DNA from: Escherichia coli | GTDB taxonomy: Bacteria > Pseudomonadota > Gammaproteobacteria > Enterobacterales > Enterobacteriaceae | Length of the DNA stretch: 64,000 bases | Strand: one strand, 5' to 3' | Assembly (NCBI RefSeq): GCF_003334305.1 | Contig: NZ_QOWS01000001.1 | Shown here: piece after piece, positions 1 through 64,000 of the stretch | Position numbering within the stretch: the first letter of the stretch is position 1 | Layout of the letters: the number at the start of each line of letters is the position of its first letter | The notes under the pieces: generated by a model | The model's database searches: none | What the model was told of the DNA's origin: nothing | What the model saw: the letters and a program-made list of their open reading frames with translations, nothing else | Translations under genes and position numbers: made by a program

Positions 1-3000
1 TATTAATCGCTGGGTAACCAGACGGGTAAAGGGATGATTAACAAACAGAGAATGAAAATCTGCCAGCGACCAGCGTCGGGTGGTACGTAGGGCCGTTTCA
101 AGACGCGGGAGCAGGTTTTTGCTCACCTGAGTGGCATCTTTTTTTAGCCCTTTTAGTCGGGCCAATGCCTCGGGCGCTTTCAGTTGATCGTCATCGGCGC
201 GCAACCGGGGAACGCTTTTCTGGCGAACGTTTTGCTGATCAAAGATAACCGGGTTGAGGTTTTCATCGAAGCGAACGGTAAACTGCCGGGGACCAAAATC
301 AAAACTCAACGCCTGCGGATCATCAAGGCCCAGGGTTGGGACTAATCTGTCCGCTAGCTCTTCCTGGCTTAGCCCGCGATTTTCTGCGACCACCTGAAGA
401 AATTCCGCCGCGTTATCACGTAAGGGGCGGGATTTCGCCCGTTGCGATATATGATGCAGCTGTATCAGCGCCATATCATTATTCATCAGGGTAAGGATGT
501 TCAGGCCACTGACAGCACGGGCAGATTTGCCTTCTTGTGGCCAGCCGAGGATCTGTGTCGTTAGATCCCGTGCCGTGCTTTCGTCACCAAAGAGACTTAA
601 CGCCAGAAATGCCCAGTTGTCTTTTACGGGGGCACCAGCTTGTTGCCACGCAGTGAAGAGATCCCAGGCAAAAGCTGCCAGCGTTTGTGGCTGGCAGAAC
701 GTTTTCAGTTGTTCCAGCCCGCTATAAAAACGTCCCCCCTGGGTAAAGCGCAGCATTTCGCCGATAATTTCCAGAGCGTCATCGGTAACAGGTTGATTAT
801 TAGTGATAAGGCGCGGCCTGGACCACATTTGCGGATGCCAGAAATCAGGGGCTTTTGGAATGCGTGCCGGGTAAATCTCTATTGGACTCTGTTTAAGTAA
901 TTGTTCCAGGGCAGGCCATAGATCTGTACGCTGCCAACGATTGGCTACAGTTTGTAGCAATTCGCCATGCCCATGTTCGTAAAGTAAACGCAGGGCAAGT
1001 AATGCAGCTTCGCTTTTATCGCTAGATTTGGTGAAGATAAGAGGGATAAGTGCAGTAGCCGTATGTTCCGGCCATTGTAAAATCCACTGGCGAGCCAGAT
1101 TACGCTGGCCCGCAAAACGGTGCCAGACGCGGGCAATGGGCAGGGCCAGTTCTGTTGCGCCGAAATTTAAAATTAACGGAAATGTTTCTTTTGGACGATG
1201 TGAAAAAGCCAACATCAGACCTGGTAGCGCATCCAACCCGAGGATACTGAGAAAATAGTCCTCACCCGCGAACAGATGTTTTTTCTCATTGATACGCAGC
1301 CAGAAGGTCAAAGCCATCTCACGCGGCAACTGTGCCAATAAATACAGGTTCCAGACACTCTTTTCCGGACGATAACGTGAGTAGTTGTCATTTTCCCATA
1401 TGTTAATTAACGCTTCTATGTGACCGCTGCGGAGCGCCTGTTCTGCTAATTGTGCTTCCGGGGAGTTCCAGCCATTCAGGATCTCTTCAACCCGCCCCTG
1501 GTAGTAATGCCACTGAACAATGAGTGAATTGCGTGCAGCATCCAGTTTTCCGGGGAGTATATAATTCAAAAACAGCCATACATCATCCCCAAAACCCAGT
1601 TCCTGTAATACAACTCGCCCACTTTTTTGTTCCATGCGTTCCGCAAGAGATTCCGTGCTGAAATAACGGGCAGGCTCAGTGGCGGCAAGCCTCTCTCGTT
1701 CGCCAGGTTGCCAGTAAACTTGCGGCGTTAATTCGAGCGGTGCCAAATCAAGACGTGGAGCTGTCATTTTTTTCTTACTACGCCACGGTGGTGAAACGAG
1801 GATTTCAGGCAGATTGCTGTTATCGGTACTATCAATAACCGGTTTGGGCGGTGCCGATAAATAACTATTCAGCACTGCCCTGGCTTGAGTACTTAACCAC
1901 TGCATCATCTCTTCTGCCAGTTGTGGCTGCGATGCCATCAGCGTTTGTAACAGCGTACGCCAGTATTCATCGCGTGCTTTTTGCTGTGCAGGCAGCTTTT
2001 TGTCTTCGATGATTGGATAACCTGGGCGGGCTGGTGGTTCTGTTAACGCCAGCAGTTCTGCCAGTGCGGCGAGCGTCGCATGGGGGAAGTTTTTATGGTA
2101 TTTAGCTACACGTTGCAGGCTGGGTTTGTTTTTATCAGCCACCAGTAGCAAGGTGCGGATGACTTGCGGATGGTTAATTTGTACCAGCAGACTGCCGCAA
2201 TCTTCTTTATGGGCATACATCGCGAGGCGCGGAATGGCTGCCAGTCCTTGTTCGCGCAAAAGGGCGGCGCAGGCCGCGTAGCCGAAGTGGTTTTCATGCG
2301 ACATGTAGCTGGCTTCTCGATCGCTAAATATATCCTGGCTCCAGTAGTGCTCGAGTTTTCTCACCGCTGTGGGGTCATTAGCAACAACTTTTAACCACTC
2401 CTTAGAATGAAAATGAGTTCGCGGGCATTCAAGGCCTACCAACTCATTGGCTATTTCTGGTTTTTCCGGGAGGATCAGCGCAATAAAAGGGCGGCGAACT
2501 TTGGTTATTCCTGGTAGTGCGGCAATGAGTTTGTCGGCGCAACGCTGCCAGCAGCTTTCCTCTGCCAGAGAGAGATGCTTACGCAGTCGGAGATCGAATT
2601 CGTTATAGGTTTCTGAGCGATAACCATAGCCATAATCCTCGTCCTGATACTGCAATGTCACTACCAGAGGATCACTCTCATAACACCGCGCAATAAACTG
2701 GCGTGCAATCACCACCTCAGTCGCATATTCCAGCCCCTCTTGTTGGACGATTTCGTCGAGCAACTGTTGGCTGTCATTTTGCGCGATACAGGCTAGCGCC
2801 GCCATTGTCCGGGCCGGGATTGAGGGTTTGTGTTCGCCGATCAAGTTGATGGCCTGCGTGATGGCGGACTGCCACTCCAGTGAAAAATTTTCATAACGCC
2901 AGACAATGTTTTTTTTCTTCTCAGCTTTTTGTAGCAATTCATCACCCAGTGTCTGAATGATGCTTTCAGTGATAACAGGCACCGGTTCGCCCGGCCATTT

Positions 3001-3084
3001 GCGATGACTGAGTGGTGTTTTGCCTTTTTTATATTTCAGTTCCAGTTGGGCGTTATCCGCCAGCCACGGTAATTCCTTGTCCAT
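1..3084 (-). CDS. yehI: Large DUF4132-type protein, 3'-truncated by window edge (start codon at 3082-3084, reading frame open to position 1)
   Basis: Reverse-strand translation from ATG at 3084 reads MDKELPWLADNAQLELKYKKGK... with no stop seen before the window edge; it is absent from the ORF track only because it has no stop inside the window. Paralogous to the 1264-aa ORF upstream. Symbol inferred from remembered metG-molR-yehI order. Confidence 0.6.
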   Translation of the reverse strand, partial: MDKELPWLADNAQLELKYKKGKTPLSHRKWPGEPVPVITESIIQTLGDELLQKAEKKKNIVWRYENFSLEWQSAITQAINLIGEHKPSIPARTMAALACIAQNDSQQLLDEIVQQEGLEYATEVVIARQFIARCYESDPLVVTLQYQDEDYGYGYRSETYNEFDLRLRKHLSLAEESCWQRCADKLIAALPGITKVRRPFIALILPEKPEIANELVGLECPRTHFHSKEWLKVVANDPTAVRKLEHYWSQDIFSDREASYMSHENHFGYAACAALLREQGLAAIPRLAMYAHKEDCGSLLVQINHPQVIRTLLLVADKNKPSLQRVAKYHKNFPHATLAALAELLALTEPPARPGYPIIEDKKLPAQQKARDEYWRTLLQTLMASQPQLAEEMMQWLSTQARAVLNSYLSAPPKPVIDSTDNSNLPEILVSPPWRSKKKMTAPRLDLAPLELTPQVYWQPGERERLAATEPARYFSTESLAERMEQKSGRVVLQELGFGDDVWLFLNYILPGKLDAARNSLIVQWHYYQGRVEEILNGWNSPEAQLAEQALRSGHIEALINIWENDNYSRYRPEKSVWNLYLLAQLPREMALTFWLRINEKKHLFAGEDYFLSILGLDALPGLMLAFSHRPKETFPLILNFGATELALPIARVWHRFAGQRNLARQWILQWPEHTATALIPLIFTKSSDKSEAALLALRLLYEHGHGELLQTVANRWQRTDLWPALEQLLKQSPIEIYPARIPKAPDFWHPQMWSRPRLITNNQPVTDDALEIIGEMLRFTQGGRFYSGLEQLKTFCQPQTLAAFAWDLFTAWQQAGAPVKDNWAFLALSLFGDESTARDLTTQILGWPQEGKSARAVSGLNILTLMNNDMALIQLHHISQRAKSRPLRDNAAEFLQVVAENRGLSQEELADRLVPTLGLDDPQALSFDFGPRQFTVRFDENLNPVIFDQQNVRQKSVPRLRADDDQLKAPEALARLKGLKKDATQVSKNLLPRLETALRTTRRWSLADFHSLFVNHPFTRLVTQRLI

Positions 3085-3093
3085 GCTCTTTCC

Positions 3094-6000
3094 TTATTCA
3101 AACAGGGCTTCAATATCGTTAATTAGCTCGCTGGCGGTGATGGCATCGAGTACGGAGAACTGCGCTTCCTGTGTTGAATTACTCCCCCAGCCATAGCTTT
3201 CCGCTTTGCCTTCCCATAACCACAGCTTGCTTAAGAGCTGCTCAGCGCTAAGTTCGGCTGGTGACATACCCACCGCAAAACCTTCGTCGATTTCCATGAT
3301 TAACGACCAGCGACCCAAAGGTTTGATCATCCATCCGATCCAGCCTCCATCCTGTGGTTCGCCCTTTATCCAGCCTTTATTCGCCAGCCCCATGACCCGA
3401 CCACTCGGGCATTTTCTGCCTGCCCAGCGGGTCAGTTCACTGGCATTGTGCTCGGCTTCTGTCAGGGCGTAGCTGTTACGGTCGAGCTGGCGGAACGGTG
3501 GTAGCAGTTCGTAGTCGGCAAAAAGCTGACCAAAGGCGGCAGCATCCGTTGGTGATATTTCCAGAACGTGAGGAGTGCCGATAGAGATATCGCCTTCCGG
3601 CAGGGTGAAAAGATCATCGTCAGCGGTGCTGTAGCTGTTATCTTCTGCTACGCGAAAGCAAGCCAGTAGCTGGTTTTCGGCGCTATAAACGCCCCAAATC
3701 AGACGGCGGGTTAAGTGGCGAACCAGCGGATGCTCAACCAGGAAGAGCTGGAAGTTTTCCGGCGACCAGCGGCGGCGCAGGCACATGGCGGATTCCAGCC
3801 TTGCTACCTGCTGGGCGGCGACGGTACGCGCATCTTTTTTCAGCAATTTGTAGCGGTTAACCGCATCGTTCGACCGCGATTCATCATCGCTTTTGTTCGG
3901 TTTGGGCAGGTCTTTCAGGCGGCTGCCGGAAACATCACGCACAAACGGTTTTAAGGTTTCATCAAAGCTGACGGTGAACTGCCGTGGGCCAAAATCCAGC
4001 AGCAGCGAACCGTTATCATCCAGACCGAGATCCGGTGCTAACCGATCTTCAAGCTCCGCCACCGTGAGTTCGCGGCTCTCGGCAATGTCGGCAATTTTTT
4101 CTTTTGCCCGCTCCTGTAATGCTTTGAATTTCAGTTTCTGGGCGATGCCGTTAAGCTGCATAAGGGCGATATCACTACCGATAGCAGCGAGAATATCCAA
4201 CCCAACGGTGGCGCGTTTATGCTGGGATTCACCAGGCCAGGCGCGTATTAATGGCGTCAGTTTGCGGGCGGTGTCATCGTTACCGAGAACGCCTAACGCA
4301 GTGAACGCCCAACTCTCTTTCGACGGCGCGCCAGCGGTCTGCCAGGCGGTAAACAGATCCCAGGCAAATCCCGCCAGTGAGTCGGCGGAACAGACGTCTT
4401 TCACCTGCAATAATCCCGGATACAGAGCCTCTTCCTGAGGGAAGCGGAGCATTTCACCGAGGTGGAGGAGGGCGCTATCTGGCAGTGATTGGGCATTTGC
4501 TTTTAATACCGGGCGCGTCCAGAGCGATGGCTGATAAAAGGCCGGAAGAGTGGGGATTTTTGTCGGGTGATTATCTAAGGGATCGAGCGCAAGCAGAGCG
4601 TTCACCGCATCGGTTACTTCCGGCTGGTTATAACGTCGGGCGATTTCTTGCAGTAATGGCTGATGACCGTTTTCGGTAAGCATACGCAAGGCAGCGCGGG
4701 CGTTATCCTGTGCTTCACCGGCTTTGCCGAGCGCCGCAGGCAGCAGGCCGGTAAGGGCATGTTCCGGGTATTTCAACAGCCAGCTACGGGCGTTTTCGCG
4801 TAGCGTTTTCAGTTTGTTGAAGGCACGGGCGACGGCAGGAGCCAGCTCACTCGCTGCGAAGTAATTCGTGATGGGCAAGGCTTCTTGTGGATAGCGTGCA
4901 AGTGAGTTTACTAACCCAGGTAACCCTTTGAGTCCAAAATGTAACATGGCGTATTCGGTATCGGTATGTGGAGATAGGGTAAGGGCATTCCATGCTTTTA
5001 CTGCTTTCTCCAGCGGCAATGTTGTCAAAATCCCCAACTGCCAATAATGCCCGGTAGGTGAATGAAACACCTTAAATTCACTTAGTAAGGTTGAATAATC
5101 TTCATTTAGCCATGCCTCAACTACCGCTTCGGGAGCTTTAATATATGTACCAGCGATCCGTCGTTGAAAACCCATCCTTGCCAACAGGTTGGTAGTACTT
5201 TCTTCATGGCTAACCGTGATGTGTTTTGAATACCAGATATATTTCGCCAAAAGTTGATTACTGATTTCTTCTGTCAGATAACAGATTGGCTCAATGCCTA
5301 ATGGCGCTAAATCCAGCACCGGAATCGGCGATTTTTTCTTTTTCGAAAGCCAGGGAGGGGAGACTACTACGGCTGGCAGTAGATCGGCGCTGGCATGGTT
5401 TGAGGGCTGTGTCAGTTGTTGCTGGCATGATTTCAGTACGGCAACTGCGGGTGTCGAGAGCCAGGGAATGACCTGTTCTGCCAGTGCTGGTTGTGAGATA
5501 AGCATTGTCATTAGCATAATGCGCCAACTGTTCTCTTCTTTTTGCCCAAGAAGTTCCGTCAGTGCCGCCATTGCTGCATGTGGGAACGCAGCGCAGGCTT
5601 TCGTCATCCGATCGTGACAGCGTTTAGTATGCCCGGCTACACGTATAAGCAGTGTTAATGCGAACGGATGATTGATATGACGCAACACATCGGCGCAGTA
5701 GTCACTTGCGGCATAGGGAGCAAATCGGGGCAGGGCTGCAACACCTTGCTCCTGTAATACGGTGGCTGACCATATCGCACCACAATAGTAATCATCAAAA
5801 ATGGCATATGGCTCGTGATATTTTTCTAATGAGGCAAGAATGTGCTCATCAGTCGCCACTATTTTTAACCACTCAAGCGAGGGTAATTTTTTTTGCCCCA
5901 GTAGACGCTGGGCAATTTCATGTGCAATTTCTGGTTTTTCGGGTAATAACAAAGCAATTAATGGTTGCCGCCATTCTGGAATATGTGGAATTGCGGCAAT

Positions 6001-6888
6001 AAGTTTTTGTGCACATTTTTGCCAGAGAGACTCTTCCGCCAGTGATAAATGTTTACGTAGGCGTAATTCAAATCTGGAATATTGCTCCAAGTAGTCAGGT
6101 GCAATGCCAGACGGCAGAATAATAATGACATTATTCGCATAATCCCATTTAATATCAATCTGTTGAAGGTGTATTATTACATCAGTAGCATATTCCAGAC
6201 CGCCTTCCTGGACGATCTGATCCATAACATCCTCACGCACTTTATATCTTGTGCATTTCATTTCAAGTGCCGTGAGTACAGCCATTACTGGTGATGGTAG
6301 CTGTGTTGTTTTCAGGCCGTCGATCTGACTGATCGCCTGGGCGACGGTGTTTTGCCATTCTAAAGAACAGGCGCTGAAGTCAAATGTGGCTGTTTTATTA
6401 TCCCGTTGCGACACACTACAGGCTAAGCGACGTAATTGGGTCAATTTGTCTGCTTGCTGAACAGGAACTCCGGGAAAGCGGCGATGACTTAACGTGGTGT
6501 GTACAACTTCGGGCGGAAAAACGACAGCAATATCTTTCGCCAGCCACGGTAAAACAGCATCTGTATTTTTGTCAGGCGCACGGGTTTCTGCTACGAAAGA
6601 GGGTTGTTCCTGAATAATGGTGGATAAGTCCGCTACCTTGAGAGAGCCCGTTACCGTTTGGGAAGGTTGCAAAGAATTATCCTTCGCTTGCTCCACATAC
6701 CCCTTCTTCACCTTCTCCGCAATCAGCTTAAGCTCCGCTTTTGCCGCTGCCGCAGCATCTGAAAAACTTTTTATCTGGCTTTGCCCTTTGGTGCCAACTT
6801 TTCCCCAACTGATATGCAACTCGTTTCCCTGTTGCTCAACTGCCCAGAATTTATGTGATTTTTCGTCCTGATAGATAAAGTGTCTCAT
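3094..6888 (-). CDS. molR: WGR-domain + DUF4132 protein (MolR-like), 1264 aa, apparently intact
   Basis: Single 1264-aa ORF; N-terminus MRHFIYQDEKSHKFWAVEQQGNELHISWGKVG resembles a WGR domain; sits immediately downstream of metG on the same strand. Confidence 0.65.
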   Translation of the reverse strand: MRHFIYQDEKSHKFWAVEQQGNELHISWGKVGTKGQSQIKSFSDAAAAAKAELKLIAEKVKKGYVEQAKDNSLQPSQTVTGSLKVADLSTIIQEQPSFVAETRAPDKNTDAVLPWLAKDIAVVFPPEVVHTTLSHRRFPGVPVQQADKLTQLRRLACSVSQRDNKTATFDFSACSLEWQNTVAQAISQIDGLKTTQLPSPVMAVLTALEMKCTRYKVREDVMDQIVQEGGLEYATDVIIHLQQIDIKWDYANNVIIILPSGIAPDYLEQYSRFELRLRKHLSLAEESLWQKCAQKLIAAIPHIPEWRQPLIALLLPEKPEIAHEIAQRLLGQKKLPSLEWLKIVATDEHILASLEKYHEPYAIFDDYYCGAIWSATVLQEQGVAALPRFAPYAASDYCADVLRHINHPFALTLLIRVAGHTKRCHDRMTKACAAFPHAAMAALTELLGQKEENSWRIMLMTMLISQPALAEQVIPWLSTPAVAVLKSCQQQLTQPSNHASADLLPAVVVSPPWLSKKKKSPIPVLDLAPLGIEPICYLTEEISNQLLAKYIWYSKHITVSHEESTTNLLARMGFQRRIAGTYIKAPEAVVEAWLNEDYSTLLSEFKVFHSPTGHYWQLGILTTLPLEKAVKAWNALTLSPHTDTEYAMLHFGLKGLPGLVNSLARYPQEALPITNYFAASELAPAVARAFNKLKTLRENARSWLLKYPEHALTGLLPAALGKAGEAQDNARAALRMLTENGHQPLLQEIARRYNQPEVTDAVNALLALDPLDNHPTKIPTLPAFYQPSLWTRPVLKANAQSLPDSALLHLGEMLRFPQEEALYPGLLQVKDVCSADSLAGFAWDLFTAWQTAGAPSKESWAFTALGVLGNDDTARKLTPLIRAWPGESQHKRATVGLDILAAIGSDIALMQLNGIAQKLKFKALQERAKEKIADIAESRELTVAELEDRLAPDLGLDDNGSLLLDFGPRQFTVSFDETLKPFVRDVSGSRLKDLPKPNKSDDESRSNDAVNRYKLLKKDARTVAAQQVARLESAMCLRRRWSPENFQLFLVEHPLVRHLTRRLIWGVYSAENQLLACFRVAEDNSYSTADDDLFTLPEGDISIGTPHVLEISPTDAAAFGQLFADYELLPPFRQLDRNSYALTEAEHNASELTRWAGRKCPSGRVMGLANKGWIKGEPQDGGWIGWMIKPLGRWSLIMEIDEGFAVGMSPAELSAEQLLSKLWLWEGKAESYGWGSNSTQEAQFSVLDAITASELINDIEALFE

Positions 6889-7028
6889 TCTGCATCCCTG
6901 TAATTTTATCCAGTTGAATGCAGATGCTACCAGTATTTATGCGGGTTAGAGAGAGACAAAATCGCAAGAAAACAACTTTAGGAATTTATAAAGAAAAGGC
7001 GCTGTCGATGCAGCGCCTTAAAGGGGGA

Positions 7029-9062
7029 TTATTTCACCTGATGGCCTGGTTTAGCACCAGCATCCGGGCTTAACAGGAAGATATCTTTCCCGCCAGGACC
7101 AGCAGCCATTACCATGCCTTCGGAGATACCAAAGCGCATTTTACGCGGTGCCAGGTTGGCCACCATAATGGTGTGACGCCCGATCAGTGCCTGCGGATCC
7201 GGGTAGGCAGAACGAATACCGGAGAAGACATTGCGTTTTTCACCGCCGAGATCCAGTGTCAGGCGCAGCAGTTTGTCAGAACCTTCAACAAACTCTGCGT
7301 TTTCGATCAGCGCCACGCGCAGGTCAACTTTTGCGAAGTCGTCAAAGGTGATGGTTTCCTGAATCGGATCATCTGCCAGTGGGCCAGTAACTGGCGCGGC
7401 AGCTGCTTTCACTTCTTCTTTAGACGCTTCCACCAGTGCTTCAACCTGCTTCATATCGATGCGGTTATACAGCGCTTTGAACGGATTCACTTTGTGGCCC
7501 AGCAGCGGTTGCTGGATACCATCCCAGGTCAGTTCTGTATTGAGGAATGCTTCTGCGCGCTCGGTCAGTTTCGGCAGTACCGGCTTCAGGTAAGTCATCA
7601 GCACGCGGAACAGGTTTATGCCCATTGAGCAAATTGCCTGCAGGTCGGCATCGCGGCCTTCCTGTTTTGCCACCACCCACGGAGCCTGCTCGTCGACATA
7701 GCGGTTAGCCAGATCAGCCAGCGCCATGATTTCGCGCACTGCTTTACCAAATTCGCGGCTTTCCCACGCTTCACCAATCACTTCAGCGGCATCAGTGAAG
7801 GTTTTGTACAACTGCGGGTCAGCCAATTCGCTTGCCAGCACGCCGTCAAAACGCTTGTTGATAAAGCCCGCATTACGAGAGGCCAGGTTAACCACTTTGT
7901 TCACGATATCGGCATTCACACGCTGAACGAAATCCTCCAGGTTGAGATCGATATCATCAATGCGCGAAGAGAGTTTCGCAGTGTAGTAGTAACGCAGGCT
8001 GTCAGCGTCAAAATGATTCAGCCAGGTGCTGGCTTTAATAAAGGTGCCGCGAGACTTGGACATCTTTGCGCCGTTCACCGTCACATAGCCATGAACAAAC
8101 AGGTTGGTCGGCTTGCGGAAGTTGCTGCCTTCCAGCATGGCAGGCCAGAACAGGCTGTGGAAGTAAACAATATCTTTACCGATGAAGTGGTACAGCTCGG
8201 CGGTGGAGTCTTTCTTCCAGTATTCATCGAAGCTTACGCTGTCGCCGCGCTTGTCGCACAGATTCTTGAAAGAACCCATGTAGCCAATCGGTGCGTCCAG
8301 CCAGACGTAGAAATATTTGCCCGGCGCGTTCGGAATTTCAAAACCAAAGTATGGCGCGTCGCGGGAGATATCCCACTGTTGCAGGCCGGATTCAAACCAC
8401 TCCTGCATTTTATTTGCCACCTGCTCCTGCAACGCACCGCTGCGGGTCCATGCCTGCAACATTTCGCTGAAAGAGGGCAGATCAAAGAAGAAGTGTTCAG
8501 AATCACGCATTACCGGCGTAGCGCCAGAAACCACCGATTTCGGCTCGATCAATTCAGTCGGGCTGTAGGTCGCGCCGCAGACTTCGCAGTTATCGCCGTA
8601 TTGATCCGGGGATTTACATTTCGGGCAGGTGCCTTTCACAAAACGGTCCGGCAGGAACATGCCTTTTTCCGGATCGTACAGCTGAGAGATGGTGCGGTTT
8701 TTAATAAAACCGTTCTCTTTCAGGCGAGAGTAGATAAGTTCTGACAACTGGCGGTTCTCTTCGCTGTGCGTCGAGTGATAGTTGTCATAGCTGATGTTAA
8801 AGCCTGCGAAATCAGTCTGATGCTCCTGACTCATTTCGCCAATCATCTGCTCCGGGGTGATACCAAGCTGCTGAGCTTTCAGCATGATCGGTGTACCGTG
8901 GGCATCGTCGGCGCAGATGAAGTTGACCTCGTGGCCGCGCATTCGCTGGTAACGGACCCAGACATCAGCCTGGATGTGCTCCAGCATATGGCCGAGGTGG
9001 ATTGAGCCGTTAGCGTACGGCAGTGCGCACGTCACCAGAATTTTCTTCGCGACTTGAGTCAT
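7029..9062 (-). CDS. metG: Methionyl-tRNA synthetase
   Basis: Translation [29 protein letters not shown] (HIGH-type motif), KMSKS present ([10 protein letters not shown]); 677 aa from the internal Met of the 680-aa ORF. Confidence 0.95.
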
Positions 9063-9193
9063 AGTAGGCATTACTTCTTAATAGTGAAAAGGGGTTAGAT
9101 AGTACCAAATGGGAAAATGTTAAGTAAGTACTTCTCTATATTCTTCAGGTAAACTATCAGCTGATGGTTTATCTATACAAAAAAGGAGTCGGG

Positions 9194-10303
9194 ATGAACG
9201 AACAATCCCAGGCCAAATCACCAGAAGCCTTGCGCGCAATGGTCGCCGGGACACTGGCCAATTTTCAGCACCCAACCCTGAAGCATAACCTCACCACGCT
9301 GAAAGCGTTGCACCATGTCGCCTGGATGGACGACACGTTGCATGTGGAACTGGTTATGCCATTCGTCTGGCATAGCGCGTTTGAAGAGTTAAAAGAGCAA
9401 TGTAGCGCCGAACTGCTGCGTATCACCGGGGCGAAAGCTATCGACTGGAAACTGTCGCACAATATCGCCACCTTAAAACGCGTGAAGAATCAGCCGGGTA
9501 TTAATGGTGTGAAGAACATCATTGCGGTCAGCTCCGGTAAAGGCGGCGTGGGTAAATCCTCCACGGCGGTAAACCTGGCGCTGGCACTGGCGGCGGAAGG
9601 GGCGAAAGTCGGCATTCTGGACGCCGATATCTACGGCCCATCAATTCCCACCATGCTGGGCGCAGAAAATCAGCGTCCAACGTCGCCGGACGGTACCCAC
9701 ATGGCACCGATTATGTCTCATGGCCTGGCAACCAATTCAATTGGTTATCTGGTCACTGACGACAATGCGATGGTGTGGCGTGGACCGATGGCGAGCAAGG
9801 CGTTAATGCAGATGTTGCAGGAAACCTTGTGGCCGGATCTCGACTATCTGGTGCTTGATATGCCGCCAGGCACCGGTGACATTCAATTGACGCTGGCGCA
9901 AAACATTCCAGTAACTGGTGCAGTCGTGGTCACCACCCCGCAGGACATCGCGTTGATCGATGCGAAAAAAGGCATTGTGATGTTCGAGAAAGTCGAGGTT
10001 CCGGTGCTTGGTATTGTCGAGAACATGAGTGTGCATATTTGCAGTAACTGTGGTCACCATGAACCGATTTTCGGTACCGGTGGTGCTGAGAAACTGGCTG
10101 AAAAATACCACACACAGCTGCTGGGGCAGATGCCGTTACACATCTCCTTACGTGAGGATCTCGATAAAGGCACGCCAACGGTTATCAGCCGTCCGGAGAG
10201 CGAATTTACCGCTATCTACCGCCAGTTGGCTGACCGCGTTGCAGCTCAGCTCTACTGGCAGGGTGAAGTCATTCCAGGCGAGATTTCCTTCCGCGCGGTC
10301 TAA
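9194..10303 (+). CDS. mrp: Fe-S cluster carrier ATPase Mrp/ApbC
   Basis: P-loop GKGGVGKSS; start MNEQSQAKSPE preceded by AAAGGAG; divergent from metG. Confidence 0.9.
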   Translation: MNEQSQAKSPEALRAMVAGTLANFQHPTLKHNLTTLKALHHVAWMDDTLHVELVMPFVWHSAFEELKEQCSAELLRITGAKAIDWKLSHNIATLKRVKNQPGINGVKNIIAVSSGKGGVGKSSTAVNLALALAAEGAKVGILDADIYGPSIPTMLGAENQRPTSPDGTHMAPIMSHGLATNSIGYLVTDDNAMVWRGPMASKALMQMLQETLWPDLDYLVLDMPPGTGDIQLTLAQNIPVTGAVVVTTPQDIALIDAKKGIVMFEKVEVPVLGIVENMSVHICSNCGHHEPIFGTGGAEKLAEKYHTQLLGQMPLHISLREDLDKGTPTVISRPESEFTAIYRQLADRVAAQLYWQGEVIPGEISFRAV

Positions 10304-10331
10304 CGCCTATTAACCATTCTGGTTATTCTTC

Positions 10332-10374
10332 ATACACCGCAGAGATGTTACATTGATGCGGTGTATTAGTTTTT
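10332..10374 (+). terminator. Putative rho-independent terminator after mrp
   Basis: Inverted repeat ATACACCGCA...TGCGGTGTAT followed by TAGTTTTT; loop is rather long. Confidence 0.4.
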
Positions 10375-10565
10375 GCCGCATTAATGAACACTTATTTAAT
10401 ACTGCGAATATTCTGCGGACCTTCGTCCGAAACTCTACAAAGTCGATTGATCATACAGGCAATGCTTCATTATCATCCTTCGTGGCTGTGTAGTGGATGT
10501 ACAGCTATAGTTTGTTATGCACTCATTCTATCCAGGCATAACCTTTACTACAGGGATAACGTTCA

Positions 10566-10847
10566 ATGAATAAGTATTGGCTGTCAGGAATTATTTTTCT
10601 TGCCTATGGATTGGCTTCTCCCGCATTCTCTTCAGAGACTGCCACATTAACGATTAATGGCAGGATCAGTCCCCCAACATGCAGTATGGCTATGGTTAAT
10701 AGTCAACCACAACAGCATTGTGGTCAGTTAACGTATAATGTTGACACCCGTCATCTGTTTTCTTCGCCCGTCAAAGGTGTAACGACAGAAGTGGTTGTTG
10801 CAGGTAGCGATAGCAAACGTCGAATCGTGTTAAATCGCTACGATTAA
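10566..10847 (+). CDS. yehE: Small secreted protein preceding the fimbrial operon
   Basis: 93-aa ORF with N-terminal signal-like sequence MNKYWLSGIIFLAYGLASPAFS; position upstream of yehD. Confidence 0.75.
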   Translation: MNKYWLSGIIFLAYGLASPAFSSETATLTINGRISPPTCSMAMVNSQPQQHCGQLTYNVDTRHLFSSPVKGVTTEVVVAGSDSKRRIVLNRYD

Positions 10848-10879
10848 TTTGGCAACCTGATTTTAATTGCATTTAGAAA

Positions 10880-10916
10880 GCCGAAATCATTTATATAAAT
10901 GATTTCGGCTTTTTTA
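10880..10916 (+). terminator. Rho-independent terminator
   Basis: GCCGAAATCATT-loop-AATGATTTCGGC stem followed by a T6 run. Confidence 0.7.
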
Positions 10917-11139
10917 TTGATATCAACAATACCATTTACATAAATCTACATTAATTGATAGATGCGATAAATAGTTAATACTCTTAAATATTTGCTGTAT
11001 TTATATTGCAATGGTTAATTTGTTTTAAATCAATAAAACAATGTGTTTACATTGCGGCAACTTTTTTGATGTGAGAAATTTGTTTCCAAGAGATACAGAC
11101 TCTTAACAACCAAAAATAAATTTTATTAAGGAACATATT

Positions 11140-11682
11140 ATGAAACGTTCAATTATTGCTGCCGCTGTCTTTTCTTCTTTTTTTATGAGCGCTGGAGTAT
11201 TTGCTGCAGACGTTGATACCGGAACATTAACTATTAAGGGGAATATTGCAGAATCTCCGTGTAAATTCGAAGCGGGTGGTGATTCAGTAAGTATTAATAT
11301 GCCGACTGTACCAACCACTGTCTTTGAAAGTAAAGCTAAATATTCTACCTATGATGATGCAGTCGGTGTAACCAGCAGCATGTTAAAAATTAGCTGCCCG
11401 AAAGAAGTTGCTGGTGTAAAACTCTCGTTGATTACCAACGATAAAATAACCGGTAACGATAAGGCGATAGCCAGTAGCAACGATACCGTGGGTTACTATC
11501 TCTATTTAGGTGATAACAGCGATGTCCTGGATGTTTCTGCACCTTTTAACATTGAGAGTTATAAAACAGCGGAAGGTCAATATGCTATTCCGTTTAAAGC
11601 AAAATACCTGAAACTGACAGATAACTCAGTGCAATCAGGTGATGTGTTATCTTCTCTGGTTATGCGTGTGGCGCAGGATTAA
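11140..11682 (+). CDS. yehD: Fimbrial major subunit (chaperone-usher pathway)
   Basis: 180 aa, signal peptide MKRSIIAAAVFSSFFMSAGVFA, fimbrial-subunit-like composition; first gene of a subunit-chaperone-usher-adhesin cluster. Confidence 0.8.
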   Translation: MKRSIIAAAVFSSFFMSAGVFAADVDTGTLTIKGNIAESPCKFEAGGDSVSINMPTVPTTVFESKAKYSTYDDAVGVTSSMLKISCPKEVAGVKLSLITNDKITGNDKAIASSNDTVGYYLYLGDNSDVLDVSAPFNIESYKTAEGQYAIPFKAKYLKLTDNSVQSGDVLSSLVMRVAQD

Positions 11683-11762
11683 TAAATAAAATTGCAAGTT
11701 TCTCCAGGTAATAAACATGGCCGCTATCCCCATGGCGGCTTTTTAATTTAAGAGGCATTAAG

Positions 11763-12437
11763 ATGAAAGGATTATTATCTTTACTCATTTTTTCTATGGT
11801 CCTTCCTGCACATGCCGGAATTGTTATCTACGGGACGCGCATTATTTACCCGGCAGAAAATAAAGAAGTTATGGTGCAGTTGATGAACCAGGGAAACCGT
11901 TCTTCGCTGCTGCAGGCGTGGATTGATGATGGCGATACGTCGTTACCACCAGAAAAAATTCAGGTTCCTTTCATGTTAACGCCACCAGTGGCAAAAATAG
12001 GGGCAAATTCCGGGCAGCAAGTAAAAATCAAAATTATGCCGAATAAACTGCCCACTAATAAAGAAAGCATTTTTTATCTGAATGTTCTGGATATTCCACC
12101 AAATAGTCCAGAACAAGAAGGTAAGAATGCACTGAAGTTTGCGATGCAAAACAGAATCAAATTGTTTTACCGCCCGGCGGGTATTGCTCCGGTAAATAAA
12201 GCGACCTTTAAAAAGTTACTGGTAAGTCGCAGTGGCAATGGATTGGTGATAAAAAATGACTCAGCTAATTGGGTGACGATTTCGGATGTCAAAGCTAATA
12301 ATGTCAAAGTCAATTATGAAACTATAATGATTGCCCCCTTAGAAAGTCAGAGTGTTAATGTCAAAAGTAATAATGCAAATAACTGGTATCTGACCATTAT
12401 CGATGACCACGGCAACTATATTAGTGACAAAATTTAA
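11763..12437 (+). CDS. yehC: Periplasmic fimbrial chaperone
   Basis: 224-aa ORF with signal peptide; chaperone-like sequence (YGTRIIYP, MPNKLPTNKESIFYLNV); start may lie upstream. Confidence 0.8.
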   Translation: MKGLLSLLIFSMVLPAHAGIVIYGTRIIYPAENKEVMVQLMNQGNRSSLLQAWIDDGDTSLPPEKIQVPFMLTPPVAKIGANSGQQVKIKIMPNKLPTNKESIFYLNVLDIPPNSPEQEGKNALKFAMQNRIKLFYRPAGIAPVNKATFKKLLVSRSGNGLVIKNDSANWVTISDVKANNVKVNYETIMIAPLESQSVNVKSNNANNWYLTIIDDHGNYISDKI

Positions 12438-12452
12438 TTGCAGGAGCTGCCT

Positions 12453-14933
12453 ATGTTGAGAATGACCCCACTTGCATCAGCAATCGTAGCGTTATTGCTC
12501 GGCATTGAAGCTTATGCAGCTGAAGAAACCTTTGATACCCATTTTATGATAGGTGGAATGAAAGACCAGCAGGTTGCAAATATTCGTCTTGATGATAATC
12601 AACCCTTACCGGGGCAGTATGACATCGATATTTATGTCAATAAGCAATGGCGCGGGAAATATGAGATTATTGTTAAAGACAACCCGCAAGAAACATGTTT
12701 ATCAATAGAAGTTATCAAGCGGTTAGGCATTAATAGCGATAACTTCGCCAGCGGTAAGCAATGTTTAACATTTGAGCAACTTGTTCAGGGTGGGAGCTAT
12801 ACCTGGGATATCGGGGTTTTTCGTCTCGATTTCAGTGTCCCGCAGGCCTGGGTGGAAGAACTGGAAAGTGGCTATGTTCCACCGGAAAACTGGGAGCGGG
12901 GTATTAATGCGTTTTATACCTCTTATTATGTGAGTCAGTATTACAGTGACTATAAAGCGTCGGGTAATAGTAAGAGTACATATGTACGTTTTAACAGCGG
13001 GTTAAATTTACTGGGGTGGCAACTGCATTCTGATGCCAGTTTCAGTAAAACAAATAACAATCCAGGGGTGTGGAAAAGCAATACCCTGTATCTGGAACGT
13101 GGATTTGCCCAACTTCTCGGCACGCTTCGCGTGGGTGATATGTACACATCAAGCGATATTTTTGATTCTGTTCGCTTCAGCGGTGTGCGGTTGTTTCGTG
13201 ATATGCAGATGTTGCCTAACTCGAAACAAAATTTTACGCCACGGGTGCAGGGGATTGCTCAGAGTAATGCGCTGGTAACTATTGAACAGAACGGTTTTGT
13301 GGTTTATCAGAAAGAGGTTCCTCCTGGCCCGTTCGCGATTACAGATTTGCAGTTGGCCGGTGGTGGAGCAGATCTTGATGTCAGCGTGAAAGAGGCGGAC
13401 GGCTCGGTAACCACCTATCTGGTGCCTTATGCAGCAGTGCCAAATATGCTGCAACCCGGCGTATCGAAATATGATTTTGCGGCGGGTCGTAGCCATATTG
13501 AAGGGGCGAGCAAACAAAGTGATTTTGTCCAGGCGGGTTATCAGTATGGTTTTAATAATTTATTGACGCTGTATGGTGGCTCGATGGTCGCGAATAATTA
13601 TTACGCGTTTACTTTGGGGACTGGCTGGAATACACGCATTGGTGCCATTTCCGTCGATGCCACGAAGTCGCATAGTAAACAAGACAACGGCGATGTGTTT
13701 GACGGGCAAAGTTATCAAATTGCCTACAACAAATTTGTGAGCCAAACGTCGACGCGTTTTGGTCTGGCGGCCTGGCGTTATTCATCGCGTGATTACCGGA
13801 CATTTAATGATCACGTTTGGGCAAACAATAAAGATAATTATCGCCGTGATGAAAACGATGTCTATGACATTGCCGATTATTACCAGAACGATTTTGGCCG
13901 TAAAAATAGCTTCTCTGCCAATATGAGCCAGTCATTGCCAGAAGGCTGGGGGTCTGTGTCCTTAAGTACGTTATGGCGAGATTACTGGGGGCGTAGCGGC
14001 AGCAGTAAGGATTATCAGTTGAGTTATTCCAATAACTGGCGGCGGATAAGCTATATCCTCGCGGCAAGCCAGGCGTATGACGAGAATCATCATGAAGAGA
14101 AACGTTTTAATATTTTTATATCGATTCCCTTTGATTGGGGTGATGACGTTACGACGCCTCGTCGGCAAATATATATGTCTAACTCAACGACGTTTGATGA
14201 TCAGGGGTTTGCCTCAAATAATACGGGATTATCAGGAACCGTTGGAAGCCGGGATCAGTTTAACTATGGGGTCAACCTGAGTTATCAGAATCAGGGAAAT
14301 GAAACGACAGCTGGGGCGAATTTGACCTGGAACGCGCCGGTTGCGACAGTGAATGGCAGTTATAGTCAGTCGAGTACTTATCGACAGGCTGGAGCCAGTG
14401 TTTCAGGGGGCATTGTCGCCTGGTCGGGGGGCGTTAATCTGGCGAACCGTCTTTCCGAAACGTTTGCTGTGATGAATGCGCCAGGAATTAAAGATGCTTA
14501 TGTCAATGGGCAAAAATATCGCACAACAAACCGTAATGGAGTGGTGGTATACGACGGAATGACACCTTATCGGGAAAATCACCTGATGCTGGATGTGTCG
14601 CAAAGCGATAGCGAAGCAGAATTACGTGGCAACCGGAAAATTGCCGCCCCTTATCGCGGCGCGGTTGTACTGGTTAATTTTGATACCGATCAGCGCAAGC
14701 CCTGGTTTATTAAAGCGTTAAGAGCGGATGGTCAACCATTAATGTTTGGTTATGAAGTCAATGATATCCATGGTCATAATATTGGCGTTGTCGGTCAGGG
14801 AAGCCAGTTATTTATTCGCACCAATGAAGTACCGCCATCGGTTAATGTGGCAATTGATAAGCAACAAGGACTTTCATGCACAATCACCTTCGGTAAAGAG
14901 ATTGATGAAAGTAGAAATTATATTTGCCAGTAA
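12453..14933 (+). CDS. yehB: Fimbrial outer-membrane usher
   Basis: About 826 aa from MLRMTPLASAIVALLLG after AGGAG; usher-like length and composition. Confidence 0.85.
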   Translation: MLRMTPLASAIVALLLGIEAYAAEETFDTHFMIGGMKDQQVANIRLDDNQPLPGQYDIDIYVNKQWRGKYEIIVKDNPQETCLSIEVIKRLGINSDNFASGKQCLTFEQLVQGGSYTWDIGVFRLDFSVPQAWVEELESGYVPPENWERGINAFYTSYYVSQYYSDYKASGNSKSTYVRFNSGLNLLGWQLHSDASFSKTNNNPGVWKSNTLYLERGFAQLLGTLRVGDMYTSSDIFDSVRFSGVRLFRDMQMLPNSKQNFTPRVQGIAQSNALVTIEQNGFVVYQKEVPPGPFAITDLQLAGGGADLDVSVKEADGSVTTYLVPYAAVPNMLQPGVSKYDFAAGRSHIEGASKQSDFVQAGYQYGFNNLLTLYGGSMVANNYYAFTLGTGWNTRIGAISVDATKSHSKQDNGDVFDGQSYQIAYNKFVSQTSTRFGLAAWRYSSRDYRTFNDHVWANNKDNYRRDENDVYDIADYYQNDFGRKNSFSANMSQSLPEGWGSVSLSTLWRDYWGRSGSSKDYQLSYSNNWRRISYILAASQAYDENHHEEKRFNIFISIPFDWGDDVTTPRRQIYMSNSTTFDDQGFASNNTGLSGTVGSRDQFNYGVNLSYQNQGNETTAGANLTWNAPVATVNGSYSQSSTYRQAGASVSGGIVAWSGGVNLANRLSETFAVMNAPGIKDAYVNGQKYRTTNRNGVVVYDGMTPYRENHLMLDVSQSDSEAELRGNRKIAAPYRGAVVLVNFDTDQRKPWFIKALRADGQPLMFGYEVNDIHGHNIGVVGQGSQLFIRTNEVPPSVNVAIDKQQGLSCTITFGKEIDESRNYICQ

Positions 14934-14948
14934 TAGTCAGGTGGTTCT

Positions 14949-15983
14949 ATGGAAATTCGCATAATGCTATTTATATTAATGATGATGGTTATGCCTGTGA
15001 GCTATGCGGCATGTTATAGTGAGTTATCTGTTCAGCACAACTTGGTTGTTCAGGGGGATTTTGCACTTACTCAAACACAAATGGCGACATATGAGCATAA
15101 TTTTAATGATTCGTCATGCGTAAGTACAAATACTATCACCCCTATGAGCCCGTCGGATATTATTGTTGGACTTTATAACGATACCATAAAATTAAATTTA
15201 CATTTTGAATGGACCAATAAAAACAACATCACGTTGTCAAATAATCAGACCAGTTTCACCAGTGGTTATTCAGTTACGGTGACACCTGCGGCCAGTAATG
15301 CAAAAGTGAATGTTTCTGCGGGGGGCGGCGGTTCAGTGATGATTAATGGTGTTGCGACATTATCCAGCGCTTCATCATCGACACGCGGGAGTGCCGCAGT
15401 ACAATTTCTACTGTGTTTATTAGGTGGCAAGTCATGGGATGCATGTGTAAATAGCTACAGAAATGCATTGGCACAAAATGCAGGTGTCTATTCCTTTAAT
15501 CTGACATTGTCATACAACCCGATAACCACAACCTGCAAACCGGATGATTTATTAATTACTTTAGACAGTATTCCCGTTTCACAATTACCAGCCACAGGTA
15601 ACAAAGCAACAATAAATAGTAAAAAAGAGGATATTATTCTGCGTTGTAAAAATTTATTAGGTCAACAAAATCAAACATCACGGAAAATGCAGGTGTATTT
15701 ATCAAGTTCTGACTTGTTAACCAACAGCAACACAATACTGAAAGGTGCGGAAGATAATGGCGTAGGATTTATTCTTGAAAGTAATGGTTCGCCAGTCACA
15801 CTTTTAAATATCACTAACAGCAGTAAAGGATATACAAATTTAAAGGAAGTTGCGGCGAAGTCAAAACTTACAGATACAACGGTTTCAATTCCGATAACTG
15901 CCAGTTACTACGTCTACGATACAAATAAAATTAAATCTGGCGCACTGGAGGCAACCGCATTAATCAACGTGAAATACGACTAA
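14949..15983 (+). CDS. yehA: Fimbrial tip adhesin-like subunit
   Basis: 344 aa with signal peptide; last gene of the fimbrial operon. Confidence 0.75.
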   Translation: MEIRIMLFILMMMVMPVSYAACYSELSVQHNLVVQGDFALTQTQMATYEHNFNDSSCVSTNTITPMSPSDIIVGLYNDTIKLNLHFEWTNKNNITLSNNQTSFTSGYSVTVTPAASNAKVNVSAGGGGSVMINGVATLSSASSSTRGSAAVQFLLCLLGGKSWDACVNSYRNALAQNAGVYSFNLTLSYNPITTTCKPDDLLITLDSIPVSQLPATGNKATINSKKEDIILRCKNLLGQQNQTSRKMQVYLSSSDLLTNSNTILKGAEDNGVGFILESNGSPVTLLNITNSSKGYTNLKEVAAKSKLTDTTVSIPITASYYVYDTNKIKSGALEATALINVKYD

Positions 15984-16039
15984 TAACAAGCAAGACGAGC
16001 AAGTGGCTAATAATAAAAAATAACAAGGTGTCTGCATTT

Positions 16040-16066
16040 CCCCCTCATGATGAGGGGGCTTTTTTT
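16040..16066. terminator. Bidirectional rho-independent terminator between yehA and rcnB
   Basis: CCCCCTCA-TGAGGGGG hairpin flanked by T-run; overlaps the rcnB stop codon. Confidence 0.7.
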
Positions 16067-16403
16067 AGCGATGATAAAAAATCTCACCGTCGTAGGCTTT
16101 AATGATTTTACCGTCGGTGTCGCTGATCAACACGTACGCGCCACCCATATAGGTCCAGTGCGTCCCGGCATCAGGCGCGGGCAGGTTACGTAACTGCCAC
16201 TGCTTAATGTTGTACTCATCGGTGCGGTACATCTCTGGGACGGTATCGCCTGGTTTGAAATGCTTAAAGTCAGCAATGAAACTGCTTAACTCATACTTAG
16301 AAATTCCCGAGGTATTGGTCGAACCCGCGGTGGCTGGTGCGGCCCAGGCGGCACTGGTAACCAGCAAAAGCGCACCCAGCAACATCTTATTTTTAATGGT
16401 CAT
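16065..16403 (-). CDS. rcnB: Periplasmic protein of the Ni/Co efflux locus
   Basis: 112 aa from MTIKNKMLLGALLLVTSAAWA (signal peptide) inside the 172-aa ORF; downstream of rcnA on the same strand. Confidence 0.8.
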   Translation of the reverse strand: MTIKNKMLLGALLLVTSAAWAAPATAGSTNTSGISKYELSSFIADFKHFKPGDTVPEMYRTDEYNIKQWQLRNLPAPDAGTHWTYMGGAYVLISDTDGKIIKAYDGEIFYHR

Positions 16404-16621
16404 AAACTCTCCACTTTGGGGATCTGTAATATCAGTCGCATATCTTTCCTGCCATACAATATAACTGACAAGCGATATTTTGTTAGTGATCCCATGATTT
16501 CGTAAAAAGTGTAAATGAAAGGATGCCCTAAAAGCATCCTTAGCGAGCAGAGAGTCAGCGGAAATAGCTGATTTAAGAATCATCCTGGGCTGAAGATAAC
16601 ATGCAAGCCTAAAGGATTGAG

Positions 16622-17446
16622 TTATCGCATTATGCCCATGAAGCCATGTACGCCCATATACACACCAACTAAGCCAATCAACAGACTGGAAAAATAGGGG
16701 GCGCGTTTAGCGAGAGTGTTAAATCCGCTCCAGCGTTTTGCGACCTGCTGAACGCTGATTGCTGCGCCAACGCCTACGGTGACCAGCGTTAACGCCAGGC
16801 CAATGCTGAAACTGACGACCAGTGTTGCGCCCAGTGTCAGGGCTTTCAACTGAATGCAAATCAACAGCACGGTAATTGCTGCCGGGCAGGGGATAAGGCC
16901 ACCGGTTAAGCCAAATAGCAAAATTTGCCAGTTGGTGACCTCTCTACCATCAAAGCGTCGTTTAATGTCATTGGCATGGGCTCGTGCATGGGCATCCTGA
17001 TACTCGCCATGTTCGTGATGGTGATGATGTCCATGGTCGTGGTGATCTTCGTGATCGTGGTGATGATGTTCATGATCATACTCGTGCATATTCTCCAGCC
17101 AGTTGCGTTCGCCGCGCCAGGTACGCCAGAACATCCAGAACGCGGTGCCAATAATGATCACTGCGGAAATCAGCTGGAGCCACGGTTCTGCTGATTGAGC
17201 AGTAAAGCGCTTGCTGATCACCATCCCGCCAAAGGCAATTAACCAGACCACTGCGGTATGCGAAATAGTTGCTGCCAGTCCGAGCATCACCGCTTGTTTA
17301 ATGGTGCCTTTGATGGCGATGATAAACGCCGCCATCATCGTTTTTGAGTGCCCTGGTTCCAGGCCATGAAGCGCACCAAGTAAGATGGCGCTGGGGATGA
17401 AGAACCAGGCGTTTCCTTGCTGAAGAAGAGTTGTAAATTCGGTCAT
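16622..17446 (-). CDS. rcnA: Nickel/cobalt efflux membrane protein with His-rich loop
   Basis: 274 aa; central loop HEYDHEHHHHDHEDHHDHGHHHHHEHGEY; multiple hydrophobic segments. Confidence 0.9.
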   Translation of the reverse strand: MTEFTTLLQQGNAWFFIPSAILLGALHGLEPGHSKTMMAAFIIAIKGTIKQAVMLGLAATISHTAVVWLIAFGGMVISKRFTAQSAEPWLQLISAVIIIGTAFWMFWRTWRGERNWLENMHEYDHEHHHHDHEDHHDHGHHHHHEHGEYQDAHARAHANDIKRRFDGREVTNWQILLFGLTGGLIPCPAAITVLLICIQLKALTLGATLVVSFSIGLALTLVTVGVGAAISVQQVAKRWSGFNTLAKRAPYFSSLLIGLVGVYMGVHGFMGIMR

Positions 17447-17483
17447 GATAATAATTCTTAGTATTAATTCGGCAATCTGATTC

Positions 17484-17518
17484 TACTCCCCCCCAGTACC
17501 TGATACTACCCCCCAGTA
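17484..17518. promoter_or_regulatory. Tandem RcnR operator sites in the rcnA-rcnR divergent region
   Basis: TACTCCCCCCCAGTA and TACTACCCCCCAGTA, both TACT-G/C tract-AGTA inverted repeats. Confidence 0.75.
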
Positions 17519-17566
17519 GATTAATAGTGCTATGATTTTTCATATTCTTGTTAACCAGGTGTTGCC

Positions 17567-17839
17567 ATGTCTCATACAATCCGTGATAAACAGAAACTGA
17601 AAGCGCGTGCCAGTAAGATTCAGGGCCAGGTCGTGGCGCTCAAGAAAATGCTCGACGAGCCGCACGAATGCGCTGCAGTTTTACAACAGATTGCTGCTAT
17701 CCGTGGCGCGGTAAACGGTCTGATGCGGGAAGTGATTAAAGGTCATCTGACGGAACACATCGTTCACCAGGGGGATGAGCTAAAACGTGAAGAAGATCTG
17801 GATGTCGTTCTGAAGGTGCTGGATTCATATATCAAATAA
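17567..17839 (+). CDS. rcnR: Ni/Co-responsive transcriptional repressor (CsoR/RcnR family)
   Basis: 90-aa ORF divergent from rcnA; sequence [53 protein letters not shown]. Confidence 0.9.
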
Positions 17840-17927
17840 TTTATTAACGCGATTGTAAAACTGCCGTTTTTCCTCGTTTACAACGCGTGCGCTGGACATT
17901 ACCATCCTCCTCTGCGATTTATCATCG

Positions 17928-18061
17928 CAACCAAACGACTCGGGGTGCCCTTCTGCGTGAAGGCTGAGAAATACCCGTATCACCTGATCTGGATAATGCC
18001 AGCGTAGGGAAGTCACGGACCACCAGGTCATTGCTTCTTCACGTTATGGCAGGAGCAAACT
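17928..18061 (+). promoter_or_regulatory. TPP (THI-box) riboswitch in the thiM 5' UTR
   Basis: Sequence CGGGGTGCCCTTCTGCGTGAAGGCTGAGAAATACCCGTATCACCTGATCTGGATAATGCCAGCGTAGGGAA matches the thiM aptamer; the downstream segment overlaps GGAGCAAACTATG (SD and start). Confidence 0.9.
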
Positions 18062-18850
18062 ATGCAAGTCGACCTGCTGAGTTCAGCGCAATCTGCGCAC
18101 GCGTTACACCTTTTTCACCAACATTCCCCTCTTGTGCACTGCATGACCAACGATGTGGTGCAAACCTTTACTGCCAATACCTTGCTGGCGCTCGGTGCAT
18201 CGCCAGCGATGGTTATCGAAACCGAAGAGGCCAGTCAGTTTGCGGCTATTGCCAGTGCGTTGCTGATTAACGTTGGCACGCTGACGCAGCTACGCGCACA
18301 GTCGATGTGTGCCGCCGTTGAGCAAGCAAAAAGCTCTCAAACACCCTGGACGCTTGATCCAGTAGCGGTTGGTGCACTCGATTATCGCCGCCGTTTTTGT
18401 CTGGAACTTCTGTCTCATAAGCCAACCGCCATACGTGGTAATGCTTCGGAAATCATGGCATTAGCTGGCATTGCTAATGGTGGACGGGGAGTGGATACCA
18501 CTGACGCCGCAGCTAACGCGATACCCGCTGCACAAACACTGGCACGGGAAACTGGCGCAATCGTCGTGGTCACTGGCGAGATGGATTATGTTACCGATGG
18601 ACATCGTATCATTGGTATTCACGGTGGCGATCCGTTAATGACCAAAGTGGTAGGAACTGGCTGTGCATTATCGGCGGTTGTCGCTGCCTGCTGTGCGTTA
18701 CCAGGCGATATGCTGGAAAATGTCGCATCTGCCTGTCACTGGATGAAACAAGCCGGAGAGCGCGCAGTCGCCAGAAGCGAGGGGCCAGGCAGTTTTGTTC
18801 CACATTTCCTTGATGCGCTCTGGCAATTGACGCAGGAGGTGCAGGCATGA
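18062..18850 (+). CDS. thiM: Hydroxyethylthiazole kinase
   Basis: 262 aa, [34 protein letters not shown]; directly follows the riboswitch. Confidence 0.92.
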
Positions 18851-19647
18851 AACGAATTAACGCTCTGACGATTGCCGGTACTGATCCCAGTGGTGGTGCG
18901 GGGATTCAGGCCGATCTTAAAACCTTCTCGGCACTTGGCGCTTATGGTTGCTCAGTTATTACTGCACTGGTGGCGCAAAATACCCGTGGCGTACAGTCGG
19001 TGTATCGCATTGAGCCTGATTTTGTCGCCGCCCAGCTCGATTCGGTGTTCAGCGATGTGCGAATCGACACCACTAAAATCGGTATGTTGGCGGAAACCGA
19101 TATTGTTGAAGCGGTGGCAGAACGGTTGCAACGTTATCAGATCCAAAACGTGGTACTCGACACCGTTATGCTGGCAAAAAGCGGCGACCCGCTGCTTTCA
19201 CCTTCGGCGGTTGCTACACTGCGCAGTCGATTATTGCCACAGGTTTCATTAATAACGCCAAACTTGCCCGAAGCTGCCGCCTTGCTCGACGCGCCACACG
19301 CGCGCACCGAACAGGAAATGCTGGAACAAGGGCGATCGCTGTTGGCGATGGGCTGTGGCGCAGTGCTAATGAAAGGTGGTCATCTGGATGATGAGCAAAG
19401 CCCGGACTGGCTGTTTACCCGCGAGGGTGAACAACGGTTTACCGCACCGCGCATTATGACCAAAAACACCCACGGCACTGGTTGTACGCTCTCTGCGGCG
19501 TTGGCTGCACTACGCCCGCGCCATACAAACTGGGCTGACACCGTACAGGAGGCAAAAAGCTGGCTTTCATCAGCATTAGCCCAGGCCGACACGCTGGAAG
19601 TTGGTCACGGTATTGGTCCGGTTCACCACTTCCACGCCTGGTGGTGA
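18847..19647 (+). CDS. thiD: Hydroxymethylpyrimidine / phosphomethylpyrimidine kinase
   Basis: 266 aa, [34 protein letters not shown]; 4-bp overlap with thiM. Confidence 0.92.
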
Positions 19648-19702
19648 GCACCGTACTATAGCTGCTTTGGTTATTGTCAGCCTTTGGCACTGACATTCAG
19701 GG

Positions 19703-20530
19703 ATGAAACCAATGCAGCTAAGAATTACCAGTCGAAAAAAACTCACCTCTCTATTATGCGCTCTTGGGCTAATTTCCATCGTTGCAATTTATCCGCGTCA
19801 GACGGTGAATTTTTTCTATTCGACAGCAGTTCAGATTACAGACTACATCCATTTCTACGGTTATCGCCCGGTTAAATCTTTCGCTATTCGCATTCCTGCC
19901 AGTTACACCATTCACGGAATAGATGTTTCTCGCTGGCAGGAGCGGATCGACTGGCAGCGGGTGGCAAAAATGCGCGACAACGGTATCCGCTTACAGTTTG
20001 CTTTTATTAAGGCGACGGAAGGCGAAAAGCTGGTGGACCCGTATTTTTCGCGTAACTGGCAACTAAGCCGCGAAAATGGCCTGCTGCGCGGGGCGTATCA
20101 TTATTTCTCCCCGTCGGTAGCAGCGCCGGTTCAGGCACGATTATTTCTGCAAACGGTGGATTTCTCACAAGGCGATTTCCCTGCGGTACTGGACGTAGAA
20201 GAACGGGGAAAATTATCGGCAAAAGAATTACGCAAACGAGTAAGTCAGTGGCTAAAAATGGTCGAAAAAAGTACGGGAAAAAAGCCGATTATTTACTCAG
20301 GAGCCGTTTTTTATCACACCAATCTGGCGGGCTATTTCAATGAATATCCGTGGTGGGTGGCTCACTATTATCAACGTCGTCCGGACAATGACGGCATGGC
20401 CTGGCGCTTCTGGCAGCATTCCGACCGTGGACAGGTAGATGGCATCAATGGTCCGGTGGATTTTAATGTATTTCATGGCACGGTGGAGGAGTTGCAGGCA
20501 TTCGTTGATGGGATTAAAGAAACGCCTTAA
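19703..20530 (+). CDS. yegX: Glycoside hydrolase family 25 (lysozyme-like) protein
   Basis: 275-aa ORF (possible start at 19712); GH25-like sequence HGIDVSRWQERIDWQRV. Confidence 0.8.
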   Translation: MKPMQLRITSRKKLTSLLCALGLISIVAIYPRQTVNFFYSTAVQITDYIHFYGYRPVKSFAIRIPASYTIHGIDVSRWQERIDWQRVAKMRDNGIRLQFAFIKATEGEKLVDPYFSRNWQLSRENGLLRGAYHYFSPSVAAPVQARLFLQTVDFSQGDFPAVLDVEERGKLSAKELRKRVSQWLKMVEKSTGKKPIIYSGAVFYHTNLAGYFNEYPWWVAHYYQRRPDNDGMAWRFWQHSDRGQVDGINGPVDFNVFHGTVEELQAFVDGIKETP

Positions 20531-20581
20531 ATAAGAAGCAGTGATATACTCCCACCAGACTCCCCGGCAGGAAAAAGACAA

Positions 20582-21328
20582 ATGGAACAAGCGCATACCC
20601 AGCTGATTGCCCAACTGAACGAGCGTATTTTAGCGGCGGATAACACGCCGCTTTATATTAAGTTTGCCGAAACGGTAAAAAATGCCGTGCGCAGCGGGGT
20701 GCTGGAGCATGGCAATATTTTGCCCGGTGAGCGTGATTTAAGTCAGTTAACCGGCGTTTCGCGCATTACGGTGCGCAAGGCGATGCAGGCGCTGGAAGAA
20801 GAGGGTGTGGTGACGCGTTCGCGCGGTTACGGCACGCAGATCAACAACATCTTCGAATACTCGTTGAAAGAAGCGCGAGGTTTTTCTCAGCAGGTGGTAT
20901 TGCGCGGGAAAAAGCCCGATACGCTATGGGTTAACAAGCGTGTCGTGAAATGTCCCGAAGAAGTCGCGCAGCAGCTGGCGGTCGAAGCAGGAAGTGATGT
21001 CTTTTTGCTTAAGCGTATTCGCTATGTCGATGAAGAAGCGGTATCGATTGAGGAATCGTGGGTTCCGGCGCATTTAATTCATGATGTTGATGCCATCGGG
21101 ATTTCACTTTATGACTATTTCCGCAGCCAGCACATTTACCCACAACGTACGCGTTCCCGCGTTAGCGCCCGGATGCCGGATGCCGAGTTTCAGTCACATA
21201 TTCAGTTAGATAGCAAAATACCGGTGCTGGTGATCAAGCAAGTGGCGCTTGACCAACAGCAACGGCCTATTGAGTACAGCATTAGCCACTGTCGCAGCGA
21301 TCTATACGTTTTTGTGTGCGAGGAGTAG
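20582..21328 (+). CDS. yegW: GntR-family transcriptional regulator
   Basis: 248 aa; N-terminal HTH LPGERDLSQLTGVSRITVRKAMQALEEEGVV typical of GntR/HutC. Confidence 0.85.
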   Translation: MEQAHTQLIAQLNERILAADNTPLYIKFAETVKNAVRSGVLEHGNILPGERDLSQLTGVSRITVRKAMQALEEEGVVTRSRGYGTQINNIFEYSLKEARGFSQQVVLRGKKPDTLWVNKRVVKCPEEVAQQLAVEAGSDVFLLKRIRYVDEEAVSIEESWVPAHLIHDVDAIGISLYDYFRSQHIYPQRTRSRVSARMPDAEFQSHIQLDSKIPVLVIKQVALDQQQRPIEYSISHCRSDLYVFVCEE

Positions 21329-22267
21329 TTCCTCGCGCGTTGGCGCACAATCACCGCCCCGATGCCCGACAACCCACGACGCCACTGCATTGCCCAGTAA
21401 TACGGCATCCGCCAGTGGCAGACCAGAGGCCAGCCCGGCAAGTACGCCACCTGCATGACTGTCGCCCGCCCCAATGGTGTCTACAACTTGCGTTGGAAAT
21501 GCCGGAATGCAGCCAGAAGCGTCGTTGCTGAAATACCATGCACCCTCTTTATCGAGACGAACGATCAACGGCGCGGCAAATTTCTCCTGCCATTGCTTGC
21601 CAAGTGTTGTTATCTCTGCGGATAAAGCAAAACGTTCGGCGGCAATCTCAGCCTCTTGACGATTGAGTGATACTAAAGGTCGACAGGCCATGATCCGCGC
21701 CAGTAATGCGTCCGGGATATCGCCGATACGTGGGCCAAAATCGATAAACGGCGTCACGTCTTGCAGCTTTTCCAGCCATTCCACTAACAATTCGCCGCAG
21801 GGCGAGGCCAGTTGATAACCGGAAAAATAGAGCAGGCTGCCAGGCGCAACGGTTAATCGCGCCAGCCACTGGCGATTCCACTGATTTTCCACACCGCTGA
21901 ATGACATAAAAGTGCGTTCGCCATCCGGCTCAACCAGCGCCAGACACCAGCCGTTATCGCCTTCGGCGTTATCGATCAGGCTGATTAACCCCTCTTTCGC
22001 CATCCGGTTGCGAATAATCTCCGCCCACACGCCCTGACCGAGCGGCAAGGCATTACCCGCTTCGATGCCGAGGCGCTTTAACGCCACGGCAATATTCAGT
22101 GCGCAGCCGCCAACGTTAACGCTCTGCTGCTTCAGTTCGATATCGCACCCACGCCAGGGGAGGGCATAAGCGTCGGCGATCACATCAATGACCGCCGCGC
22201 CGACGACCATCACCGGCTGACGCGAGGTTAATTCAGGCAGCAGCGTGTGTAATCGAGCGCCGCTCAT
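21302..22267 (-). CDS. yegV: PfkB-family sugar/nucleoside kinase
   Basis: 321 aa; C-terminal DTIGAGDSHAGGVLAGL resembles the PfkB catalytic motif; 3' end overlaps yegW convergently by 27 bp. Confidence 0.85.
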   Translation of the reverse strand: MSGARLHTLLPELTSRQPVMVVGAAVIDVIADAYALPWRGCDIELKQQSVNVGGCALNIAVALKRLGIEAGNALPLGQGVWAEIIRNRMAKEGLISLIDNAEGDNGWCLALVEPDGERTFMSFSGVENQWNRQWLARLTVAPGSLLYFSGYQLASPCGELLVEWLEKLQDVTPFIDFGPRIGDIPDALLARIMACRPLVSLNRQEAEIAAERFALSAEITTLGKQWQEKFAAPLIVRLDKEGAWYFSNDASGCIPAFPTQVVDTIGAGDSHAGGVLAGLASGLPLADAVLLGNAVASWVVGHRGGDCAPTREELLLAHKNV

Positions 22268-23268
22268 ACCGCCTCCCGTTGTTGACGATATTTCGCCAGC
22301 GCTGTGGCATAGCGGTTGAAATCAAGCTGATTTACCGCATCCAGTTCCGCCTTTAATGCAGGATCGATAGCGTTAACGCCATGCAACGCGCCGCAAATCG
22401 CCGTCGCCATAGCGCCGATGGTGTCTGTGTCGCCGCCAAGGTTAGCGCACAGGACGGCGCAGCGATTCGGGTCGGTTTGTGCCAGTTCAACCAGCGCAAT
22501 GGCGCACGGAACGGACTCAATAGTGCTGGTACCTGCGCCAACGACCTGGTAAAGCTGTTCGCTGGCGGATTCGGTGCCGTCGGCATTGCGCACAATTTTC
22601 AGCGCAATCTCCAGACGTGCTGCCAGTGAGGCGCTGAAGGTAGTGATGCGTTTTTGCTGTGCATGTCGCGCAATTGAAGGCAGGGAATCAACAATCGCTG
22701 ACCAGCTTTCTCCGTCAATGGCACGAGAAATCACCCATGCGATGACTACCGCACCTGCAACTGCCAGATCGGATTTATGGGTCGGGCTCGACGCCAGCGC
22801 CACATCATCAATAAAGGAATCAACATCACGCGCCGGAAGCAAACAACCTAATGGCGAGACGCGCATCGCTGCGCCGTTGGTCACGCCGTTGTTTTCCAGT
22901 TCAGCAACGGGTTTACCGTCGCGAATGGCGTTAAGCGCAATCTTCGAGGTCGGACCTAGTACGTTTTTGTTAAAGGCGTCGAAACGCAGCGCCCAGTCGA
23001 GAATATTACGCCCAATCAGATCCGGATCGATCTTGCCTTCACGTTCCAGTAACGCATCCGCCAGACACAGCGCCATCGAGGTATCGTCGGTGAATTCGGC
23101 GCGGTTAAAATAACAGGCCGCGTTATTCTCCTTTGGTCCAGGAAGAAAACGGTCAATCCAGCCAAAGTGTGCTTTAACGCGGCTGCGTGGCCAAAGCTCG
23201 GAGGGCATCCCCATCGCATCCCCTAACGCCTGCCCATAAAGAGCACCGAGAATACGTTCTGTTTTCAT
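22264..23268 (-). CDS. yegU: ADP-ribosylglycohydrolase-family protein
   Basis: 334 aa; N-terminal GALYGQALGDAMGMPSE; 4-bp overlap with yegV. Confidence 0.85.
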   Translation of the reverse strand: MKTERILGALYGQALGDAMGMPSELWPRSRVKAHFGWIDRFLPGPKENNAACYFNRAEFTDDTSMALCLADALLEREGKIDPDLIGRNILDWALRFDAFNKNVLGPTSKIALNAIRDGKPVAELENNGVTNGAAMRVSPLGCLLPARDVDSFIDDVALASSPTHKSDLAVAGAVVIAWVISRAIDGESWSAIVDSLPSIARHAQQKRITTFSASLAARLEIALKIVRNADGTESASEQLYQVVGAGTSTIESVPCAIALVELAQTDPNRCAVLCANLGGDTDTIGAMATAICGALHGVNAIDPALKAELDAVNQLDFNRYATALAKYRQQREAV

Positions 23269-24542
23269 TTAACTTCCCCTTGTGTCAACGCAATATCGCG
23301 ATCATCGACCTTGATAGCCGTAATTTCGTTGTCGGATTCGCGGAAAAAAATCATGAACAGCACGGCGATAATGGCAATCATCACCGCGCCAAAAGTCCAC
23401 ATCCCGGACCAGTTGAAAGTCAGTCCGTTTACCGGTTCCTGATAAGCGAACATCTTTTCCATCATCACACCGCCAAGACGATAGCCGAGCAAACTGCCGA
23501 AGCCCTGGCAGCAGAGCGTGATCAGCCCCTGCGCGGCGGTACGCATATGCACGGGGGCTTTTTTATCGACATAGATGTAAGCGGTAACGTAGTAAAAATC
23601 GTAACTTACGCCGTGAAGCAAAATACCGAGGAACAGTAACGCGTAGGTGAAATATTCATCCGCACTACCGTAAATAAAGAAGCCATAGCGGATCGCAGCG
23701 GTGACCAGACCAAGCAATAATACCTTTTTGATACCAAAGCGTTTAGTGAAAAACGGTAATGCCAGCATAAAGAATATTTCAGAGAACTGGCCGAGCGTCA
23801 TCCAGCCGGTGGCATTTTTCATGCCGACTTCGGTCAGATAACCGTTGGCAAAGATGTAATAGAACGCCAGTGGCATCGCAAACAGGAATGAACAGAAGAA
23901 AAAGACGAGGAAGTTTTTATCGCGCAGCAGGATCAGCGCATCCAGGCCGAGCATGACTTTAATGTCCATTTTGCCGGTGCTTTTTGGCGGCGTGTCGGGC
24001 AGGAAAAACGCAAACACACCGAGCAGAGCAGAACTTCCGGCGGTAATCAGCAGCGGGATGTTAGTCGGTGAGATATCGGCATACCCCAGCATTTGCGGCA
24101 AGAAACCACATGCCAGACCAGAGGCAATCCAGCCGATAGTGCCCATCACACGAATGCGCGGGAAATCACGCTCCACATCCGGCACGTTGGCAAAAGCGAT
24201 ACTGTTAGTCAGCGCAATGGTCGGCATATAGGTTAGCGAGTAGGCCAGCAGTAACGGGAAGAACCCGGCAAAAGTGGTCTGTTGCGCAGCGAAATACATC
24301 AGCAGCGCGCCTGCGAACATCAATACCGCCAGCACTTTTTGCGCCGAGAAAAAGCGGTCAGTGATGGAGCCAACCAGAATTGGCGACAGGATCGCCGCAA
24401 TGGCTGTGCAGGCATACGACCAGCCAATTTCTCCGGCACTAAAACCGCTTTTACTTAACCACAACCACAATGGCACAAACCACGCGCCCCAGATAAACCA
24501 TTCAACAAACATCATGAACGACAGCTTTGCTGTTGTTTTCAT
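23265..24542 (-). CDS. yegT: MFS nucleoside-type transporter
   Basis: 425 aa, multiple hydrophobic segments; first gene of the yegTUV operon. Confidence 0.85.
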   Translation of the reverse strand: MKTTAKLSFMMFVEWFIWGAWFVPLWLWLSKSGFSAGEIGWSYACTAIAAILSPILVGSITDRFFSAQKVLAVLMFAGALLMYFAAQQTTFAGFFPLLLAYSLTYMPTIALTNSIAFANVPDVERDFPRIRVMGTIGWIASGLACGFLPQMLGYADISPTNIPLLITAGSSALLGVFAFFLPDTPPKSTGKMDIKVMLGLDALILLRDKNFLVFFFCSFLFAMPLAFYYIFANGYLTEVGMKNATGWMTLGQFSEIFFMLALPFFTKRFGIKKVLLLGLVTAAIRYGFFIYGSADEYFTYALLFLGILLHGVSYDFYYVTAYIYVDKKAPVHMRTAAQGLITLCCQGFGSLLGYRLGGVMMEKMFAYQEPVNGLTFNWSGMWTFGAVMIAIIAVLFMIFFRESDNEITAIKVDDRDIALTQGEVK

Positions 24543-24798
24543 CTTTTAATTCCTTCATGACAGGTAATGTAAGGTACGCGATGACAATACCACTTAATAA
24601 TACCTTTTAAATACCTTTGCGGTGAAAACTTGACCGCGCTAACATTTTTTCTGATGAATCGAGCCAACAGAAAACGCTGAAAAAACATCCAAAAGATGGA
24701 AAAACTCGCCCGTAACGACCAGGATTATGATTGCCCGCAAAAGGCGGGCCAGGACAATCCATAGCCGATATCCAATCGGAATTTACGGGAGCATAGTA

Positions 24799-25851
24799 AT
24801 GACAGATATTGCGCAGTTGCTTGGCAAAGACGCCGACAACCTTTTACAGCACCGTTGTATGACAATTCCTTCTGACCAGCTTTATCTCCCCGGACATGAC
24901 TACGTAGACCGCGTAATGATTGACAATAATCGCCCGCCAGCGGTGTTACGTAATATGCAGACGTTGTACAACACCGGGCGTCTGGCTGGCACAGGATATC
25001 TTTCTATTCTGCCGGTTGACCAGGGCGTTGAGCACTCTGCCGGAGCTTCATTTGCTGCTAACCCGCTCTACTTTGACCCGAAAAACATTGTTGAACTGGC
25101 GATCGAAGCGGGCTGTAACTGTGTGGCGTCAACTTACGGCGTGCTGGCGTCGGTATCGCGGCGTTATGCGCATCGCATTCCATTCCTCGTCAAACTTAAT
25201 CACAACGAGACGCTAAGTTACCCGAATACCTACGATCAAACGCTGTATGCCAGCGTGGAGCAGGCGTTCAACATGGGCGCGGTTGCGGTTGGTGCGACTA
25301 TCTATTTTGGCTCGGAAGAGTCACGTCGCCAGATTGAAGAAATTTCTGCGGCTTTTGAACGTGCGCACGAGCTGGGTATGGTGACAGTGCTGTGGGCCTA
25401 TTTGCGTAACTCCGCCTTTAAGAAAGATGGCGTTGATTACCATGTTTCCGCCGACCTGACCGGTCAGGCAAACCATCTGGCGGCAACCATCGGTGCAGAT
25501 ATCGTCAAACAAAAAATGGCGGAAAATAACGGCGGCTATAAAGCAATTAATTACGGTTATACCGACGATCGCGTGTACAGCAAGTTAACCAGCGAAAACC
25601 CGATTGATCTGGTGCGTTATCAGTTAGCTAACTGCTATATGGGGCGCGCAGGGCTGATTAACTCCGGCGGTGCTGCAGGCGGTGAAACTGACCTCAGTGA
25701 TGCAGTGCGTACTGCGGTTATCAACAAACGCGCTGGCGGAATGGGGCTGATTCTTGGACGTAAGGCGTTCAAGAAATCGATGGCTGACGGCGTGAAACTG
25801 ATTAATGCCGTGCAGGACGTTTATCTCGATAGCAAAATTACTATTGCCTGA
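24799..25851 (+). CDS. fbaB: Class I fructose-bisphosphate aldolase
   Basis: 350 aa from [18 protein letters not shown], preceded by GGGAG. Confidence 0.9.
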
Positions 25852-25878
25852 TACGCCTCATACGAACAGCACCACCCC

Positions 25879-25992
25879 GTAGGACGGATAAGGCGTTTAC
25901 ACTGCATCCGGCAACCTATGCCTGATGCGACGCGGAAGCGTCTTATCATGCCTACATAGCACTGCCACGTATGTTTACACCGCATCCGGCAT
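25879..25992. repeat. Cluster of REP-like palindromic units (BIME-like)
   Basis: Three copies of the (G)CCGGATAAGGCG...TACA...GCATCCGGCA-type REP consensus in alternating orientation. Confidence 0.75.
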
Positions 25993-26013
25993 AAAAACAC
26001 GCGCACTTTGCTA

Positions 26014-26043
26014 CGGCTTCCCTATCGGGAGGCCGTTTTTTTT
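26014..26043 (+). terminator. Rho-independent terminator-like hairpin with T8 run
   Basis: CGGCTTCCC-TATC-GGGAGGCCG followed by TTTTTTTT. Confidence 0.65.
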
Positions 26044-26105
26044 GCCTTTTACTCCTCGAACAATTTTCACATTGTCGTTTTTGTGATCGTTATCTCGACA
26101 TTTAA

Positions 26106-27030
<925 letters not shown>

Positions 27031-27031
27031 T

Positions 27032-28305
<1,274 letters not shown>

Positions 28306-28314
28306 GGACGGTAT

Positions 28315-28767
28315 ATGACTAACCTGTTTGTTCGTAGCGGAATTTCTTTTGTCGATCGTAGCGAAGTTTTAACCCATATCGGTAATGAGATGCTCGCGAA
28401 AGGTGTGGTTTATGATACCTGGCCACAGGCATTAATTGCCAGAGAAGCAGAATTCCCTACCGGGATAATGCTTGAGCAGCACGCCATTGCTATACCGCAT
28501 TGTGAGGCGATTCATGCTAAGTCGTCAGCCATTTATCTGTTAAGGCCAACAAATAAAGTTCATTTTCAGCAAGCGGATGATGATAACGACGTGGAGGTGT
28601 CGTTGGTTATTGCGTTGATTGTGGAAAATCCGCAGCAGCAATTGAAACTTTTACGCTGTTTATTTGGCAAGTTACAACAGCCCGATATCGTCGAGACACT
28701 AATCACTCTTCCTGAAACCCAGTTAAAGGAATACTTCACAAAGTATGTTTTAGATTCAGACGAATAA
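28315..28767 (+). CDS. gatA: Galactitol PTS enzyme IIA
   Basis: 150 aa; operon position. Confidence 0.88.
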   Translation: MTNLFVRSGISFVDRSEVLTHIGNEMLAKGVVYDTWPQALIAREAEFPTGIMLEQHAIAIPHCEAIHAKSSAIYLLRPTNKVHFQQADDDNDVEVSLVIALIVENPQQQLKLLRCLFGKLQQPDIVETLITLPETQLKEYFTKYVLDSDE

Positions 28768-28797
28768 ATCCCTCTGTAACAATAAAAAGGACTATTT

Positions 28798-29082
28798 ATG
28801 AAACGCAAGATTATTGTCGCTTGCGGAGGCGCGGTTGCGACCTCTACGATGGCGGCGGAAGAAATTAAAGAGTTGTGTCAGAGTCATAATATTCCTGTTG
28901 AATTAATCCAGTGTCGGGTTAATGAAATAGAAACCTATATGGATGGTGTGCATTTGATATGTACCACTGCCAGGGTGGATCGCAGTTTTGGCGATATTCC
29001 GTTAGTTCACGGCATGCCTTTTGTTTCTGGTGTCGGTATCGAAGCATTACAAAATAAAATTCTGACTATCTTACAGGGGTGA
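28798..29082 (+). CDS. gatB: Galactitol PTS enzyme IIB
   Basis: 94 aa, [27 protein letters not shown]. Confidence 0.88.
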
Positions 29083-29085
29083 CCT

Positions 29086-30441
29086 ATGTTTTCAGAAGTC
29101 ATGCGTTATATTCTCGACCTCGGCCCTACAGTGATGCTGCCGGTTGTCATCATTATTTTTTCTAAAATATTAGGCATGAAGGCAGGCGATTGCTTTAAAG
29201 CGGGTCTGCATATCGGGATTGGCTTTGTTGGCATTGGCCTTGTGATTGGCTTAATGCTGGATTCCATTGGTCCGGCGGCGAAAGCGATGGCGGAAAATTT
29301 CGACCTGAATCTGCATGTGGTCGATGTCGGCTGGCCGGGCTCTTCACCAATGACCTGGGCGTCGCAAATTGCGCTGGTGGCGATTCCGATTGCGATATTG
29401 GTTAACGTGGCGATGTTACTGACCCGTATGACGCGGGTGGTAAATGTTGATATCTGGAATATCTGGCATATGACCTTCACCGGCGCGTTGCTGCACCTGG
29501 CAACCGGTTCATGGATGATAGGGATGGCAGGTGTGGTAATTCACGCGGCGTTTGTTTATAAGCTCGGCGACTGGTTTGCCCGCGATACCCGAAATTTCTT
29601 TGAGCTGGAAGGTATTGCTATTCCGCACGGTACGTCGGCGTATATGGGGCCGATTGCGGTGCTGGTCGATGCTATCATCGAGAAAATCCCAGGCGTTAAC
29701 CGAATTAAATTTAGCGCCGACGATATTCAGCGCAAATTTGGTCCATTTGGCGAGCCTGTCACCGTGGGTTTTGTGATGGGGCTGATTATCGGCATCCTCG
29801 CGGGTTACGATGTCAAAGGTGTATTGCAGCTGGCGGTAAAAACGGCGGCAGTGATGCTGCTAATGCCACGGGTGATTAAACCCATCATGGATGGTTTAAC
29901 GCCCATCGCTAAGCAGGCCCGTAGTCGTTTACAGGCGAAGTTCGGCGGTCAGGAGTTCCTGATTGGCCTGGATCCCGCATTACTGCTGGGGCATACGGCG
30001 GTGGTATCGGCAAGCCTGATTTTTATCCCGCTCACCATTTTAATTGCTGTTTGTGTTCCGGGTAATCAGGTGCTGCCGTTTGGCGATCTTGCCACCATCG
30101 GCTTCTTTGTGGCGATGGCAGTCGCCGTGCATCGTGGAAATCTGTTCCGCACCTTAATCTCGGGTGTCATCATCATGAGCATCACTCTGTGGATCGCGAC
30201 GCAAACTATTGGTTTGCACACCCAACTGGCGGCTAATGCTGGGGCGTTAAAAGCCGGGGGTATGGTGGCTTCAATGGATCAGGGCGGTTCTCCCATTACC
30301 TGGTTACTGATTCAGGTTTTCTCCCCGCAAAATATTCCCGGATTCATTATTATCGGCGCAATTTATCTTACCGGTATTTTCATGACCTGGCGTAGAGCGC
30401 GTGGCTTTATTAAACAAGAGAAAGTCGTTCTCGCAGAATAA
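29086..30441 (+). CDS. gatC: Galactitol PTS enzyme IIC (membrane)
   Basis: 451 aa, polytopic hydrophobic profile. Confidence 0.9.
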   Translation: MFSEVMRYILDLGPTVMLPVVIIIFSKILGMKAGDCFKAGLHIGIGFVGIGLVIGLMLDSIGPAAKAMAENFDLNLHVVDVGWPGSSPMTWASQIALVAIPIAILVNVAMLLTRMTRVVNVDIWNIWHMTFTGALLHLATGSWMIGMAGVVIHAAFVYKLGDWFARDTRNFFELEGIAIPHGTSAYMGPIAVLVDAIIEKIPGVNRIKFSADDIQRKFGPFGEPVTVGFVMGLIIGILAGYDVKGVLQLAVKTAAVMLLMPRVIKPIMDGLTPIAKQARSRLQAKFGGQEFLIGLDPALLLGHTAVVSASLIFIPLTILIAVCVPGNQVLPFGDLATIGFFVAMAVAVHRGNLFRTLISGVIIMSITLWIATQTIGLHTQLAANAGALKAGGMVASMDQGGSPITWLLIQVFSPQNIPGFIIIGAIYLTGIFMTWRRARGFIKQEKVVLAE

Positions 30442-30488
30442 TTTTTACCTGAGGGGGAGGTTATCCCCCTTAACAATCAGGAGTTTTT

Positions 30489-31529
30489 ATGAAATCAGTG
30501 GTGAATGATACTGATGGTATCGTGCGCGTTGCAGAAAGCGTCATTCCTGAAATTAAACATCAGGATGAGGTGCGGGTAAAAATTGCCAGCTCGGGCTTAT
30601 GTGGTTCCGATTTACCCAGGATATTTAAAAATGGTGCACATTATTATCCAATAACGTTAGGCCATGAATTTAGCGGCTATATTGATGCGGTGGGATCCGG
30701 TGTTGATGATTTACATCCTGGCGATGCGGTTGCCTGTGTGCCGTTATTACCCTGTTTTACTTGTCCAGAGTGTTTGAAAGGGTTTTATTCCCAGTGCGCA
30801 AAATATGATTTTATTGGCTCACGGCGTGATGGTGGATTTGCCGAATATATTGTCGTTAAGCGGAAAAATGTCTTTGCTCTACCTACTGATATGCCTATTG
30901 AGGATGGGGCTTTTATTGAACCGATTACCGTTGGCTTGCATGCTTTTCATTTAGCGCAAGGTTGTGAGAATAAAAACGTTATTATTATTGGTGCCGGAAC
31001 CATTGGCCTGCTGGCCATTCAGTGCGCTGTCGCGCTGGGAGCAAAGAGTGTGACGGCGATCGACATTAGTTCAGAAAAACTGGCACTGGCAAAATCTTTC
31101 GGTGCGATGCAAACATTTAACAGTAGCGAAATGAGCGCGCCGCAAATGCAGAGCGTTTTACGCGAACTGCGCTTTAATCAGCTTATCCTCGAGACGGCTG
31201 GCGTACCGCAAACTGTCGAACTGGCGGTAGAGATTGCCGGTCCTCATGCCCAACTGGCGCTGGTGGGCACGTTGCATCAGGATCTGCATTTAACATCGGC
31301 AACGTTTGGCAAAATATTGCGTAAAGAGCTGACGGTTATCGGCAGTTGGATGAACTACTCCAGCCCTTGGCCGGGGCAGGAGTGGGAAACGGCGAGCCGG
31401 TTGCTGACAGAACGTAAGTTAAGCCTGGAGCCATTAATCGCTCACCGTGGAAGCTTTGAAAGCTTCGCCCAGGCGGTGCGTGACATCGCTCGTAATGCTA
31501 TGCCGGGCAAAGTGTTGCTCATTCCCTGA
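30489..31529 (+). CDS. gatD: Galactitol-1-phosphate 5-dehydrogenase (Zn-dependent MDR family)
   Basis: 346 aa; CGSD and GHEFSG zinc-ADH motifs; GAGTIG NAD fold. Confidence 0.9.
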   Translation: MKSVVNDTDGIVRVAESVIPEIKHQDEVRVKIASSGLCGSDLPRIFKNGAHYYPITLGHEFSGYIDAVGSGVDDLHPGDAVACVPLLPCFTCPECLKGFYSQCAKYDFIGSRRDGGFAEYIVVKRKNVFALPTDMPIEDGAFIEPITVGLHAFHLAQGCENKNVIIIGAGTIGLLAIQCAVALGAKSVTAIDISSEKLALAKSFGAMQTFNSSEMSAPQMQSVLRELRFNQLILETAGVPQTVELAVEIAGPHAQLALVGTLHQDLHLTSATFGKILRKELTVIGSWMNYSSPWPGQEWETASRLLTERKLSLEPLIAHRGSFESFAQAVRDIARNAMPGKVLLIP

Positions 31530-31628
31530 AACCGCGGGCCAGCGTGATGCTGGCCCGGTATTGTGCAAAACAGATCATTCACCAATGGTCCCCCTTCGTT
31601 TACACTAGCCACAATTGAATATGGGTAA

Positions 31629-32408
31629 ATGACGATGAATTCATTCGAGCGAAGGAATAAGATCATCCAATTAGTGAATGAACAGGGAACCGTGCTTGTT
31701 CAGGATCTGGCGGGAGTATTTGCTGCCTCGGAAGCGACAATCCGTGCCGATTTGCGCTTTCTCGAACAAAAAGGCGTGGTTACGCGCTTTCATGGCGGTG
31801 CGGCGAAAATAATGTCCGGTAATAGTGAAACCGAGACCCAGGAAGTCGGGTTTAAAGAGCGATTTCAGCTCGCCAGCGCGCCGAAAAACAGAATAGCGCA
31901 GGCGGCAGTCAAAATGATCCATGAAGGGATGACCGTTATTCTCGACAGCGGAAGTACCACAATGCTTATCGCCGAAGGATTAATGACCGCCAAAAATATC
32001 ACGGTGATTACCAACAGTCTCCCGGCTGCGTTTGCCCTTTCCGAAAATAAAGACATTACTCTGGTCGTCTGCGGTGGCACGGTCCGCCATAAAACGCGAT
32101 CTATGCATGGATCTATTGCTGAACGTTCCCTGCAGGATATTAATGCCGATTTAATGTTTGTCGGTGCTGATGGTATTGATGCGGTTAATGGTATTACGAC
32201 CTTTAATGAAGGTTATTCGATTAGCGGTGCGATGGTCACCGCCGCTAATAAAGTGATTGCCGTTCTCGATTCATCGAAATTTAACCGTCGCGGTTTTAAT
32301 CAGGTACTGCCAATCGAAAAAATTGACATTATTATTACCGATGATGCTGTATCAGAGGTGGATAAACTGGCATTGCAGAAGACACGGGTAAAATTAATTA
32401 CGGTGTAG
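31629..32408 (+). CDS. gatR: DeoR-family repressor of the galactitol operon, uninterrupted
   Basis: 259-aa continuous ORF with N-terminal HTH (RRNKIIQLVNEQGTVLVQDLAGVFAASEATIRADLRFLE) and C-terminal DeoR sugar-binding-like region. Confidence 0.85.
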   Translation: MTMNSFERRNKIIQLVNEQGTVLVQDLAGVFAASEATIRADLRFLEQKGVVTRFHGGAAKIMSGNSETETQEVGFKERFQLASAPKNRIAQAAVKMIHEGMTVILDSGSTTMLIAEGLMTAKNITVITNSLPAAFALSENKDITLVVCGGTVRHKTRSMHGSIAERSLQDINADLMFVGADGIDAVNGITTFNEGYSISGAMVTAANKVIAVLDSSKFNRRGFNQVLPIEKIDIIITDDAVSEVDKLALQKTRVKLITV

Positions 32409-32421
32409 TATTGTTCTGTAT

Positions 32422-32451
32422 GCCGGATAAGGTATTTACACCGCATCCGGC
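32422..32451. repeat. REP element
   Basis: GCCGGATAAGGTATTTACACCGCATCCGGCA palindromic unit between gatR and yegS. Confidence 0.75.
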
Positions 32452-32489
32452 ATTTCGGATTCTCCCTGGTTCAAGAGAGAATAGTTTGA

Positions 32490-33389
32490 TTAACGCAATA
32501 ATGGACAATCTGGTGGTAATCGACAACGCAACGCCGCCGGAAGTATTTCAATATGAAAGTTTTGTCCGCTCAACGGTTCGCCATCAAGATTAAAAGTGAT
32601 TTCGTGTGGGGCTTGTATATCAAACCACGACGAAGCGCCTTCGATAATATTCGGGTTATCTTCGTCAGATTTTAAGGTTGATACGAGAGCCGGAAGAATT
32701 TCATCGCCGGTAAAAATGCGCAGTTGCAGCAAGCCATCGTTAATTAACGCGTTCGGACACAATTGCTGACCGCCACCGGCCTGACGCCCGTTACCAATAC
32801 CAATGACCAGGGCGTCACCTTGCCAGTGAAAGTTTTCACCGCGGATTTCACAACGGTCCGGTTGCAGAGTATCCATGCGCATTAAGCCATGAATGATGTA
32901 AGAGACGCCACCCAGCGCGGCTTTTAATTTTTCCGGCGTTTCTGTGGTAATACGCGTCCCAAATCCGCCTGTCGCCATATTAATAAAACAGGTTTGTTTG
33001 TTGACCTGCGCCATATCTATCGCAATGGCGTTACCGGCAATTGCCAGTTTCAGCGCCTTATCCAGTGCCTCAGGAATCCCTACACTGGTGGCAAAATCAT
33101 TGGCGGTTCCTAATGGCAAAATTCCCAGCGCGGGTATGTCATCCCCCTCACACTGAATCAACGCCGTAGAAACTTCATTAATGGTGCCATCGCCACCACC
33201 GGCAATCACCGTTGCGACGCCCAACTTCCGGGCCTCCTCTACATATCGTGCGGCATCGCCTTTCTCCCAGGTGACCCGCACATGGATCGTCATTCCTTCC
33301 TCACGCAACAGCATAATTGCTTCGCGCAAGGGTAGATTGTCAGTACTTTTGCCATTAAGAATCAGTAAGCTGGCGGGAAATTCTGCCAT
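32490..33389 (-). CDS. yegS: Lipid kinase (DAGK-catalytic-domain family)
   Basis: 299 aa; GGDGT motif ([13 protein letters not shown]). Confidence 0.9.
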
Positions 33390-33803
33390 GATCGTATGTG
33401 CCTTTATGATTGGTCTGTAGATAGTGTAGAGCAGAAAACAAAAGGTGGAGTCAGAACAGGATGAAAGTCGGAGGATAAAAAGTCAGTTCAAGTATGGAGG
33501 ATTCAGTGGTTACCACCAGGAGCTTGCAATGGGGACAGCGAATACTAACGGCTGCCACCGATAAATTTCAAAAAAGAGCATATGCCTAATATTCAACCAA
33601 ACAGTGGCATCTTAAATATACTATTCCAAATATATTAAAGCCCCCATGGAGTTACCCTGAAGGGCCTCAATGTCCGTAATTCCTACTTATGTAGGAAATG
33701 TTGTACAGAACATTTATTATAATCCTATTCAATTATAATAATCATGCCATTATTATATTTAAACACTAGAGAGTGTCGTTGGTATTTAATGGGGGAAGGT
33801 GAG

Positions 33804-34121
33804 ATGAAAAAGATAGCTGCTATATCATTAATTAGTATTTTTATTATGTCTGGTTGTGCTGTGCATAATGATGAGACAAGTATCGGTAAATTTGGTCTTG
33901 CATATAAAAGTAATATTCAGCGTAAACTCGATAACCAATACTACACCGAAGCCGAAGCTTCTTTAGCCAGGGGCAGAATATCTGGTGCAGAAAATATAGT
34001 AAAAAATGATGCAGCCCATTTCTGTGTTACTCAGGGCAAAAAAATGCAGATAGTTGACCTGAAGACAGAAGGTGCAGGATTACATGGCGTCGCTCGTCTG
34101 ACATTCAAATGTGGAGAGTGA
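33804..34121 (+). CDS. yegR: Small lipoprotein
   Basis: 105 aa from MKKIAAISLISIFIMSGCAVHN (lipobox SGC) after GGAAGGTGAG; last host gene before attL. Confidence 0.75.
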   Translation: MKKIAAISLISIFIMSGCAVHNDETSIGKFGLAYKSNIQRKLDNQYYTEAEASLARGRISGAENIVKNDAAHFCVTQGKKMQIVDLKTEGAGLHGVARLTFKCGE

Positions 34122-34279
34122 GAATATTTTTTGGTAAGCGTCAAACATGCGCGTTCTGGTTGTGCTTAGCCGGAACCTGTGCGAGCACGATGCCGTTACG
34201 TGAAAGGCATCGTGCTATGAAGGGAGATTCTATCGATGTGGTCAATGGAAGACGGTGACCAGGGATAGGGCTTATGCAT

Positions 34280-34306
34280 AAAAAATAAGCCCGTGTAAGG
34301 GAGATT
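34280..34306. mobile_element. P2-type att core (attL) at the prophage left junction
   Basis: AAAAAATAAGCCCGTGTAAGGGAGATT matches my recollection of the 27-bp P2 attachment core; lies about 80 bp outside the int stop. Confidence 0.75.
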
Positions 34307-34385
34307 TAGGGTGTCACCAGTAGGGGCTTTCAACGGTACAATGCGGGTTTGAGCGGCATAAATTACCACTGAAAGCCCTTAAACG

Positions 34386-35399
34386 TTACTCTACTGTGGA
34401 CACTGTGTGGACACTCTCGGCCTCAGTACCACCTCTTAGCGGATTAAGAGAAATGGCGTCCTGAAGGTACTCTGGCGCAAAATGAGCGTAAACCATAGTT
34501 TGCTCAATCCGCGTGTGACCTAGTATCCGTTGTAGCGTGATAATACTTCCTCCATTAATCATGAAATGAGTGGCAAAGCTGTGCCTTAGTGCATGTGTGG
34601 CTTGCCCCATTGGCAAATCCGGTTTTATTGCTTTCATTGTTCGTCTGAAGCGAGGGTAATCAGCATCAGGGAATAAAAAACCTCGTTTGTTATCCGCGAT
34701 CATTTTGGCAACAGCCTCTGAGATCGGGACGGTGCGTGGTTTGTTTGTTTTCGTTTTAACAAACGTGACGCGGTTATGGATGATATTTTCTGCTTTCAAA
34801 CGAGCTGCTTCTCCCCAACGTGCTCCTGTACTCAGGCAAAGAATCGCAATCTTTTTATTGTCGCCGTCAAGTGCTGCAAGCAGTAAGGCAATTTCTTCCT
34901 GTGTTAGATAGCCTGTTTCTGGTTTTTCCTCCTTAAGCCTTTTTGTCCCTCTGATAGGGTGCTCACCAAAGAATAACTCCGCTTCAATCAGGGCTGTAAA
35001 CATGCCGCTAATACATGTTAAATCACGATTGATACTCGAAGGTTTAATACCCTGACTTCTTCGGGTGGCGCAGTACTGGCTGATAAGCGATTTCGTAATT
35101 TGAAATGCGCATGGGTCATTCGTTATTTTTGTGAAGATTTCAATTTTTCCAAGATTAGATTTCCCATGCTCTTCGTGTTTACCCTTTAAATCCCACCAGA
35201 TCTGTGTCAGCTCCGACAGACGTCGCTTGTCTGTTGGTTTTGATAGCCATTCTTTATTGTGGTGGTTGTACAACGTGTATTTCTCGAAAGCGACAGCTTC
35301 GCTTTTCTTATCAAACTTCCTACGGATGCGTTTTCCATTACGTCCAGTAGGGCGGATGTCCACTTCATATCGACCATCATCGAGTTTTTTGATTGCCAT
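34386..35399 (-). CDS. int: P2-like prophage integrase (tyrosine recombinase)
   Basis: 337 aa; C-terminal HALRHSFATHF...LGHTRIEQTMVYAHF catalytic box. Confidence 0.92.
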   Translation of the reverse strand: MAIKKLDDGRYEVDIRPTGRNGKRIRRKFDKKSEAVAFEKYTLYNHHNKEWLSKPTDKRRLSELTQIWWDLKGKHEEHGKSNLGKIEIFTKITNDPCAFQITKSLISQYCATRRSQGIKPSSINRDLTCISGMFTALIEAELFFGEHPIRGTKRLKEEKPETGYLTQEEIALLLAALDGDNKKIAILCLSTGARWGEAARLKAENIIHNRVTFVKTKTNKPRTVPISEAVAKMIADNKRGFLFPDADYPRFRRTMKAIKPDLPMGQATHALRHSFATHFMINGGSIITLQRILGHTRIEQTMVYAHFAPEYLQDAISLNPLRGGTEAESVHTVSTVE

Positions 35400-35514
35400 C
35401 AGAAAACCCTCCGAGTGGTGTGTTTTTTTGCGACTACTAATCGCTTTTTTCGTGGTGGCTGAAATTTAGCCACCAATAGTAGGCACTTGTGATGAATATA
35501 TTCACGATGAATTG

Positions 35515-35814
35515 TTAACCAGTCTTTTGACCGGAGTGGGGCGACGTTGTTTCGTTTTGCCCAAAGTGTGCGAGAGCGGGCGCAATTTGCCCGGACTCAG
35601 GAGCGATCTGATTGGTCATGAACCATAAAGTGTATTTGGTGAATTGTGGGGTCTGCAGGATGTTCATCATGACATCTGTTGGAGGTGTTGAACGACCACT
35701 TTCATAGTAACTCAGCGTGCCATACGGAACCCCTGTTAAATCAGCAAGTTGTTGTCTGCTCAAATACTCTGATTTTCGCATTAAGACTATCTTCTCGCTT
35801 ATCGTGTTTGACAT
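35515..35814 (-). CDS. C: P2-like immunity repressor C
   Basis: 99 aa with HTH (LSRQQLADLTGVPYGTLSYYESGRS); divergent from cox. Confidence 0.88.
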   Translation of the reverse strand: MSNTISEKIVLMRKSEYLSRQQLADLTGVPYGTLSYYESGRSTPPTDVMMNILQTPQFTKYTLWFMTNQIAPESGQIAPALAHFGQNETTSPHSGQKTG

Positions 35815-35928
35815 GGTGTTTAGATCTCAATAGTATTTAGTTTAGATGTAGATTGTTTAGTGCTTGGATGTGGGCACTAAAAGGCATTATAAGACATTAA
35901 ACGCAATTCATGAGGGCTAGAGGACGAC
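35815..35928. promoter_or_regulatory. Divergent early/immunity promoter-operator region (Pe/Pc) with direct repeats
   Basis: Direct repeats GTTTAGAT at 35818-35825 and 35840-35847 (22 bp centre to centre) plus further TTTAG copies, between C and cox. Confidence 0.6.
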
Positions 35929-36204
35929 ATGAGCAAGCAAGTAACACTCATGACTGATGCGATTCCTTATCAGGAGTTCGCAAAACTAATAGGAAAATCG
36001 ACAGGAGCGGTTCGTCGGATGATCGATAAAGGAAAGCTGCCTGTAATTGATATGACCGATCCACAATCAGCTTCAGGTCGTGCAGGTGAATATTGGGTAT
36101 ACCTTCCGGCATGGAATAACGGACTAAAACTGGCTTATGAAAGCCGCCCTAAAGAGATTCGTGACGGCTGGTTGATGTGGTTAGGTCTCGGTGAACCACG
36201 TTAA
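35929..36204 (+). CDS. cox: P2-like Cox (excisionase / repressor of Pc)
   Basis: 91 aa; first gene of the early rightward operon. Confidence 0.85.
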   Translation: MSKQVTLMTDAIPYQEFAKLIGKSTGAVRRMIDKGKLPVIDMTDPQSASGRAGEYWVYLPAWNNGLKLAYESRPKEIRDGWLMWLGLGEPR

Positions 36205-36214
36205 GGAGAACCGT

Positions 36215-36385
36215 ATGAATGAGCCTCGTTGTATTGCTCAGTTACTGCGTAACGAAAGCCCCAGGGCGATTGACTTCACCATCACCCACGGTAAGGGGCG
36301 TAAGGGAATCATTATCCGCACCAAAAAACAGAGTCCGTTAAAAAAGGCTCTGACCTTTCTGAAAAGCCGGAGGGTATGGAAATGA
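36215..36385 (+). CDS. Small early protein (P2 orf78-like)
   Basis: ATG after AAGGAG; position between cox and B. Confidence 0.5.
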   Translation: MNEPRCIAQLLRNESPRAIDFTITHGKGRKGIIIRTKKQSPLKKALTFLKSRRVWK

Positions 36386-36882
36386 CAGTGATGACGCTCA
36401 ATCTCGTTGAAAAACAGCCAGCAGCTATGCGCCGGATAATTGGTAAGCATCTTGCCGTTCCTCGCTGGCAGGATACATGTGATTATTATAATCAGATGAT
36501 GGAGCGCGAACGGTTAACGGTTTGCTTCCATGCTCAGTTAAAACAGCGTCACGCAACGATGTGTTTTGAAGAAATGAACGACGTCGAACGTGAACGACTG
36601 GTATGTGCAATTGATGAATTGCGTGGTGCATTCTCAAAACGCCGTCAGGTTGGCGCAAGTGAGTATGCATATATTAGTTTTTTAACAGTCAGTCAGCGTC
36701 GTACTTTATTTATGCATGCCGGATTGACTGAAAAAGAATTCAACCAGCCATACTGGCGAATTAATGAAGAGTCATGTTACTGGCGTGATGCTTTATTCCG
36801 TGCATTACGTGAATTATTCAGTCTGTTTGAGTATGCACCGACAATTCTGACGTCGGTAAAACCGGAGCAATATCTGCATTAA
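36376..36882 (+). CDS. B: P2-like replication gene B protein
   Basis: 168 aa, position between cox and A. Confidence 0.75.
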   Translation: MEMTVMTLNLVEKQPAAMRRIIGKHLAVPRWQDTCDYYNQMMERERLTVCFHAQLKQRHATMCFEEMNDVERERLVCAIDELRGAFSKRRQVGASEYAYISFLTVSQRRTLFMHAGLTEKEFNQPYWRINEESCYWRDALFRALRELFSLFEYAPTILTSVKPEQYLH

Positions 36883-36945
36883 GTAATTAACCAGAGTTTT
36901 TAACGCACTTAATTGTGCGGGGCTTCTTTTTGCCTGGAGAAAGTT

Positions 36946-37170
36946 ATGCATACAGTTTCTGAAAATCAGTGCGGTATATACGCATTACTGCTGCAACAGG
37001 CCAGAACCGAAGCACAGGCCGACGCTGCGACGCGCTTTTCTTCTCATCTTGATGCCATGATTCGCCACATCACAAAGGCGGAGTTATCCCGCGTGGAGAT
37101 AGTCGAGCTGCTCAGTCAGGAGTCGGAAAAATTTCACAATATCGGATTGTCTCGCGGGGAGGTGCTTTGA
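36946..37170 (+). CDS. Small early protein (P2 orf80-like)
   Basis: About 74 aa from MHTVSENQ after GGAGAAAG. Confidence 0.5.
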
Positions 37171-37472
37171 TGTTCTGTTCTCGTGCAGTTGTATTACTGA
37201 ATAACGCCTTAAAAATCGCCGTTATGAAAAATGGCGATTTGTCTCTTATTCAACTTGGTCTTGATAAAGAAAAACGCGAAATAACTGAATCTGTTATCGC
37301 GATTTATCAGAGTGAATTAAACCTCCTGTCTGATGTGGTCAATTTACTTGTTAAACGCGCTGTATTTCACAAGCAAATTTCCTCCGTGGATGAACTGACG
37401 AAATTAACGACAGAAATCGCCAGCTATTGCGCTGATGAATTTAAAAAACTGAACGACAAAAGGAACTGGTAA
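37167..37472 (+). CDS. Small early protein (P2 orf81-like)
   Basis: 101-aa ORF, 4-bp overlap with upstream gene. Confidence 0.5.
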
Positions 37473-37696
37473 TGCCGGACAACGTAGATTTTATTCAGGA
37501 ACAACAGGCTGAATTACTGGAGCGCCAGATTAACGCGGCAAGGGTAAAACATTGCGGTGCTTCTGCGCTGGTTTGCGAAGAGTGTGACGCGCCAATACCT
37601 GCTGCCCGTCGTGCGGCTTACCCGTCAGCCACGCGTTGTGTTTCCTGTCAGTCAGTCTTTGAAGCAAAAAACAAACATTACCGGAGAACGGCATGA
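37472..37696 (+). CDS. TraR/DksA-type C4 zinc-finger protein (P2 orf82-like)
   Basis: CGASALVCEECDAPIPAARRAAYPSATRCVSC four-cysteine motif. Confidence 0.7.
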   Translation: MPDNVDFIQEQQAELLERQINAARVKHCGASALVCEECDAPIPAARRAAYPSATRCVSCQSVFEAKNKHYRRTA

Positions 37697-37968
37697 GTAT
37701 TCGTATTGAAATTGGCGAACGTTATGTCGTTACCAGTGACAGCTTTCAGTTTATTCTCCACGAGAAAAAGAGAGCGGAAAGCGGTAAAAACGCCGGTCAG
37801 GAATGGCTGGCGGTGGTTGGTTATTACCCGAAATTAAGCCAGCTCGTTTCAGGCCTGATGCATCACGATATTCTGACCGGAAGCGCAAAGTCTTTTGCTG
37901 ATTTAAACGTGCAGGTTGAGCAACTCAGCAAGCGTTGTTCAGAGGCTTTTGGCTCATATGGCCGTTAA
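37693..37968 (+). CDS. Small early protein (P2 orf83-like)
   Basis: 91-aa ORF overlapping the start of A. Confidence 0.5.
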   Translation: MSIRIEIGERYVVTSDSFQFILHEKKRAESGKNAGQEWLAVVGYYPKLSQLVSGLMHHDILTGSAKSFADLNVQVEQLSKRCSEAFGSYGR

Positions 37969-40243
37969 AGCCTCCGGGCGTTTTGTCCCTCCGTCAGCAT
38001 TTGCCGCAGGCACCGGTAAGATGTTTACCGGTGCTTATGCATGGAACGCGCCACGCGAGGCCGTCGGGCGCGAAAGACCCCTTACACGTGACGAGATGCG
38101 TCAGATGCAAGGTGTTTTATCCACGATTAACCGCCTGCCTTACTTTTTGCGCTCGCTGTTTACTTCACGCTATGACTACATCCGGCGCAATAAAAGCCCG
38201 GTGCACGGGTTTTATTTCCTCACATCCACTTTTCAGCGTCGTTTATGGCCGCGCATTGAGCGTGTGAATCAGCGCCATGAAATGAACACCGACGCGTCGT
38301 TGCTGTTTCTGGCAGAGCGTGACCACTATGCGCGCCTGCCGGGAATGAATGACAAGGAGCTGAAAAAGTTTGCCGCCCGTATCTCATCGCAGCTTTTCAT
38401 GATGTATGAGGAACTCAGCGATGCCTGGGTGGATGCACATGGCGAAAAAGAATCGCTGTTTACGGATGAGGCGCAGGCTCACCTCTATGGTCATGTTGCT
38501 GGCGCTGCACGTGCTTTCAATATTTCCCCGCTTTACTGGAAAAAATACCGTAAAGGACAGATGACCACGAGGCAGGCATATTCTGCCATTGCCCGTCTGT
38601 TTAACGATGAGTGGTGGACTCATCAGCTCAAAGGCCAGCGTATGCGCTGGCATGAGGCGTTACTGATTGCTGTCGGGGAGGTGAATAAAGACCGTTCTCC
38701 TTATGCCAGTAAACATGCCATTCGTGATGTGCGTGCACGCCGCCAGGCAAATCTGGAATTTCTTAAATCGTGTGACCTTGAAAACAGGGAAACCGGCGAG
38801 CGCATCGACCTTATCAGTAAGGTGATGGGCAGTATTTCTAATCCTGAAATTCGCCGGATGGAGCTGATGAACACCATTGCCGGTATTGAGCGTTACGCCG
38901 CCGCAGAGGGTGATGTGGGGATGTTTATCACGCTTACCGCGCCTTCAAAGTATCACCCGACACGTCAGGTCGGAAAAGGCGAAAGTAAAACCGTCCAGCT
39001 AAATCACGGCTGGAACGATGAGGCATTTAATCCAAAGGATGCGCAGCGTTATCTCTGCCATATCTGGAGCCTGATGCGCACGGCATTCAAAGATAATGAT
39101 TTACAGGTCTACGGTTTGCGTGTCGTCGAGCCACACCACGACGGAACGCCGCACTGGCATATGATGCTTTTTTGTAATCCACGCCAGCGTAACCAGATTA
39201 TCGAAATCATGCGTCGCTATGCGCTCAAAGAGGATGGCGACGAAAGAGGAGCCGCGCGAAACCGTTTTCAGGCAAAACACCTTAACCAGGGCGGTGCTGC
39301 GGGGTATATCGCGAAATACATCTCAAAAAACATCGATGGCTATGCACTGGATGGTCAGCTCGATAACGATACCGGCAGACCGCTGAAAGACACTGCTGCG
39401 GCTGTTACCGCATGGGCGTCAACGTGGCGCATCCCACAATTTAAAACGGTTGGTCTGCCGACAATGGGGGCTTACCGTGAACTACGCAAATTGCCTCGCG
39501 GCGTCAGCATTGCTGATGAGTTTGACGAGCGCGTCGAGGCTGCACGCGCCGCCGCAGACAGTGGTGATTTTGCGTTGTATATCAGCGCGCAGGGTGGGGC
39601 AAATGTCCCGCGCGATTGTCAGACTGTCAGGGTCGCCCGTAGTCCGTCGGATGAAGTTAACGAGTACGAGGAAGAAGTCGAGAGAGTGGTCGGCATTTAC
39701 GCGCCGCATCTCGGCGCGCGTCATATTCATATCACCAGAACGACGGACTGGCGCATTGTGCCGAAAGTTCCGGTCGTTGAGCCTCTGACTTTAAAAAGCG
39801 GCATCGCCGCGCCTCGGAGTCCTGTCAATAACTGTGGAAAGCTCACCGGTGGTGATACTTCGTTACCGGCTCCCACACCTTCTGAACACGCCGCAGCAGT
39901 GCTTAATCTGGTTGATGACGGTGTTATCGAATGGAATGACCCGGAGGTCGTGAGGGCGCTCAGGGGCGCATTAAAATACGGGCTGAGAACACCAAATCGT
40001 CAGCAGAGAAACGGAAGCCCGTTAAAACCACATGAAATTGCACCATCGGCCAGACTGACCCGGTCGGAAAGAATGCAAATTACCCGTATCCGCGTTGACC
40101 TTGCTCAGAACGGTATCAGGCCGCAGCGATGGGAGCTTGAGGCGCTGGCGCGTGGCGCGACCGTAAATTATGACGGGAAAAAATTCACGTATCCGGTCGC
40201 TGATGAGTGGCCGGGATTCTCAACAGTAATGGCGCGGATATAA
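37958..40243 (+). CDS. A: P2-like replication initiation endonuclease A (rolling-circle)
   Basis: About 761 aa from MAVKASGRF; HxH-type motif TPHWHMMLF and tyrosine pair GYIAKYISK. Confidence 0.9.
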   Translation: MAVKASGRFVPPSAFAAGTGKMFTGAYAWNAPREAVGRERPLTRDEMRQMQGVLSTINRLPYFLRSLFTSRYDYIRRNKSPVHGFYFLTSTFQRRLWPRIERVNQRHEMNTDASLLFLAERDHYARLPGMNDKELKKFAARISSQLFMMYEELSDAWVDAHGEKESLFTDEAQAHLYGHVAGAARAFNISPLYWKKYRKGQMTTRQAYSAIARLFNDEWWTHQLKGQRMRWHEALLIAVGEVNKDRSPYASKHAIRDVRARRQANLEFLKSCDLENRETGERIDLISKVMGSISNPEIRRMELMNTIAGIERYAAAEGDVGMFITLTAPSKYHPTRQVGKGESKTVQLNHGWNDEAFNPKDAQRYLCHIWSLMRTAFKDNDLQVYGLRVVEPHHDGTPHWHMMLFCNPRQRNQIIEIMRRYALKEDGDERGAARNRFQAKHLNQGGAAGYIAKYISKNIDGYALDGQLDNDTGRPLKDTAAAVTAWASTWRIPQFKTVGLPTMGAYRELRKLPRGVSIADEFDERVEAARAAADSGDFALYISAQGGANVPRDCQTVRVARSPSDEVNEYEEEVERVVGIYAPHLGARHIHITRTTDWRIVPKVPVVEPLTLKSGIAAPRSPVNNCGKLTGGDTSLPAPTPSEHAAAVLNLVDDGVIEWNDPEVVRALRGALKYGLRTPNRQQRNGSPLKPHEIAPSARLTRSERMQITRIRVDLAQNGIRPQRWELEALARGATVNYDGKKFTYPVADEWPGFSTVMARI

Positions 40244-40599
40244 TGACAAAGATTCACAAAGTAAAGCTGCACGCAAGATATTTCAACCTTGTGCTGGAGG
40301 AAAAAGAAACGCACAGAATTTAGGGGGATAGCCGTTATCATGTGTATGAAGCACTTGAAATGTATCTGCATCACTTGGGAGTGTGTCAACGGGGAATTTC
40401 CATCTATGTGATTTTTTGAGAGCAATGCAGTGAAGATAAAGATACTTATTATAAATCAATGTGATAGATGGTGCCTCGCAAACGTAAATGATAGTTTTGA
40501 AGCTTCAGGGCTGATGTCGTTCATAAGACTATGTTTACGCTATCATTTATGATAAAAATAATTAATTTTTATCATAAAGATTCAACAGAGGATATGTTG

Positions 40600-42105
40600 A
40601 TGAATCAACTAAAATCAATGAATATCAATAAGTTACTTTTGGATGTTGATAACCCTCGTTTCCCGACGTCAGCAGAAAATCAGCGTGATGCTATTGCCAA
40701 GATGCTTGACTTGCAGTACGACCGCATTTATCGCTTGGCTAAAGATATTGCTTCGAAAGGTTTAGATCCGTCTGAAAACATATTAGTTTATCCTAGTGAA
40801 GAGGAATCTGGCTTTTTCGTCGTTGCTGAAGGTAATCGTCGAGTTACAGCCCTTAAACTTTTACACTCTCCTAGACTTGCACCAACAGAAAAAGCACGGA
40901 AAGCTTTTGAAAAACTTAAGATTACTCAGCTTAAAGATATTAATGTTATAGATAACTGCGTTCTTTTTGACGATGATGAATATGAGCATTGGGTCAATTT
41001 AAAGCATACTGGTCAAAATGCTGGAGTTGGAAGAGTTGAATGGACTGCAACAGAAAAAGCACGACATCTGGCTAGGATGGGTAAGCAGTCATTTGGTAAT
41101 CAAATACTTACATTTATAGAGTTCAATACTGATTTATATAAAGAGATAATTGCTAAAAAAAGACTTTTAAAAATCACAAACATCACGCGTCTTTTTGGTG
41201 ATTTAAAGGTGAGGGATTATTTTAATTTAAAAAGCATTAATGGAGTTCTATACTCATATCAGCCTTATGAACGTTTTTGTGCACAATTAAAAAATATTTT
41301 AGATGTAATGATTGAAGAGGATGATAAAGGTAAGGCTTGTTTTACTGTTAATAGGATTCGTAGCCAAGATGACAGGGTTACATTTATTATTGAACAAAAA
41401 ATAAAACCTTCAGAATCTCTTTTAGATAAGCCGTGGAGTTTATTAGAGCCTAAATCTTTTCTTACAGAGAAAAAACATGATTCTATTGACAAAAATGATG
41501 CATCTGTGAGTGTAAAGAAAGCAGGTCTTTCAGAAGGTGATGCCTTAAAGAATACAGGTGTGGATAAACAGGAAGATGATTATTCTAGACATGTAGGCAC
41601 AGAAGAGAGTAAATCTAAAGTTTCGGGTACGGAACAGAATAAAAACAAGGGAAAAACTCCTCCTAAAGTAGATCGTAATGTGTTGGTGCCATCTTATGTG
41701 AAATTTAATTTTAGAGGGCATAAGAAATGCTCTAGAATATTTAATGAGCTTAAGTCGCATCTGACATTTGATAACACCCCTAATGCTATCTCAATATTGT
41801 TGAGAATATTTATAGATCTCTCTGTAAGCACTTTTGTTGAAGAAAACAAGTTACAATTTAAGGAACCACATAGAACTCCAGGGCTTCATGATAAGGTTAA
41901 AATGTGTGCTAATTTCCTTCGGGAAAATAAAAAGATGACGGGGAGTCAATGTACGGCTGTAATAACTTTCTCGAGCCAAATAACTAAACATGATGGTTCA
42001 TTGCAGCAGTATGTACATAACCCACACTTAATTCCCTCAAAAGAGGCTGTCAACACTGAGTGGGATAACTTTGAGTTGTTATTAAGCCTTATTTGGAGTG
42101 AGTGA
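40600..42105 (+). CDS. ParB/Srx-fold domain protein with disordered Lys/Ser/Glu-rich linker and uncharacterised C-terminal domain (cargo gene 1)
   Basis: ORF 40531-42105 (524 aa); likely start at 40600 (GAGGA seven nt upstream). N-terminus has DVDNPRF and VVAEGNRRVTALKLL, matching ParB box motifs; conspicuously AT-rich against the flanking phage genes. Confidence 0.7.
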   Translation: MNQLKSMNINKLLLDVDNPRFPTSAENQRDAIAKMLDLQYDRIYRLAKDIASKGLDPSENILVYPSEEESGFFVVAEGNRRVTALKLLHSPRLAPTEKARKAFEKLKITQLKDINVIDNCVLFDDDEYEHWVNLKHTGQNAGVGRVEWTATEKARHLARMGKQSFGNQILTFIEFNTDLYKEIIAKKRLLKITNITRLFGDLKVRDYFNLKSINGVLYSYQPYERFCAQLKNILDVMIEEDDKGKACFTVNRIRSQDDRVTFIIEQKIKPSESLLDKPWSLLEPKSFLTEKKHDSIDKNDASVSVKKAGLSEGDALKNTGVDKQEDDYSRHVGTEESKSKVSGTEQNKNKGKTPPKVDRNVLVPSYVKFNFRGHKKCSRIFNELKSHLTFDNTPNAISILLRIFIDLSVSTFVEENKLQFKEPHRTPGLHDKVKMCANFLRENKKMTGSQCTAVITFSSQITKHDGSLQQYVHNPHLIPSKEAVNTEWDNFELLLSLIWSE

Positions 42106-42174
42106 GATTTGTCTACATCTGGACATGGATGTCCAGAAACTGATAAACTACAAAATCAGGAATGAGAGGGATTT

Positions 42175-43059
42175 ATGAAATTTTATACTCCATTAAGATA
42201 CCCCGGCGGGAAAGGTAAGTTATCTTACTTTTTAAAAGATGTTATTGAAAAAAACTCGTTGAATGATGGAGCATATGCAGAACCTTACGCTGGTGGTGCA
42301 GGGGTGGCTTTAGAATTATTATTGGAAGAGTATGTCCGTAAAATCTATATAAATGATGCAGATTTTGCTGTTTATTCTTTTTGGTCATCTGTTGTTAGTG
42401 ATACTGATGAGCTTTGCCGACTTATTAGCCGAGCAAAGATAGATATGGATGAATGGTCTTTTCATCGCTATGTTATTTCGAATCCTTCTGAGTTTACTAA
42501 GCTTGAGGTTGGCTTTGCTGCGTTTTTCTTAAATAGAACAAATCGTTCAGGTATTCTCAAGGCGGGGGTTATAGGCGGGAAATCACAAAATGGAAAATGG
42601 AAAATGGATGTTCGCTTTAACAGGGCGGATTTAATTTCAAGAATTGAGAAGATAGCAAATTATAATCAAAGAATAGTAGTAACTAATCTGGATGCTTTGG
42701 ATTTTCTTGATGTCTTGAATTTTATGGATAATATGGGAAAGGTGGATAAAAATAAAATTCTTTTGTATTTGGATCCTCCTTACTATATTAAAGGGCAAGG
42801 GCTTTACAGGAATTTTTATGAGCATGATGATCATGTATTGGTTATGAAGAAACTCACAGAAATTAATTTCCCAAATTGGCTTGTTTCTTATGATAACGCT
42901 AAGGAAATTAAAGATATTTATAATGGATTTCCGCAAGTTGAGTATTCATTGCAATATACAGCGCATCTCAAAAAATCTGGAGAGGAAGTGATGATTTTTT
43001 CTCCTGAAATAATTATTCCTAATACCCTGAAAGGGGGCTCAATGCCAACTTGCGCCTGA
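42175..43059 (+). CDS. Dam-family (D12 class) N6-adenine DNA methyltransferase (cargo gene 2)
   Basis: 294 aa; motifs collinear with E. coli Dam: YPGGKGK (Dam WAGGK), EPYAGGAGV (Dam EPFVGAGSV), FFLNRTNRSG (Dam LYLNRYGYNG) and DPPYY (residues about 200-204); AT-rich. Confidence 0.85.
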   Translation: MKFYTPLRYPGGKGKLSYFLKDVIEKNSLNDGAYAEPYAGGAGVALELLLEEYVRKIYINDADFAVYSFWSSVVSDTDELCRLISRAKIDMDEWSFHRYVISNPSEFTKLEVGFAAFFLNRTNRSGILKAGVIGGKSQNGKWKMDVRFNRADLISRIEKIANYNQRIVVTNLDALDFLDVLNFMDNMGKVDKNKILLYLDPPYYIKGQGLYRNFYEHDDHVLVMKKLTEINFPNWLVSYDNAKEIKDIYNGFPQVEYSLQYTAHLKKSGEEVMIFSPEIIIPNTLKGGSMPTCA

Positions 43060-43206
43060 TTTTACTTATTTTTTGTCAGTAAGTAATTAGTTTGGTGCAT
43101 TTATTTGCATTCATTTTTAAATGCCAGTTCTGGTATCTAACATCAGTGCTGGCGCATTCTAACCATTACTGCTGCACTGCATTTAAAGCCCTGCATGAAG
43201 CGGGCG

Positions 43207-43225
43207 GGCGAGGCGGGGAAAGCAC
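43207..43225. other. Phage cos site (19-nt cohesive-end sequence)
   Basis: GGCGAGGCGGGGAAAGCAC matches my recollection of the P2/186 cohesive end; lies between the cargo and portal gene Q. Confidence 0.75.
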
Positions 43226-43393
43226 TGCGCGCTGACGGTGGTGCTGATTGTATTTTTTCAGCGTCTCAGCGCGTCGTGACGGCGCTTAGTCTGCCCGTTG
43301 AGGCGTTGTGTGTCTGCGGGGTGTTTTGTGCGGTGGTGAGCGTGTGAGGGCGTGATGACTGGGTGTAAAAAAGCCGCCCGCAGGCGGCGATGT

Positions 43394-44428
43394 TCAGCCG
43401 TTGTCAGTGTCCAGTGAGTAGTTTTTAAAGCGGATGACCTCCTGACCGAGCCAGCCGTTTATCTCGCGGATCCTGTCCTGTAACGGGATAAGCTCATTGC
43501 GGACAAAGACCTTTGCCACTTTCTCAATATCACCCAGCGACCCGACGTTCTCCGGCTTGCCCCCCATCAACTGAAAGGGGATGCGGTGCGCGTCCAGCAG
43601 GTCAGTGGCGCTGGCTTTTTTGATATTAAAAAAATCGTCCTTCGTCGCTACTTCACTGAGGGGGATAATTTTAATGCCGTCAGCTTTCCCCTGTGGCGCA
43701 TAGAGAAACAGATTTTTAAAGTTGTTGCGGCCTTTCGACTTAACCATGTTTTCGCGAAGCATTTCGATATCGTTGCGATCCTGCACGGCATCGGTGACGT
43801 ACATGATGTATCCGGCATGGGCGCCATTTTCGTAATACTTGCGGCGGAACAGCGTGGCCGACTCATTCAGCCAGGCAGAGTTAAGGGCGCTGAGATATTC
43901 CGGCAGGCCGTACAGCTCCTGATTAATATCCGGCTCCAGCAGGTGAAACACGGAGCCGGGCGCGAAAGGTGTCGGCTCATGGAAGGACGGCACCCACCAG
44001 TAAACATCCTCTTCCACGCCACGGCGGGTATATTTTGCCGGTGAGGTTTCCAGTCTGATGACCTTACCGGTGGTGCTGTAACGCTTTTCCAGAAACGCAT
44101 TACCGAACACCAGAAAATCCAGCACAAAGCGGCTGAAATCCTGCTGGGAAAGCCACGGATGCGGAATAAACGTTGAAGCCAGAATATTGCGTTTAACGTA
44201 AATCGGCGAGCTGTGATGCACGGCAGCACGCAGGCTTTTTGCCAGACCGGTAAAGCTGACCGGCGGCTCATACCATCTGCCGTTACTGATGCACTCGACG
44301 TAATCCAGAATGTCACGGCGGTCGAGTACCGGCACCGGCTCGCCAAAGGTGAATGCCTCCATTTTCGGGGCGCTGGCGGTCATTGTTTTTGCCGCAGGTT
44401 GCGGTGTTTTCCCTTTTTTCTTGCTCAT
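43394..44428 (-). CDS. Q: Portal protein
   Basis: 344 aa, P2 gpQ length and position. Confidence 0.9.
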   Translation of the reverse strand: MSKKKGKTPQPAAKTMTASAPKMEAFTFGEPVPVLDRRDILDYVECISNGRWYEPPVSFTGLAKSLRAAVHHSSPIYVKRNILASTFIPHPWLSQQDFSRFVLDFLVFGNAFLEKRYSTTGKVIRLETSPAKYTRRGVEEDVYWWVPSFHEPTPFAPGSVFHLLEPDINQELYGLPEYLSALNSAWLNESATLFRRKYYENGAHAGYIMYVTDAVQDRNDIEMLRENMVKSKGRNNFKNLFLYAPQGKADGIKIIPLSEVATKDDFFNIKKASATDLLDAHRIPFQLMGGKPENVGSLGDIEKVAKVFVRNELIPLQDRIREINGWLGQEVIRFKNYSLDTDNG

Positions 44429-46200
44429 CAGTAAAACTCCAGAATGGTGGATGTCAGCGGGGTGCTGATACCGGCGGTGAGTGGCTCATTTAACAGGGCG
44501 TGCATGGTCGCCCAGGCGAGGTCGGCGTGGCTGGCTTCCTCGCTGCGGCTGGCCTCATAGGTGGCGCTGCGCCCGCTGCTGGTCATGGTCTTGCGGATAG
44601 CCATAAACGAGCTGGTGATGTCGGTGGCGCTGACGTCGTATTCCAGGCAGCCACGGCGGATAACGTCTTTTGCCTTGAGCACCATTGCGGTTTTCATTTC
44701 CGGTGTGTAGCGGATATCGCGCGCGGCGGGATAGAACGAGCGCACGAGCTGGAACACGCCGACACCGAGGCCGGTGGCATCAATACCGATGTATTCGACG
44801 TTGTATTTTTCGGTGAGTTTGCGGATGGATTCCGCCTGAGTGGCAAAGTCCATGCCTTTCCACTGGTGACGCTCAAGTATTCTGAATTTGCCACCGGCCA
44901 CCACCGGCGGTGCCAGTACCACGCATCCGGCGCTGTCGCCACGGTGTGACGGGTCGTAACCAATCCATACCGGACGGGAGCCGAACGGATTCGCGGCAAA
45001 CGGCGCATAGTCTTCCCATTCTTCCAGCGTGTCGACCATGCAGCGTTGCAGCTCCTCGAACGGGAACACCGACGCCTTGTCGTCAACAAATTCACACATG
45101 AACAGGTTTTTAAAATCGTCGGCGCTGTTTTCACGTTTGAGCTGCTCAATGTCGAACAGCGTGCAGCCGCCTTTCAGGGCGTCCTCAATGGTGACAATCT
45201 GCCGCCACTGGCCGTCCGCACAGAGAAGACCTCCGGCAAGGGCGTTATGACTGACGTCGATTTCCACACGTTCGGCGGCGCTGGCGCGTCCCCGGTTGAA
45301 CAGTTCACCCGACCAGAACGGGTAGGCGTCGTGCGCCAGCGTGGACGGGGTGGAGAAATAGGTCGAGCGCAGGTGACTCTGTGAGGCCATACCTGATGCC
45401 ACCTTACGCAGTACCTGAAAATTCGGGATCCAGAAAATCTCGTCGACGTACAGGTCGCCGTTATGGCTCTGCGCGGTGTTGGAGTTGGTGCCGAGAAAAA
45501 TCAGTTTTGCGCCGTTATTGCCCAGGACAATCGGGTCACCGGTCAGGTCAACGTCAACCAGCCGGGCAAAGGCGATGATGTATTCGCGGAACACATACGC
45601 CTGCGTTTTACTGGCCGACAGAAAAATCTGGTTATGACCGGTTTTCAGGGCGCGCAGCAGCGCCTCGCGGGAAAAATAAAACGTCGCGCCAATCTGGCGG
45701 GATTTCAGGATATCGCGGATGCGGTGCTCAAGCCCGGCGCGATACCAGTGCAACTGATATTCGAAAGACTGCTCAAAGAAAATCTGCTCCAGCTTTTCGA
45801 TAGCCTCGTCGCTGAAAAAATTCTTTTTCGGTTTGCGCCGCCCGCCTTTGTTGCGGTTAGCGATGTTCGGATTAAGGTCTGCCTCGTTGCCGGTCTGGTT
45901 GTAGCGGTTTACCCGTGCCAGTCGTTCAATCTGGCGTCCGAGCAGGTCAATTTCCTTGAAGTCACCGCCGGTTTTCTGCGGTTTTATGATGAGCTGGGTC
46001 AGCCGCGCTTCCAGACTCATTTCGACACGGCTGATGGGGGCAACGCTGTCCCAGCCGTCGCGCTGTTTCCAGCTCTGCACCGTCGGGCGTTTCATCTGCA
46101 ACATGGCGGCAATCTGCGGCACGGAAAATCCCTGCCAGTACAGCAGCGCCGCCTGACGACGCGGGTCGTGTAAAAGAGTGGTGTCTGTGGTGATGGTCAT
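44428..46200 (-). CDS. P: Terminase large subunit (ATPase)
   Basis: About 590 aa from MTITTDTT within the 600-aa ORF; divergent from O. Confidence 0.9.
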   Translation of the reverse strand: MTITTDTTLLHDPRRQAALLYWQGFSVPQIAAMLQMKRPTVQSWKQRDGWDSVAPISRVEMSLEARLTQLIIKPQKTGGDFKEIDLLGRQIERLARVNRYNQTGNEADLNPNIANRNKGGRRKPKKNFFSDEAIEKLEQIFFEQSFEYQLHWYRAGLEHRIRDILKSRQIGATFYFSREALLRALKTGHNQIFLSASKTQAYVFREYIIAFARLVDVDLTGDPIVLGNNGAKLIFLGTNSNTAQSHNGDLYVDEIFWIPNFQVLRKVASGMASQSHLRSTYFSTPSTLAHDAYPFWSGELFNRGRASAAERVEIDVSHNALAGGLLCADGQWRQIVTIEDALKGGCTLFDIEQLKRENSADDFKNLFMCEFVDDKASVFPFEELQRCMVDTLEEWEDYAPFAANPFGSRPVWIGYDPSHRGDSAGCVVLAPPVVAGGKFRILERHQWKGMDFATQAESIRKLTEKYNVEYIGIDATGLGVGVFQLVRSFYPAARDIRYTPEMKTAMVLKAKDVIRRGCLEYDVSATDITSSFMAIRKTMTSSGRSATYEASRSEEASHADLAWATMHALLNEPLTAGISTPLTSTILEFY

Positions 46201-46373
46201 GAATACCTCGCCGTGATGAATACACGGCAAGGCTACTGAGTCGCGCCCCGCGATTCGCTAAGGTGCTGTTGTGTCAGTGATAAGCCATCCGGGACTGATG
46301 GCGGAGGATGCGCATCGTCGGGAAACTGATGCCGACATGTGACTCCTCTAATCACTATTCAGGACTCCTGACA

Positions 46374-47228
46374 ATGGCAAAAAAAGTCTCAAAATTCTTT
46401 CGTATCGGCGTTGAGGGTGACACCTGTGACGGGCGTGTCATCAGTGCGCAGGATATTCAGGAAATGGCCGAAACCTTTGACCCGCGAGTCTATGGTTGCC
46501 GCATTAACCTGGAACATCTGCGCGGCGTCCTGCCTGACGGTATTTTTAAGCGTTATGGCGATGTGGCCGAACTGAAGGCCGAAAAGATTGACGATGATTC
46601 GGCGCTGAAAGGCAAATGGGCGCTGTTTGCGAAAATCACCCCGACCGATGACCTTATCGCGATGAACAAGGCCGCGCAGAAGGTCTATACCTCAATGGAA
46701 ATTCAGCCGAACTTTGCCAATACCGGCAAATGTTATCTGGTGGGTCTGGCCGTCACCGATGACCCGGCAAGCCTCGGCACGGAATACCTGGAATTCTGCC
46801 GCACGGCAAAACACAACCCCCTGAACCGCTTCAAATTAAGCCCTGAAAACCTGATTTCAGTGGCAACGCCTGTTGAGCTGGAATTTGAAGACCTGCCTGA
46901 AACCGTGTTCACCGCCCTGACCGAAAAGGTGAAATCCATTTTTGGCCGCAAACAGGCCAGCGATGACGCCCGTCTGAATGATGTGCATGAAGCGGTGACC
47001 GCTGTTGCTGAACATGTGCAGGAAAAACTGAGTGCCACTGAGCAGCGCCTCGCTGAGATGGAAACCGCTTTTTCCGCACTTAAGCAGGAGGTGACTGACA
47101 GGGCGGATGAAACCAGCCAGGCATTCACCCGCCTGAAAAACAGTCTCGACCACACCGAAAGTCTGACCCAGCAGCGCCGCAGCAAGGCCACCGGAGGTGG
47201 CGGTGACGCCCTGATGACGAACTGCTGA
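46374..47228 (+). CDS. O: Capsid scaffolding protein
   Basis: 284 aa from MAKKVSKFF; coiled-coil-like C-terminus. Confidence 0.88.
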   Translation: MAKKVSKFFRIGVEGDTCDGRVISAQDIQEMAETFDPRVYGCRINLEHLRGVLPDGIFKRYGDVAELKAEKIDDDSALKGKWALFAKITPTDDLIAMNKAAQKVYTSMEIQPNFANTGKCYLVGLAVTDDPASLGTEYLEFCRTAKHNPLNRFKLSPENLISVATPVELEFEDLPETVFTALTEKVKSIFGRKQASDDARLNDVHEAVTAVAEHVQEKLSATEQRLAEMETAFSALKQEVTDRADETSQAFTRLKNSLDHTESLTQQRRSKATGGGGDALMTNC

Positions 47229-47286
47229 CCGGCGTCAGTCAGTCCGGGAAAACCTTCACGATTAACCCTTAATTTCAGGAAAAACT

Positions 47287-48360
47287 ATGCGCCAGGAAAC
47301 CCGTTTTAAATTTAATGCCTACCTGTCCCGTGTTGCCGAACTGAACGGCATCGACGCCGGTGATGTGTCGAAAAAATTCACCGTTGAACCGTCGGTCACC
47401 CAGACCCTGATGAACACCATGCAGGAGTCCTCTGACTTTCTGACCCGCATCAATATTGTGCCGGTCAGCGAAATGAAAGGGGAAAAAATTGGTATCGGTG
47501 TCACCGGCCCCATTGCCAGCACCACCGACACCGCAGGTGGCACCGAGCGTCAGCCGAAGGACTTCTCGAAGCTGGCGTCCAACAAGTACGAATGCGACCA
47601 GGTTAACTTCGATTTTTATATCCGCTACAAAACGCTGGACCTGTGGGCGCGTTATCAGGATTTCCAGCTCCGTATCCGTAACGCCATTATCAAACGCCAG
47701 TCCCTTGATTTCATCATGGCCGGTTTTAACGGCGTGAAGCGTGCCGAAACCTCTGACCGCAGCAGCAATCCGATGCTGCAGGATGTGGCGGTCGGCTGGT
47801 TGCAGAAATACCGCAATGAAGCCCCGGCGCGTGTGATGAGCAAGGTCACTGACGAGGAAGGCCGCACCACCTCTGAGGTTATCCGCGTGGGCAAGGGCGG
47901 TGATTATGCCAGCCTTGACGCACTGGTGATGGATGCGACCAACAACCTGATTGAGCCGTGGTATCAGGAAGACCCTGACCTTGTGGTGATTGTGGGACGT
48001 CAGTTACTGGCGGACAAGTATTTCCCCATCGTTAACAAGGAGCAGGACAACAGCGAAATGCTGGCCGCTGACGTCATCATCAGCCAGAAACGCATCGGTA
48101 ACCTGCCAGCGGTACGCGTCCCGTACTTCCCGGCGGATGCGATGCTCATCACGAAGCTGGAAAACCTGTCCATCTACTACATGGATGACAGCCATCGCCG
48201 CGTGATTGAGGAAAACCCGAAACTCGACCGCGTGGAGAACTACGAGTCAATGAACATTGATTACGTGGTGGAGGACTACGCCGCCGGTTGTCTGGTGGAA
48301 AAAATTAAAGTCGGTGATTTCTCCACACCGGCTAAAGCGACCGCAGAGCCGGGAGCGTAA
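47287..48360 (+). CDS. N: Major capsid protein
   Basis: 357 aa, P2 gpN length and position. Confidence 0.9.
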   Translation: MRQETRFKFNAYLSRVAELNGIDAGDVSKKFTVEPSVTQTLMNTMQESSDFLTRINIVPVSEMKGEKIGIGVTGPIASTTDTAGGTERQPKDFSKLASNKYECDQVNFDFYIRYKTLDLWARYQDFQLRIRNAIIKRQSLDFIMAGFNGVKRAETSDRSSNPMLQDVAVGWLQKYRNEAPARVMSKVTDEEGRTTSEVIRVGKGGDYASLDALVMDATNNLIEPWYQEDPDLVVIVGRQLLADKYFPIVNKEQDNSEMLAADVIISQKRIGNLPAVRVPYFPADAMLITKLENLSIYYMDDSHRRVIEENPKLDRVENYESMNIDYVVEDYAAGCLVEKIKVGDFSTPAKATAEPGA

Positions 48361-48363
48361 CCG

Positions 48364-49107
48364 ATGACGAGTCCCGCACAGCGCCACATGATGCGGGTCT
48401 CGGCAGCGATGACCGCGCAGCGGGAAGCCGCCCCGCTGCGACATGCAACTGTCTATGAGCAGATGCTGGTCAAGCTGGCCGCAGACCAGCGCACACTGAA
48501 AGCGATTTATTCAAAAGAGCTGAAGGCCGCGAAAAAACGCGAACTGCTGCCGTTCTGGTTGCCGTGGGTGAACGGCGTGCTGGAGCAGGGCAAAGGTGCA
48601 CAGGATGACATTCTGATGACAGTCATGCTGTGGCGTCTGGATACCGGCGATATTGCCGGTGCGCTGGAGATTGCCCGTTATGCCCTGAAATACGGTCTGA
48701 CCATGCCGGGTAAACACCGCCGCACCCCGCCGTACATGTTCACCGAGGAGGTGGCGCTTGCGGCCATGCGCGCTCACGCTGCCGGTGAGTCTGTGGATCC
48801 CCGCCTGCTGACGGACACCCTTGAACTGACCGCCACGGCTGACATGCCTGATGAAGTGCGCGCAAAGCTGCACAAAATCACCGGTCTGTTTCTGCGTGAC
48901 GCTGGTGATGCCGCAGGGGCGCTGGCACACCTGCAAAGTGCGACACAGCTCGACTGTCAGGCCGGCGTCAAAAAAGAGATTGAACGACTGGAGCGGGAGC
49001 TGAAACCGAAGCCGGAGCCGCAGCCCAAAGCGGCCACCCGCGCCCCGCGTAAGACCCGGAGCGTGACACCGGCAAAACGTGGACGCCCGAAAAAGAAAGC
49101 CAGTTAA
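48364..49107 (+). CDS. M: Terminase small subunit
   Basis: 247 aa; basic C-terminal tail. Confidence 0.88.
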   Translation: MTSPAQRHMMRVSAAMTAQREAAPLRHATVYEQMLVKLAADQRTLKAIYSKELKAAKKRELLPFWLPWVNGVLEQGKGAQDDILMTVMLWRLDTGDIAGALEIARYALKYGLTMPGKHRRTPPYMFTEEVALAAMRAHAAGESVDPRLLTDTLELTATADMPDEVRAKLHKITGLFLRDAGDAAGALAHLQSATQLDCQAGVKKEIERLERELKPKPEPQPKAATRAPRKTRSVTPAKRGRPKKKAS

Positions 49108-49206
49108 CAACCGAATGCGCCCCGCGCCAGGGCGGCACGCCGGTCAGTGTGGGTGAATCACCTGACACTGTTCCGGCGTCCACCGCCCGACTTTTCTGAG
49201 GTAGTC

Positions 49207-49716
49207 ATGATGACGCTGATTATTCCGCGAAAGGAGGCTCCCGTGTCCGGTGAGGGTACGGTGGTCATCCCGCAACCGGCAGGCGACGAGCCGGTGATTA
49301 AAAACACGTTCTTTTTTCCCGATATCGACCCGAAGCGCGTCCGGGAACGTATGCGCCTTGAGCAGACCGTCGCCCCCGCCCGTCTGCGTGAGGCCATCAA
49401 GTCAGGCATGGCGGAGACGAATGCGGAGCTGTACGAGTACCGCGAACAGAAAATTGCCGCCGGTTTTACGCGTCTGGCTGACGTCCCGGCAGACGATATC
49501 GACGGTGAAAGCATCAAGGTTTTTTACTACGAGCGCGCCGTGTGTGCGATGGCGACCGCGTCGCTTTATGAGCGTTATCGCGGCGTGGATGCCAGTGCGA
49601 AAGGCGACAAGAAGGCCGACAGCATTGACAGCACCATTGATGAACTGTGGCGGGATATGCGCTGGGCGGTGGCGCGTATCCAGGACAAGCCGCGCTGCAT
49701 CGTGAGTCAAATCTGA
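49207..49716 (+). CDS. L: Capsid completion protein
   Basis: About 169 aa from MTLIIPRKEAP; stop overlaps the X start codon. Confidence 0.85.
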   Translation: MMTLIIPRKEAPVSGEGTVVIPQPAGDEPVIKNTFFFPDIDPKRVRERMRLEQTVAPARLREAIKSGMAETNAELYEYREQKIAAGFTRLADVPADDIDGESIKVFYYERAVCAMATASLYERYRGVDASAKGDKKADSIDSTIDELWRDMRWAVARIQDKPRCIVSQI

Positions 49717-49919
49717 TGAAGACCTTTGCGCTACAGGGCGACACGCTCGACGCCATTTGTGTCCGGTATTACGGGCGCACTGAGGGCGTGGTTGAGACTG
49801 TGCTCGCCGCAAATCCGGGACTGGCTGAACTGGGGGCGATGCTGCCACACGGCACCGCCGTCGAACTGCCCGACGTTCAGACCGCGCCCGTGGCTGAAAC
49901 TGTCAATCTGTGGGAGTAA
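49716..49919 (+). CDS. X: Tail protein X
   Basis: 67 aa from MKTFALQGDTLDAICVRYYG. Confidence 0.85.
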   Translation: MKTFALQGDTLDAICVRYYGRTEGVVETVLAANPGLAELGAMLPHGTAVELPDVQTAPVAETVNLWE

Positions 49920-49922
49920 CGC

Positions 49923-50204
49923 ATGACAGCAGAAGAAAAAAGCGTCCTGTCGCTTTTCATGATTGGGGTGCTGATTGTTGTCGGCAAGGTGCTTGCCGGT
50001 GGTGAACCCATCACCCCGCGTCTGTTTATCGGGCGCATGTTGCTCGGTGGTTTTGTCTCGATGGTTGCCGGTGTTGTTCTGGTGCAGTTTCCTGACCTGT
50101 CACTGCCTGCGGTGTGCGGCATCGGCTCCATGCTGGGTATCGCCGGTTATCAGGTGATTGAGATTGCCATTCAGCGCCGCTTTAAGGGCAGGGGGAAACC
50201 GTAA
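49923..50204 (+). CDS. Y: Holin
   Basis: 93 aa with transmembrane segments and charged C-terminus. Confidence 0.85.
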   Translation: MTAEEKSVLSLFMIGVLIVVGKVLAGGEPITPRLFIGRMLLGGFVSMVAGVVLVQFPDLSLPAVCGIGSMLGIAGYQVIEIAIQRRFKGRGKP

Positions 50205-50701
50205 TGCCGGTAATTAACACGCATCAGAATATCGCCGCCTTTCTCGACATGCTGGCGGTATCCGAAGGGACGGCGAATCATCCGCTGACGAAAAACCGTG
50301 GCTATGACGTGATAGTCACCGGACTGGACGGGAAGCCGGAAATTTTCACCGACTACAGTGACCACCCGTTCGCGCATGGCCGACCGGCGAAGGTGTTTAA
50401 CCGTCGCGGTGAAAAATCCACGGCCTCCGGTCGCTATCAGCAGCTTTACCTGTTCTGGCCGCATTACCGCAAACAGCTTGCCCTGCCGGATTTCAGTCCG
50501 CTGTCACAGGACAGACTTGCCATTCAGTTGATCCGCGAACGCGGTGCACTGGATGACATCCGGGCGGGACGCATTGAGCGCGCCATTTCACGCTGTCGCA
50601 ATATCTGGGCGTCCCTGCCGGGTGCCGGTTACGGTCAGCGTGAGCATTCACTGGAAAAACTGGTCACCGTCTGGCGTACCGCTGGCGGCGTACCGGCTTA
50701 A
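50204..50701 (+). CDS. K: Endolysin
   Basis: 165 aa, P2 gpK length and position. Confidence 0.88.
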   Translation: MPVINTHQNIAAFLDMLAVSEGTANHPLTKNRGYDVIVTGLDGKPEIFTDYSDHPFAHGRPAKVFNRRGEKSTASGRYQQLYLFWPHYRKQLALPDFSPLSQDRLAIQLIRERGALDDIRAGRIERAISRCRNIWASLPGAGYGQREHSLEKLVTVWRTAGGVPA

Positions 50702-50715
50702 ACGGAGTAAACACC

Positions 50716-51141
50716 ATGAAGAAATTATCCCTTTCACTGATGCTGAACGTGTCGCTGGCGCTGATGCTGGCACTGTCCCTGATTTACCCGCAGAGCGGGG
50801 CCGTCAATTTTGTCGCTGCCTGGGCGATTCTGGCGACGGCTATCTGTGTGGTTGCCGGTGGTGTCGGCGTGTATGCCACTGAGTATGTACTGGAACGCTA
50901 CGGGCGGGAGCTGCCGCCGGAATCGCTGGCCGTGAAGATTGTCACGTCGCTGTTTTTGCAGCCGGTGCCGTGGTGCAGACGGGCGGCGGCTCTGGTAGTG
51001 ATGGTGGCGACGTTTATCTCGCTGGTCGCTGCCGGGTGGATTTTTACTGCGCTGATTTACCTCGTGGCGTCGGTGTTTTTCCGGCTGATACGTAAAGCCT
51101 GTCGTCAGCGTCTTGAGGGGCGGGAATTATGTCAAAGCTGA
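50716..51141 (+). CDS. lysA: Lysis regulatory membrane protein LysA
   Basis: 141 aa, hydrophobic. Confidence 0.8.
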   Translation: MKKLSLSLMLNVSLALMLALSLIYPQSGAVNFVAAWAILATAICVVAGGVGVYATEYVLERYGRELPPESLAVKIVTSLFLQPVPWCRRAAALVVMVATFISLVAAGWIFTALIYLVASVFFRLIRKACRQRLEGRELCQS

Positions 51142-51554
51142 TGATTGTGCTGGTCGTGTTGTTATCGCTGGCGGTGGCGGGGCTGTTTCTGGCGAAGCAA
51201 GAAAACGCCAGCCTGCGCGCCTCGCTGGACAGGGCGAACAACGTCGCCAGCGGGCAGCAGTCGACCATCACCATGCTGAAAAATCAGCTTCATGTTGCCA
51301 TCACCAGGGCAGACAAAAACGAGCTGGCGCAGGTTGCACTGCGTCAGGAACTGGAAAACGCCGCGAAGCGTGAAGCACAGCGCGAGAAAACCATCACGAG
51401 GTTACTCAATGAAAACGAAGATTTTCGCCGCTGGTACGGCGCTGACCTGCCTGATGCTGTGCGCCGGTTGCACCAGCGTCCGGCCTGCACCGACGCCAGT
51501 GATTGTCGCCAACGCCTGCCCGAAAGTGAGTCTTTGCCCGATGCCGGGCAGTGA
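51129..51554 (+). CDS. lysB: Rz-like spanin LysB
   Basis: 141 aa with N-terminal TM segment. Confidence 0.8.
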   Translation: MSKLMIVLVVLLSLAVAGLFLAKQENASLRASLDRANNVASGQQSTITMLKNQLHVAITRADKNELAQVALRQELENAAKREAQREKTITRLLNENEDFRRWYGADLPDAVRRLHQRPACTDASDCRQRLPESESLPDAGQ

Positions 51555-51699
51555 CCCGCAGACGAACGGCGATTTAAGTGCTGATATCCGGCAGCTTGAG
51601 AACGCGTTGGCACGCTGTGCCAGCCAGGTAAAAATGATTAAACACTGTCAGGACGAAAACGATGCTCAAACCCGACAGCCTGCGCAGGGCGCTGACTGA
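51409..51699 (+). CDS. lysC: Rz1-like lipoprotein spanin LysC, in alternate frame overlapping lysB
   Basis: 96 aa from MKTKIFAAGTALTCLMLCAGC (lipobox). Confidence 0.75.
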   Translation: MKTKIFAAGTALTCLMLCAGCTSVRPAPTPVIVANACPKVSLCPMPGSDPQTNGDLSADIRQLENALARCASQVKMIKHCQDENDAQTRQPAQGAD

Positions 51700-52129
51700 T
51701 GCCGTCACGGTGCTGAAAACTAACCCCGATATGCTGCGGATATTCGTGGATAACGGGAGTATTGCCTCCACGCTGGCGGCGTCGTTGTCATTCGAAAAGC
51801 GTTACACGCTCAATGTCATTGTGACCGACTTTACCGGTGATTTTGACCTGCTCATCGTGCCGGTACTGGCGTGGCTGCGGGAAAATCAGCCCGACATCAT
51901 GACCACCGACGAAGGCCAGAAAAAGGGCTTCACGTTTTATGCAGACATCAACAATGACAGCAGCTTTGATGTCAGCATCAGCCTGATGCTGACCGAGCGC
52001 ACGCTGGTCAGTGAGGTCGACGGCGCACTGCATGTGAAGAATATCCCGGAACCCCCGCCGCCGAAGCCGGTCACCCGCCCGATGGAGCTTTATATCAATG
52101 GCGAACTGGTGAGTAAGTGGGATGAATGA
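51662..52129 (+). CDS. R: Tail completion protein R
   Basis: 155 aa; position. Confidence 0.85.
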   Translation: MLKPDSLRRALTDAVTVLKTNPDMLRIFVDNGSIASTLAASLSFEKRYTLNVIVTDFTGDFDLLIVPVLAWLRENQPDIMTTDEGQKKGFTFYADINNDSSFDVSISLMLTERTLVSEVDGALHVKNIPEPPPPKPVTRPMELYINGELVSKWDE

Positions 52130-52574
52130 GTTTAAGCGTTTTGAAGACCGGCTGACCGGGCTGATTGAATCGCTGTCACCGTCAGGGCGTCGGCGACTGA
52201 GTGCCGAACTGGCGAAGCGCCTGCGGCAGAGTCAGCAGCGTCGGGTGATGGCACAGAAAGCCCCGGACGGCACACCCTACGCGCCACGCCAGCAGCAGAG
52301 CGCCAGAAAAAAGACCGGTCGTGTTAAGCGAAAAATGTTTGCGAAACTTATCACCAGTCGTTTTTTGCATATCCGCGCCAGCCCGGAGCAGGCATCAATG
52401 GAATTTTACGGCGGGAAGTCACCGAAAATCGCCAGTGTGCATCAGTTCGGTCTGTCGGAAGAAAACCGGAAAGACGGTAAGAAAATTGATTATCCGGCGC
52501 GTCCTCTGCTCGGCTTTACCGGTGAGGATGTGCAGATGATTGAAGAGATTATCCTGGCTCACCTTGAGCGTTAG
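52122..52574 (+). CDS. S: Tail completion protein S
   Basis: 150 aa; position. Confidence 0.85.
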   Translation: MNEFKRFEDRLTGLIESLSPSGRRRLSAELAKRLRQSQQRRVMAQKAPDGTPYAPRQQQSARKKTGRVKRKMFAKLITSRFLHIRASPEQASMEFYGGKSPKIASVHQFGLSEENRKDGKKIDYPARPLLGFTGEDVQMIEEIILAHLER

Positions 52575-52645
52575 TTTTATCCAGGCAGAGGCTGATGCGC
52601 AATTAAACATTGAGCGGCCATGCTGGTCGCTCAATGTTTAGAGGT

Positions 52646-53431
52646 TTATGAGTGATTTTTATTTGATGCTTTGTATTCTAAAACCTTCTTATTGGCGTAA
52701 AAGAATTTTGTATATGACAGGAATATAACCAGACCTGAAGTGAAATAGACGAGGGATAGTATTAATAATGCTTTTTTGTGACTGTTATTATCTTTAATCT
52801 CCTGGCTTAACCATTCGGAGTCCTCCTCGTTTAGCTGTAAGAGCTTATTGCAGGCGATCTCAGGAAGTGTGTCTTTTATAAATACGTTTTGCAGTTTCTT
52901 GCAATCGGCAAGGCTATAAGTTTTATTAAATTCAACTGCTTTATTTTTGAAGGATAAAAGAACTTTGTCACTATAAACATAGTACATCATGTTTTTATAT
53001 GGTATGCCTATGGCATCCCTTACTATAACGGATTGTTTGTTGTGTATGTAACATGCGAGGAGAATGTAAAAAATACTGGTCAGAATTACAATTATTGTTT
53101 TAATTATGTGTGGTGGTTTTGTTATGTCACCCCAGATGCGAGTAAGGAAAAAATACGATGTTTTTAGTTTTCCATCAATCAGTCCCTGCTGTATCATTCT
53201 CACATTTTCAATGCCTGATACATTGATTCCGTTAATTATTTTAAATAGTTGAATGTCGCGCCACTCGCGGTCAAGTCTTTTTAATTTTTTGTCTGAATAT
53301 CCAAAATTGAAATAATGTGCAATAAGCCTCATAAGGTTACTTTTACCAAAGCTAAAAAATGCTAATACTGCAAAGCTACAAAGGAAAAAAACGATTAGCC
53401 CCCACACATTAGTCACATTATAGCTGACCAT
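52646..53431 (-). CDS. AT-rich predicted membrane protein of unknown function, antisense to the late operons (cargo)
   Basis: 261-aa ORF between S and V; about three hydrophobic helices (IVFFLCSFAVLAFFSF, IIKTIIVILTSIFYILLACYI, ALLILSLVYFTSGLVIFLSY); Lys/Asn/Ile-rich. Confidence 0.65.
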   Translation of the reverse strand: MVSYNVTNVWGLIVFFLCSFAVLAFFSFGKSNLMRLIAHYFNFGYSDKKLKRLDREWRDIQLFKIINGINVSGIENVRMIQQGLIDGKLKTSYFFLTRIWGDITKPPHIIKTIIVILTSIFYILLACYIHNKQSVIVRDAIGIPYKNMMYYVYSDKVLLSFKNKAVEFNKTYSLADCKKLQNVFIKDTLPEIACNKLLQLNEEDSEWLSQEIKDNNSHKKALLILSLVYFTSGLVIFLSYTKFFYANKKVLEYKASNKNHS

Positions 53432-53514
53432 TACGCTCTCCTTGAATGTTGTCTGGTAGTTCTACAAATGAATCCAGATAGCATAACTTTTATATATTGT
53501 GCAATCTCACATGC

Positions 53515-54150
53515 ATGAACACTCTCGCAAATATTCAGGAACTCGCGCGCGCACTGCGCAACATGATTCGCACCGGCATTATCGTCGAAACCGACCTTAA
53601 CGCCGGTCGCTGCCGCGTGCAGACCGGCGGCATGTGCACCGACTGGCTTCAGTGGCTGACCCATCGCGCCGGTCGTTCGCGCACATGGTGGGCACCTTCC
53701 GTGGGAGAACAGGTGCTGATTCTGTCCGTGGGCGGTGAACTCGACACGGCATTCGTTCTGCCGGGGATTTATTCCGGCGATAACCCCGCGCCGTCTGCGT
53801 CGGCGGATGCCCTGCATATCCGTTTCCCTGACGGGGCGGTGATTGAGTATGAACCCGAAACCAGTGCACTTACGGTAAGCGGAATTAAAACGGCCAGCGT
53901 GACGGCTTCTGATTCTGTTACTGCCACGGTGCCGGTGGTCATGGTGAAAGCATCAACCCGCGTCACCCTGGACACACCGGAGGTGGTCTGCACCAACAGG
54001 CTGATTACCGGCACGCTGGAAGTGCAGAAGGGCGGGACGATGCGCGGCAACATTGAACACACCGGCGGTGAACTCTCATCAAACGGTAAGGTACTGCATA
54101 CCCATAAACACCCCGGCGACAGTGGCGGCACAACAGGGGGACCTCTATGA
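53515..54150 (+). CDS. V: Baseplate spike protein
   Basis: 211 aa from MNTLANIQELARAL. Confidence 0.88.
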   Translation: MNTLANIQELARALRNMIRTGIIVETDLNAGRCRVQTGGMCTDWLQWLTHRAGRSRTWWAPSVGEQVLILSVGGELDTAFVLPGIYSGDNPAPSASADALHIRFPDGAVIEYEPETSALTVSGIKTASVTASDSVTATVPVVMVKASTRVTLDTPEVVCTNRLITGTLEVQKGGTMRGNIEHTGGELSSNGKVLHTHKHPGDSGGTTGGPL

Positions 54151-54494
54151 CAGCGCGTTATCTCGGAATGAATCGCAGTGATGGCCTGACTGTCACTGAC
54201 CTTGAGCATATCAGCCAGAGTATCGGCGATATCCTGCGCACACCGGTCGGCTCACGGGTGATGCGTCGTGATTACGGCTCGTTGCTGGCGTCAATGATTG
54301 ACCAGCCGCAGACCCCGGCGCTTGAGTTGCAGATTAAAGTCGCCTGTTACATGGCAGTGCTGAAATGGGAACCCCGCGTCACCCTGTCATCCGTCACCAC
54401 GGCGCGCAGTTTTGACGGGCGAATGACGGTCACGTTAACCGGCCTGCACAACGACACCGGCCAGCCACTTTCGTTAACCATCCCTGTGAGTTGA
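54147..54494 (+). CDS. W: Baseplate wedge protein (GPW/gp25-like)
   Basis: 115 aa; position. Confidence 0.88.
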   Translation: MTARYLGMNRSDGLTVTDLEHISQSIGDILRTPVGSRVMRRDYGSLLASMIDQPQTPALELQIKVACYMAVLKWEPRVTLSSVTTARSFDGRMTVTLTGLHNDTGQPLSLTIPVS

Positions 54495-54498
54495 AACC

Positions 54499-55407
54499 AT
54501 GCCGATTATCGACCTGAACCAGCTACCCGCACCGGATGTGGTCGAGGAGCTGGACTTTGAAACCATTCTTGCTGAACGCAAGGCGACACTGATTTCCCTT
54601 TACCCGGAAGACCAGCAGGAGGCGGTCGCCCGTACCCTGACGCTGGAATCCGAGCCTCTCGTCAAACTGCTGGAGGAAAATGCTTATCGTGAGCTTATCT
54701 GGCGTCAGCGTGTGAATGAGGCTGCACGGGCGGTGATGCTGGCCTGTGCCGCCGGTAATGACCTTGATGTGATTGGTGCCAATTACAACACCACACGCCT
54801 GATTATCACCCCGGCAGATGATTCGACCCTCCCGCCGACACCGGCCGTGATGGAATCTGACACGGATTATCGTCTGCGTATTCAGCAGGCGTTTGAAGGT
54901 TTAAGCGTCGCCGGGTCGGTGGGGGCTTATCAGTATCATGGTCGAAGTGCCGACGGGCGTGTCGCAGATATCTCTGTCACCAGTCCTTCTCCGGCCTGCG
55001 TCACTATCTCTGTGCTGTCACGTGAAAATAACGGCGTCGCATCCGAAGACCTGCTGGCCGTGGTGCGTAACGCCCTTAATGGCGAGGACGTCAGGCCGGT
55101 GGCCGACCGCGTGACCGTGCAGTCTGCCGCCATTGTTGAATATCAGATAAACGCCACGCTTTACCTTTACCCTGGTCCCGAAAGCGAACCCATCCGCGCT
55201 GCTGCCGTGAAAAAACTGGAAGCGTATATCACGGCACAGCACCGGCTGGGGCGCGACATCCGTCTGTCTGCCATTTATGCCGCTTTGCATGTGGAGGGCG
55301 TGCAGCGTGTCGAGCTGGCCGCACCACTGGCCGACATCGTGCTCAACAGTACGCAGGCGTCTTTCTGTACCGAATACCGCGTCGTGACCGGAGGCTCGGA
55401 TGAGTGA
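54499..55407 (+). CDS. J: Baseplate protein J
   Basis: 302 aa; position. Confidence 0.88.
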   Translation: MPIIDLNQLPAPDVVEELDFETILAERKATLISLYPEDQQEAVARTLTLESEPLVKLLEENAYRELIWRQRVNEAARAVMLACAAGNDLDVIGANYNTTRLIITPADDSTLPPTPAVMESDTDYRLRIQQAFEGLSVAGSVGAYQYHGRSADGRVADISVTSPSPACVTISVLSRENNGVASEDLLAVVRNALNGEDVRPVADRVTVQSAAIVEYQINATLYLYPGPESEPIRAAAVKKLEAYITAQHRLGRDIRLSAIYAALHVEGVQRVELAAPLADIVLNSTQASFCTEYRVVTGGSDE

Positions 55408-56011
55408 TTCGCGCCTGCTGCCGACCGGCTCATCACCGCTTGAAATTGCTGCCGCGAAAGCCTGTGCGGAAATTGAAAAAACGCCGGTCAGTATTCGTGA
55501 GCTGTGGAACCCGGACACCTGCCCGGCAAATCTGCTGCCGTGGCTGGCGTGGGCCTTTTCGGTCGACAGGTGGGATGAAAAGTGGCCGGAAGCGACAAAA
55601 CGCGCCGTTATCCGCGATGCCTATTTCATCCACTGTCATAAGGGTACTGTCGGCGCAATCCGGCGTGTTGTGGAGCCGCTCGGCTATCTGATTGAAGTGA
55701 GGGAGTGGTGGCAGCTCAACGAGGAGCCGGGGACGTTCCGTATCGTTGTTGGCGTGCTTGAGCAGGGTATTACCGAAGAAATGTATCTGGAGCTGGAACG
55801 TCTCGTTGCTGATGCAAAACCGGCGAGCCGCCATCTGACGGGACTGGCTATCAGTTTAAGTACAACCGGCAACATTTTTGCCGGAACGGGATGCTATCAC
55901 GGTGACGCCCTGACGGTTTATCCCTACACCCCGGAGGCCATTATTGTCGGAGGGGATTATTTCCCGGCCTCGGTCATTCATTTAATTGATAACCTGAGAG
56001 TAAACGCATGA
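55400..56011 (+). CDS. I: Baseplate protein I
   Basis: 203-aa ORF overlapping J end and H start. Confidence 0.8.
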   Translation: MSDSRLLPTGSSPLEIAAAKACAEIEKTPVSIRELWNPDTCPANLLPWLAWAFSVDRWDEKWPEATKRAVIRDAYFIHCHKGTVGAIRRVVEPLGYLIEVREWWQLNEEPGTFRIVVGVLEQGITEEMYLELERLVADAKPASRHLTGLAISLSTTGNIFAGTGCYHGDALTVYPYTPEAIIVGGDYFPASVIHLIDNLRVNA

Positions 56012-57687
56012 CAGTGAAATACTACGCCATTCTGACTAATCAGGGCGCAGCACGACTGGCTAACGCGACGATGCTCGGCAGTAAGCTGAATCTGACGCAA
56101 ATGGCCGTTGGTGATGCGAATGGTGTATTACCGACACCAGACCCGGCACAGACAAAACTGATTAACCAGAAACGCATTGCACCGCTGAATCTTCTGAGTG
56201 TTGACCCTAACAATCAGAGCCAGATTATTGCGGAGCAAATTATCCCTGAAAACGAGGGAGGATTCTGGATCCGTGAGATTGGGCTTTATGATGATGAAGG
56301 CGTACTCATTGCGGTGGCGAACTGCCCGGAAACGTACAAACCGCAGTTGCAGGAAGGCAGTGGTCGTACCCAGACTATCCGCATGATTCTGGTTGTCTCG
56401 AATACCGAAGCCATCACGCTGAAAATCGATCCGTCGGTGGTACTGGCGACCCGTAAATATGTGGATGACAAAATCTCAGAACACGAACAGTCACGACGAC
56501 ACCCGGATGCATCGCTGACCGCAAAAGGTTTTACTCAGTTAAGCAGCGCAACCAACAGCACGTCTGAAACACTGGCCGCAACGCCGAGAGCGGTAAAGAT
56601 CGCGTATGACCTTGCTAACGGGAAATATACTGCACAGGACGCGACCACAGCGCGAAAAGGTCTTGTCCAGCTCAGTAGCGCCACCAACAGCGATTCTGAA
56701 ACGCTTGCGGCAACGCCAAAGGCGGTAAAGACAGCATATGACCTTGCTAACGGGAAATATACCGCACAGGACGCGACCACAGCGCGAAAAGGCCTTGTCC
56801 AGCTCAGCAGCGCCACTAACAGCACGTCAGAAACGCAGGCTGCCACACCAAAAGCCGTGAAGGCTGTATATGACCTTGCCAATGGAAAACAACCTGCCGA
56901 CGCCACACTGACCGCACTGGCAGGCCTTGCCACTGCGGCAGACAAACTACCGTATTTTACGGGGAATGATACAGCCAGCCTGACAACCCTGACTAATGTT
57001 GGACGGGATATTCTGGCTAAAACAAGCAAACAGGAGGTTATTCATTATCTTGGTTTGGGAGCTACAAACGGATACGTGGGACGCTTGGTGAATACCCGGG
57101 TTTTCACGTCATCAGGTACGTACACCCCGACACCAGGAACAAAACGGATCAGGGTCACAATAACGGGCGGCGGTGGCGGAGGGGGTGGCTGCCAGGCTAT
57201 ATCCAGTAACGAAACGTTTTTCGGTGCTGGCGGTGGGGCCGGAGGGACAGTAATCACCATACTGACCCCGACACAGAATAGTTATCCTGTCACTATCGGC
57301 GCAGGTGGGGCCGGCGGCGTTGGTGCGACGAACGGCCTCAAGGGCGGTGATAGCTCGTTCGGATCGGTAATAGCCCCTGGTGGTGAAGGCGGCGGAAAAG
57401 TAGGAGTCACAAACACAAACGGCGGTAACGGAGGCGTACCGAATATTGGCGATATCCGCATCACTGGTGGAGATGGAGGCGACGGTCAGTCCGGGAATAT
57501 CAGCGTCAGCGGTGAAGGCGGTGCATCGTACTGGGGAGGCGGTGGACGTGCAGGCGCTGGCGGTGGCGTTAGAGGCAGGGCATTTGGTTCAGGCGGAGGT
57601 GGTGCATACGATGCAGGTTATAGCGGAACCAGTATGACGGGCGGGAAAGGTGCTGATGGGGTTTGTATTATCGAGGAGTTTGCATAA
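56008..57687 (+). CDS. H: Tail fibre protein with internal tandem repeats and Gly-rich C-terminal domain
   Basis: 559 aa; conserved N-terminus MTVKYYAILTNQGAARLANA; three ~44-aa repeats (QLSSATNS.SETLAATP.AVK.AYDLANGKYTAQDATTARKG); C-terminal third dominated by GGxGG runs. Confidence 0.88.
   Translation: MTVKYYAILTNQGAARLANATMLGSKLNLTQMAVGDANGVLPTPDPAQTKLINQKRIAPLNLLSVDPNNQSQIIAEQIIPENEGGFWIREIGLYDDEGVLIAVANCPETYKPQLQEGSGRTQTIRMILVVSNTEAITLKIDPSVVLATRKYVDDKISEHEQSRRHPDASLTAKGFTQLSSATNSTSETLAATPRAVKIAYDLANGKYTAQDATTARKGLVQLSSATNSDSETLAATPKAVKTAYDLANGKYTAQDATTARKGLVQLSSATNSTSETQAATPKAVKAVYDLANGKQPADATLTALAGLATAADKLPYFTGNDTASLTTLTNVGRDILAKTSKQEVIHYLGLGATNGYVGRLVNTRVFTSSGTYTPTPGTKRIRVTITGGGGGGGGCQAISSNETFFGAGGGAGGTVITILTPTQNSYPVTIGAGGAGGVGATNGLKGGDSSFGSVIAPGGEGGGKVGVTNTNGGNGGVPNIGDIRITGGDGGDGQSGNISVSGEGGASYWGGGGRAGAGGGVRGRAFGSGGGGAYDAGYSGTSMTGGKGADGVCIIEEFA
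56509..56904 (+). repeat. Three tandem ~132-bp coding repeats inside H
   Basis: Near-identical units beginning GCGACCACAGCGCGAAAAGG at 56641 and 56773, with a more diverged first copy from about 56509. Confidence 0.8.
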
Positions 57688-58097
57688 TGAATGCGTCATA
57701 TGCAGTTATTGAAAATGGGATGGTTGTGAATGTCATTGTCTGGGATGGCGAGGATGAATTCACTGTGCCGGATAATCAGCAGCTCATTAATATTTCTGAT
57801 ATCAGTGAGCAGCCCGGAATCGGCTGGGTGTATTCAGACGGGGGATTTACTGCGCCACCCACTCCGGAACGTTCTCATGATGAACTGGTAGCTGACGCTG
57901 AACAGAAAAAACAGTCGCTGTTAGACGCAGCAATGGTCAATATCAGCGTGATTCAGTTAAAGCTGCAGGCCGGGCGCAAACTGACGCAAGAGGAAACTAC
58001 CCGACTTAACGTTGTGCTGGATTATATCGACGCTGTGACGGCAACAGATACCAGCACCGCACCGGATGTCATCTGGCCTGAACTGCCGGAGGCGTAG
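57687..58097 (+). CDS. G: Tail fibre assembly chaperone
   Basis: 136 aa from MNASYAVIENG; start overlaps the H stop. Confidence 0.8.
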   Translation: MNASYAVIENGMVVNVIVWDGEDEFTVPDNQQLINISDISEQPGIGWVYSDGGFTAPPTPERSHDELVADAEQKKQSLLDAAMVNISVIQLKLQAGRKLTQEETTRLNVVLDYIDAVTATDTSTAPDVIWPELPEA

Positions 58098-58197
58098 ACC
58101 ATTCAATATCTGACGTACCGGAAGTATCGGACCGCTCCGGTGCGTACAGGTAATCCAGCCACAAATTATATTGCGCCAGTACCTCAGACCTGCCGGG

Positions 58198-58398
58198 CTA
58201 TTGCTTAGTGTTCATGTGTTTATTGGCCTGATTAATCAGTAGCTGTCTTTCTGGTCGTGTGGATCCTGCAAATCCTGAATGGTCGGAAATACCGCAGGCG
58301 GGCTGATTGCCCGCCTTTTTTATCTGTTGTTTCATCCACTGACCAGCCAGGTCAAATAGCGTCTCATGCTCTGCACAACAGAAAATAGTTGCACCCAT
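58198..58398 (-). CDS. Small antisense ORF at the G/FI junction (P2 Z/fun position); coding status uncertain
   Basis: 66-aa ORF in the gap between G and FI; contains the plus-strand terminator hairpin. Confidence 0.3.
   Translation of the reverse strand: MGATIFCCAEHETLFDLAGQWMKQQIKKAGNQPACGISDHSGFAGSTRPERQLLINQANKHMNTKQ
58297..58321 (+). terminator. Rho-independent terminator after the V-G tail operon
   Basis: GGCGGGC-TGATT-GCCCGCC hairpin followed by TTTTTT. Confidence 0.7.
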
Positions 58399-58417
58399 TA
58401 ACCACGGAGTTAAACGG

Positions 58418-59608
58418 ATGAGTGACTATCATCACGGCGTGCAGGTGCTGGAGATTAACGACGGCACCCGCGTCATTTCCACCGTATCCACTGCCATTGT
58501 CGGCATGGTCTGCACGGCCAGCGATGCGGATGCGGAAACCTTCCCCCTCAATAAACCTGTGCTGATTAGCAATGTGCAGAGCGCAATTGCAAAGGCCGGT
58601 AAAAAAGGCACGCTGGCGGCGTCGCTGCAGGCCATCGCTGACCAGTCAAAACCGGTCACCGTTGTCGTGCGTGTGGAAGACGGCACCGGCGACGACGAAG
58701 AAACGAAACTCGCGCAGACCGTTTCCAATATCATCGGCACCACTGACGAAAACGGTCAGTATACCGGACTGAAAGCCCTGCTGGCGGCAGAGTCGGTAAC
58801 CGGTGTTAAACCGCGTATTCTCGGTGTGCCGGGACTGGACACCAAAGAGGTGGCTGTTGCACTGGCATCAGTCTGCCAGAAGCTGCGCGCTTTCGGGTAT
58901 ATCAGCGCATGGGGCTGTAAAACCATTTCCGAGGTGAAAGCCTACCGCCAGAATTTCAGTCAGCGTGAGCTGATGGTCATCTGGCCGGATTTCCTCGCAT
59001 GGGATACGGTCACCAGTACCACCGCCACCGCGTATGCCACCGCCCGTGCGCTGGGTCTGCGTGCCAGAATCGACCAGGAGCAGGGCTGGCATAAAACGCT
59101 GTCCAACGTCGGGGTAAACGGTGTTACCGGCATCAGCGCGTCCGTATTCTGGGATTTGCAGGAGTCCGGTACCGATGCTGACCTGCTTAACGAGTCTGGC
59201 GTCACAACGCTGATTCGACGCGACGGTTTCCGATTCTGGGGTAACCGTACCTGCTCTGATGACCCGCTGTTCCTCTTTGAAAACTACACCCGCACCGCGC
59301 AGGTGCTGGCCGACACGATGGCTGAGGCGCACATGTGGGCGGTGGACAAGCCCATCACCGCAACGCTGATTCGCGACATCGTTGACGGCATCAATGCCAA
59401 ATTCCGTGAGCTGAAAACAAACGGCTATATCGTGGATGCGACCTGCTGGTTCAGCGAAGAATCCAACGATGCGGAAACCCTTAAGGCCGGAAAACTGTAT
59501 ATCGACTACGACTATACCCCGGTGCCTCCTCTTGAAAACCTGACCCTGCGCCAGCGTATTACCGATAAATACCTGGCAAATCTGGTCACTTCGGTTAACA
59601 GCAATTAA
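58418..59608 (+). CDS. FI: Contractile tail sheath protein
   Basis: 396 aa; position. Confidence 0.9.
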   Translation: MSDYHHGVQVLEINDGTRVISTVSTAIVGMVCTASDADAETFPLNKPVLISNVQSAIAKAGKKGTLAASLQAIADQSKPVTVVVRVEDGTGDDEETKLAQTVSNIIGTTDENGQYTGLKALLAAESVTGVKPRILGVPGLDTKEVAVALASVCQKLRAFGYISAWGCKTISEVKAYRQNFSQRELMVIWPDFLAWDTVTSTTATAYATARALGLRARIDQEQGWHKTLSNVGVNGVTGISASVFWDLQESGTDADLLNESGVTTLIRRDGFRFWGNRTCSDDPLFLFENYTRTAQVLADTMAEAHMWAVDKPITATLIRDIVDGINAKFRELKTNGYIVDATCWFSEESNDAETLKAGKLYIDYDYTPVPPLENLTLRQRITDKYLANLVTSVNSN

Positions 59609-59620
59609 GGAGCCTGACCG

Positions 59621-60139
59621 ATGGCAATGCCGCGCAAACTCAAGTTAATGAACGTCTTTCTGAACGGCTACAGCTATCAGGGCGTTGCAAAGTCCGTCAC
59701 GCTGCCAAAACTGACCCGTAAGCTCGAAAACTATCGCGGTGCTGGGATGAACGGCAGCGCACCGGTAGACCTCGGCCTTGATGACGATGCGCTGTCAATG
59801 GAGTGGTCGCTCGGGGGCTTCCCGGATTCGGTTATCTGGGAGCTTTACGCCGCAACCGGTGTGGATGCCGTGCCGATTCGTTTTGCTGGCTCTTACCAGC
59901 GTGACGATACCGGCGAAACGGTGGCCGTCGAAGTGGTCATGCGTGGCCGTCAGAAAGAAATCGACACCGGCGAGGGTAAACAGGGAGAAGACACCGAGTC
60001 GAAAATCTCCGTGGTCTGTACCTATTTCCGGCTGACGATGGACGGTAAGGAGCTGGTCGAAATCGACACCATCAACATGATTGAGAAGGTGAACGGCGTC
60101 GACCGGCTGGAGCAACACCGCCGAAATATCGGCCTGTGA
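59621..60139 (+). CDS. FII: Tail tube protein
   Basis: 172 aa; position. Confidence 0.9.
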   Translation: MAMPRKLKLMNVFLNGYSYQGVAKSVTLPKLTRKLENYRGAGMNGSAPVDLGLDDDALSMEWSLGGFPDSVIWELYAATGVDAVPIRFAGSYQRDDTGETVAVEVVMRGRQKEIDTGEGKQGEDTESKISVVCTYFRLTMDGKELVEIDTINMIEKVNGVDRLEQHRRNIGL

Positions 60140-60195
60140 TTTTCATCCGGTCAGCCTGGCTGACCGGTTAACCCTGATTCAGAAGTGAGAAAACC

Positions 60196-60471
60196 ATGAA
60201 CAAAGAAAATGTGATTACCCTGGACAATCCGGTCAAGCGTGGTGAGCAGGTTATCGAACAGGTCACGCTGATGAAACCTAATGCCGGGACGCTGCGCGGT
60301 GTCAGTCTGGCTGCGGTCGCAAACTCCGAAGTCGATGCGCTGATTAAGGTGCTGCCGCGCATGACTGCACCGATGCTGACCGAGCAGGAAGTCGCCGCGC
60401 TGGAACTGCCTGACCTTGTGGCGCTGGCCGGTAAGGTGGTCGGTTTTTTGTCGCCGAACTCGGTGCAGTGA
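60196..60471 (+). CDS. E: Tail assembly chaperone E
   Basis: 91 aa ending ...KVVGFLSPNSVQ. Confidence 0.85.
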   Translation: MNKENVITLDNPVKRGEQVIEQVTLMKPNAGTLRGVSLAAVANSEVDALIKVLPRMTAPMLTEQEVAALELPDLVALAGKVVGFLSPNSVQ

Positions 60472-60623
60472 CGTTTCCGAAAAATCTGTCGGTCGATGAC
60501 CTGATGGCGGATGTGGCAGTGATATTTCACTGGCCGCCATCAGAACTGTATCCCATGAGCCTGACCGAACTCATCACATGGCGCGAAAAGGCGCTCCGGC
60601 GAAGCGGAAACACGAATGAGTAA
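60196..60623 (+). CDS. E': E+E' fusion produced by programmed -1 ribosomal frameshift
   Basis: Slippery run TTTTTTG at 60444-60450 inside E; the -1 frame stays open to TAA at 60621-60623, overlapping the T start; total about 142 aa. Confidence 0.75.
60444..60450 (+). other. Programmed -1 frameshift slippery heptamer (T6G)
   Basis: GGTTTTTTG in frame G-GTT-TTT-TG near the 3' end of E. Confidence 0.75.
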
Positions 60624-63063
60624 CAATGTAAAATTACAGGTATTGCTCAGGGCTGTTGACCAGGCATCCCGCCCGTTTAAATCCATCCGTACAGCGAGCA
60701 AGTCGCTGTCGGGGGATATCCGGGACACACAAAAATCACTGCGCGAGCTGAACGGTCACGCATCCCGTATTGAGGGATTTCGCAAGACCAGCGCACAGCT
60801 CGCCGTGACTGGTCATGCACTTGAGAAGGCACGGCTGGAAGCCGAAGCCCTTGCCACACAGTTTAAAAATACCGAACGTCCGACCCGTGCTCAGGCGAAA
60901 GTGCTGGAATCCGCAAAGCGAGCGGCGGAGGACTTACAGGCGAAATATAACCGCCTGACGGATTCCGTTAAACGCCAGCAGCGGGAGCTGGCCGCTGTGG
61001 GAATTAATACCCGCAATCTTGCACATGATGAGCAGGGACTGAAAAACCGTATCAGTGAAACCACCGCACAGCTTAACCGGCAGCGTGACGCGCTGGCGCG
61101 TGTCAGTGCGCAACAGGCAAAACTTAATGCAGTAAAACAGCGTTATCAGGCCGGAAAGGAACTGGCCGGAAATATGGCCTCAGTGGGCGCTGCCGGTGTG
61201 GGGATTGCTGCTGCGGGAACGATGGCCGGAGTTAAGTTGCTGATGCCCGGTTATGAGTTTGCGCAGAAAAACTCAGAATTGCAGGCCGTGCTCGGTGTGG
61301 CAAAAGACTCCGCCGAAATGACCGCACTCCGCAAACAGGCGCGCCAGCTCGGCGACAACACCGCCGCCTCAGCGGATGATGCGGCTGGTGCGCAGATTAT
61401 CATTGCGAAAGCGGGTGGAGATGCTGCGGCTATTCAGGCGGCAACGCCGGTCACGCTGAATATGGCGCTGGCGAACCGCCGCACGATGGAAGAAAACGCC
61501 GCCCTGCTGATGGGGATGAAATCCGCCTTTCAGCTTTCAAACGATAAGGTCGCTCATATCGGGGATGTTCTCTCCATGACGATGAACAAAACCGCCGCCG
61601 ATTTTGACGGTATGAGCGATGCGCTGACCTATGCTGCACCTGTGGCAAAAAATGCCGGTGTCAGCATTGAAGAAACCGCCGCAATGGTCGGAGCGCTGCA
61701 TGATGCAAAAATCACAGGCTCAATGGCGGGGACGGGAAGCCGTGCCGTATTAAGCCGCCTGCAGGCACCGACGGGAAAAGCATGGGATGCACTCAAAGAG
61801 CTTGGAGTGAAAACCTCAGACAGCAAGGGAAACACCCGGCCAATATTTACCATTCTGAAAGAAATGCAGGCCAGTTTTGAGAAAAACCGGCTCGGTACTG
61901 CCCAGCAGGCTGAATACATGAAAACTATTTTCGGGGAGGAGGCCTGCTCAGCCGCTGCCGTGCTGATGACTGCCGCCTCAACCGGAAAGCTGGACAAACT
62001 GACCGCTGCGTTTAAAGCCTCAGACGGGAAGACCGCCGAGCTGGTAAATATCATGCAGGACAACCTAGGCGGTGACTTTAAAGCGTTTCAGTCCGCTTAT
62101 GAGGCGGTGGGGACTGACCTGTTTGACCAGCAGGAAGGCGCGCTGCGTAAGCTCACGCAGACGGCCACAAAGTATGTGTTAAAACTCGACGGCTGGATAC
62201 AGAAAAACAAATCACTGGCGTCAACCATCGGCATCATTGCCGGCGGTGCACTGGCGCTTACTGGCATCATCGGTGCCATTGGCCTCGTAGCCTGGCCGGT
62301 TATCACCGGCATCAATGCCATCATCGCGGCAGCAGGCGCAATGGGGGCAGTCTTCACGACGGTTGGCAGTGCTGTTATGACCGCCATCGGGGCTATTAGC
62401 TGGCCGGTTGTGGCCGTGGTGGCTGCCATTGTCGCCGGTGCGTTGCTTATCCGTAAATACTGGGAGCCTGTCAGCGCATTCTTTGGTGGTGTGGTTGAAG
62501 GGCTGAAAGCGGCATTTGCGCCGGTGGGGGAACTGTTCACGCCACTGAAGCCGGTGTTTGACTGGCTGGGTGAAAAGTTACAGGCCGCGTGGCAGTGGTT
62601 TAAAAACCTGATTGCCCCGGTCAAAGCCACCCAGGACACCCTGAACCGTTGCCGTGACACGGGCGTCATGTTCGGGCAGGCACTGGCTGACGCGCTGATG
62701 CTGCCGCTTAATGCGTTCAACAAACTGCGCAGTGGTATTGACTGGGTACTGGAAAAACTCGGTGTTATCAACAAAGAGTCAGACACACTTGACCAGACCG
62801 CCGCCAGAACTCAAGCCGCCACGTATGGCAGCGGTGGTTATATTCCGGCGACCAGCTCTTATGCAGGCTATCAGGCTTATCAGCCGGTCACGGCACCGGC
62901 TGGCCGCTCTTATGTAGACCAGAGTAAAAACGAATATCACATCAGCCTGACGGGTGGTACTGCGCCGGGGACACAGCTTGACCGCCAGTTACAGGATGCG
63001 CTCGAAAAATACGAGCGGGATAAACGTGCGCGCGCCCGTGCCAGCATGATGCATGACAGTTAA
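60616..63063 (+). CDS. T: Tail tape measure protein
   Basis: 815 aa; coiled-coil N-terminal region and Gly/Ala-rich hydrophobic stretch. Confidence 0.9.
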   Translation: MSNNVKLQVLLRAVDQASRPFKSIRTASKSLSGDIRDTQKSLRELNGHASRIEGFRKTSAQLAVTGHALEKARLEAEALATQFKNTERPTRAQAKVLESAKRAAEDLQAKYNRLTDSVKRQQRELAAVGINTRNLAHDEQGLKNRISETTAQLNRQRDALARVSAQQAKLNAVKQRYQAGKELAGNMASVGAAGVGIAAAGTMAGVKLLMPGYEFAQKNSELQAVLGVAKDSAEMTALRKQARQLGDNTAASADDAAGAQIIIAKAGGDAAAIQAATPVTLNMALANRRTMEENAALLMGMKSAFQLSNDKVAHIGDVLSMTMNKTAADFDGMSDALTYAAPVAKNAGVSIEETAAMVGALHDAKITGSMAGTGSRAVLSRLQAPTGKAWDALKELGVKTSDSKGNTRPIFTILKEMQASFEKNRLGTAQQAEYMKTIFGEEACSAAAVLMTAASTGKLDKLTAAFKASDGKTAELVNIMQDNLGGDFKAFQSAYEAVGTDLFDQQEGALRKLTQTATKYVLKLDGWIQKNKSLASTIGIIAGGALALTGIIGAIGLVAWPVITGINAIIAAAGAMGAVFTTVGSAVMTAIGAISWPVVAVVAAIVAGALLIRKYWEPVSAFFGGVVEGLKAAFAPVGELFTPLKPVFDWLGEKLQAAWQWFKNLIAPVKATQDTLNRCRDTGVMFGQALADALMLPLNAFNKLRSGIDWVLEKLGVINKESDTLDQTAARTQAATYGSGGYIPATSSYAGYQAYQPVTAPAGRSYVDQSKNEYHISLTGGTAPGTQLDRQLQDALEKYERDKRARARASMMHDS

Positions 63064-63077
63064 GGAGGTGACGAAAA

Positions 63078-63557
63078 ATGATGCTCGCGTTAGGTATGTT
63101 TGTTTTTATGCGCCAGACACTGCCACACCAGACCATGCAGCGTGAATCGGATTATCGCTGGCCGTCAAATTCCCGTATCGGTAAACGGGATGCCTACCAG
63201 TTTCTCGGTGTGGGTGAGGAAAACATCACGCTGGCCGGTGTGCTTTATCCCGAACTGACCGGCGGAAAGCTGACGATGACCACGCTCAGGCTGATGGCAG
63301 ATGAAGGTCGGGCGTGGCCGTTGCTGGATGGCACCGGCATGATTTACGGCATGTATGTCATCAGCAGGGTGAGTGAAACAGGGAGTATTTTCTTTGCAGA
63401 CGGCACACCCCGAAAAATTGATTTTACGCTGTCGCTCACCCGCGTTGACGAATCACTGGCCGCGCTTTATGGCGATATCGGTAAACAGGCGGAATCGCTC
63501 ATCGGTAAGGCTGGCAGTATGGCGACTAAATTCACAGGTATGACGGGGGCGGGATAA
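63078..63557 (+). CDS. U: Tail protein U
   Basis: 159 aa; position. Confidence 0.88.
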   Translation: MMLALGMFVFMRQTLPHQTMQRESDYRWPSNSRIGKRDAYQFLGVGEENITLAGVLYPELTGGKLTMTTLRLMADEGRAWPLLDGTGMIYGMYVISRVSETGSIFFADGTPRKIDFTLSLTRVDESLAALYGDIGKQAESLIGKAGSMATKFTGMTGAG

Positions 63558-64000
63558 TGCTGGATGCGCTGACATTTGATGCAGGCAGTACGCTGACGCC
63601 GGATTACATGCTGATGCTCGACAGCAGGGATATTACCGGCAATATCAGCGACCGTCTGATGAGCATGACTCTGACGGATAACCGGGGCTTTGAAGCTGAC
63701 CAGCTTGATATTGAACTGAACGATGCCGACGGGCAGGTCGGGCTGCCGGTTCGTGGCGCTGTCCTGACGGTGTATATCGGCTGGAAAGGTTTTGCCCTGG
63801 TATGCAAAGGGAAATTTACCGTTGATGAGGTTGAACACCGGGGCGCACCGGATGTGGTCACCATCCGCGCCCGGAGTGCAGATTTTCGCGGGACGCTCAA
63901 TTCCCGCCGTGAAGGCTCCTGGCATGACACCACGCTCGGTGCGATTGTTAAGGCGATAGCCACCCGTAACAGGCTGGAAGCCAGTGTCGCTCCGTCACTG
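63557..64000 (+). CDS. D: Tail protein D (late control region), 3'-truncated by window edge
   Basis: ATG overlapping the U stop; translation MLDALTFDAGSTLTPDYMLMLDSRDITGNISDRLMSMTLTDNRGFEADQLDIELNDADG. Confidence 0.85.
   Translation, partial: MLDALTFDAGSTLTPDYMLMLDSRDITGNISDRLMSMTLTDNRGFEADQLDIELNDADGQVGLPVRGAVLTVYIGWKGFALVCKGKFTVDEVEHRGAPDVVTIRARSADFRGTLNSRREGSWHDTTLGAIVKAIATRNRLEASVAPSL

Follow-up and report, generated by a model that had tools for sequence, protein, structure and literature searches.

MoxR-class AAA+ ATPases, which act together with VWA partner proteins, are divided into seven subfamilies, one of which bears the name YehL (PMC3893208). The WGR domain of PARPs recognizes DNA breaks (PMC13061835, PMC6294510). 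In Deinococcus radiodurans, the DUF4132 protein DRA0166 and the WGR protein DR2173 rise after mitomycin C in an IrrE-dependent manner (PMC8533742). The window considered here is a 64,000-nucleotide stretch of Escherichia coli DNA, and the two genes at its beginning, a molR-type gene and yehI, encode proteins that we read, with a probability of roughly 40%, as non-catalytic adaptor or sensor subunits, which would act with the products of the linked genes yehL, yehM, yehP and yehQ (YehLMPQ) in an ATP-driven remodelling system induced by DNA damage.

Read along the minus strand, an intact 1264-aa ORF (3094-6888) comes after metG (7029-9071), and next to it lies yehI (1-3084), which is truncated by the window edge. 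The parts of this layout are as follows.

6996..7019, minus strand: terminator-like hairpin of the intrinsic type past metG, with a 9-bp stem, 6 G-C pairs and a T-rich tail (scan)
3094..6888, minus strand: intact molR-type gene, 1264 aa plus stop (ORF and translation, RefSeq CDS WP_001215597.1, Pfam)
3085..3093, minus strand: 9-nt intergenic gap, from the molR stop to the yehI start, GGAAAGAGC, purine-rich and Shine-Dalgarno-like (direct sequence reading)
1..3084, minus strand: yehI, first 1028 of 1210 codons (translation, RefSeq yehI WP_000356741.1 in strain A7)

The molR-type gene runs through 1264 uninterrupted codons from an ATG to a TAA. It coincides with WP_001215597.1 of E. coli strain A7, where window 3000-7030 is matched at 100% identity, and its product aligns over the full length with many homologs of 1262-1264 aa. 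The ORF contains no cryptic frameshift, and the intactness assumed in the original prediction stands. The match to A7, the synteny with metG, apbC and yehI, and the position in the order metG, array, yehK, yehLMPQ identify the two genes as molR and yehI orthologs. The hairpin stands between metG and the molR promoter region, while the yehI frame, with 1028 open codons, starts at an ATG 9 nt past the molR-type stop; the gap GGAAAGAGC implies that the two genes are probably co-transcribed. Scans for Rfam families and for repeats, covering 1-10500 and 1-7100, gave nothing relevant. Both genes, their paralogy and domains, and the pseudogene status in K-12 are already in the RefSeq annotation, to which the original prediction adds nothing.

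The product of the molR-type gene (MolR) and YehI are paralogs. They are aligned by BLASTP collinearly with 37% identity over 1044 columns (573 bits, E = 0.0), the start of YehI corresponding to MolR residue ~110, and both peptide blocks that had been quoted as common to the two ORFs are found verbatim. The order of domains in MolR is WGR, variable helical region, HEAT-like repeats and DUF4132 alpha/beta module, encoded as follows.

6682..6873, minus strand: WGR coding segment, aa 6-69 (Pfam PF05406, E 4.9e-18; PDB 2ra8_A, E 1.4e-16; PARP3 WGR 2eoc by family profile)
5032..6681, minus strand: variable region, aa ~70-620, G+C 0.44-0.47, hypervariable among E. coli alleles and among paralogs
3097..5031, minus strand: conserved C-terminal module, aa ~620-1264, HEAT-like repeats plus DUF4132 alpha/beta, the core of the whole family
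3370..3927, minus strand: DUF4132 segment (Pfam PF13569), aa 988-1173, E 2.2e-49, model positions 1-179 of 179

The tandem paralogy, the WGR-like N-terminus and the DUF4132 type were thus all rightly predicted. The WGR motif region of MolR reads SWGKVGTKGQ, and by analogy this domain is a candidate nucleic-acid binder. In YehI, Pfam finds DUF4132 as the sole domain (residues 954-1138, E 8.1e-46) and no match to WGR, so that nucleic-acid binding would not be essential for each paralog. The core common to the family is aa ~620-1200, and at a cut-off of E <= 1e-30 the family comprises 2582 representative clusters. Inspection by eye of the longest homologs for informative domain fusions picked out one histidine-kinase-like N-terminal extension and one internal duplication, both of which may be gene-calling artefacts. 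Confident models of MolR aa 600-1264 contain helical repeats and a TBP-like alpha/beta domain, the repeats being stacked and antiparallel and structurally matching known HEAT/ARM-like alpha-solenoids. A Foldseek search against the PDB gave nothing at E <= 0.001, and the models show no similarity to solved enzyme structures. Whether the query was the protein or a profile of the family, searches of PDB sequences returned only WGR and generic alphaRep/HEAT matches and none for DUF4132, and NCBIfam and PADLOC gave no informative family.

Of 5426 complete E. coli genomes, 1644 (~30%) carry three paralogs in the order c1-c2-yehI, and so do related Escherichia and Klebsiella. The window gene has 92% amino acid identity to c2 of ESY002 and just 46-47% to c1. 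When the upstream region and the 5' part of the CDS are aligned, the window sequence tracks c1 upstream and up to CDS nt ~175-200, and c2 from nt ~240.

6649..6714, minus strand: approximate c1/c2 crossover at the end of the WGR segment, on which alignment, sliding identity and pS by segment agree

The window gene is, judged from this sequence mosaic, a hybrid with the promoter and WGR-coding start of c1 and the body of c2, and the two-gene layout is therefore most simply read as a deletion from a three-gene array. Neither the annotation nor the literature searched was found to mention this origin. The metG-proximal copy is intact and in tandem as claimed, but its relation to the metG-proximal gene of three-gene strains is not one of simple orthology. 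DNA identity of the window gene to 118UI c2 rises from 50-86% in the variable 5' part to 90-98% over the 3' third. The ratio dN/dS lies at 0.16-0.27 in all pairs, deep allele classes included, which shows purifying selection; between the allele classes, synonymous sites are saturated, so that these classes must be old. Gene-wide positive selection was considered as the source of the N-terminal diversity and rejected, as dN/dS is below 0.5 in each computable 100-codon window.

MolR-like genes are adjacent, on the same strand, to homologs of yehL-M-P-Q in 29 of 31 genus-level labels, in a sample of 76 loci from GTDB species genomes searched for the cassette genes only. Among the linked groups are Enterobacterales, Burkholderiales, Xanthomonadales, Mycolicibacterium, Trichlorobacter and one deltaproteobacterial MAG. 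The array lies upstream of yehL in 51 loci, with a median of 122 nt between the match to the C-terminal module and the match to yehL. Copies per array range from 1 to ~8: three in Escherichia and Klebsiella, up to four in one locus in Duganella, and ~8 in one array of Massilia aquatica with yehLMPQ at its end. Some copies in Massilia and Archangium are more than 10 kb from any yehLMPQ, and the contigs of two distant family representatives contain none of the cassette genes. The predicted tandem pair is present, but its genes are not free-standing; they form the variable front end of a conserved cassette with yehLMPQ. YehL is a MoxR-class AAA+ ATPase (AAA_5, E 2e-33) in which GEPGTAKS and VRFEE are read as variants of Walker A and Walker B, YehM is a DUF5682 protein, YehP is a VWA protein with DQSGS (MIDAS), and YehQ is a double SWIM zinc finger protein with two CxC...CxH motifs. 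Going by these motifs, the YehLMPQ engine looks functional. Linkage alone fits an adaptor and a client equally and cannot tell them apart. The literature search found no interaction data for MolR or YehI with YehLMPQ and no functional study of DUF4132, DUF5682, yehI/L/M/P/Q, or MoxR with SWIM plus WGR, in agreement with the prediction that these proteins are functionally uncharacterised.

A LexA box consists of CTG-N10-CAG with an AT-rich centre. The promoter region of the array holds such a sequence.

6898..6913, minus strand: LexA-box-like palindrome, CTGGATAAAATTACAG, its end 9 nt upstream of the molR-type ATG (sequence and pattern search)

In E. whittamii, Escherichia sp. E1V33 and K. oxytoca, near-identical boxes lie upstream of the array's first gene, at -24/-25, and a review table headed "Known SOS box" includes molR (PMC6590174). 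A LexA-type box was found in 3 of 92 upstream windows, none of them outside Escherichia and Klebsiella, and SOS control may therefore be lineage-specific.

The adaptor reading is supported by the linkage, by the combination of a single engine with many front ends, by the conserved C-terminus and variable N-terminus, by the functional look of the engine and by purifying selection; its damage-induced part is supported by the LexA-type box, the SOS listing of molR and the induction in Deinococcus. It is weakened by the copies far from any yehLMPQ, by the frequent lesions of the cassette in E. coli, by the restriction of the LexA-type boxes found to Escherichia and Klebsiella, and by the lack of WGR in YehI. 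In the proposed mechanism, the N-terminal WGR domain would bind nucleic acid, the fast-diverging helical region would pick a partner or target, and the C-terminal HEAT-like and DUF4132 module would dock on the YehLMPQ engine, for which tandem duplication would supply alternative front ends. In Escherichia and Klebsiella, the array would be read from a LexA-controlled promoter, and the system would be deployed after DNA damage. A bolder and rather doubtful extension is that the WGR-HEAT-DUF4132 proteins, diversified in tandem, serve as exchangeable front ends that sense nucleic acid for an unrecognised damage-induced AAA+/VWA/SWIM system, widespread in Proteobacteria and Actinobacteria, whose targets would be protein complexes bound to DNA or else DNA that invades the cell. 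If this were true, the YehL-type cassette would represent a new branch of DNA-damage tolerance or immunity in bacteria.

A defence against phages or mobile elements, in which the WGR/HEAT proteins would be sensors for nucleic acid or proteins of foreign origin and YehLMPQ the executor driven by ATP, would fit the tandem expansion of paralogs with a hypervariable recognition-like region on a conserved module, as well as the deep allelic classes, the identity bands down to 80-90% and the polymorphic copy number (c1 in 1644 of 5426 genomes). Pseudogenes and IS or transposon insertions are also frequent at the locus (PMC9334617), and a type I toxin-antitoxin repeat sits between yehI and yehL in many strains (PMC2887945). 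However, the site beside metG is fixed in the chromosome, being matched in 5424 of 5426 genomes, and the locus occurs in none of 50,697 phage records and in almost no plasmids, which argues against a mobile origin. Moreover, PADLOC-DB v2 has zero families for MolR, YehI, YehK, YehL, YehP and YehQ, the parts examined, YehM not among them, yielded no nuclease, protease, NADase or pore-forming effector, and the low dN/dS speaks against gene-wide positive selection. A defence system is an improbable reading.

Slightly less probable still is a classical MoxR/VWA maturation, in which YehLMPQ would insert a metal or cofactor into an enzyme complex, or assemble it, with MolR and YehI as clients or scaffolds. 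Characterised MoxR proteins mature or activate specific complexes, often with VWA partners (PMC3893208), YehL matches GvpN/MadB-type AAA models, and YehP weakly matches a cobaltochelatase model. The name molR comes, as cited in ref. 69 of PMC8533742, from a 1990 genetic study of molybdate utilisation, and this old link could in principle be rescued by maturation. Arrays of up to ~8 diverged paralogs are, however, ill-suited to clients, and no metalloenzyme gene was noted beside the cassette in the 76 loci, which were searched for cassette genes only. Regulation by DNA damage is also unlike cofactor insertion, and in Deinococcus the molybdenum-cofactor genes are unchanged alongside the DUF4132 operon (PMC8533742).

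The array might also be decaying baggage without function in present-day E. coli. In the K-12 derivative ER2683, which is 99.1% identical to window 3000-7030, the gene is annotated "frameshifted; internal stop": codon 275 (window ~6065) reads TGA instead of TTA, and CDS nt 2845 (window ~4044) is followed by an additional G, so the K-12 pseudogene has one nonsense codon and one +1 frameshift. One or more molR-type genes are disrupted in 5 of 12 strains of a hand-picked, non-random set, and the broken genes of the cassette comprise molR and yehQ in K-12, yehM by a frameshift in strain A7, yehL in ESY002, and c1 and c2 in O157:H7. Parts of the E. coli cassette are often broken, and the system is therefore clearly dispensable under many conditions; yehI, in turn, is named in titles of genome-engineering papers. 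Nevertheless, the genes are full-length in most sampled strains, the 61-mer spanning the K-12 frameshift occurs exactly in just 352 of 5426 genomes, dN/dS is low even between deep allele classes, and a family of 2582 clusters is maintained. An array without current function in E. coli is quite improbable.

The historical reading of MolR as a transcriptional regulator of molybdate metabolism, although it persists in database names ("molybdate metabolism regulator", "MolR family transcriptional regulator") and is repeated in the literature (PMC3950696), can be set aside as very improbable, since Pfam and NCBIfam show no helix-turn-helix or other regulator DNA-binding domain, the model of aa 600-1264 has HEAT-like repeats and a TBP-like alpha/beta domain and no regulator fold, K-12, on which laboratory strains are based, has only a pseudogene, and the conserved partners of molR are AAA+/VWA/SWIM genes and not mod or moa.

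Within the E. coli SOS regulon, molR is one of a small number of genes to which no function has been assigned, and the YehL subfamily is likewise uncharacterised. The broken molR and yehQ of K-12 may explain why the system has stayed unseen in the standard laboratory strain. Natural isolates make the question approachable, as most sampled strains keep an intact gene, the cassette to which it belongs occurs across phyla, and the products of the gene resemble adaptors more than enzymes.

The non-catalytic adaptor or sensor proposed here can be compared with known systems at several levels. Residues 2-70 of MolR have clear sequence homology to the WGR domains of PARP1/2/3 and bacterial WGR proteins (2ra8, 2eoc), although PARPs have a catalytic domain, which is absent in MolR, and the motif in MolR is W-G-K instead of W-G-R. 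The resemblance of the helical repeats to HEAT/ARM adaptors (importins, Integrator IntS4, symplekin, PBS-lyase HEAT repeats) goes no further than the fold class, at 10-15% sequence identity, and assigns no function. The alpha/beta domain resembles YugN-like/TBP-like domains (PDB 2pww; DUF1831, 2iay) with 8% sequence identity, and the function of those proteins is likewise uncharacterised. The products of yehL and yehP show the same pairing of a ring ATPase with a VWA adaptor as the MoxR AAA+/VWA pairs RavA-ViaA, CbbQ-CbbO and NorQ-NorD. Unlike the members of such pairs, MolR and YehI are neither AAA+ nor VWA proteins, and the YehL-type cassette is distinguished from these pairs by its extra DUF5682 protein, its double-SWIM protein and its 1 to ~8 WGR/HEAT/DUF4132 proteins.

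The gene next to metG and the gene that follows it, yehI, are laid out as follows at this end of the window:

7029-9071, minus strand: metG
6996-7019, minus strand: terminator-like hairpin after metG (hairpin scan)
107 nt, minus strand: promoter region between the hairpin and the molR-type ORF
3094-6888, minus strand: molR-type ORF, open for 1264 codons
9 nt, minus strand: purine-rich gap between the molR-type ORF and yehI
3084 to the window edge, minus strand: yehI, open, with 1028 of its 1210 codons in the window

The first product (MolR) aligns collinearly with YehI at 37% identity over 1044 columns (pairwise alignment, E = 0.0), and the YehI start aligns with MolR residue ~110. In Pfam, MolR has WGR (residues 6-69, E 4.9e-18) and DUF4132 (residues 988-1173, E 2.2e-49), and YehI has DUF4132 only. 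The original prediction of tandem WGR/DUF4132 paralogs, with WGR at the N-terminus of the first gene, is thus borne out, and both peptide blocks that it quoted are found. The 1264-aa ORF is intact, as had been claimed; it is open throughout and is an ordinary CDS in the RefSeq annotation of E. coli A7 (NZ_CP028767.1), a 100% match to window 3000-7030. Its status as a K-12 pseudogene agrees with the annotation of the K-12 derivative ER2683 ('frameshifted; internal stop', RefSeq) and with the sequence: 33 positions differ from the window, among them codon 275, which reads TGA for TTA, and an additional G that follows CDS nt 2845. The observation was real and correctly interpreted, yet it repeats existing annotation; added here are a hybrid gene origin, an ancestral three-gene array, a cross-phylum yehLMPQ cassette and an adaptor-like structure.

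In strains 118UI, ESY002 and O157:H7, two metG-proximal paralogs (c1 and c2) precede yehI in the order metG-c1-c2-yehI. The c1 body is present in 1644 of 5426 complete E. coli genomes, and three copies also occur in E. whittamii, two other Escherichia species and two Klebsiella species. The window protein is 92% identical to ESY002 c2 and 46-47% to c1, while its upstream region and first ~175-200 coding nt track c1 almost base for base, the switch to c2 being complete by about nt 240. Within a single strain, c1 and c2 differ at synonymous sites with pS 0.12-0.48 in the WGR codons and ~0.7 in the remaining gene; unequal recombination has a natural substrate in this conserved 5' segment. Given the c1-like 5' end, the c2-like body and the low-divergence WGR segment, the two-gene layout of the window and K-12 is most simply read as a deletion that joined the c2 body to the promoter and WGR start of c1. 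Sequence comparison indicates an array of three genes as the ancestral state of the locus, with the window gene a c1/c2 hybrid.

The c2-type alleles of E. coli are mosaic: roughly the first 2.3 kb shows DNA identity of 50-86%, the final third 90-98%. The variable part of the window gene is low in G+C (0.44-0.47). Within this one gene, G+C steps from 0.44-0.47 in the variable 5' half (window 5001-7000) to 0.53-0.56 in the conserved 3' part (3001-5000), at the point where hypervariable allele sequence gives way to conserved sequence. Between allele classes, synonymous sites have reached saturation, and dN/dS is 0.16-0.27 in every allele pair, by which both decaying sequence and gene-wide positive selection are rejected. 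The pattern indicates that these alleles are old and selectively maintained. Beyond apbC, the yehE/yehD/yehC fimbrial genes (window 10500-12000) show a sharp fall in G+C to 0.36-0.41, as horizontally acquired chaperone-usher fimbrial operons typically do.

The MolR family is very large, with 2582 cluster representatives (50% identity) at E <= 1e-30, most of those listed sharing a core at residues ~620-1200. None of 50,697 phage records contains a member, and only 31 of 72,556 plasmid records do, several of these 31 being as large as a chromosome. The conserved module was scanned against one genome per GTDB species, giving 76 loci, on which the cassette genes were located by tblastn with E. coli YehL, YehM, YehP and YehQ. 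In most of them, yehL-yehM-yehP-yehQ homologs directly follow MolR-like genes on the same strand (in the opposite order in some Burkholderia loci), with adjacency in 29 of 31 genus-level labels and a median of 122 nt between array and yehL matches where yehL lies downstream of the array (51 loci). Short contigs depart from this pattern, as do solitary copies in Massilia and Archangium and loci wholly filled by an array. Copy number ranges from 1 to ~8, the maximum being in Massilia aquatica, where an array pieced together from three overlapping loci, L042, L063 and L075 (NZ_VVIW01000005.1, ~221-258 kb), ends in one yehLMPQ set. Very long arrays also occur in other Massilia (loci L060 and L062), and genomes with long arrays hold solitary WGR/DUF4132 copies elsewhere. 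Among the representative homologs P0235 and P0238, one has the conserved C-terminal module twice in one 1673-aa product and the other has a ~500-aa N-terminal extension, histidine-kinase-like by eye only; these could be real fusions or gene-calling artefacts.

YehL is of the AAA_5/MoxR class (E 2e-33), and its GEPGTAKS and VRFEE can be taken for variants of the Walker A and Walker B motifs. A MIDAS motif (DQSGS) is present in YehP, and two SWIM CxC...CxH motifs are present in YehQ. One of the seven MoxR subfamilies is named after YehL, and VWA partners are typical for MoxR ATPases (PMC3893208). C-terminal parts of MolR were modelled by AlphaFold2 with a 70-sequence alignment (residues 600-1264, pLDDT 94.7, pTM 0.88; residues 950-1264, pLDDT 95.2), the DUF4132 region forming a small beta-meander, a long helix and alpha+beta units. 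Foldseek against PDB gave no match at E <= 0.001; 2pww, a YugN-like protein without known function, has a TBP-like fold (PMC2954206). In the modelled C-terminal half, neither a fold nor a motif resembling an enzyme was found, the rest being covered by Pfam and sequence searches only. In the best-supported model, to which we give a probability of roughly 0.4, MolR and YehI would serve a YehLMPQ AAA+/VWA/SWIM machine as non-catalytic subunits, either adaptors or sensors. As the analogy to WGR in PARPs suggests, WGR would tether MolR to nucleic acid; partner choice would fall to the variable helical region, and docking onto the YehLMPQ engine to the conserved C-terminal module.

A defence system with diversified sensors is an unlikely reading, as PADLOC gives no matches, the genes keep one fixed place on the chromosome and an effector was not seen in the parts examined. 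Slightly less likely still is a classical MoxR maturation system with MolR and YehI as its clients. Among 12 strains, hand-chosen and non-random, the molR-type gene or genes are intact in 7 and disrupted in 5, and the 61-mer with the K-12 extra G is exact in just 352 of 5426 complete genomes. The lesions are:

K-12: molR-type gene, frameshift and internal stop; yehQ, internal stop (L085:2577-4577)
MP1: molR-type gene, stop codon
O157:H7: both molR-type copies
A1.S1.18: molR-type gene, IS26/CTX-M-15 transposon; yehK, frameshifted (L091:2076-2392)
2017.10.01CC: molR-type gene, IS1
A7, source strain of the window: yehM, frameshifted (L006:10365-12643, outside the window)
ESY002: yehL, frameshifted (L004:1-496)

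The pseudogenised cassette gene thus varies by strain, K-12 lacks both functional molR and functional yehQ, and no all-intact cassette is shown among strains examined over the whole cassette. The array is also a recurrent insertion site (genome matches H13 and H50): an IS26-flanked blaCTX-M-15 transposon truncates the c2-type gene of A1.S1.18 (L091:8884-14754), in agreement with a published ST131 sublineage (PMC9334617), and IS1203 is inserted in an O157:H7 strain. Purifying selection contradicts a reading of the genes as non-functional remnants, which is improbable. The historical 'molybdate metabolism regulator' is highly improbable, no regulator domain or fold being found.

Under the adaptor model, SOS control would govern when Escherichia deploys the system. 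A LexA-type box, CTGGATAAAATTACAG, occupies 6898-6913 and stops 9 nt short of the ATG. E. whittamii, Escherichia sp. E1V33 and K. oxytoca have nearly identical boxes at -24/-25 before the first gene of the array; none was found upstream in other taxa (3 of 92 upstream regions with a box overall). LexA-regulated genes with a known SOS box include molR (PMC6590174), a gene whose promoter BglJ-RcsB activates (PMC3950696). Two Deinococcus radiodurans genes, DRA0166 (DUF4132) and DR2173 (WGR), have DdrO-type operator motifs upstream and are up-regulated after mitomycin C in an IrrE-dependent manner (PMC8533742); here WGR/DUF4132 domains are controlled by a second DNA-damage regulon, one from another phylum.

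Follow-up and report, generated by a model that had tools for sequence, protein, structure and literature searches.

The two C-rich inverted repeats that separate rcnA and rcnR in the 64-kb stretch of Escherichia coli DNA analysed here (hereafter, the window) almost certainly constitute the canonical tandem operator of RcnR, a repressor that responds to Ni(II)/Co(II), in the form known from the reference strain K-12. This identification follows from exact matches to the RcnR motif, from the identity of both the region and the RcnR protein with those of K-12, from conservation of the sites across species, and from their adjacency to rcnR. The feature is real and had been read correctly from the sequence, and it is already known. 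No data contradicting the RcnR operator explanation were encountered.

Both repeats, TACTCCCCCCCAGTA (site 1) and TACTACCCCCCAGTA (site 2), lie inside the 120-bp rcnA-rcnR intergenic region (Table 1), within the sequence ...attcTACTCCCCCCCAGTAcctgaTACTACCCCCCAGTAgatt... Each is built from a 4-bp inverted repeat (TACT/AGTA) that flanks a 7-bp C-rich core, the tract being C7 in site 1 and A followed by C6 in site 2. The spacer CCTGA is 5 bp long, and the distance from the start of one site to the start of the other is 20 bp; accordingly, a repeat finder listed the two as direct repeats of 15 nt with 93% identity and a spacing of 20 bp. When read as reverse complements, site 1 is TACT-G6-G-AGTA and site 2 is TACT-G6-T-AGTA. 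A search of the 64-kb window with TACTNCCCCCCAGTA, allowing up to one mismatch, returned exactly two matches, sites 1 and 2, both of which fit the motif with 0 mismatches, and thus no third RcnR site was found in the window under these settings. The same search in 100 dinucleotide-preserving shuffles gave a mean of 0.00 matches, with no shuffle containing any match. The sequence-only reading of this DNA had described two C-tract inverted repeats 5 bp apart in an intergenic region spanning exactly the coordinates listed in Table 1, had named the flanking genes rcnA and rcnR, and had assigned the sites to the TACT-G6-N-AGTA type. Coordinates, spacing, tracts and the bounding ORFs were all confirmed, the gene names agree with the RefSeq annotation of 5364 E. 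coli genomes and of K-12 MG1655, and the reverse complements of both sites fit the consensus exactly.

Table 1. Coordinates of the rcnA-rcnR locus and its regulatory features in the window (strand "." denotes features given without orientation).
Feature	Position	Strand	Evidence or remark
rcnB, downstream gene of the rcnAB operon	16065..16403	-	Coordinate mapping to K-12 rcnB (2186960-2187298)
rcnA, Ni(II)/Co(II) efflux pump gene, repressed target	16622..17446	-	ORF with His-rich loop; RefSeq annotation
rcnA-rcnR divergent intergenic region, 120 bp	17447..17566	.	100% identical to K-12 MG1655 (NC_000913.3)
rcnA major TSS	17473	-	27-nt 5'UTR, 25 reads; -10 TAGAAT (17485→17480)
RcnR site 1, rcnA-proximal, TACT-C7-AGTA	17484..17498	.	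Motif match; TACT+C7 in 76/84 species loci (columns free in the search pattern)
rcnA minor upstream TSS	17494	-	48-nt 5'UTR, 12 reads; putative -10 TAGTAT (17508→17503)
Linker CCTGA	17499..17503	.	Positions 1-4 variable (40-70% column identity); last base A in 83/84 loci
RcnR site 2, rcnR-proximal, TACT-A-C6-AGTA	17504..17518	.	Motif match; N = A in 84/84 species loci (N left free)
rcnR TSS	17544	+	23-nt 5'UTR, 11 reads; extended -10 TGcTATGAT (17528-17536)
rcnR, CsoR/RcnR-family Ni/Co-responsive repressor, 90 aa	17567..17839	+	Protein identical to K-12 RcnR

The product of rcnA is a 274-aa membrane protein, and the translated rcnB ORF contains the signal-peptide start MTIKNKMLLG. The RcnR translation shows His3, Cys35, His60 and His64, the H-C-H-H ligand set by which the RcnR type is defined (PMC11672702). 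Comparison with K-12 MG1655 (NC_000913.3; rcnR b2105, rcnA b2106) revealed zero differences over the intergenic region and both start codons. All 120 bp, the genes, RcnR, the spacing and the orientation are therefore the same as in the K-12 rcnA-rcnR operator, a tandem type-1 operator of the CsoR/RcnR family, and the sole local difference between the two loci lies in RcnA, where five of the 274 residues are substituted. An Rfam scan of the 64 kb detected no RNA element within the intergenic stretch that separates rcnA from rcnR; its sole match was a TPP riboswitch (RF00059, 71.2 bits) at 17931-18027 on the + strand, directly downstream of rcnR and upstream of thiM/thiD. The tRNA scan of the same 64-kb window found no tRNA genes.

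According to three articles (PMC7055735, PMC3902906, PMC7105576, citing Iwig & Chivers 2009, J Mol Biol 393:514, and Blaha et al. 2011, Biochimie 93:434), RcnR sites have the form TACT-G6-N-AGTA and occur in tandem in the rcnA-rcnR region, each site is bound by a single RcnR tetramer, and RcnR is released from DNA by Ni(II) or Co(II). Two of these sources (PMC7055735, PMC3902906) assign RcnR binding to these bases by footprinting and mutagenesis, and a shared operator serving both rcnA repression and rcnR autoregulation is described in the literature. Binding and metal response are thus taken from published work on the K-12 sequence, with which the window is identical. The type-1 features found in the window are the motif fit, the tandem pair in a divergent region, the adjacent RcnR-type gene, the identity with K-12 and the overlap with promoters. 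By contrast, type-2 CsoR operators, such as those of Streptomyces lividans and of B. subtilis CsoR, contain a pair of short G/C tracts interrupted by 2-4 bases; their repeats stand about 11 bp apart, and each site takes up two tetramers (PMC3902906). Assignment of the window sites to type 2 was rejected: each has one unbroken C6-C7 tract, with 7 bp from TACT to AGTA, and one tetramer per site is reported for such sites (PMC3902906).

The form of the operator present in the window is also the prevailing one in E. coli. A 401-bp query around the sites matched 5364 of 5426 complete E. coli genomes, and in all of them the flanking genes are annotated as rcnA and rcnR in RefSeq. Of the 5360 matching records, 4398 are identical over the 66 bp from 17470 to 17535, and 4861 over the 35-bp core comprising the two sites. 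Where the sampled E. coli variants differ outside the core, they do so by flanking point changes, while nearly all of the differences inside it are changes of ±1 in the C tract of site 1: exactly C6 in 247 records and exactly C8 in 230, together ~9% of about 5360. These two versions account for the 474 E. coli records that differ from the core at one position. A linker reading CATGA was considered as the source of the ~470 one-difference variants and was rejected, being present in 20 E. coli records only. Changes in the site-2 tract, which almost never varies, and C9 runs are confined to rare records. The window itself carries C7 in site 1, i.e., the majority and reference allele, and neither C6 nor C8. 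Several genomes among the C8 matches listed are O121 strains, a hint that the allele is genuine and tied to a lineage, the alternative being an assembly error in the homopolymer; the K-12 derivative ER2683 shows C6 in site 1. A change in the length of site 1 would alter both the spacing of the RcnR half-sites and the spacer of the rcnA promoter.

For comparison beyond E. coli, one genome per species from 100,044 species was scanned with the pattern CCCCCCAGTA-N(4-6)-TACT-N(0-1)-CCCCCCAGTA. The scan yielded 84 loci, from Enterobacterales, Vibrio, Shewanella and Chromobacterium; since they were collected through the motif itself, they indicate that rcnR accompanies the motif, but not that the motif accompanies every rcnR. 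The tandem pair was found in Escherichia, Citrobacter, Enterobacter, Klebsiella, Raoultella, Kosakonia, Cedecea, Rahnella, Tatumella, Erwinia, Hafnia, Serratia, Buttiauxella, Yokenella, Salmonella, Vibrio, Shewanella and Chromobacterium. When the RcnR and RcnA of the window were used as tblastn queries, an RcnR homologue (58-100% identity) was located no more than 99 bp from the sites in 80 of the 84 loci, the other four being cut at the locus edge. RcnA was located within 86 bp of the sites in 76 loci; five of the remainder are cut at the edge, and three, all from Shewanella, lack an adjacent RcnA homologue.

Within the 84 loci, the N of site 2 is invariably A, and the last base of the linker is A in all but one. 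The tract of site 1 is C7 in 77 loci, C6 in five and C8 in two, and it is preceded by TACT in 82 of 84. The linker measures 5 bp in 67 loci and 6 bp in 17. In the subset of 58 loci that could be aligned without gaps (57 distinct sequences), the TACT+C of site 1, the N of site 2 and the T of the -10 element are 100% conserved, as compared with 40-70% for linker positions 1-4 and 30-80% for the flanks. At the level of these columns, the pattern is a clean phylogenetic footprint, and the difference between C7 and AC6 is, by the same comparison, a conserved ancestral state rather than a peculiarity of the strain. The asymmetry to which the sequence-only reading had drawn attention is therefore present as described, but it is no departure from the reference and simply corresponds to the N position of the consensus. 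The special interest attached to it did not survive the comparison with the K-12 operator that had been proposed as a check: the sites proved base-for-base identical, the outcome that the same reading had named as its refutation.

Transcription start sites of rcnA and rcnR in K-12 have been determined by genome-wide 5'RACE (Kim et al. 2012, PLoS Genet, Table S1), with low support of 11-25 reads per site, and since the sequence is identical, they can be mapped straight onto the window (Table 1). The -10 hexamer of the major rcnA promoter, TAGAAT, has TA in common with the outer AGTA of site 1, and TAnnnT occurs at the corresponding position in 82 of the 82 species loci with enough flank, its final T being 100% conserved. 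On the - strand, TAGTAT (17503-17508) is composed of the N of site 2 (T), the AGTA of that site and a T contributed by the linker; its flanking T's are conserved in 84 and 83 of the 84 species loci, respectively. This hexamer occupies the -35 position of the major rcnA promoter, and it probably also serves as the -10 element of the minor rcnA TSS at 17494. Downstream of site 2, the extended -10 pattern TGnTAnnnT is found 7-11 nt after the site in 51 of 84 species loci, and is kept in the plasmid and Salmonella copies.

Some further promoter candidates were considered and rejected. A generic sigma-70 scan proposed a -10 element ending at 17448 on the - strand and another at 17575-17580 on the + strand, inside rcnR, neither of which suits the mapped TSSs at 17473, 17494 and 17544. 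The hexamer TAGATT abutting site 2 (17517-17522) resembles a -10 element in many species, but its role as the -10 element of rcnR is unproven; the TSS fits TGcTATGAT, located 9 nt further and conserved at a fixed offset. A larger imperfect dyad (17472-17487 / 17515-17530; 16-nt arms, 75% complementary) embraces both sites. Read outward, the outer flanks are AGTAGAAT and AGTAGATT, so that a -10-like hexamer abuts each site, and only the one on the rcnA side matches a mapped TSS.

Relative to the mapped starts, site 1 covers positions -25 to -11 of the major rcnA promoter and site 2 covers -45 to -31; with respect to the rcnR promoter, site 2 extends from -40 to -26 and covers the -35 region. 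From this sequence and the published TSSs, we infer a geometry of promoter occlusion. A metal-free RcnR tetramer would occupy each TACT-G6-N-AGTA site, and the start-to-start distance of 20 bp, about two helical turns, would place the two sites on the same face of the DNA. Because both sites overlie core promoter elements of the two divergent genes, RcnR occupancy would be expected to exclude RNA polymerase from rcnA(B) as well as from rcnR, with all three promoters occluded, an arrangement that agrees with the published shared operator. Binding of Ni(II) or Co(II) to RcnR would then lower its affinity for DNA, and both genes would be derepressed, as is established for the identical K-12 sequence according to the articles cited above.

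The overlap between operator and promoter invites the question of whether the repeats are mainly promoter architecture or a DNA structural element, e.g., A-form G-tracts or slippage-prone homopolymers, the match to the RcnR motif being secondary. The rcnA -10 hexamers do overlap the sites or fall inside them, the tract length of site 1 is polymorphic, and the N of site 2 is conserved asymmetrically together with the adjacent linker base, which a symmetric tetramer does not obviously require. Nevertheless, conservation of the TACT...AGTA dyads and of the C6 tracts goes well past what -10 and -35 hexamers require, an rcnR homologue stands beside the motif in every locus with available flank, and the published footprinting and mutagenesis (PMC7055735, PMC3902906) place RcnR binding on these very bases. 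Moreover, the promoter and operator readings are compatible, since a repressor site normally has promoter elements inside its operator. A mainly structural or promoter role is for these reasons very improbable. Still less credible, to the point of being negligible, is the proposal that the operator of the window strain is a functionally distinct variant in which the C7/AC6 difference shifts the affinity or site preference of RcnR relative to the reference. It is true that the two sites differ at one position and that length variants of site 1 exist elsewhere in E. coli (the C6 and C8 records counted above). For the window, however, this proposal is refuted by the identity with K-12 MG1655 at every base of the intergenic region and throughout the RcnR protein, and the C7/AC6 combination is the majority state both among E. 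coli records (4861 of 5360) and among species (76 of 84).

The canonical RcnR operator thus remains the preferred reading, and a joint interpretation that adds to it may be put forward tentatively, as a possibility on the doubtful side. According to it, the N base would be site-specific and under selection (on the G strand, G in the rcnA-proximal and T in the rcnR-proximal site); the T, together with a conserved flanking T, would build TAGTAT as the -10 element of the upstream rcnA promoter and/or the -35 element of the major one; and the length polymorphism of site 1 would tune basal Ni/Co efflux between lineages. The conservation of N is plausibly explained by this promoter hexamer. The points that go beyond established knowledge are mild, namely the invariance of N within each site, the polymorphism of site 1 (~9% of E. 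coli assemblies, 7 of 84 species) and a third site in some genera, and none of them is specific to the window.

In practical terms, the window strain has a standard control region for Ni/Co efflux, and consequently its regulation of rcnA should match that of K-12. From E. coli to Vibrio, Shewanella and Chromobacterium, the operator has been kept as a whole unit comprising both sites, the identities of N and the embedded -10 hexamers. The length of the rcnA-proximal homopolymer could act as a natural knob on the expression of nickel/cobalt efflux, which is relevant for the use of PrcnA/RcnR as a metal biosensor part.

Related modules are found on plasmids. Those of IncHI2 and related large plasmids of Enterobacter, Klebsiella, Salmonella and E. 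coli contain the same divergent pair, with identical sites 5 bp apart, but differ from the window in overall DNA identity (~76%), in the linker (AAATA), in the flanks and in a longer RcnA (encoded by a 1116-bp gene in pMS7884A). The IncHI2 plasmid and Salmonella Senftenberg copies, with a DNA identity of only 74-76%, have diverged in linker and flanks but still contain both sites. In total, ~860 plasmid records, mostly of conjugative plasmids, contain rcnR-rcnA-like DNA (Enterobacter 312, Klebsiella 231, Ralstonia 111, Salmonella 49, and others). The rcnA copy on the E. coli plasmid p21AR0133A is split, and its annotation is that of a pseudogene. The Senftenberg copy resides on 'plasmid 2' (727,905 bp, non-mobilizable), where site 1 is TACT-C6-AGTA and the spacing of the sites is 19 bp; this 728-kb record may be a chromosomal fragment rather than a plasmid. 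In S. enterica diarizonae, site 1 has C7.

Three-site rcnR operators occur in Enterobacter, Klebsiella and Kosakonia. They possess the same sites 1 and 2 and, unlike the window, an additional RcnR-like site that separates site 2 from the rcnR -10 element. The third site is either TACTCAGGGGGAGTA (a G5 tract, on the opposite strand) or AACTCCCCCCCAGTT, and the extended -10 element has moved to 26-27 nt after site 2. This arrangement was observed in 13 Enterobacter/Klebsiella loci and in six loci of Kosakonia and its relatives, the RcnR proteins of which share ~62% and, in most of the Kosakonia group, ~86-89% identity with E. coli RcnR, respectively. The three Shewanella loci have the tandem sites and an rcnR homologue (~67% identity), with flanking sequence available and no RcnA homologue on the opposite side; the gene regulated there may be a different transporter. 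One of these three loci has A-C6 in both sites.

At a larger scale, positions 1-34297 of the window are collinear with K-12 2203362-2167812 at ~98.5% identity. The collinearity ends at 34297, equivalent to K-12 2167812, which is the edge of the cryptic P2 remnant PR-X/ogrK. The remaining part (34298-64000) is occupied by a P2-like (Peduovirus) prophage that reaches or passes the end of the window; it is ~97% identical to Escherichia phage vB_EcoM-720R8 over 79% of a 19.7-kb query, and it resembles P2-like phages of Yersinia and Salmonella. Within the collinear part, at ~31931-31933, the IS3E element that interrupts gatR in K-12 MG1655 (2170171-2171428) is absent and the K-12 flanks are joined directly, and therefore gatR is probably intact in the window strain.

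Follow-up and report, generated by a model that had tools for sequence, protein, structure and literature searches.

Several described systems combine the kinds of genes found at the yegTUV-yegW locus of Escherichia coli. The E. coli psuT-psuG-psuK (yeiMNC) operon is annotated as a nucleoside transporter, a PfkB-family kinase and a glycosidase; in this pseudouridine pathway the kinase acts first, and the glycosidase then splits the 5'-phosphate into ribose 5-phosphate and base. PsuG differs from YegU in its fold family and in acting on a C-glycoside. PsuK is a distant paralog of YegV, and the psu operon has a known substrate and no adjacent GntR repressor. In the Salmonella operon STM4065-STM4066-STM4067, the first gene is presumably a permease gene, and the GntR regulator STM4068 reportedly controls the operon, as Dougherty and Downs are said to have found in 2003. 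The PfkB kinase of this operon, STM4066, has proven aminoimidazole riboside kinase activity and is encoded with a putative ADP-ribosylglycohydrolase (PMC3161100). This cluster is paralogous, not orthologous, to yegTUV, and the STM4066 structures (1TYY, 1TZ3) match the YegV model no more closely than ribokinases do (TM-score approximately 0.76, 20% identity).

Nicotinamide riboside salvage by PnuC and NadR offers a further parallel. In Clostridia, a PnuC-family carrier (TIGR01528, 150 bits; PF04973) is encoded in one operon with homologs of YegU and YegV, the same carrier-plus-kinase trapping arrangement. PnuC-type carriers depend on a partner kinase, which normally has to phosphorylate the imported riboside itself. 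E. coli differs in having a nucleoside:H+ symporter (NHS) family transporter, and the kinase is of the PfkB rather than the NadR type; since a glycohydrolase follows, a yegTUV-type pathway would be degradative, releasing the aglycone, rather than cofactor-building. Bacteroidetes rus loci also join ribokinases and a transporter to variable ribose-releasing enzymes, including ADP-ribosylglycohydrolases (bioRxiv 10.1101/574913). We liken them to yegTUV in gene content; they differ in being ribose-induced, hydrolase-first systems of the SusC/D outer-membrane type with another regulator.

Among single proteins, ARH3, DraG, Tri1 and MJ1187 have the all-helical ADP-ribosylglycohydrolase (ARH) fold of the YegU model (TM 0.75-0.90) and its acidic and threonine metal ligands. 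The first three reverse protein ADP-ribosylation or degrade poly(ADP-ribose) and, unlike YegU, have no importers and kinases encoded alongside them, while MJ1187, the closest structure to YegU, has no assigned substrate. The regulator YegW resembles NagR/YvoA and DasR, GntR proteins of the HutC subfamily, in joining a GntR helix-turn-helix to a UTRA domain and in being a local repressor of a catabolic operon.

Organization of the yegTUV-ggaR locus

We analyzed the locus in a 64-kb stretch of E. coli DNA (the window, to which all coordinates refer). The operon lies on the minus strand and begins with yegT (23265-24542, 425 amino acids), which encodes an NHS-family, NupG-like proton symporter of the major facilitator superfamily (MFS). 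It is followed by yegU (22264-23268, 334 amino acids), predicted to encode a metal-dependent glycohydrolase of the ARH fold (PF03747), and yegV (21302-22267, 321 amino acids), a putative kinase of the PfkB/ribokinase fold. On the plus strand, yegW, now ggaR (20582-21328, 248 amino acids), encodes the GntR/HutC-type repressor of yegTUV, with a winged helix-turn-helix and a UTRA effector domain. A preliminary description of this DNA had proposed that yegTUV are translationally coupled by 4-bp overlaps, and ATGA is indeed present on the minus strand at both junctions, between the yegT stop and the yegU start (23265-23268, read as GGGGAAGTTAAATGAAAACA) and between the yegU stop and the yegV start (22264-22267, read as CGGGAGGCGGTATGAGCGGC). 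A Shine-Dalgarno-like GGGGAAG or GGGAGG precedes each junction by approximately 8 nucleotides, and the -4 yegU/yegV junction occurs in 25 species loci. By experiment, the three genes form one operon with a single 3.3-kb mRNA (PMC10819704).

The coordinates also agree with the 27-bp convergent 3' overlap of yegW and yegV (21302-21328, not assigned to a strand) that had been described, although the span given for the cluster, 22264-24542, covers yegU and yegT and leaves out yegV and yegW, which were part of the description. The yegTUV-yegW locus is present in 5,421 of 5,426 complete E. coli genomes and the 27-nucleotide overlap recurs in 21 species loci, all Enterobacteriaceae, so that the arrangement is not due to chance. 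No terminator-like site was predicted on either strand between yegV and yegW. Given convergent, overlapping genes with no predicted terminator between them, read-through from the operon may, speculatively, lower ggaR expression as a form of feedback. The pair is among the excludon candidates found in RNA-seq data by ExcludonFinder (PMC12288877); on the other hand, GgaR protein was reported to stay constant in wild-type cells (PMC10819704). The locus is annotated, and we saw no sequence anomaly in it.

Other forms of control and functional links were considered and set aside. An Rfam search of the yegT leader, and of the regions preceding the ARH operons at five other loci, gave no RNA element there, and the TPP riboswitches that were detected belong to thiM (17931-18027 in the window) and, in one other locus (L011), to the neighboring tenA. 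A link to thiamine, for which adjacency was the sole basis, was not adopted. The divergent pairing of fbaB with yegT occurs solely in Enterobacteriaceae, and GgaR has no effect on fbaB mRNA (PMC10819704), which leaves fbaB as a mere neighbor.

The transporter and its substrate range

YegT scores 654.7 bits against the nucleoside permease model TIGR00889 (cut-off 446.1) over residues 1-418, which places it in the NHS family of MFS transporters by a full-length family-model match. It also matches PDB 8ZOJ, 'putative nucleoside transporter YegT', across all 425 residues, and NupG structures at 3.8e-51. The 8ZOJ crystal structure was published in 2025, together with the findings that NupG residues F143, N228, Y318 and F322 are not conserved in YegT and that YegT shows no significant binding of uridine, adenosine, cytidine or guanosine by isothermal titration calorimetry (ITC; PMC11979927). 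Canonical nucleosides are thus disfavored as its substrate.

The hydrolase and the kinase

PF03747 was found on the 99%-identical cluster of YegU (P0001) and on all listed homologs. In an alignment of 20 YegU-family sequences, the motifs GDAMGMPxE, TDD and GGDTDT are kept family-wide, and D17, E24, T60, D61, D62, D280, D282 and T283 are invariant or at least 90% conserved; the acidic and threonine metal ligands align with YTDDT and GGDTDT of ARH3. The AlphaFold2 model of YegU (pLDDT 96.8) has MJ1187 as its best fold match (TM 0.82/0.90), followed by ARH3 (approximately 0.77) and DraG (approximately 0.75). With the ARH metal motifs retained and the modeled ARH fold, YegU looks catalytically competent. 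The fold search was of no use as a guide to substrate, as MJ1187, ARH3 and DraG all match without discrimination.

In a pairwise alignment, the tyrosine of ARH3 SYGNGGAMR, which we take to be the adenine-contacting residue, aligns with the valine of YegU VTNGAAMR, and the preceding serine falls in an insertion that YegU lacks. None of the 20 YegU-family sequences has an aromatic residue in the tyrosine column. To our knowledge, the characterized ARH enzymes act on ADP-ribosyl conjugates and not on small ribosides or riboside monophosphates, which counts against a riboside as the substrate of this operon. They are specific for alpha-linked ribose, so that a riboside acted on by YegU could be an alpha-riboside; possible sources are cobamide lower ligands and material in the gut that has undergone ADP-ribosylation.

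YegV belongs to the PfkB/ribokinase superfamily: PF00294 is found on its orthologs, and it keeps D16, the GG switch, N46, NxxE and the GAGD catalytic-base motif. Across a 35-sequence YegV-family alignment, G53, G54, N202, E205, G266, G268 and D269 are invariant and A267 is at least 90% conserved, and from these motifs YegV looks active. The family also has a conserved DNGW motif. N14 and K43 of RbsK, presumably its ribose contacts, are replaced throughout the family by V/F/I and cysteine, respectively, and E143 is variable. The YegV model (pLDDT 95.3) matches ribokinases at TM 0.74-0.81 by Foldseek; here too the fold gave no guide to substrate, with ribokinases, KDG kinase, nucleoside kinases and aminoimidazole riboside kinase matching about equally. 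The nearest relatives in sequence and fold are thus ribokinases as much as riboside kinases, so that the kinase may act before or after the hydrolase. A machine-learning prediction of YegV as KdgK-like was put down to over-propagation in 2025 work, and the KDG kinase model scores very low here.

Both enzymes fall below every equivalog cut-off: YegU scores 80.9 bits against DraG (TIGR02662, cut-off 337.05) and 69.8 bits against Tri1 (NF041672, cut-off 490), and YegV 82.3 bits against ribokinase (TIGR02152, cut-off 299.65) and 60 bits against NF008353 (cut-off 341). They are therefore neither DraG, Tri1 nor RbsK. We found no biochemical study of yegU or yegV in the literature, nor any report on ARH with PfkB and nucleoside or on ARH with PnuC, and YegV was still an uncharacterized sugar kinase in 2025 work. 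A 2026 paper on a Salmonella PfkB kinase (STM3547) concerns a different gene.

Comparative genomics of the enzyme pair

Of 68 species loci, 56 have a YegU-like gene next to a YegV-like one, and PfkB/ARH fusion proteins, in both domain orders, account for 11 of the 150 best-scoring cluster representatives. The transporters encoded with the pair are of the NHS (34 loci), NCS1 (14) and PnuC (11) families, and an ABC system adjoins one of the fusions. In Clostridia, Bacillales and Lactobacillales the pair is accompanied by PnuC or NCS1 carriers. All four families include riboside importers. Of the 68 loci, 49 also have a GntR/UTRA regulator, with lineage-specific operator-like repeats. Gene neighborhood implies linked function, not chemistry. 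Gene families and comparative genomics together point to a transport, kinase and ribosyl-hydrolase pathway for a ribosylated compound, much as the preliminary description had suggested; of the substrates it had in mind, canonical nucleosides are disfavored by the ITC data, and ADP-ribose seems ill suited to the three families of transporter that accompany the pair.

GgaR and its predicted operators

YegW is a GntR-family protein of the HutC subfamily, with an amino-terminal winged helix-turn-helix and a carboxy-terminal UTRA domain. Its orthologs carry PF00392 and PF07702, the protein matches the PhnF, HutC and TreR models over its full length, in each case below the equivalog cut-off, and its nearest solved relatives are YvoA/NagR (5.8e-22 for YvoA) and DasR. 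These matches, with those to TIGR00889, PF03747 and PF00294, uphold the families first assigned to the four genes (nucleoside-type MFS, ADP-ribosylglycohydrolase, PfkB and GntR). The cluster can no longer be called poorly characterized, as it once was: besides the solved YegT structure, YegW was renamed GgaR in 2024 as a single-target repressor of yegTUV (PMC10819704), and in the RefSeq annotation of K-12 it bears the product name 'DNA-binding transcriptional regulator GgaR'. Regulation of the operon by the GntR gene, also proposed earlier, is established by ChIP-chip, gel shift and Northern blot, with 30-fold derepression (PMC10819704). GgaR binds two sites, in a 190-bp promoter probe and, at higher protein concentration, in an intragenic yegT probe, and is freed from DNA in vitro by ADP-glucose at 10-100 uM, while glucose and ADP have no such effect (PMC10819704).

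Within the 190-bp fragment we predict a primary operator on the minus strand (24586-24615), composed of three direct GGTATT repeats (24615-24610, 24604-24599 and 24591-24586) with start-to-start spacings of 11 and 13 nucleotides. The repeats are invariant in an alignment of E. coli, Salmonella, Klebsiella, Citrobacter and Kluyvera, and 32 loci from Enterobacterales and Vibrio have the 11-nucleotide pair ahead of yegT. A sigma-70 promoter for yegTUV is predicted at 24597-24626 on the same strand (-35 TTCACC, 24626-24621; -10 TATTAT, 24602-24597), with 9 of 12 consensus matches in the scan; its -10 overlaps the second repeat, and its -35 is poorly conserved between genera. The pattern GGTATYN5GGTATY occurs twice in the 64-kb window, against 0.02 occurrences expected: once at the promoter and once inside yegT, as a predicted secondary, weaker site (23719-23735, minus strand; GGTATCAAAAAGGTATT). 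The latter lies within nucleotides 571-869 of the open reading frame (window 23674-23972), which is the GgaR-bound intragenic probe (PMC10819704). Both predicted sites thus fall within GgaR-bound fragments. A palindromic operator of the HutC type was rejected for the yegT leader, as GGTA/TACC symmetry is just partial and the conserved feature is the direct repeat. NagR/YvoA and DasR differ from this prediction for GgaR in having palindromic operators, and from GgaR itself in their amino-sugar phosphate effectors. A direct-repeat operator is closer to the FarR/MngR style.

A possible riboside pathway and its competitors

Taking these data together, we see about an even chance that yegTUV and ggaR form a repressor-gated module for the uptake and breakdown of a non-canonical riboside. 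YegT, whose family is clear, would import the compound as a proton symporter; YegV would then phosphorylate it, somewhat more probably than not on the 5'-hydroxyl of the intact riboside, trapping it in the cell; and YegU, as a two-metal hydrolase, would break the glycosidic bond at C1', leaving ribose 5-phosphate and free aglycone, a sequence of phosphorylation and cleavage that mirrors PsuK and PsuG acting on pseudouridine. By the published data, GgaR holds the operon repressed approximately 30-fold and is released in vitro by an ADP-sugar-like ligand, ADP-glucose; it would do so from the GGTATT repeats over the -10 box and likely transcription start, and from the second site inside yegT. Two points count against a riboside: the sole effector found, ADP-glucose, is a nucleotide sugar and neither a riboside nor a riboside phosphate (PMC10819704), and all reported phenotypes are related to glycogen (PMC10819704, PMC6195507). 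This physiology is not the nucleoside or ADP-ribose catabolism first envisaged for the locus; as the GgaR paper assigns YegT, YegU and YegV no enzymatic function, it does not refute the riboside reading.

The GgaR study itself frames the operon as an ADP-glucose/glycogen module, in which the yegTUV products act on or towards ADP-glucose (its import, formation or sparing) and GgaR senses ADP-glucose and sets the share of glucose that enters glycogen. We consider this unlikely, even with the response of GgaR to ADP-glucose, the two- to threefold higher glycogen and slower growth of a ggaR deletion on glucose minimal medium, the GgaR-dependent, approximately threefold rise in yegTUV mRNA with more glucose (PMC10819704), and the listing of a yegV deletion as glycogen-deficient on ADP-glucose medium (PMC6195507). 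The effector panel left out ADP-ribose, AMP and ribose phosphates (PMC10819704). The glycogen phenotype was seen with the ggaR deletion, in tests that did not extend to the single yegT, yegU and yegV genes; slow growth alone raises glycogen (introduction of PMC10819704), so the phenotype could be, and probably is, an indirect effect of derepression. The pairing of the enzymes with PnuC or NCS1 carriers in Clostridia, Bacillales and Lactobacillales, moreover, suggests import as an uncharged riboside. Neither PfkB kinases nor ARH enzymes are known to make ADP-glucose or to spare it, and ARH enzymes cut ribosyl C1 bonds, of which ADP-glucose has only the one to adenine.

It is less probable still that YegU strips ADP-ribose from a protein or metabolite (or acts on O-acetyl-ADP-ribose) in the cell, with YegT and YegV as a linked salvage step. 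The ARH fold, the complete metal site and the place of ARH3 among the closest solved relatives agree with such a role, and since the GgaR effector is an ADP-sugar, ADP-ribose could be its real ligand; against this, the conserved neighborhood has no ADP-ribosyltransferase or sirtuin gene, YegU consistently comes with a kinase and an importer, whether coupled or fused, it scores far below the DraG and Tri1 cut-offs, and valine aligns with the ARH3 tyrosine. A closer competitor keeps the ribosylated substrate and reverses the steps, in the order of the preliminary description: YegU would free ribose and aglycone, and YegV would serve as a second ribokinase yielding ribose 5-phosphate. We regard this as possible but doubtful. 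Ribokinases are the best family and structure matches of YegV, and the fusions and adjacency are compatible with either order; RbsK, however, is already present in E. coli, YegV falls far short of the ribokinase cut-off with N14 and K43 replaced in all family members, known ARH substrates carry a 5''-phosphate ester, and PnuC-type carriers normally need the imported riboside itself to be phosphorylated. Comparison with described loci cuts both ways, as Bacteroidetes ribose-utilization loci join ribokinases with nucleoside hydrolases or ARH genes (bioRxiv 10.1101/574913), whereas in the parallel Salmonella operon the compound that STM4066 phosphorylates is a riboside (PMC3161100). On balance, the evidence mildly favors the kinase acting first.

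Implications

For this already known locus, a function in the uptake, phosphorylation and cleavage of a riboside is plausible from sequence comparisons. We suggest, more tentatively and at less than even chances, that the ARH fold has a widespread branch, the YegU type, whose members serve as small-molecule glycosidases instead of erasing ADP-ribosylation and, together with a PfkB kinase dedicated to the task, cleave the 5'-phosphate of an imported non-canonical riboside. If so, this would be a new nutrient-salvage pathway common to Enterobacterales, Vibrio, Lachnospiraceae, Bacillales and others, and GgaR would be the sensor of a riboside-salvage pathway, with ADP-glucose merely mimicking the real ligand.

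The yegTUV genes are among the remaining function-unknown gene sets of the best-studied bacterium and occur in nearly every E. coli genome. Gut and host-associated bacteria widely carry the pair of ARH-fold hydrolase and PfkB kinase, next to riboside carriers of at least three kinds. The identity of the substrate would give a branch of the ADP-ribosylhydrolases a metabolic, non-signaling role, would explain the shift of carbon into glycogen upon yegTUV derepression, and would name a nutrient contested by gut bacteria.

Organization and conservation of the locus

The yegTUV/ggaR locus, on E. coli chromosomal DNA, is already known and annotated: RefSeq names its genes yegT, yegU, yegV, yegW and fbaB, and uses the name GgaR for YegW in K-12. 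Of 5426 complete E. coli genomes, 5421 match at least 80% of a 5.5-kb query around the finding. In the mechanical ORF list, yegT (23265-24542, 425 aa), yegU (22264-23268, 334 aa) and yegV (21302-22267, 321 aa) lie on the minus strand and yegW (20582-21328, 248 aa) on the plus strand. The sequence ATGA is read at both yegTUV junctions, each preceded at about 8 nucleotides by a purine-rich ribosome-binding site, confirming the coupling by short overlaps proposed in the preliminary description. Its claim that yegW converges on yegV agrees with the ORF coordinates, which place a 27-nucleotide overlap between the two coding ends. All of the elements it named are correct, but its span of 22264-24542 takes in just yegU and yegT. 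The yegV-yegW pair is among the overlapping transcript pairs listed by ExcludonFinder (PMC12288877). In the species-locus scan the 27-nucleotide overlap and the fbaB and thiDM neighbours were confined to Enterobacteriaceae; we leave them out of the module.

Several other elements flank these genes. A TPP riboswitch (RF00059; 17931-18027, plus strand; 71.2 bits, E 7.9e-13) precedes thiM/thiD, just beyond yegX and yegW, as expected for the E. coli thiMD operon. Only in Escherichia loci are yegW and thiD separated by yegX (19703-20530, plus strand), which RefSeq annotates as a putative glycosyl hydrolase; since yegW directly adjoins thiD in other Enterobacteriaceae, yegX looks like a lineage-specific insertion. 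The ARH (ADP-ribosylglycohydrolase family), carrier and PfkB trio adjoins thiamine-salvage genes in two unrelated lineages, the homologous loci L011/L012 and Enterobacteriaceae, with tenA under a TPP riboswitch in the former (L011 11315-11405; L011 7001-10261) and thiMD in the latter (window 17931-21328). The kinase of a paralogous Salmonella operon also feeds thiamine synthesis, and the proximity may be coincidental. The fbaB 5' leader (24709-24790, plus strand) has a predicted fold of -30.9 kcal/mol (z -2.68) with a core hairpin, GCCCGC/GCGGGC, at 24733-24749; the hairpin position is conserved in Salmonella, Citrobacter, Klebsiella and Kluyvera, and both arms vary. RefSeq starts fbaB at 24799, versus 24727 in the longer mechanical ORF. 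Directly after the fbaB stop codon lies a match to naRNA4/CssrE (RF02564; 25882-25952, plus strand; E 4.9e-8) that scores 56.1 bits, for a gathering score of 59.5; it probably represents a REP-type element.

Enzyme fusion and carrier replacement

Among 1.84 billion cluster representatives searched, 6985 proved to be relatives of YegU, including 236 with E < 1e-30. Twelve of the 150 best-scoring representatives are at least 560 residues long, and 11 of these are fusions of PfkB and ARH domains (four ARH-PfkB, seven PfkB-ARH); the remaining one, P0165 (692 aa), carries two ARH domains in tandem. One fusion is flanked by a gene for a GntR regulator with a UTRA effector domain and by an ABC importer. 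At L095, a second ARH gene (7511-8247) comes after the ABC importer that lies downstream of the ARH::PfkB fusion.

A neighbourhood scan in which each species was represented by one genome gave 79 loci, of which 68 were scored by ORF clustering. Of these 68, 56 have an adjacent YegV homologue and 49 an adjacent GntR/UTRA regulator. [quoted passage not shown] All of these families, like the ABC carriers, include riboside importers. In Edwardsiella and Serratia marcescens (L047, L049, L050) the module is reduced to a YegU homologue and a GntR/UTRA gene, with neither kinase nor carrier, inserted, as we read the ORF translations, between phoPQ-like and purB-like genes.

Carrier replacement and enzyme fusion are the strongest evidence in this analysis. 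The exchange of carriers among unrelated families, together with the fusions, indicates from comparative sequence data that YegU/YegV-type pairs convert an imported small molecule containing ribose in two steps.

The transporter and the two enzymes

The nucleoside-type family assigned earlier to YegT is upheld by its score above the curated cut-off of the NHS model. Its structure has been solved (Xiao et al. 2025, PMC11979927), and a PDB search with YegT returns 8ZOJ; in isothermal titration calorimetry it did not bind uridine, adenosine, cytidine or guanosine (PMC11979927).

YegU scores far under the DraG and Tri1 equivalog cut-offs. The motifs of the ARH metal site, GDAMGMPxE, TDD and GGDTDT, are kept in YegU and in all 20 diverse relatives aligned. 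The AF2 model of YegU (pLDDT 96.8) adopts the ARH fold and is nearest to archaeal MJ1187, which has no assigned function (TM 0.82/0.90), then to ARH3 and DraG. In a pairwise alignment the tyrosine of the ARH3 motif SYGNGGAMR pairs with a valine of YegU, a weak hint that YegU may recognize the adenosine part of ADP-ribose differently from ARH3.

YegV retains the PfkB catalytic motifs and has a family-specific DNGW motif, but reaches 82 bits where the ribokinase model requires 300; RbsK N14 is replaced by a hydrophobic residue and K43 by a conserved cysteine. Its model resembles ribokinases no more closely than it does KDG kinase, nucleoside kinases or aminoimidazole riboside kinase, all of which match it about equally, so that the fold leaves the substrate undecided. 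A 2025 paper calls YegV an uncharacterized sugar kinase, and our literature searches turned up no biochemical work on either YegU or YegV.

Regulation by GgaR and a predicted operator

GgaR belongs to the HutC-type GntR proteins; among relatives of solved structure, YvoA/NagR and DasR are the closest. It represses a single 3.3-kb yegTUV mRNA, undetectable in the wild type and about 30-fold higher in a yegW mutant, whereas fbaB expression is unchanged (PMC10819704). In ChIP-chip its sole targets were the fbaB/yegT spacer and, with weaker binding, a yegT-internal fragment, nucleotides 571-869 (Saito et al. 2024, PMC10819704). An ADP-sugar relieves DNA binding in vitro: ADP-glucose at 10-100 uM releases the DNA, and glucose and ADP have no effect (PMC10819704). 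Glycogen in the yegW mutant reaches two to three times the wild-type level, and growth on glucose minimal medium is poor; as glycogen rises from slow growth alone (PMC10819704), we regard this phenotype as probably indirect. In a screen of Keio mutants, yegV is listed as glycogen-deficient on medium with ADP-glucose (PMC6195507). The true ligand of GgaR may be another compound, which ADP-glucose mimics.

Published work on GgaR defines no binding motif. The yegT leader (sense strand, CAAAGGTATTTAAAAGGTATTATTAAGTGGTATTGTCAT) holds three GGTATT repeats, spaced by 11 and 13 nucleotides and invariant in an alignment of five genera (E. coli, Salmonella, Klebsiella, Citrobacter, Kluyvera). The second overlaps the predicted -10 element, TATTAT, and the third sits at the expected transcription start of the predicted yegTUV promoter. 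The 64-kb window contains exactly two instances of GGTATYN5GGTATY (0.02 expected), both on the minus strand: at 24599-24615 in the yegT leader, and at 23719-23735 inside yegT, within the fragment weakly bound by GgaR (window 23674-23972). The 11-nucleotide-spaced pair is found upstream of yegT in 32 loci of Enterobacterales and Vibrio. We predict that these repeats are the GgaR operator.

In Clostridia and Bacillales the sequences upstream of the ARH gene differ and are palindromes, as expected if regulator and site co-evolved in each lineage. Candidate operators there resemble TATAACTTATTATA, about 30-70 nucleotides upstream of the ARH gene, in Clostridia (L059, L071, L074, L086) and ACTCATACGTATGAGT, upstream of ARH operons, in Bacillales (L061, L063, L067).

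A proposed pathway and the order of its steps

GgaR would block the yegTUV promoter at the GGTATT repeats; upon derepression YegT would take up a non-canonical riboside, YegV would phosphorylate it and YegU would cut the ribosyl bond. The preliminary description had proposed transport, hydrolysis and phosphorylation of a ribosylated substrate, which enzyme pairing, fusion and riboside-type carriers support in part, although YegT leaves the canonical nucleosides unbound. Its order, with YegU cleavage preceding YegV phosphorylation, is quite possible. We lean towards the kinase acting first, because carriers, substrate chemistry and two precedents point there. PnuC-type carriers rely on phosphorylation of the transported cargo and, to our knowledge, every characterized ARH substrate bears a 5''-phosphate ester. 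Kinase likewise comes before glycosidase in PsuK/PsuG, where the PsuK step precedes that of PsuG. Salmonella STM4065-4067 resembles yegTUV in joining a PfkB kinase and an ARH protein in one operon; there the kinase phosphorylates aminoimidazole riboside, and the third gene encodes the ARH protein (PMC3161100). That yegTUV specifies an ARH-fold small-molecule glycosidase pathway for a riboside, possibly alpha-linked, is a tentative proposal.

The cluster had been called poorly characterized, which holds for the biochemistry of YegU and YegV but not for the regulator or the YegT structure, both published. To this annotated locus our analysis adds a predicted operator, together with evidence from enzyme fusions and from transporter swapping.

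Follow-up and report, generated by a model that had tools for sequence, protein, structure and literature searches.

The open reading frame at positions 31629-32408 (plus strand) of the window, a stretch of 64,000 nucleotides of Escherichia coli DNA (contig NZ_QOWS01000001.1), is, with a probability of roughly 0.9, the wild-type gene of a functional GatR, a repressor of the DeoR/GlpR family that governs gatYZABCD, the operon for the PTS uptake and the catabolism of galactitol (dulcitol). The frame occupies the position of gatR, it is intact, it contains both domains of the family and its product is identical, amino acid for amino acid, to an allele of proven regulatory activity. It is an ordinary gene, already known, and there is no novelty in it. 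With an intact gatR in a natural isolate the galactitol operon should be switched on and off in the normal way, and little weight is attached to this beyond a correct annotation. The earliest description of GatR, of the IS3E insertion that disrupts it in MG1655 and of the resulting constitutive gat expression is reportedly that of Nobelmann and Lengeler (1996). All three are repeatedly cited in gut-evolution studies (PMC5850726 among them).

The coding sequence starts with ATG, encodes 259 amino acids and is closed by a TAG stop at 32406-32408. In the RefSeq/PGAP annotation the start is placed at ATG 31635, two codons downstream of 31629, giving a protein of 257 residues (WP_001295426.1). The Shine-Dalgarno-like bases upstream of the gene consist only of GGG at 31623-31625, whose spacing suits the start at 31635 better than that at 31629, and in public databases the 257-aa and the 259-aa forms are each found on at least 1000 contigs, under names which include “DeoR family galactitol utilization operon repressor”. 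Both domains required for membership of the DeoR/GlpR family are present: an N-terminal DNA-binding HTH_DeoR domain (Pfam PF08220, 31650-31808 on the plus strand, residues 8-60 of the 259-aa form, E 2.9e-16) and a C-terminal effector-binding DeoRC sensor domain (Pfam PF00455, 31881-32342 on the plus strand, residues 85-238, E 4.1e-51), so that a chance open reading frame can be dismissed. Among solved structures, the C-terminal domain of E. coli DeoR (7L6L, E 1.9e-11) comes nearest in sequence, with an alignment spanning GatR residues 83-254 in the numbering of the 257-aa form. No transposase or insertion sequence (IS) was found inside 31629-32408, and against thousands of E. coli genomes the 780 bases can be aligned end to end without a break. 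The uninterrupted DeoR-family frame of 259 residues without an IS, as described in the first-pass annotation, is thus borne out by the list of open reading frames, by the Pfam domains and by the genome alignments.

The gene differs in this respect from its counterpart in K-12 MG1655, where the same gene at the same locus (b4498) is annotated as two fragments of 299 nt and 475 nt around an IS3E element of 1258 bp (record positions 2170171-2171428). The junctions read ...GGGATGAC/TGATCC... and ...GATCA/GAC/CGTTATT..., with a 3-bp target duplication, GAC. According to the MG1655 annotation and these junctions the target triplet lies uninterrupted in the window at 31931-31933 (plus strand) and the insertion point falls after 31933, at codon 100 of the 257-aa form and at the start of the sensor domain; in MG1655 the HTH is thereby separated from the sensor, whereas the window gene is free of any insertion. 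When the two fragments are joined, with IS3E and one copy of GAC removed, a frame of 774 nt is restored, the product of which is identical to the 257-aa GatR of the window, and all 20 nucleotide differences between the rebuilt K-12 gene and the window gene are synonymous. The alignment to the K-12 flanks, proposed as a check when the gene was first noted, gave an identical gatD-gatR spacer, with the K-12 copy broken by IS3E and the window copy continuous. Constitutive gat expression of MG1655 has been attributed to the IS insertion in gatR by several papers (PMC3045373, bioRxiv 10.64898/2026.01.05.697630 and PMC5850726 among them), and the statement in the first-pass annotation that K-12 gatR is interrupted by an IS, with constitutive gat, is right for MG1655, in whose record IS3E is present. 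In one passage of PMC5850726 the element in MG1655 gatR is given as IS1; the genome record of MG1655 shows IS3E. A separate case is BL21(DE3), where the same gene (NC_012971.2, 2067983-2069538; 97.5% nucleotide identity to the window) is broken by IS1A, in contrast to the intact copy of the window; it is an independent knockout in a second laboratory lineage, B.

Functional evidence for the window allele comes from E. coli HS. On direct translation the 257 residues of the window GatR and of the GatR of HS (WP_001295426.1) agree without exception (0 differences, 100% identity), which gives the window protein the sequence of an allele whose repressor activity has been demonstrated by experiment; the same single RefSeq accession is common to HS, E2863, A7 and NCM3722. 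It was reported by Sousa et al. (PMC5850726) that replacement of the MG1655 pseudogene by the HS gatR restored regulation of the gat operon, and that in mice fresh IS insertions in this HS-derived gatR rendered the operon of MG1655 constitutive again. When gatR was silenced by CRISPRi in LF82 and CFT073, two natural isolates, a strong effect on fitness was seen in the mouse gut, and the authors read this as de-repression of gat (bioRxiv 10.64898/2026.01.05.697630). The flanking genes and the gatD-gatR spacer of HS are likewise the same as in the window; the differences between the two are 20 synonymous nucleotides within gatR and, in the gatY promoter region, 4 bases and one T-run of unequal length. 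Between the window and LF82 there are 10 nucleotide differences in gatR, one of them non-synonymous and conservative (I196V). The substitution pattern (20 synonymous and 0 non-synonymous changes against K-12 and HS, 10 changes including 1 non-synonymous against LF82) points to purifying selection on gatR.

The first-pass annotation had also concluded, from the intact gatR, that the strain is not a K-12 derivative. The conclusion stands and the reasoning does not. The window strain is not K-12: over 34.3 kb the window shows 535 mismatches and 5 gaps to K-12 NCM3722 (98.40% identity), homology to K-12 stops at window position 34297, where a P2-like prophage starts, and NCM3722 carries there the ogrK/D P2 remnant instead. 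Neither of the two marks of the K-12 lineage, near-identical DNA at the locus and a P2 remnant between yegR and yegQ, was found in the window. By contrast, E. coli A7 from orangutan faeces (NZ_CP028767.1) matches the window over 49.8 kb with 0 mismatches and 3 single gaps. An origin from a dulcitol-negative STEC of the O26 type was also considered and was rejected in view of this match to A7. The gatR of NCM3722 (extracted locus 10852-11625), however, is uninterrupted, its product, WP_001295426.1, is that of the window as well, and in the genome paper of that strain the disruption of gatR is ascribed to MG1655 only (PMC3045373). The IS3E insertion is consequently not general to K-12 strains, and a useful correction follows, namely that an intact gatR cannot mark a strain as “not K-12”.

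An intact gatR is the rule in E. coli and the insertion-broken copy of MG1655 is the exception. A match to gatR was found in 5110 of 5426 complete E. coli genomes and was absent from 316, and in 4757 of the 5426 (88%, a slight overestimate, as pieces up to about 890 bp apart were joined in counting, which lets in BL21(DE3) with its IS1-interrupted gatR) no less than 80% of the gene lies in one place. With about 88% of complete genomes carrying gatR in one piece, the broken gene of MG1655 has to be regarded as an oddity. In about 350 genomes gatR is split into two places, and those listed are of the K-12 type, with the break at query base 303.

The structural genes under the presumed control of GatR are also in order. 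All of them lie on the plus strand and are intact: gatY (26160-27014, 284 aa), gatZ (27043-28305, 420 aa), gatA (28315-28767, 150 aa), gatB (28798-29082, 94 aa), gatC (29086-30441, 451 aa) and gatD (30489-31529, 346 aa). Throughout 26160-31529 each gene has a single terminal stop and the expected length, with few substitutions in comparison to K-12, HS or LF82, and each exact protein, GatY, GatZ, GatA, GatB, GatC and GatD, is found on at least 1000 contigs. The gatC of the window measures 1356 nt, whereas that of MG1655 (extracted locus 4922-6279) measures 1358 nt, is frameshifted and is a pseudogene in the reference record; this is a second lesion of the gat locus in the reference K-12 and is absent from the window. 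The spacer between gatD and gatR comprises 99 nt, and its sequence is the same in the window, MG1655 and HS. Close behind the gatD stop it holds a GC-rich hairpin (31535-31557, plus strand) with a 9-bp stem, a 5-nt loop and no T-run (RNA fold -21.1 kcal/mol, z = -2.9), which may act as a partial terminator or as an RNA-stability element between gatD and gatR.

It can be said that the gat operon of the window strain should be repressible. This had been proposed as probable from the first reading of the DNA and it is well supported as an expectation, since GatR is identical to the regulating HS allele and the six structural genes are intact and of common alleles. It is kept at the level of an expectation by two circumstances, namely that in the literature searched neither mapped GatR operators nor a demonstrated inducer were found, the effector being given as a prediction, and that the gatY promoter carries four to five substitutions in comparison to K-12/HS. 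From the protein and its surroundings we infer repression in the window strain, the likely place of the operator and the likely kind of inducer ligand, as follows. The N-terminal winged helix-turn-helix of GatR would bind operator DNA at the gatY promoter and block transcription; galactitol would enter the cell through the GatABC PTS and be phosphorylated in the process; one of the phosphorylated intermediates of the pathway would then bind the DeoRC domain, and the repressor would be released. Candidate inducers are galactitol-1-phosphate, tagatose-6-phosphate and tagatose-1,6-bisphosphate, the three compounds among which the GatR effector has been predicted from topology (PMC5540944).

The alternative which survives best does not touch the gene itself. 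It assumes that the structural genes and the regulator are intact and that regulated galactitol use is nevertheless missing, the strain being phenotypically galactitol-negative in standard conditions or failing to de-repress. It draws on a mismatch of frequencies, as about 60% of E. coli are dulcitol-positive within 2 days according to the passage of the Manual of Clinical Microbiology quoted in PMC10132054, against about 88% of genomes with an uninterrupted gatR. In addition, LF82 and CFT073 were reported to be without de-repression in vivo (bioRxiv 10.64898/2026.01.05.697630), and the galactitol plates of PMC5850726 were incubated at 30 C. Nevertheless, the six structural genes of the window are full length and represent conservative, common alleles, from which no defect is predicted, and such a phenotype would in any case be compatible with a functional repressor. 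This alternative is considered unlikely, and the normally regulated operon remains the preferred reading.

The region presumed to be the target of GatR, the gatY promoter/operator region at 26037-26159 (plus strand), is less conserved than the gatD-gatR spacer. A single promoter-like pair is found upstream of gatY, TCGACA at 26095-26100 and CATTAT at 26119-26124, separated by an 18-nt spacer; the call is a weak one, since in a scan of 25700-32700 shuffled controls gave more sites than the real sequence (11.4 promoters vs 8, and 9.1 terminators vs 5). In the same scan, which did not rise above chance, no promoter specific to gatR was detected. The palindrome ATTTCA-N8-TGAAAT at 26115-26134 overlaps the -10 hexamer, its 6-bp arms are unchanged in all five aligned strains, and it is put forward as a candidate operator only. 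Another candidate was the 8-nt inverted repeat TGTCGTTT/AAACGACA (26073-26080 and 26142-26149), the sole inverted repeat obtained from the repeat search upstream of gatY, and it was rejected as an operator because its arms vary, one in E2863 and one in LF82. Further upstream, the fbaB-gatY spacer holds REP-like palindromic units, and a block of 78 bp at 25895-25972 (alignment columns 44-121) is missing in LF82. The terminator hairpin of fbaB lies at 26013-26036, and its T-run ranges from 7 to 9 T between strains, that of the window being one T longer than in K-12/HS.

Upstream of gatY the window differs from both K-12 and HS by T at 26050, C at 26070, C at 26099 and C at 26114, and at 26061 it differs from MG1655 alone, not from HS. 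It could be argued that such substitutions in cis weaken the binding of GatR or shift the strength of the promoter, leaving the operon leaky or constitutive in spite of an intact gatR: the change at 26099 turns the -35-like TCGATA into TCGACA, nearer to the consensus, and 26114 abuts the palindrome overlapping the -10 hexamer. However, of the 5426 complete E. coli genomes 1209 combine an intact gatR with this haplotype (99% identity or more), and with such a frequency it has to be taken as a common natural allele; C 26099 is also present in LF82, where gatR clearly represses, and the arms of the palindrome are conserved. Loss of control in cis is accordingly judged very improbable, and a repressible operon under GatR is still preferred. 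A milder effect, in which this haplotype, shared with about one fifth of complete E. coli genomes, would give a basal level of gat or an induction threshold different from that of K-12/HS, is improbable as well; the bases invoked are C 26070, C 26099 with its better -35-like hexamer and C 26114, which adjoins the palindrome overlapping the -10 hexamer. If true, it would represent natural cis-regulatory variation in a locus known for strong selection in the gut.

The name of the gene is based on its position and on sequence identity, since there is no curated NCBIfam model for GatR; an equivalog model of this kind does not exist. The ORF map, NCBIfam and the annotation of identical DNA in E2863 and A7 place gatR directly downstream of gatD, on the strand shared with gatYZABCD and convergent with yegS. 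The upstream neighbour (30489-31529, plus strand, 346 aa) is matched by NCBIfam as GatD galactitol-1-phosphate 5-dehydrogenase with 729 bits (cut-off 550) and the downstream neighbour (32490-33389, minus strand, 299 aa) as lipid kinase YegS with 492 bits (cut-off 284). The annotated genomes of E2863, LF82, HS, A7 and NCM3722 share this order, fbaB-gatYZABCD-gatR and then yegS in the reverse orientation. AgaR, SrlR and DeoR, the E. coli sugar repressors of the DeoR/GlpR family, have the same HTH_DeoR and DeoRC architecture as GatR but control different operons, and GatR scores under the curated cut-off of each of these families. That the frame encodes another sugar repressor of the DeoR family, an AgaR- or SrlR-like paralogue, is effectively refuted, because the scores that suggest it, the best NCBIfam matches to AgaR (NF040755, 232.9 bits) and SrlR (226.3 bits), both miss their cut-offs (260 and 350 bits, respectively), which marks AgaR and SrlR as paralogues of GatR, while the gene stands at the gatR position, its protein is identical to the GatR annotated as fragments in MG1655, and databases call it the galactitol operon repressor.

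Apart from the gat locus, a P2-like prophage occupies 34298-64000 of the window, directly after yegR; a 24.7-kb query is covered to 80% by phage P2, with an identity of 97.6%. The integrase of the prophage lies at 34386-35399 on the minus strand. At this site K-12 has a remnant only, consisting of a late control D fragment and ogrK. Two cargo genes within 40531-43059, flanked by the P2 replication gene A (37916-40243) on one side and the portal gene on the other, match the anti-phage system PD-Lambda-5: subunit A (40531-42105, E 5.9e-168), whose function is given as unknown by PHROGs, and subunit B (42175-43059, E 2.6e-121), a Dam-like type II methyltransferase. The P2 portal gene (43394-44428, minus strand) is a continuous frame of 344 aa in the window, and it is frameshifted in the RefSeq record of A7 (extracted locus 41797-42830). 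As the window and A7 differ only by the three single-base gaps, one of these probably accounts for the frameshift of the A7 portal gene, and the difference may stem from a mistake in the assembly of either genome.

Follow-up and report, generated by a model that had tools for sequence, protein, structure and literature searches.

Integration of bacteriophage P2 at the cyaR site of Escherichia coli, the remnant of a P2 prophage in K-12 and the cargo hotspots of P2 are all established, and full P2 prophages at the cyaR site are both common and already published. We take this site to be locI, the preferred site of P2 in E. coli C, and the K-12 remnant was reportedly described by Barreiro and Haggard-Ljungquist in 1992. 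In strain MG1655 the remnant, known as PR-X, consists of ogrK and the yegZ fragment of D and lies between cyaR and yegR. Table 2 of PMC3032704 gives the “cyaR RNA” as the place where Wphi2 is inserted in E. coli W, ogr-D' in K-12 and P2*B in E. coli B. Wphi2 and P2*B share with the prophage described here both the insertion site and the phage type, and they apparently differ from it in their cargo and tail-fibre alleles.

Coliphage 186 (Eganvirus) shares the general P2-like layout of the structural and replication genes, but a long CI, Apl, CII and a LexA-controlled tum operon set it apart. In contrast to 186, P2 is not induced by the SOS response, as stated in the passage of 10.1101/850248 that cites Christie and Calendar 2016. 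P2-like prophages are documented to have a defence hotspot that lies between the genes for the replication endonuclease and the portal (PMC9519451, PMC9122126), and PD-lambda-5 is an experimentally validated, broad anti-phage system that has been read as compact and RM-plus-Abi-like (PMC9519451).

Here we describe such an element in a stretch of 64,000 nt of an E. coli genome (contig NZ_QOWS01000001.1, assembly GCF_003334305.1), which is called the window throughout. As a natural P2 lysogen at the canonical site it is ordinary, and its kind has been well described already. The sequence between yegR and int is very probably an attL of the form B-core-P', the left junction of an intact P2 prophage of 30,842 bp at the preferred E. 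coli site, the 3' end of cyaR. A first-pass annotation of the same DNA, made from its letters, had already proposed a complete and probably inducible P2-like prophage beside yegR.

A P2 gene set in P2 order

When compared with P2 (Peduovirus P2, NC_001895 / AF063097) by blastn, the window shows three colinear blocks (Table 1), circularly permuted as expected for an integrated P2, and the best matches among 50,697 phage records were P2 and its near relatives. This comparison with the P2 reference genome, which the first-pass annotation had recommended, revealed 100% nucleotide identity over the first 4.4 kb (window 34279-38656, P2 24355-28732), a segment that spans the Cox boxes, the P' arm, int, C, Pe/Pc, cox and B. 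The nucleotide identity is 97-99% across some 80% of what was compared. The gene order is also that of P2: int-C-cox-B-A-(cargo)-cos-Q-P-O-N-M-L-X-Y-K-lysABC-R-S-orf30-V-W-J-I-H-G-FI-FII-E-T-U-D. It had been stated that this order runs complete from int to D within the window, which is right as regards the order; as regards completeness it is not, because only 148 of the 387 codons of D (63557-64000) lie inside, the gene being cut by the window end.

The right end was read from the source contig (QOWS01000001.1, GCA_003334305.1; stretch L005), which shows 0 mismatches over 17,993 nt to window 46008-64000. This contig came from an exact-protein look-up of the tail fibre H and is almost certainly the source, the window corresponding to its positions 224,001-288,000. 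As had been anticipated, ogr and attR follow beyond the window. The full D encodes 387 aa and ogr 72 aa, the first 100% identical to P2 gpD and the second 100% identical to its P2 counterpart, and the segment formed by the ogr terminator, P arm, IHF site and core is identical to P2 24255-24382 at 128 of 128 positions. The second copy of the 27-bp core, for which the first-pass annotation had advised looking and whose absence downstream of D and ogr it had named as refuting its proposal, is found at the window-equivalent positions 65122-65148 (L005 19115-19141), about 1.1 kb past the window end, and is followed immediately by the body of cyaR and then by yegQ.

A tblastn search with all 42 P2 proteins, with D and ogr taken from the source contig, found all essential P2 genes present and full length at 93.6-100% amino acid identity, with the exceptions of H, I and the replaced G; together with the P2 gene order, this bears out the proposal of a complete P2-like prophage. 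The identity to P2 is 100% for Int, C, Cox, Orf78, B and Orf80-83 and 99.3% for A, whilst Q, P, O, N, M, L, X, Y, K, R, S, V, W, J, FI, FII, E, T and U range from 97.6 to 100% and the lysA, lysB and lysC products from 93.6 to 95%. The cis-acting sites are equally well kept: the ori nick region and the 19-nt cos are identical to P2, as are two terminators and the activator sites at pO/pP and pV, and the slippery GGTTTTTTG at E/E' is conserved. In the same search, four P2 genes that are not essential, orf91, tin, old and fun(Z), were missing or replaced in the prophage. An ORF at 53431-53817 on the minus strand, which overlaps the start of V and has no family match, was treated as spurious.

Outside the prophage, the window holds an intact gatR (31629-32408), encoding the DeoR-family repressor of the galactitol operon, a gene that is split by IS3E in K-12 MG1655. 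There is also a TPP riboswitch at 17931-18027 (Rfam RF00059, 71.2 bits) upstream of thiM-thiD, a standard feature of E. coli.

Table 1. Features of the attL region and of the prophage, in window coordinates.
Feature	Position	Strand	Evidence
yegR, lipoprotein gene, attL-flanking chromosomal gene	33804-34121	+	annotated yegR at the homologous position in E. coli A7 and K-12
B arm, chromosomal flank from yegR to core	34122-34279		same flank in K-12; contiguous with core and cyaR in 4207 empty-site genomes
attL core, 27 bp	34280-34306	+	identical to P2 attP core; identical to last 27 nt of cyaR on the - strand
Cox-binding region of att site	34323-34396		nucleotide-identical to protein_bind feature P2 24399-24472
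P' arm, Int arm-type sites, two TGTGGACAC repeats, overlapping int 3' end	34394-34420		identical to P2 24470-24496
int, tyrosine integrase	34386-35399	-	337/337 aa identical to P2 Int
C, immunity repressor, 99 aa, P2 type	35515-35814	-	99/99 aa identical to P2 C
Pe/Pc switch, operators O1 and O2	35808-35911		identical to P2 25884-25987; Pe -35/-10 also found by promoter scan
cox, excisionase and Pc repressor	35929-36204	+	91/91 aa identical to P2 Cox
Early operon orf78, B, orf80-83, A	36215-40243	+	orf78-orf83 100% aa, A 99.3%
A, replication endonuclease	37958-40243	+	ori nick region 39796-39836, nick +-20 nt identical to P2
PD-lambda-5 gene A	40531-42105, likely start near 40600	+	PADLOC PD-Lambda-5_A, 5.9e-168
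PD-lambda-5 gene B, adenine methyltransferase	42175-43059	+	PADLOC PD-Lambda-5_B, 2.6e-121
cos, 19-nt cohesive end GGCGAGGCGGGGAAAGCAC	43207-43225	+	identical to P2 cosL/cosR, flanks conserved
Q (portal, 344 aa, intact) and P (terminase large subunit)	43394-46200	-	98.8% and 99.5% aa, full length
O operon O, N, M, L, X, Y, K, lysA, lysB, lysC, R, S	46374-52574	+	93.6-100% aa, full length
orf30, non-essential P2 gene	52646-53431	-	98.5% aa to P2 Orf30; phrog_2407
V operon V, W, J, I, H, tail-fibre assembly gene	53515-58097	+	V/W/J 97.6-99.1%, I (baseplate) 81.7%
H, divergent C-terminus	56008-57687	+	58.7% over 404 aa; 559 aa versus 669 aa in P2
Tail-fibre assembly gene, 144 aa, in place of P2 G	57663-58097	+	tail-fibre assembly PHROGs
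F operon FI, FII, E (with E' slippery site), T, U, start of D	58418-64000	+	98-100% aa
Block colinear with P2 24355-30396	34279-40321		99.3% identity (blastn)
Block colinear with P2 1-12623	43207-55830		97.4% identity (blastn)
Block colinear with P2 17522-23234	58294-64000		96.9% identity (blastn)

Departures from P2 and integrity of the prophage

The prophage differs from P2 in its cargo, in the absence of fun(Z), in the exchange of the H C-terminus and of G, in a diverged pF and in its size, 30.8 kb against 33.6 kb. The cargo consists of two adjacent genes with full-length PADLOC matches to PD-lambda-5 A and B, located between A (end 40243) and Q (start 44428). They replace the orf91, tin and old genes of P2 in this gpA-gpQ slot, and blastn found no P2 match over 40322-43206. 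On the strength of these profile matches, the cargo is assigned to the known PD-lambda-5 defence system, which belongs to known biology. A stub of orf91, 23 codons long, is left at 40240-40308.

The tail-fibre module has been swapped relative to P2 over 55831-58417, and P2 G gave no tblastn match in the prophage. The H protein is encoded in identical form on 3 contigs, according to an exact-protein look-up. As for the pF region, it has diverged from P2 but keeps the TGT-N12-CCA dyad, whose retention was the sole criterion by which this variant was judged. Within H there is also a direct repeat of about 240 nt (56520-56757 versus 56651-56889, 82% identity), and E. coli A7 has one extra repeat unit in H compared with the window.

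A7 is the nearest complete genome, 99.7-99.9% identical, with the same layout and both core copies; in a megablast search of window 39100-64000 against complete E. coli genomes, one record only reached at least 99% identity, presumably A7. The portal gene of this sibling prophage (L001 28571-29604) is annotated as frameshifted, the rest of the prophage being otherwise 99.9% identical, which could be either early decay or a sequencing error. Taken as annotated, the frameshift means that decay occurs in the lineage. In the window, unlike in the A7 annotation, Q (43394-44428) is an intact ORF of 344 aa.

These departures bear on the alternative of a cryptic prophage, in which a lesion that is invisible as a broken ORF, such as the divergent pF, an incompatible tail-fibre module or a missense change, would block phage production. 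We regard this as unlikely. Relatives of the prophage do decay, as seen in the portal annotation of A7 and in K-12, where only a remnant is left, and in the present case pF differs from P2, the H C-terminus and G are replaced and the genome is 2.75 kb shorter than that of P2. However, the essential ORFs are full length and 93.6-100% identical outside the tail-fibre module, H and G were replaced by intact genes, and there is no difference from P2 in cos, ori or the att arms. Moreover, the same pF and tail-fibre variants recur elsewhere, as with the H protein shared by the three contigs, and isolated P2-like phages of 29-31 kb exist, such as S164 (30,272 bp) and pro483 (29,237 bp). An intact P2 prophage remains the reading that we prefer.

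Immunity and expected behaviour

The prophage is of the P2 immunity type, with the 99-aa C, the O1 and O2 operators at Pe and the face-to-face Pe and Pc promoters. From the biology of P2, we infer that it is viable, regulated in the manner of P2 and non-inducible. The C repressor, acting at Pe, would keep the prophage silent and maintain lysogeny, excision would require both Int and Cox, and Ogr would switch on the late operons. Phage release would then be only spontaneous and of low frequency, and the prophage would otherwise be stable. Since the immunity and switch region is nucleotide-identical to that of P2, SOS non-inducibility is to be expected.

The first-pass annotation had instead called the prophage “probably inducible”, a reading that implies a 186-type element, derepressed during the SOS response by a LexA-controlled antirepressor. 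The completeness of the prophage agrees with it, and some P2-like phages are indeed inducible, among them 186, whose record annotates a LexA site, p95 and tum. The evidence from the prophage itself nevertheless makes it highly improbable: its repressor is the P2 C at 100% identity, the Pe/Pc operators, cox and int are those of P2, and P2 itself is, as mentioned above, not SOS-inducible. The 186 Tum and CI proteins gave only chance-level matches by tblastn (E of at least 0.02 over 25-62 aa), no CTGT-N8-ACAG LexA box occurs in the 30.9-kb prophage, the LexA consensus had no match in the window, and the gpA-gpQ slot, which in 186 is that of tum, is filled here by PD-lambda-5. As the CI, Apl, CII and tum of 186 are all absent from the window prophage, it should not be credited with the inducibility of that phage, and the claim of inducibility is not upheld.

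The attachment junctions and the cyaR gene

The attL core, AAAAAATAAGCCCGTGTAAGGGAGATT, occurs as a single copy in the window, at 34280-34306 on the plus strand; no further match was found in the window when up to 3 mismatches were allowed, and 0 were found in 100 shuffles. The same 27 nt are annotated in P2 as the attP core (NC_001895 24356-24382). The neighbouring ORF is P2 Int, which places the end of the core 79 nt from the int stop codon, in agreement with the figure of about 80 bp given in the earlier annotation. The interval 34122-34385 corresponds exactly to the yegR-int intergenic region, as yegR ends at 34121 and gives, from the ATG at 33804, the annotated protein of 105 aa. In the source contig, and in A7 too, the 27-bp core is a direct repeat at both ends of the element.

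The notion that the 27-mer beside int is merely the phage's own attP-derived sequence, a chance match or an assembly join, for which one could invoke the single copy seen in the window, is ruled out for practical purposes, because chromosomal sequence lies to the left of the core and runs into cyaR in 4207 empty-site genomes, P2 sequence lies to its right, second core copies are present in the source contig and in A7, and the same junction is found in 812 independent complete genomes.

The first-pass annotation had missed that the attachment site is the 3' end of a small RNA gene, cyaR, in the yegQ-cyaR-yegR interval, and also how commonly full P2 prophages occupy it. In the Rfam alignment, the core corresponds to the loop, the 3' stem strand and the U-tail of the CyaR terminator, whose hairpin folds. 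Because the phage brings in a sequence identical to the final 27 nt of cyaR, the gene is intact at attR and a 27-nt orphan stands at attL. The intact CyaR at attR, which overlaps the core, matches Rfam RF00112 with 100.7 bits over model positions 1-85 of 85 in both the source contig and A7. At attL, a permissive Rfam search (E <= 10) of 33900-34600 gave no match, as a 27-nt cyaR fragment is undetectable on its own. Between yegP and yegQ, a ParD/ParE toxin-antitoxin pair is present in the source strain (L005 20750-21344) and in A7 (L001 5516-6110), and absent from the same interval of K-12.

A synthetic empty site of 147 nt, made of the yegR-side flank of the window plus the core joined to the cyaR side, is contiguous as a B-core-B' junction in 4207 of 5426 complete E. 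coli genomes, in many of them at 100% identity, which establishes a clean site-specific insertion. The occupied form, with the yegS-yegR-int junction, was found in 812 of the 5426 (~15%). On the model of P2, the insertion would have arisen through recombination between the core of the phage attP and its identical counterpart in the chromosome, carried out by Int, a tyrosine recombinase, together with IHF. In the IMG/VR set (L007-L106), a few prophages with the same yegR-side junction continue into non-P2 sequence after AAAAAATAAGCCCGTGTAAGGG (e.g., ...AGGGCGTTTATATACCC), which indicates that other P2-like att/integrase types also use the 3' end of cyaR.

Comparison with K-12 places both elements at one attachment site. 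The sequence of K-12 confirms that, as the first-pass annotation had stated, its site by yegR holds a cryptic P2 remnant made up of ogrK and a D fragment, and the identity of the two sites, also proposed there, holds as well: the same yegR-side flank, the attR side, cyaR and ogr are found in both. They differ in that only some 630 bp are left in PR-X, owing to a deletion that runs from inside the attL core into D, whereas the window prophage is whole; the K-12 core breaks off after AAAAAAATAAGCCCGTGTA, at which point D sequence begins (AAAAAAATAAGCCCGTGTA joined to gcag).

A putative P-arm relic in the chromosomal flank

The B arm contains, at 34232-34262, a sequence TCGATGTGGTCAATG-GAAGACGGTGACCAG that aligns, as a degenerate copy, with the Int-binding region of the P2 P arm, TCGATGTGGTCAATGTGTGGAC-GTGACCAG, in the same orientation as in P2 and at 47 nt from the core, versus 63 nt in P2. 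The local alignment has a score of 38; shuffled sequences gave a mean of 14.6 (sd 2.2), and 0 out of 2000 reached 38. Ahead of this putative relic stands AAGGGAGATT, equal to the last 10 nt of the core, at 34220-34229. The flank that bears both is part of the conserved empty site.

In IMG/VR, a 23-mer of the relic was present on 100 contigs, nearly all of them after yegR and 0 preceded by ogr; a phage-borne arm was rejected as its source, these being cases of host flank captured in prophage predictions. The whole 158-nt flank, searched against the 50,697 phage records (blastn “distant”, E <= 10), matched only records that bear host flank, and a weak match to 186 (E 0.5) was judged to be due to chance. 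A 46-mer of core plus cyaR was found in genome contigs at 4 loci only (two in Kluyvera ascorbata, one in E. coli E69 and one in a contaminated MAG), which say nothing about the origin of the relic. The simplest reading of the resemblance to a P arm, which we put forward tentatively and with the balance of our judgement leaning against it, is that the “empty” cyaR/locI site conserved across E. coli might be the fossil attR of an older P2-type prophage.

Implications

If the fossil attR were real, the CyaR terminator would be a phage-supplied sequence, and the retained arm-type site might help to make cyaR the preferred site of P2. As regards the annotation of this locus, no response to mitomycin C or UV is to be expected from the prophage, and its site is to be described as the 3' end of an sRNA gene, one that insertion leaves intact. 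As the strain harbours an intact P2 at the canonical cyaR site, it is likely to be immune to P2, to be able to help P4-like satellites and to be equipped with PD-lambda-5.
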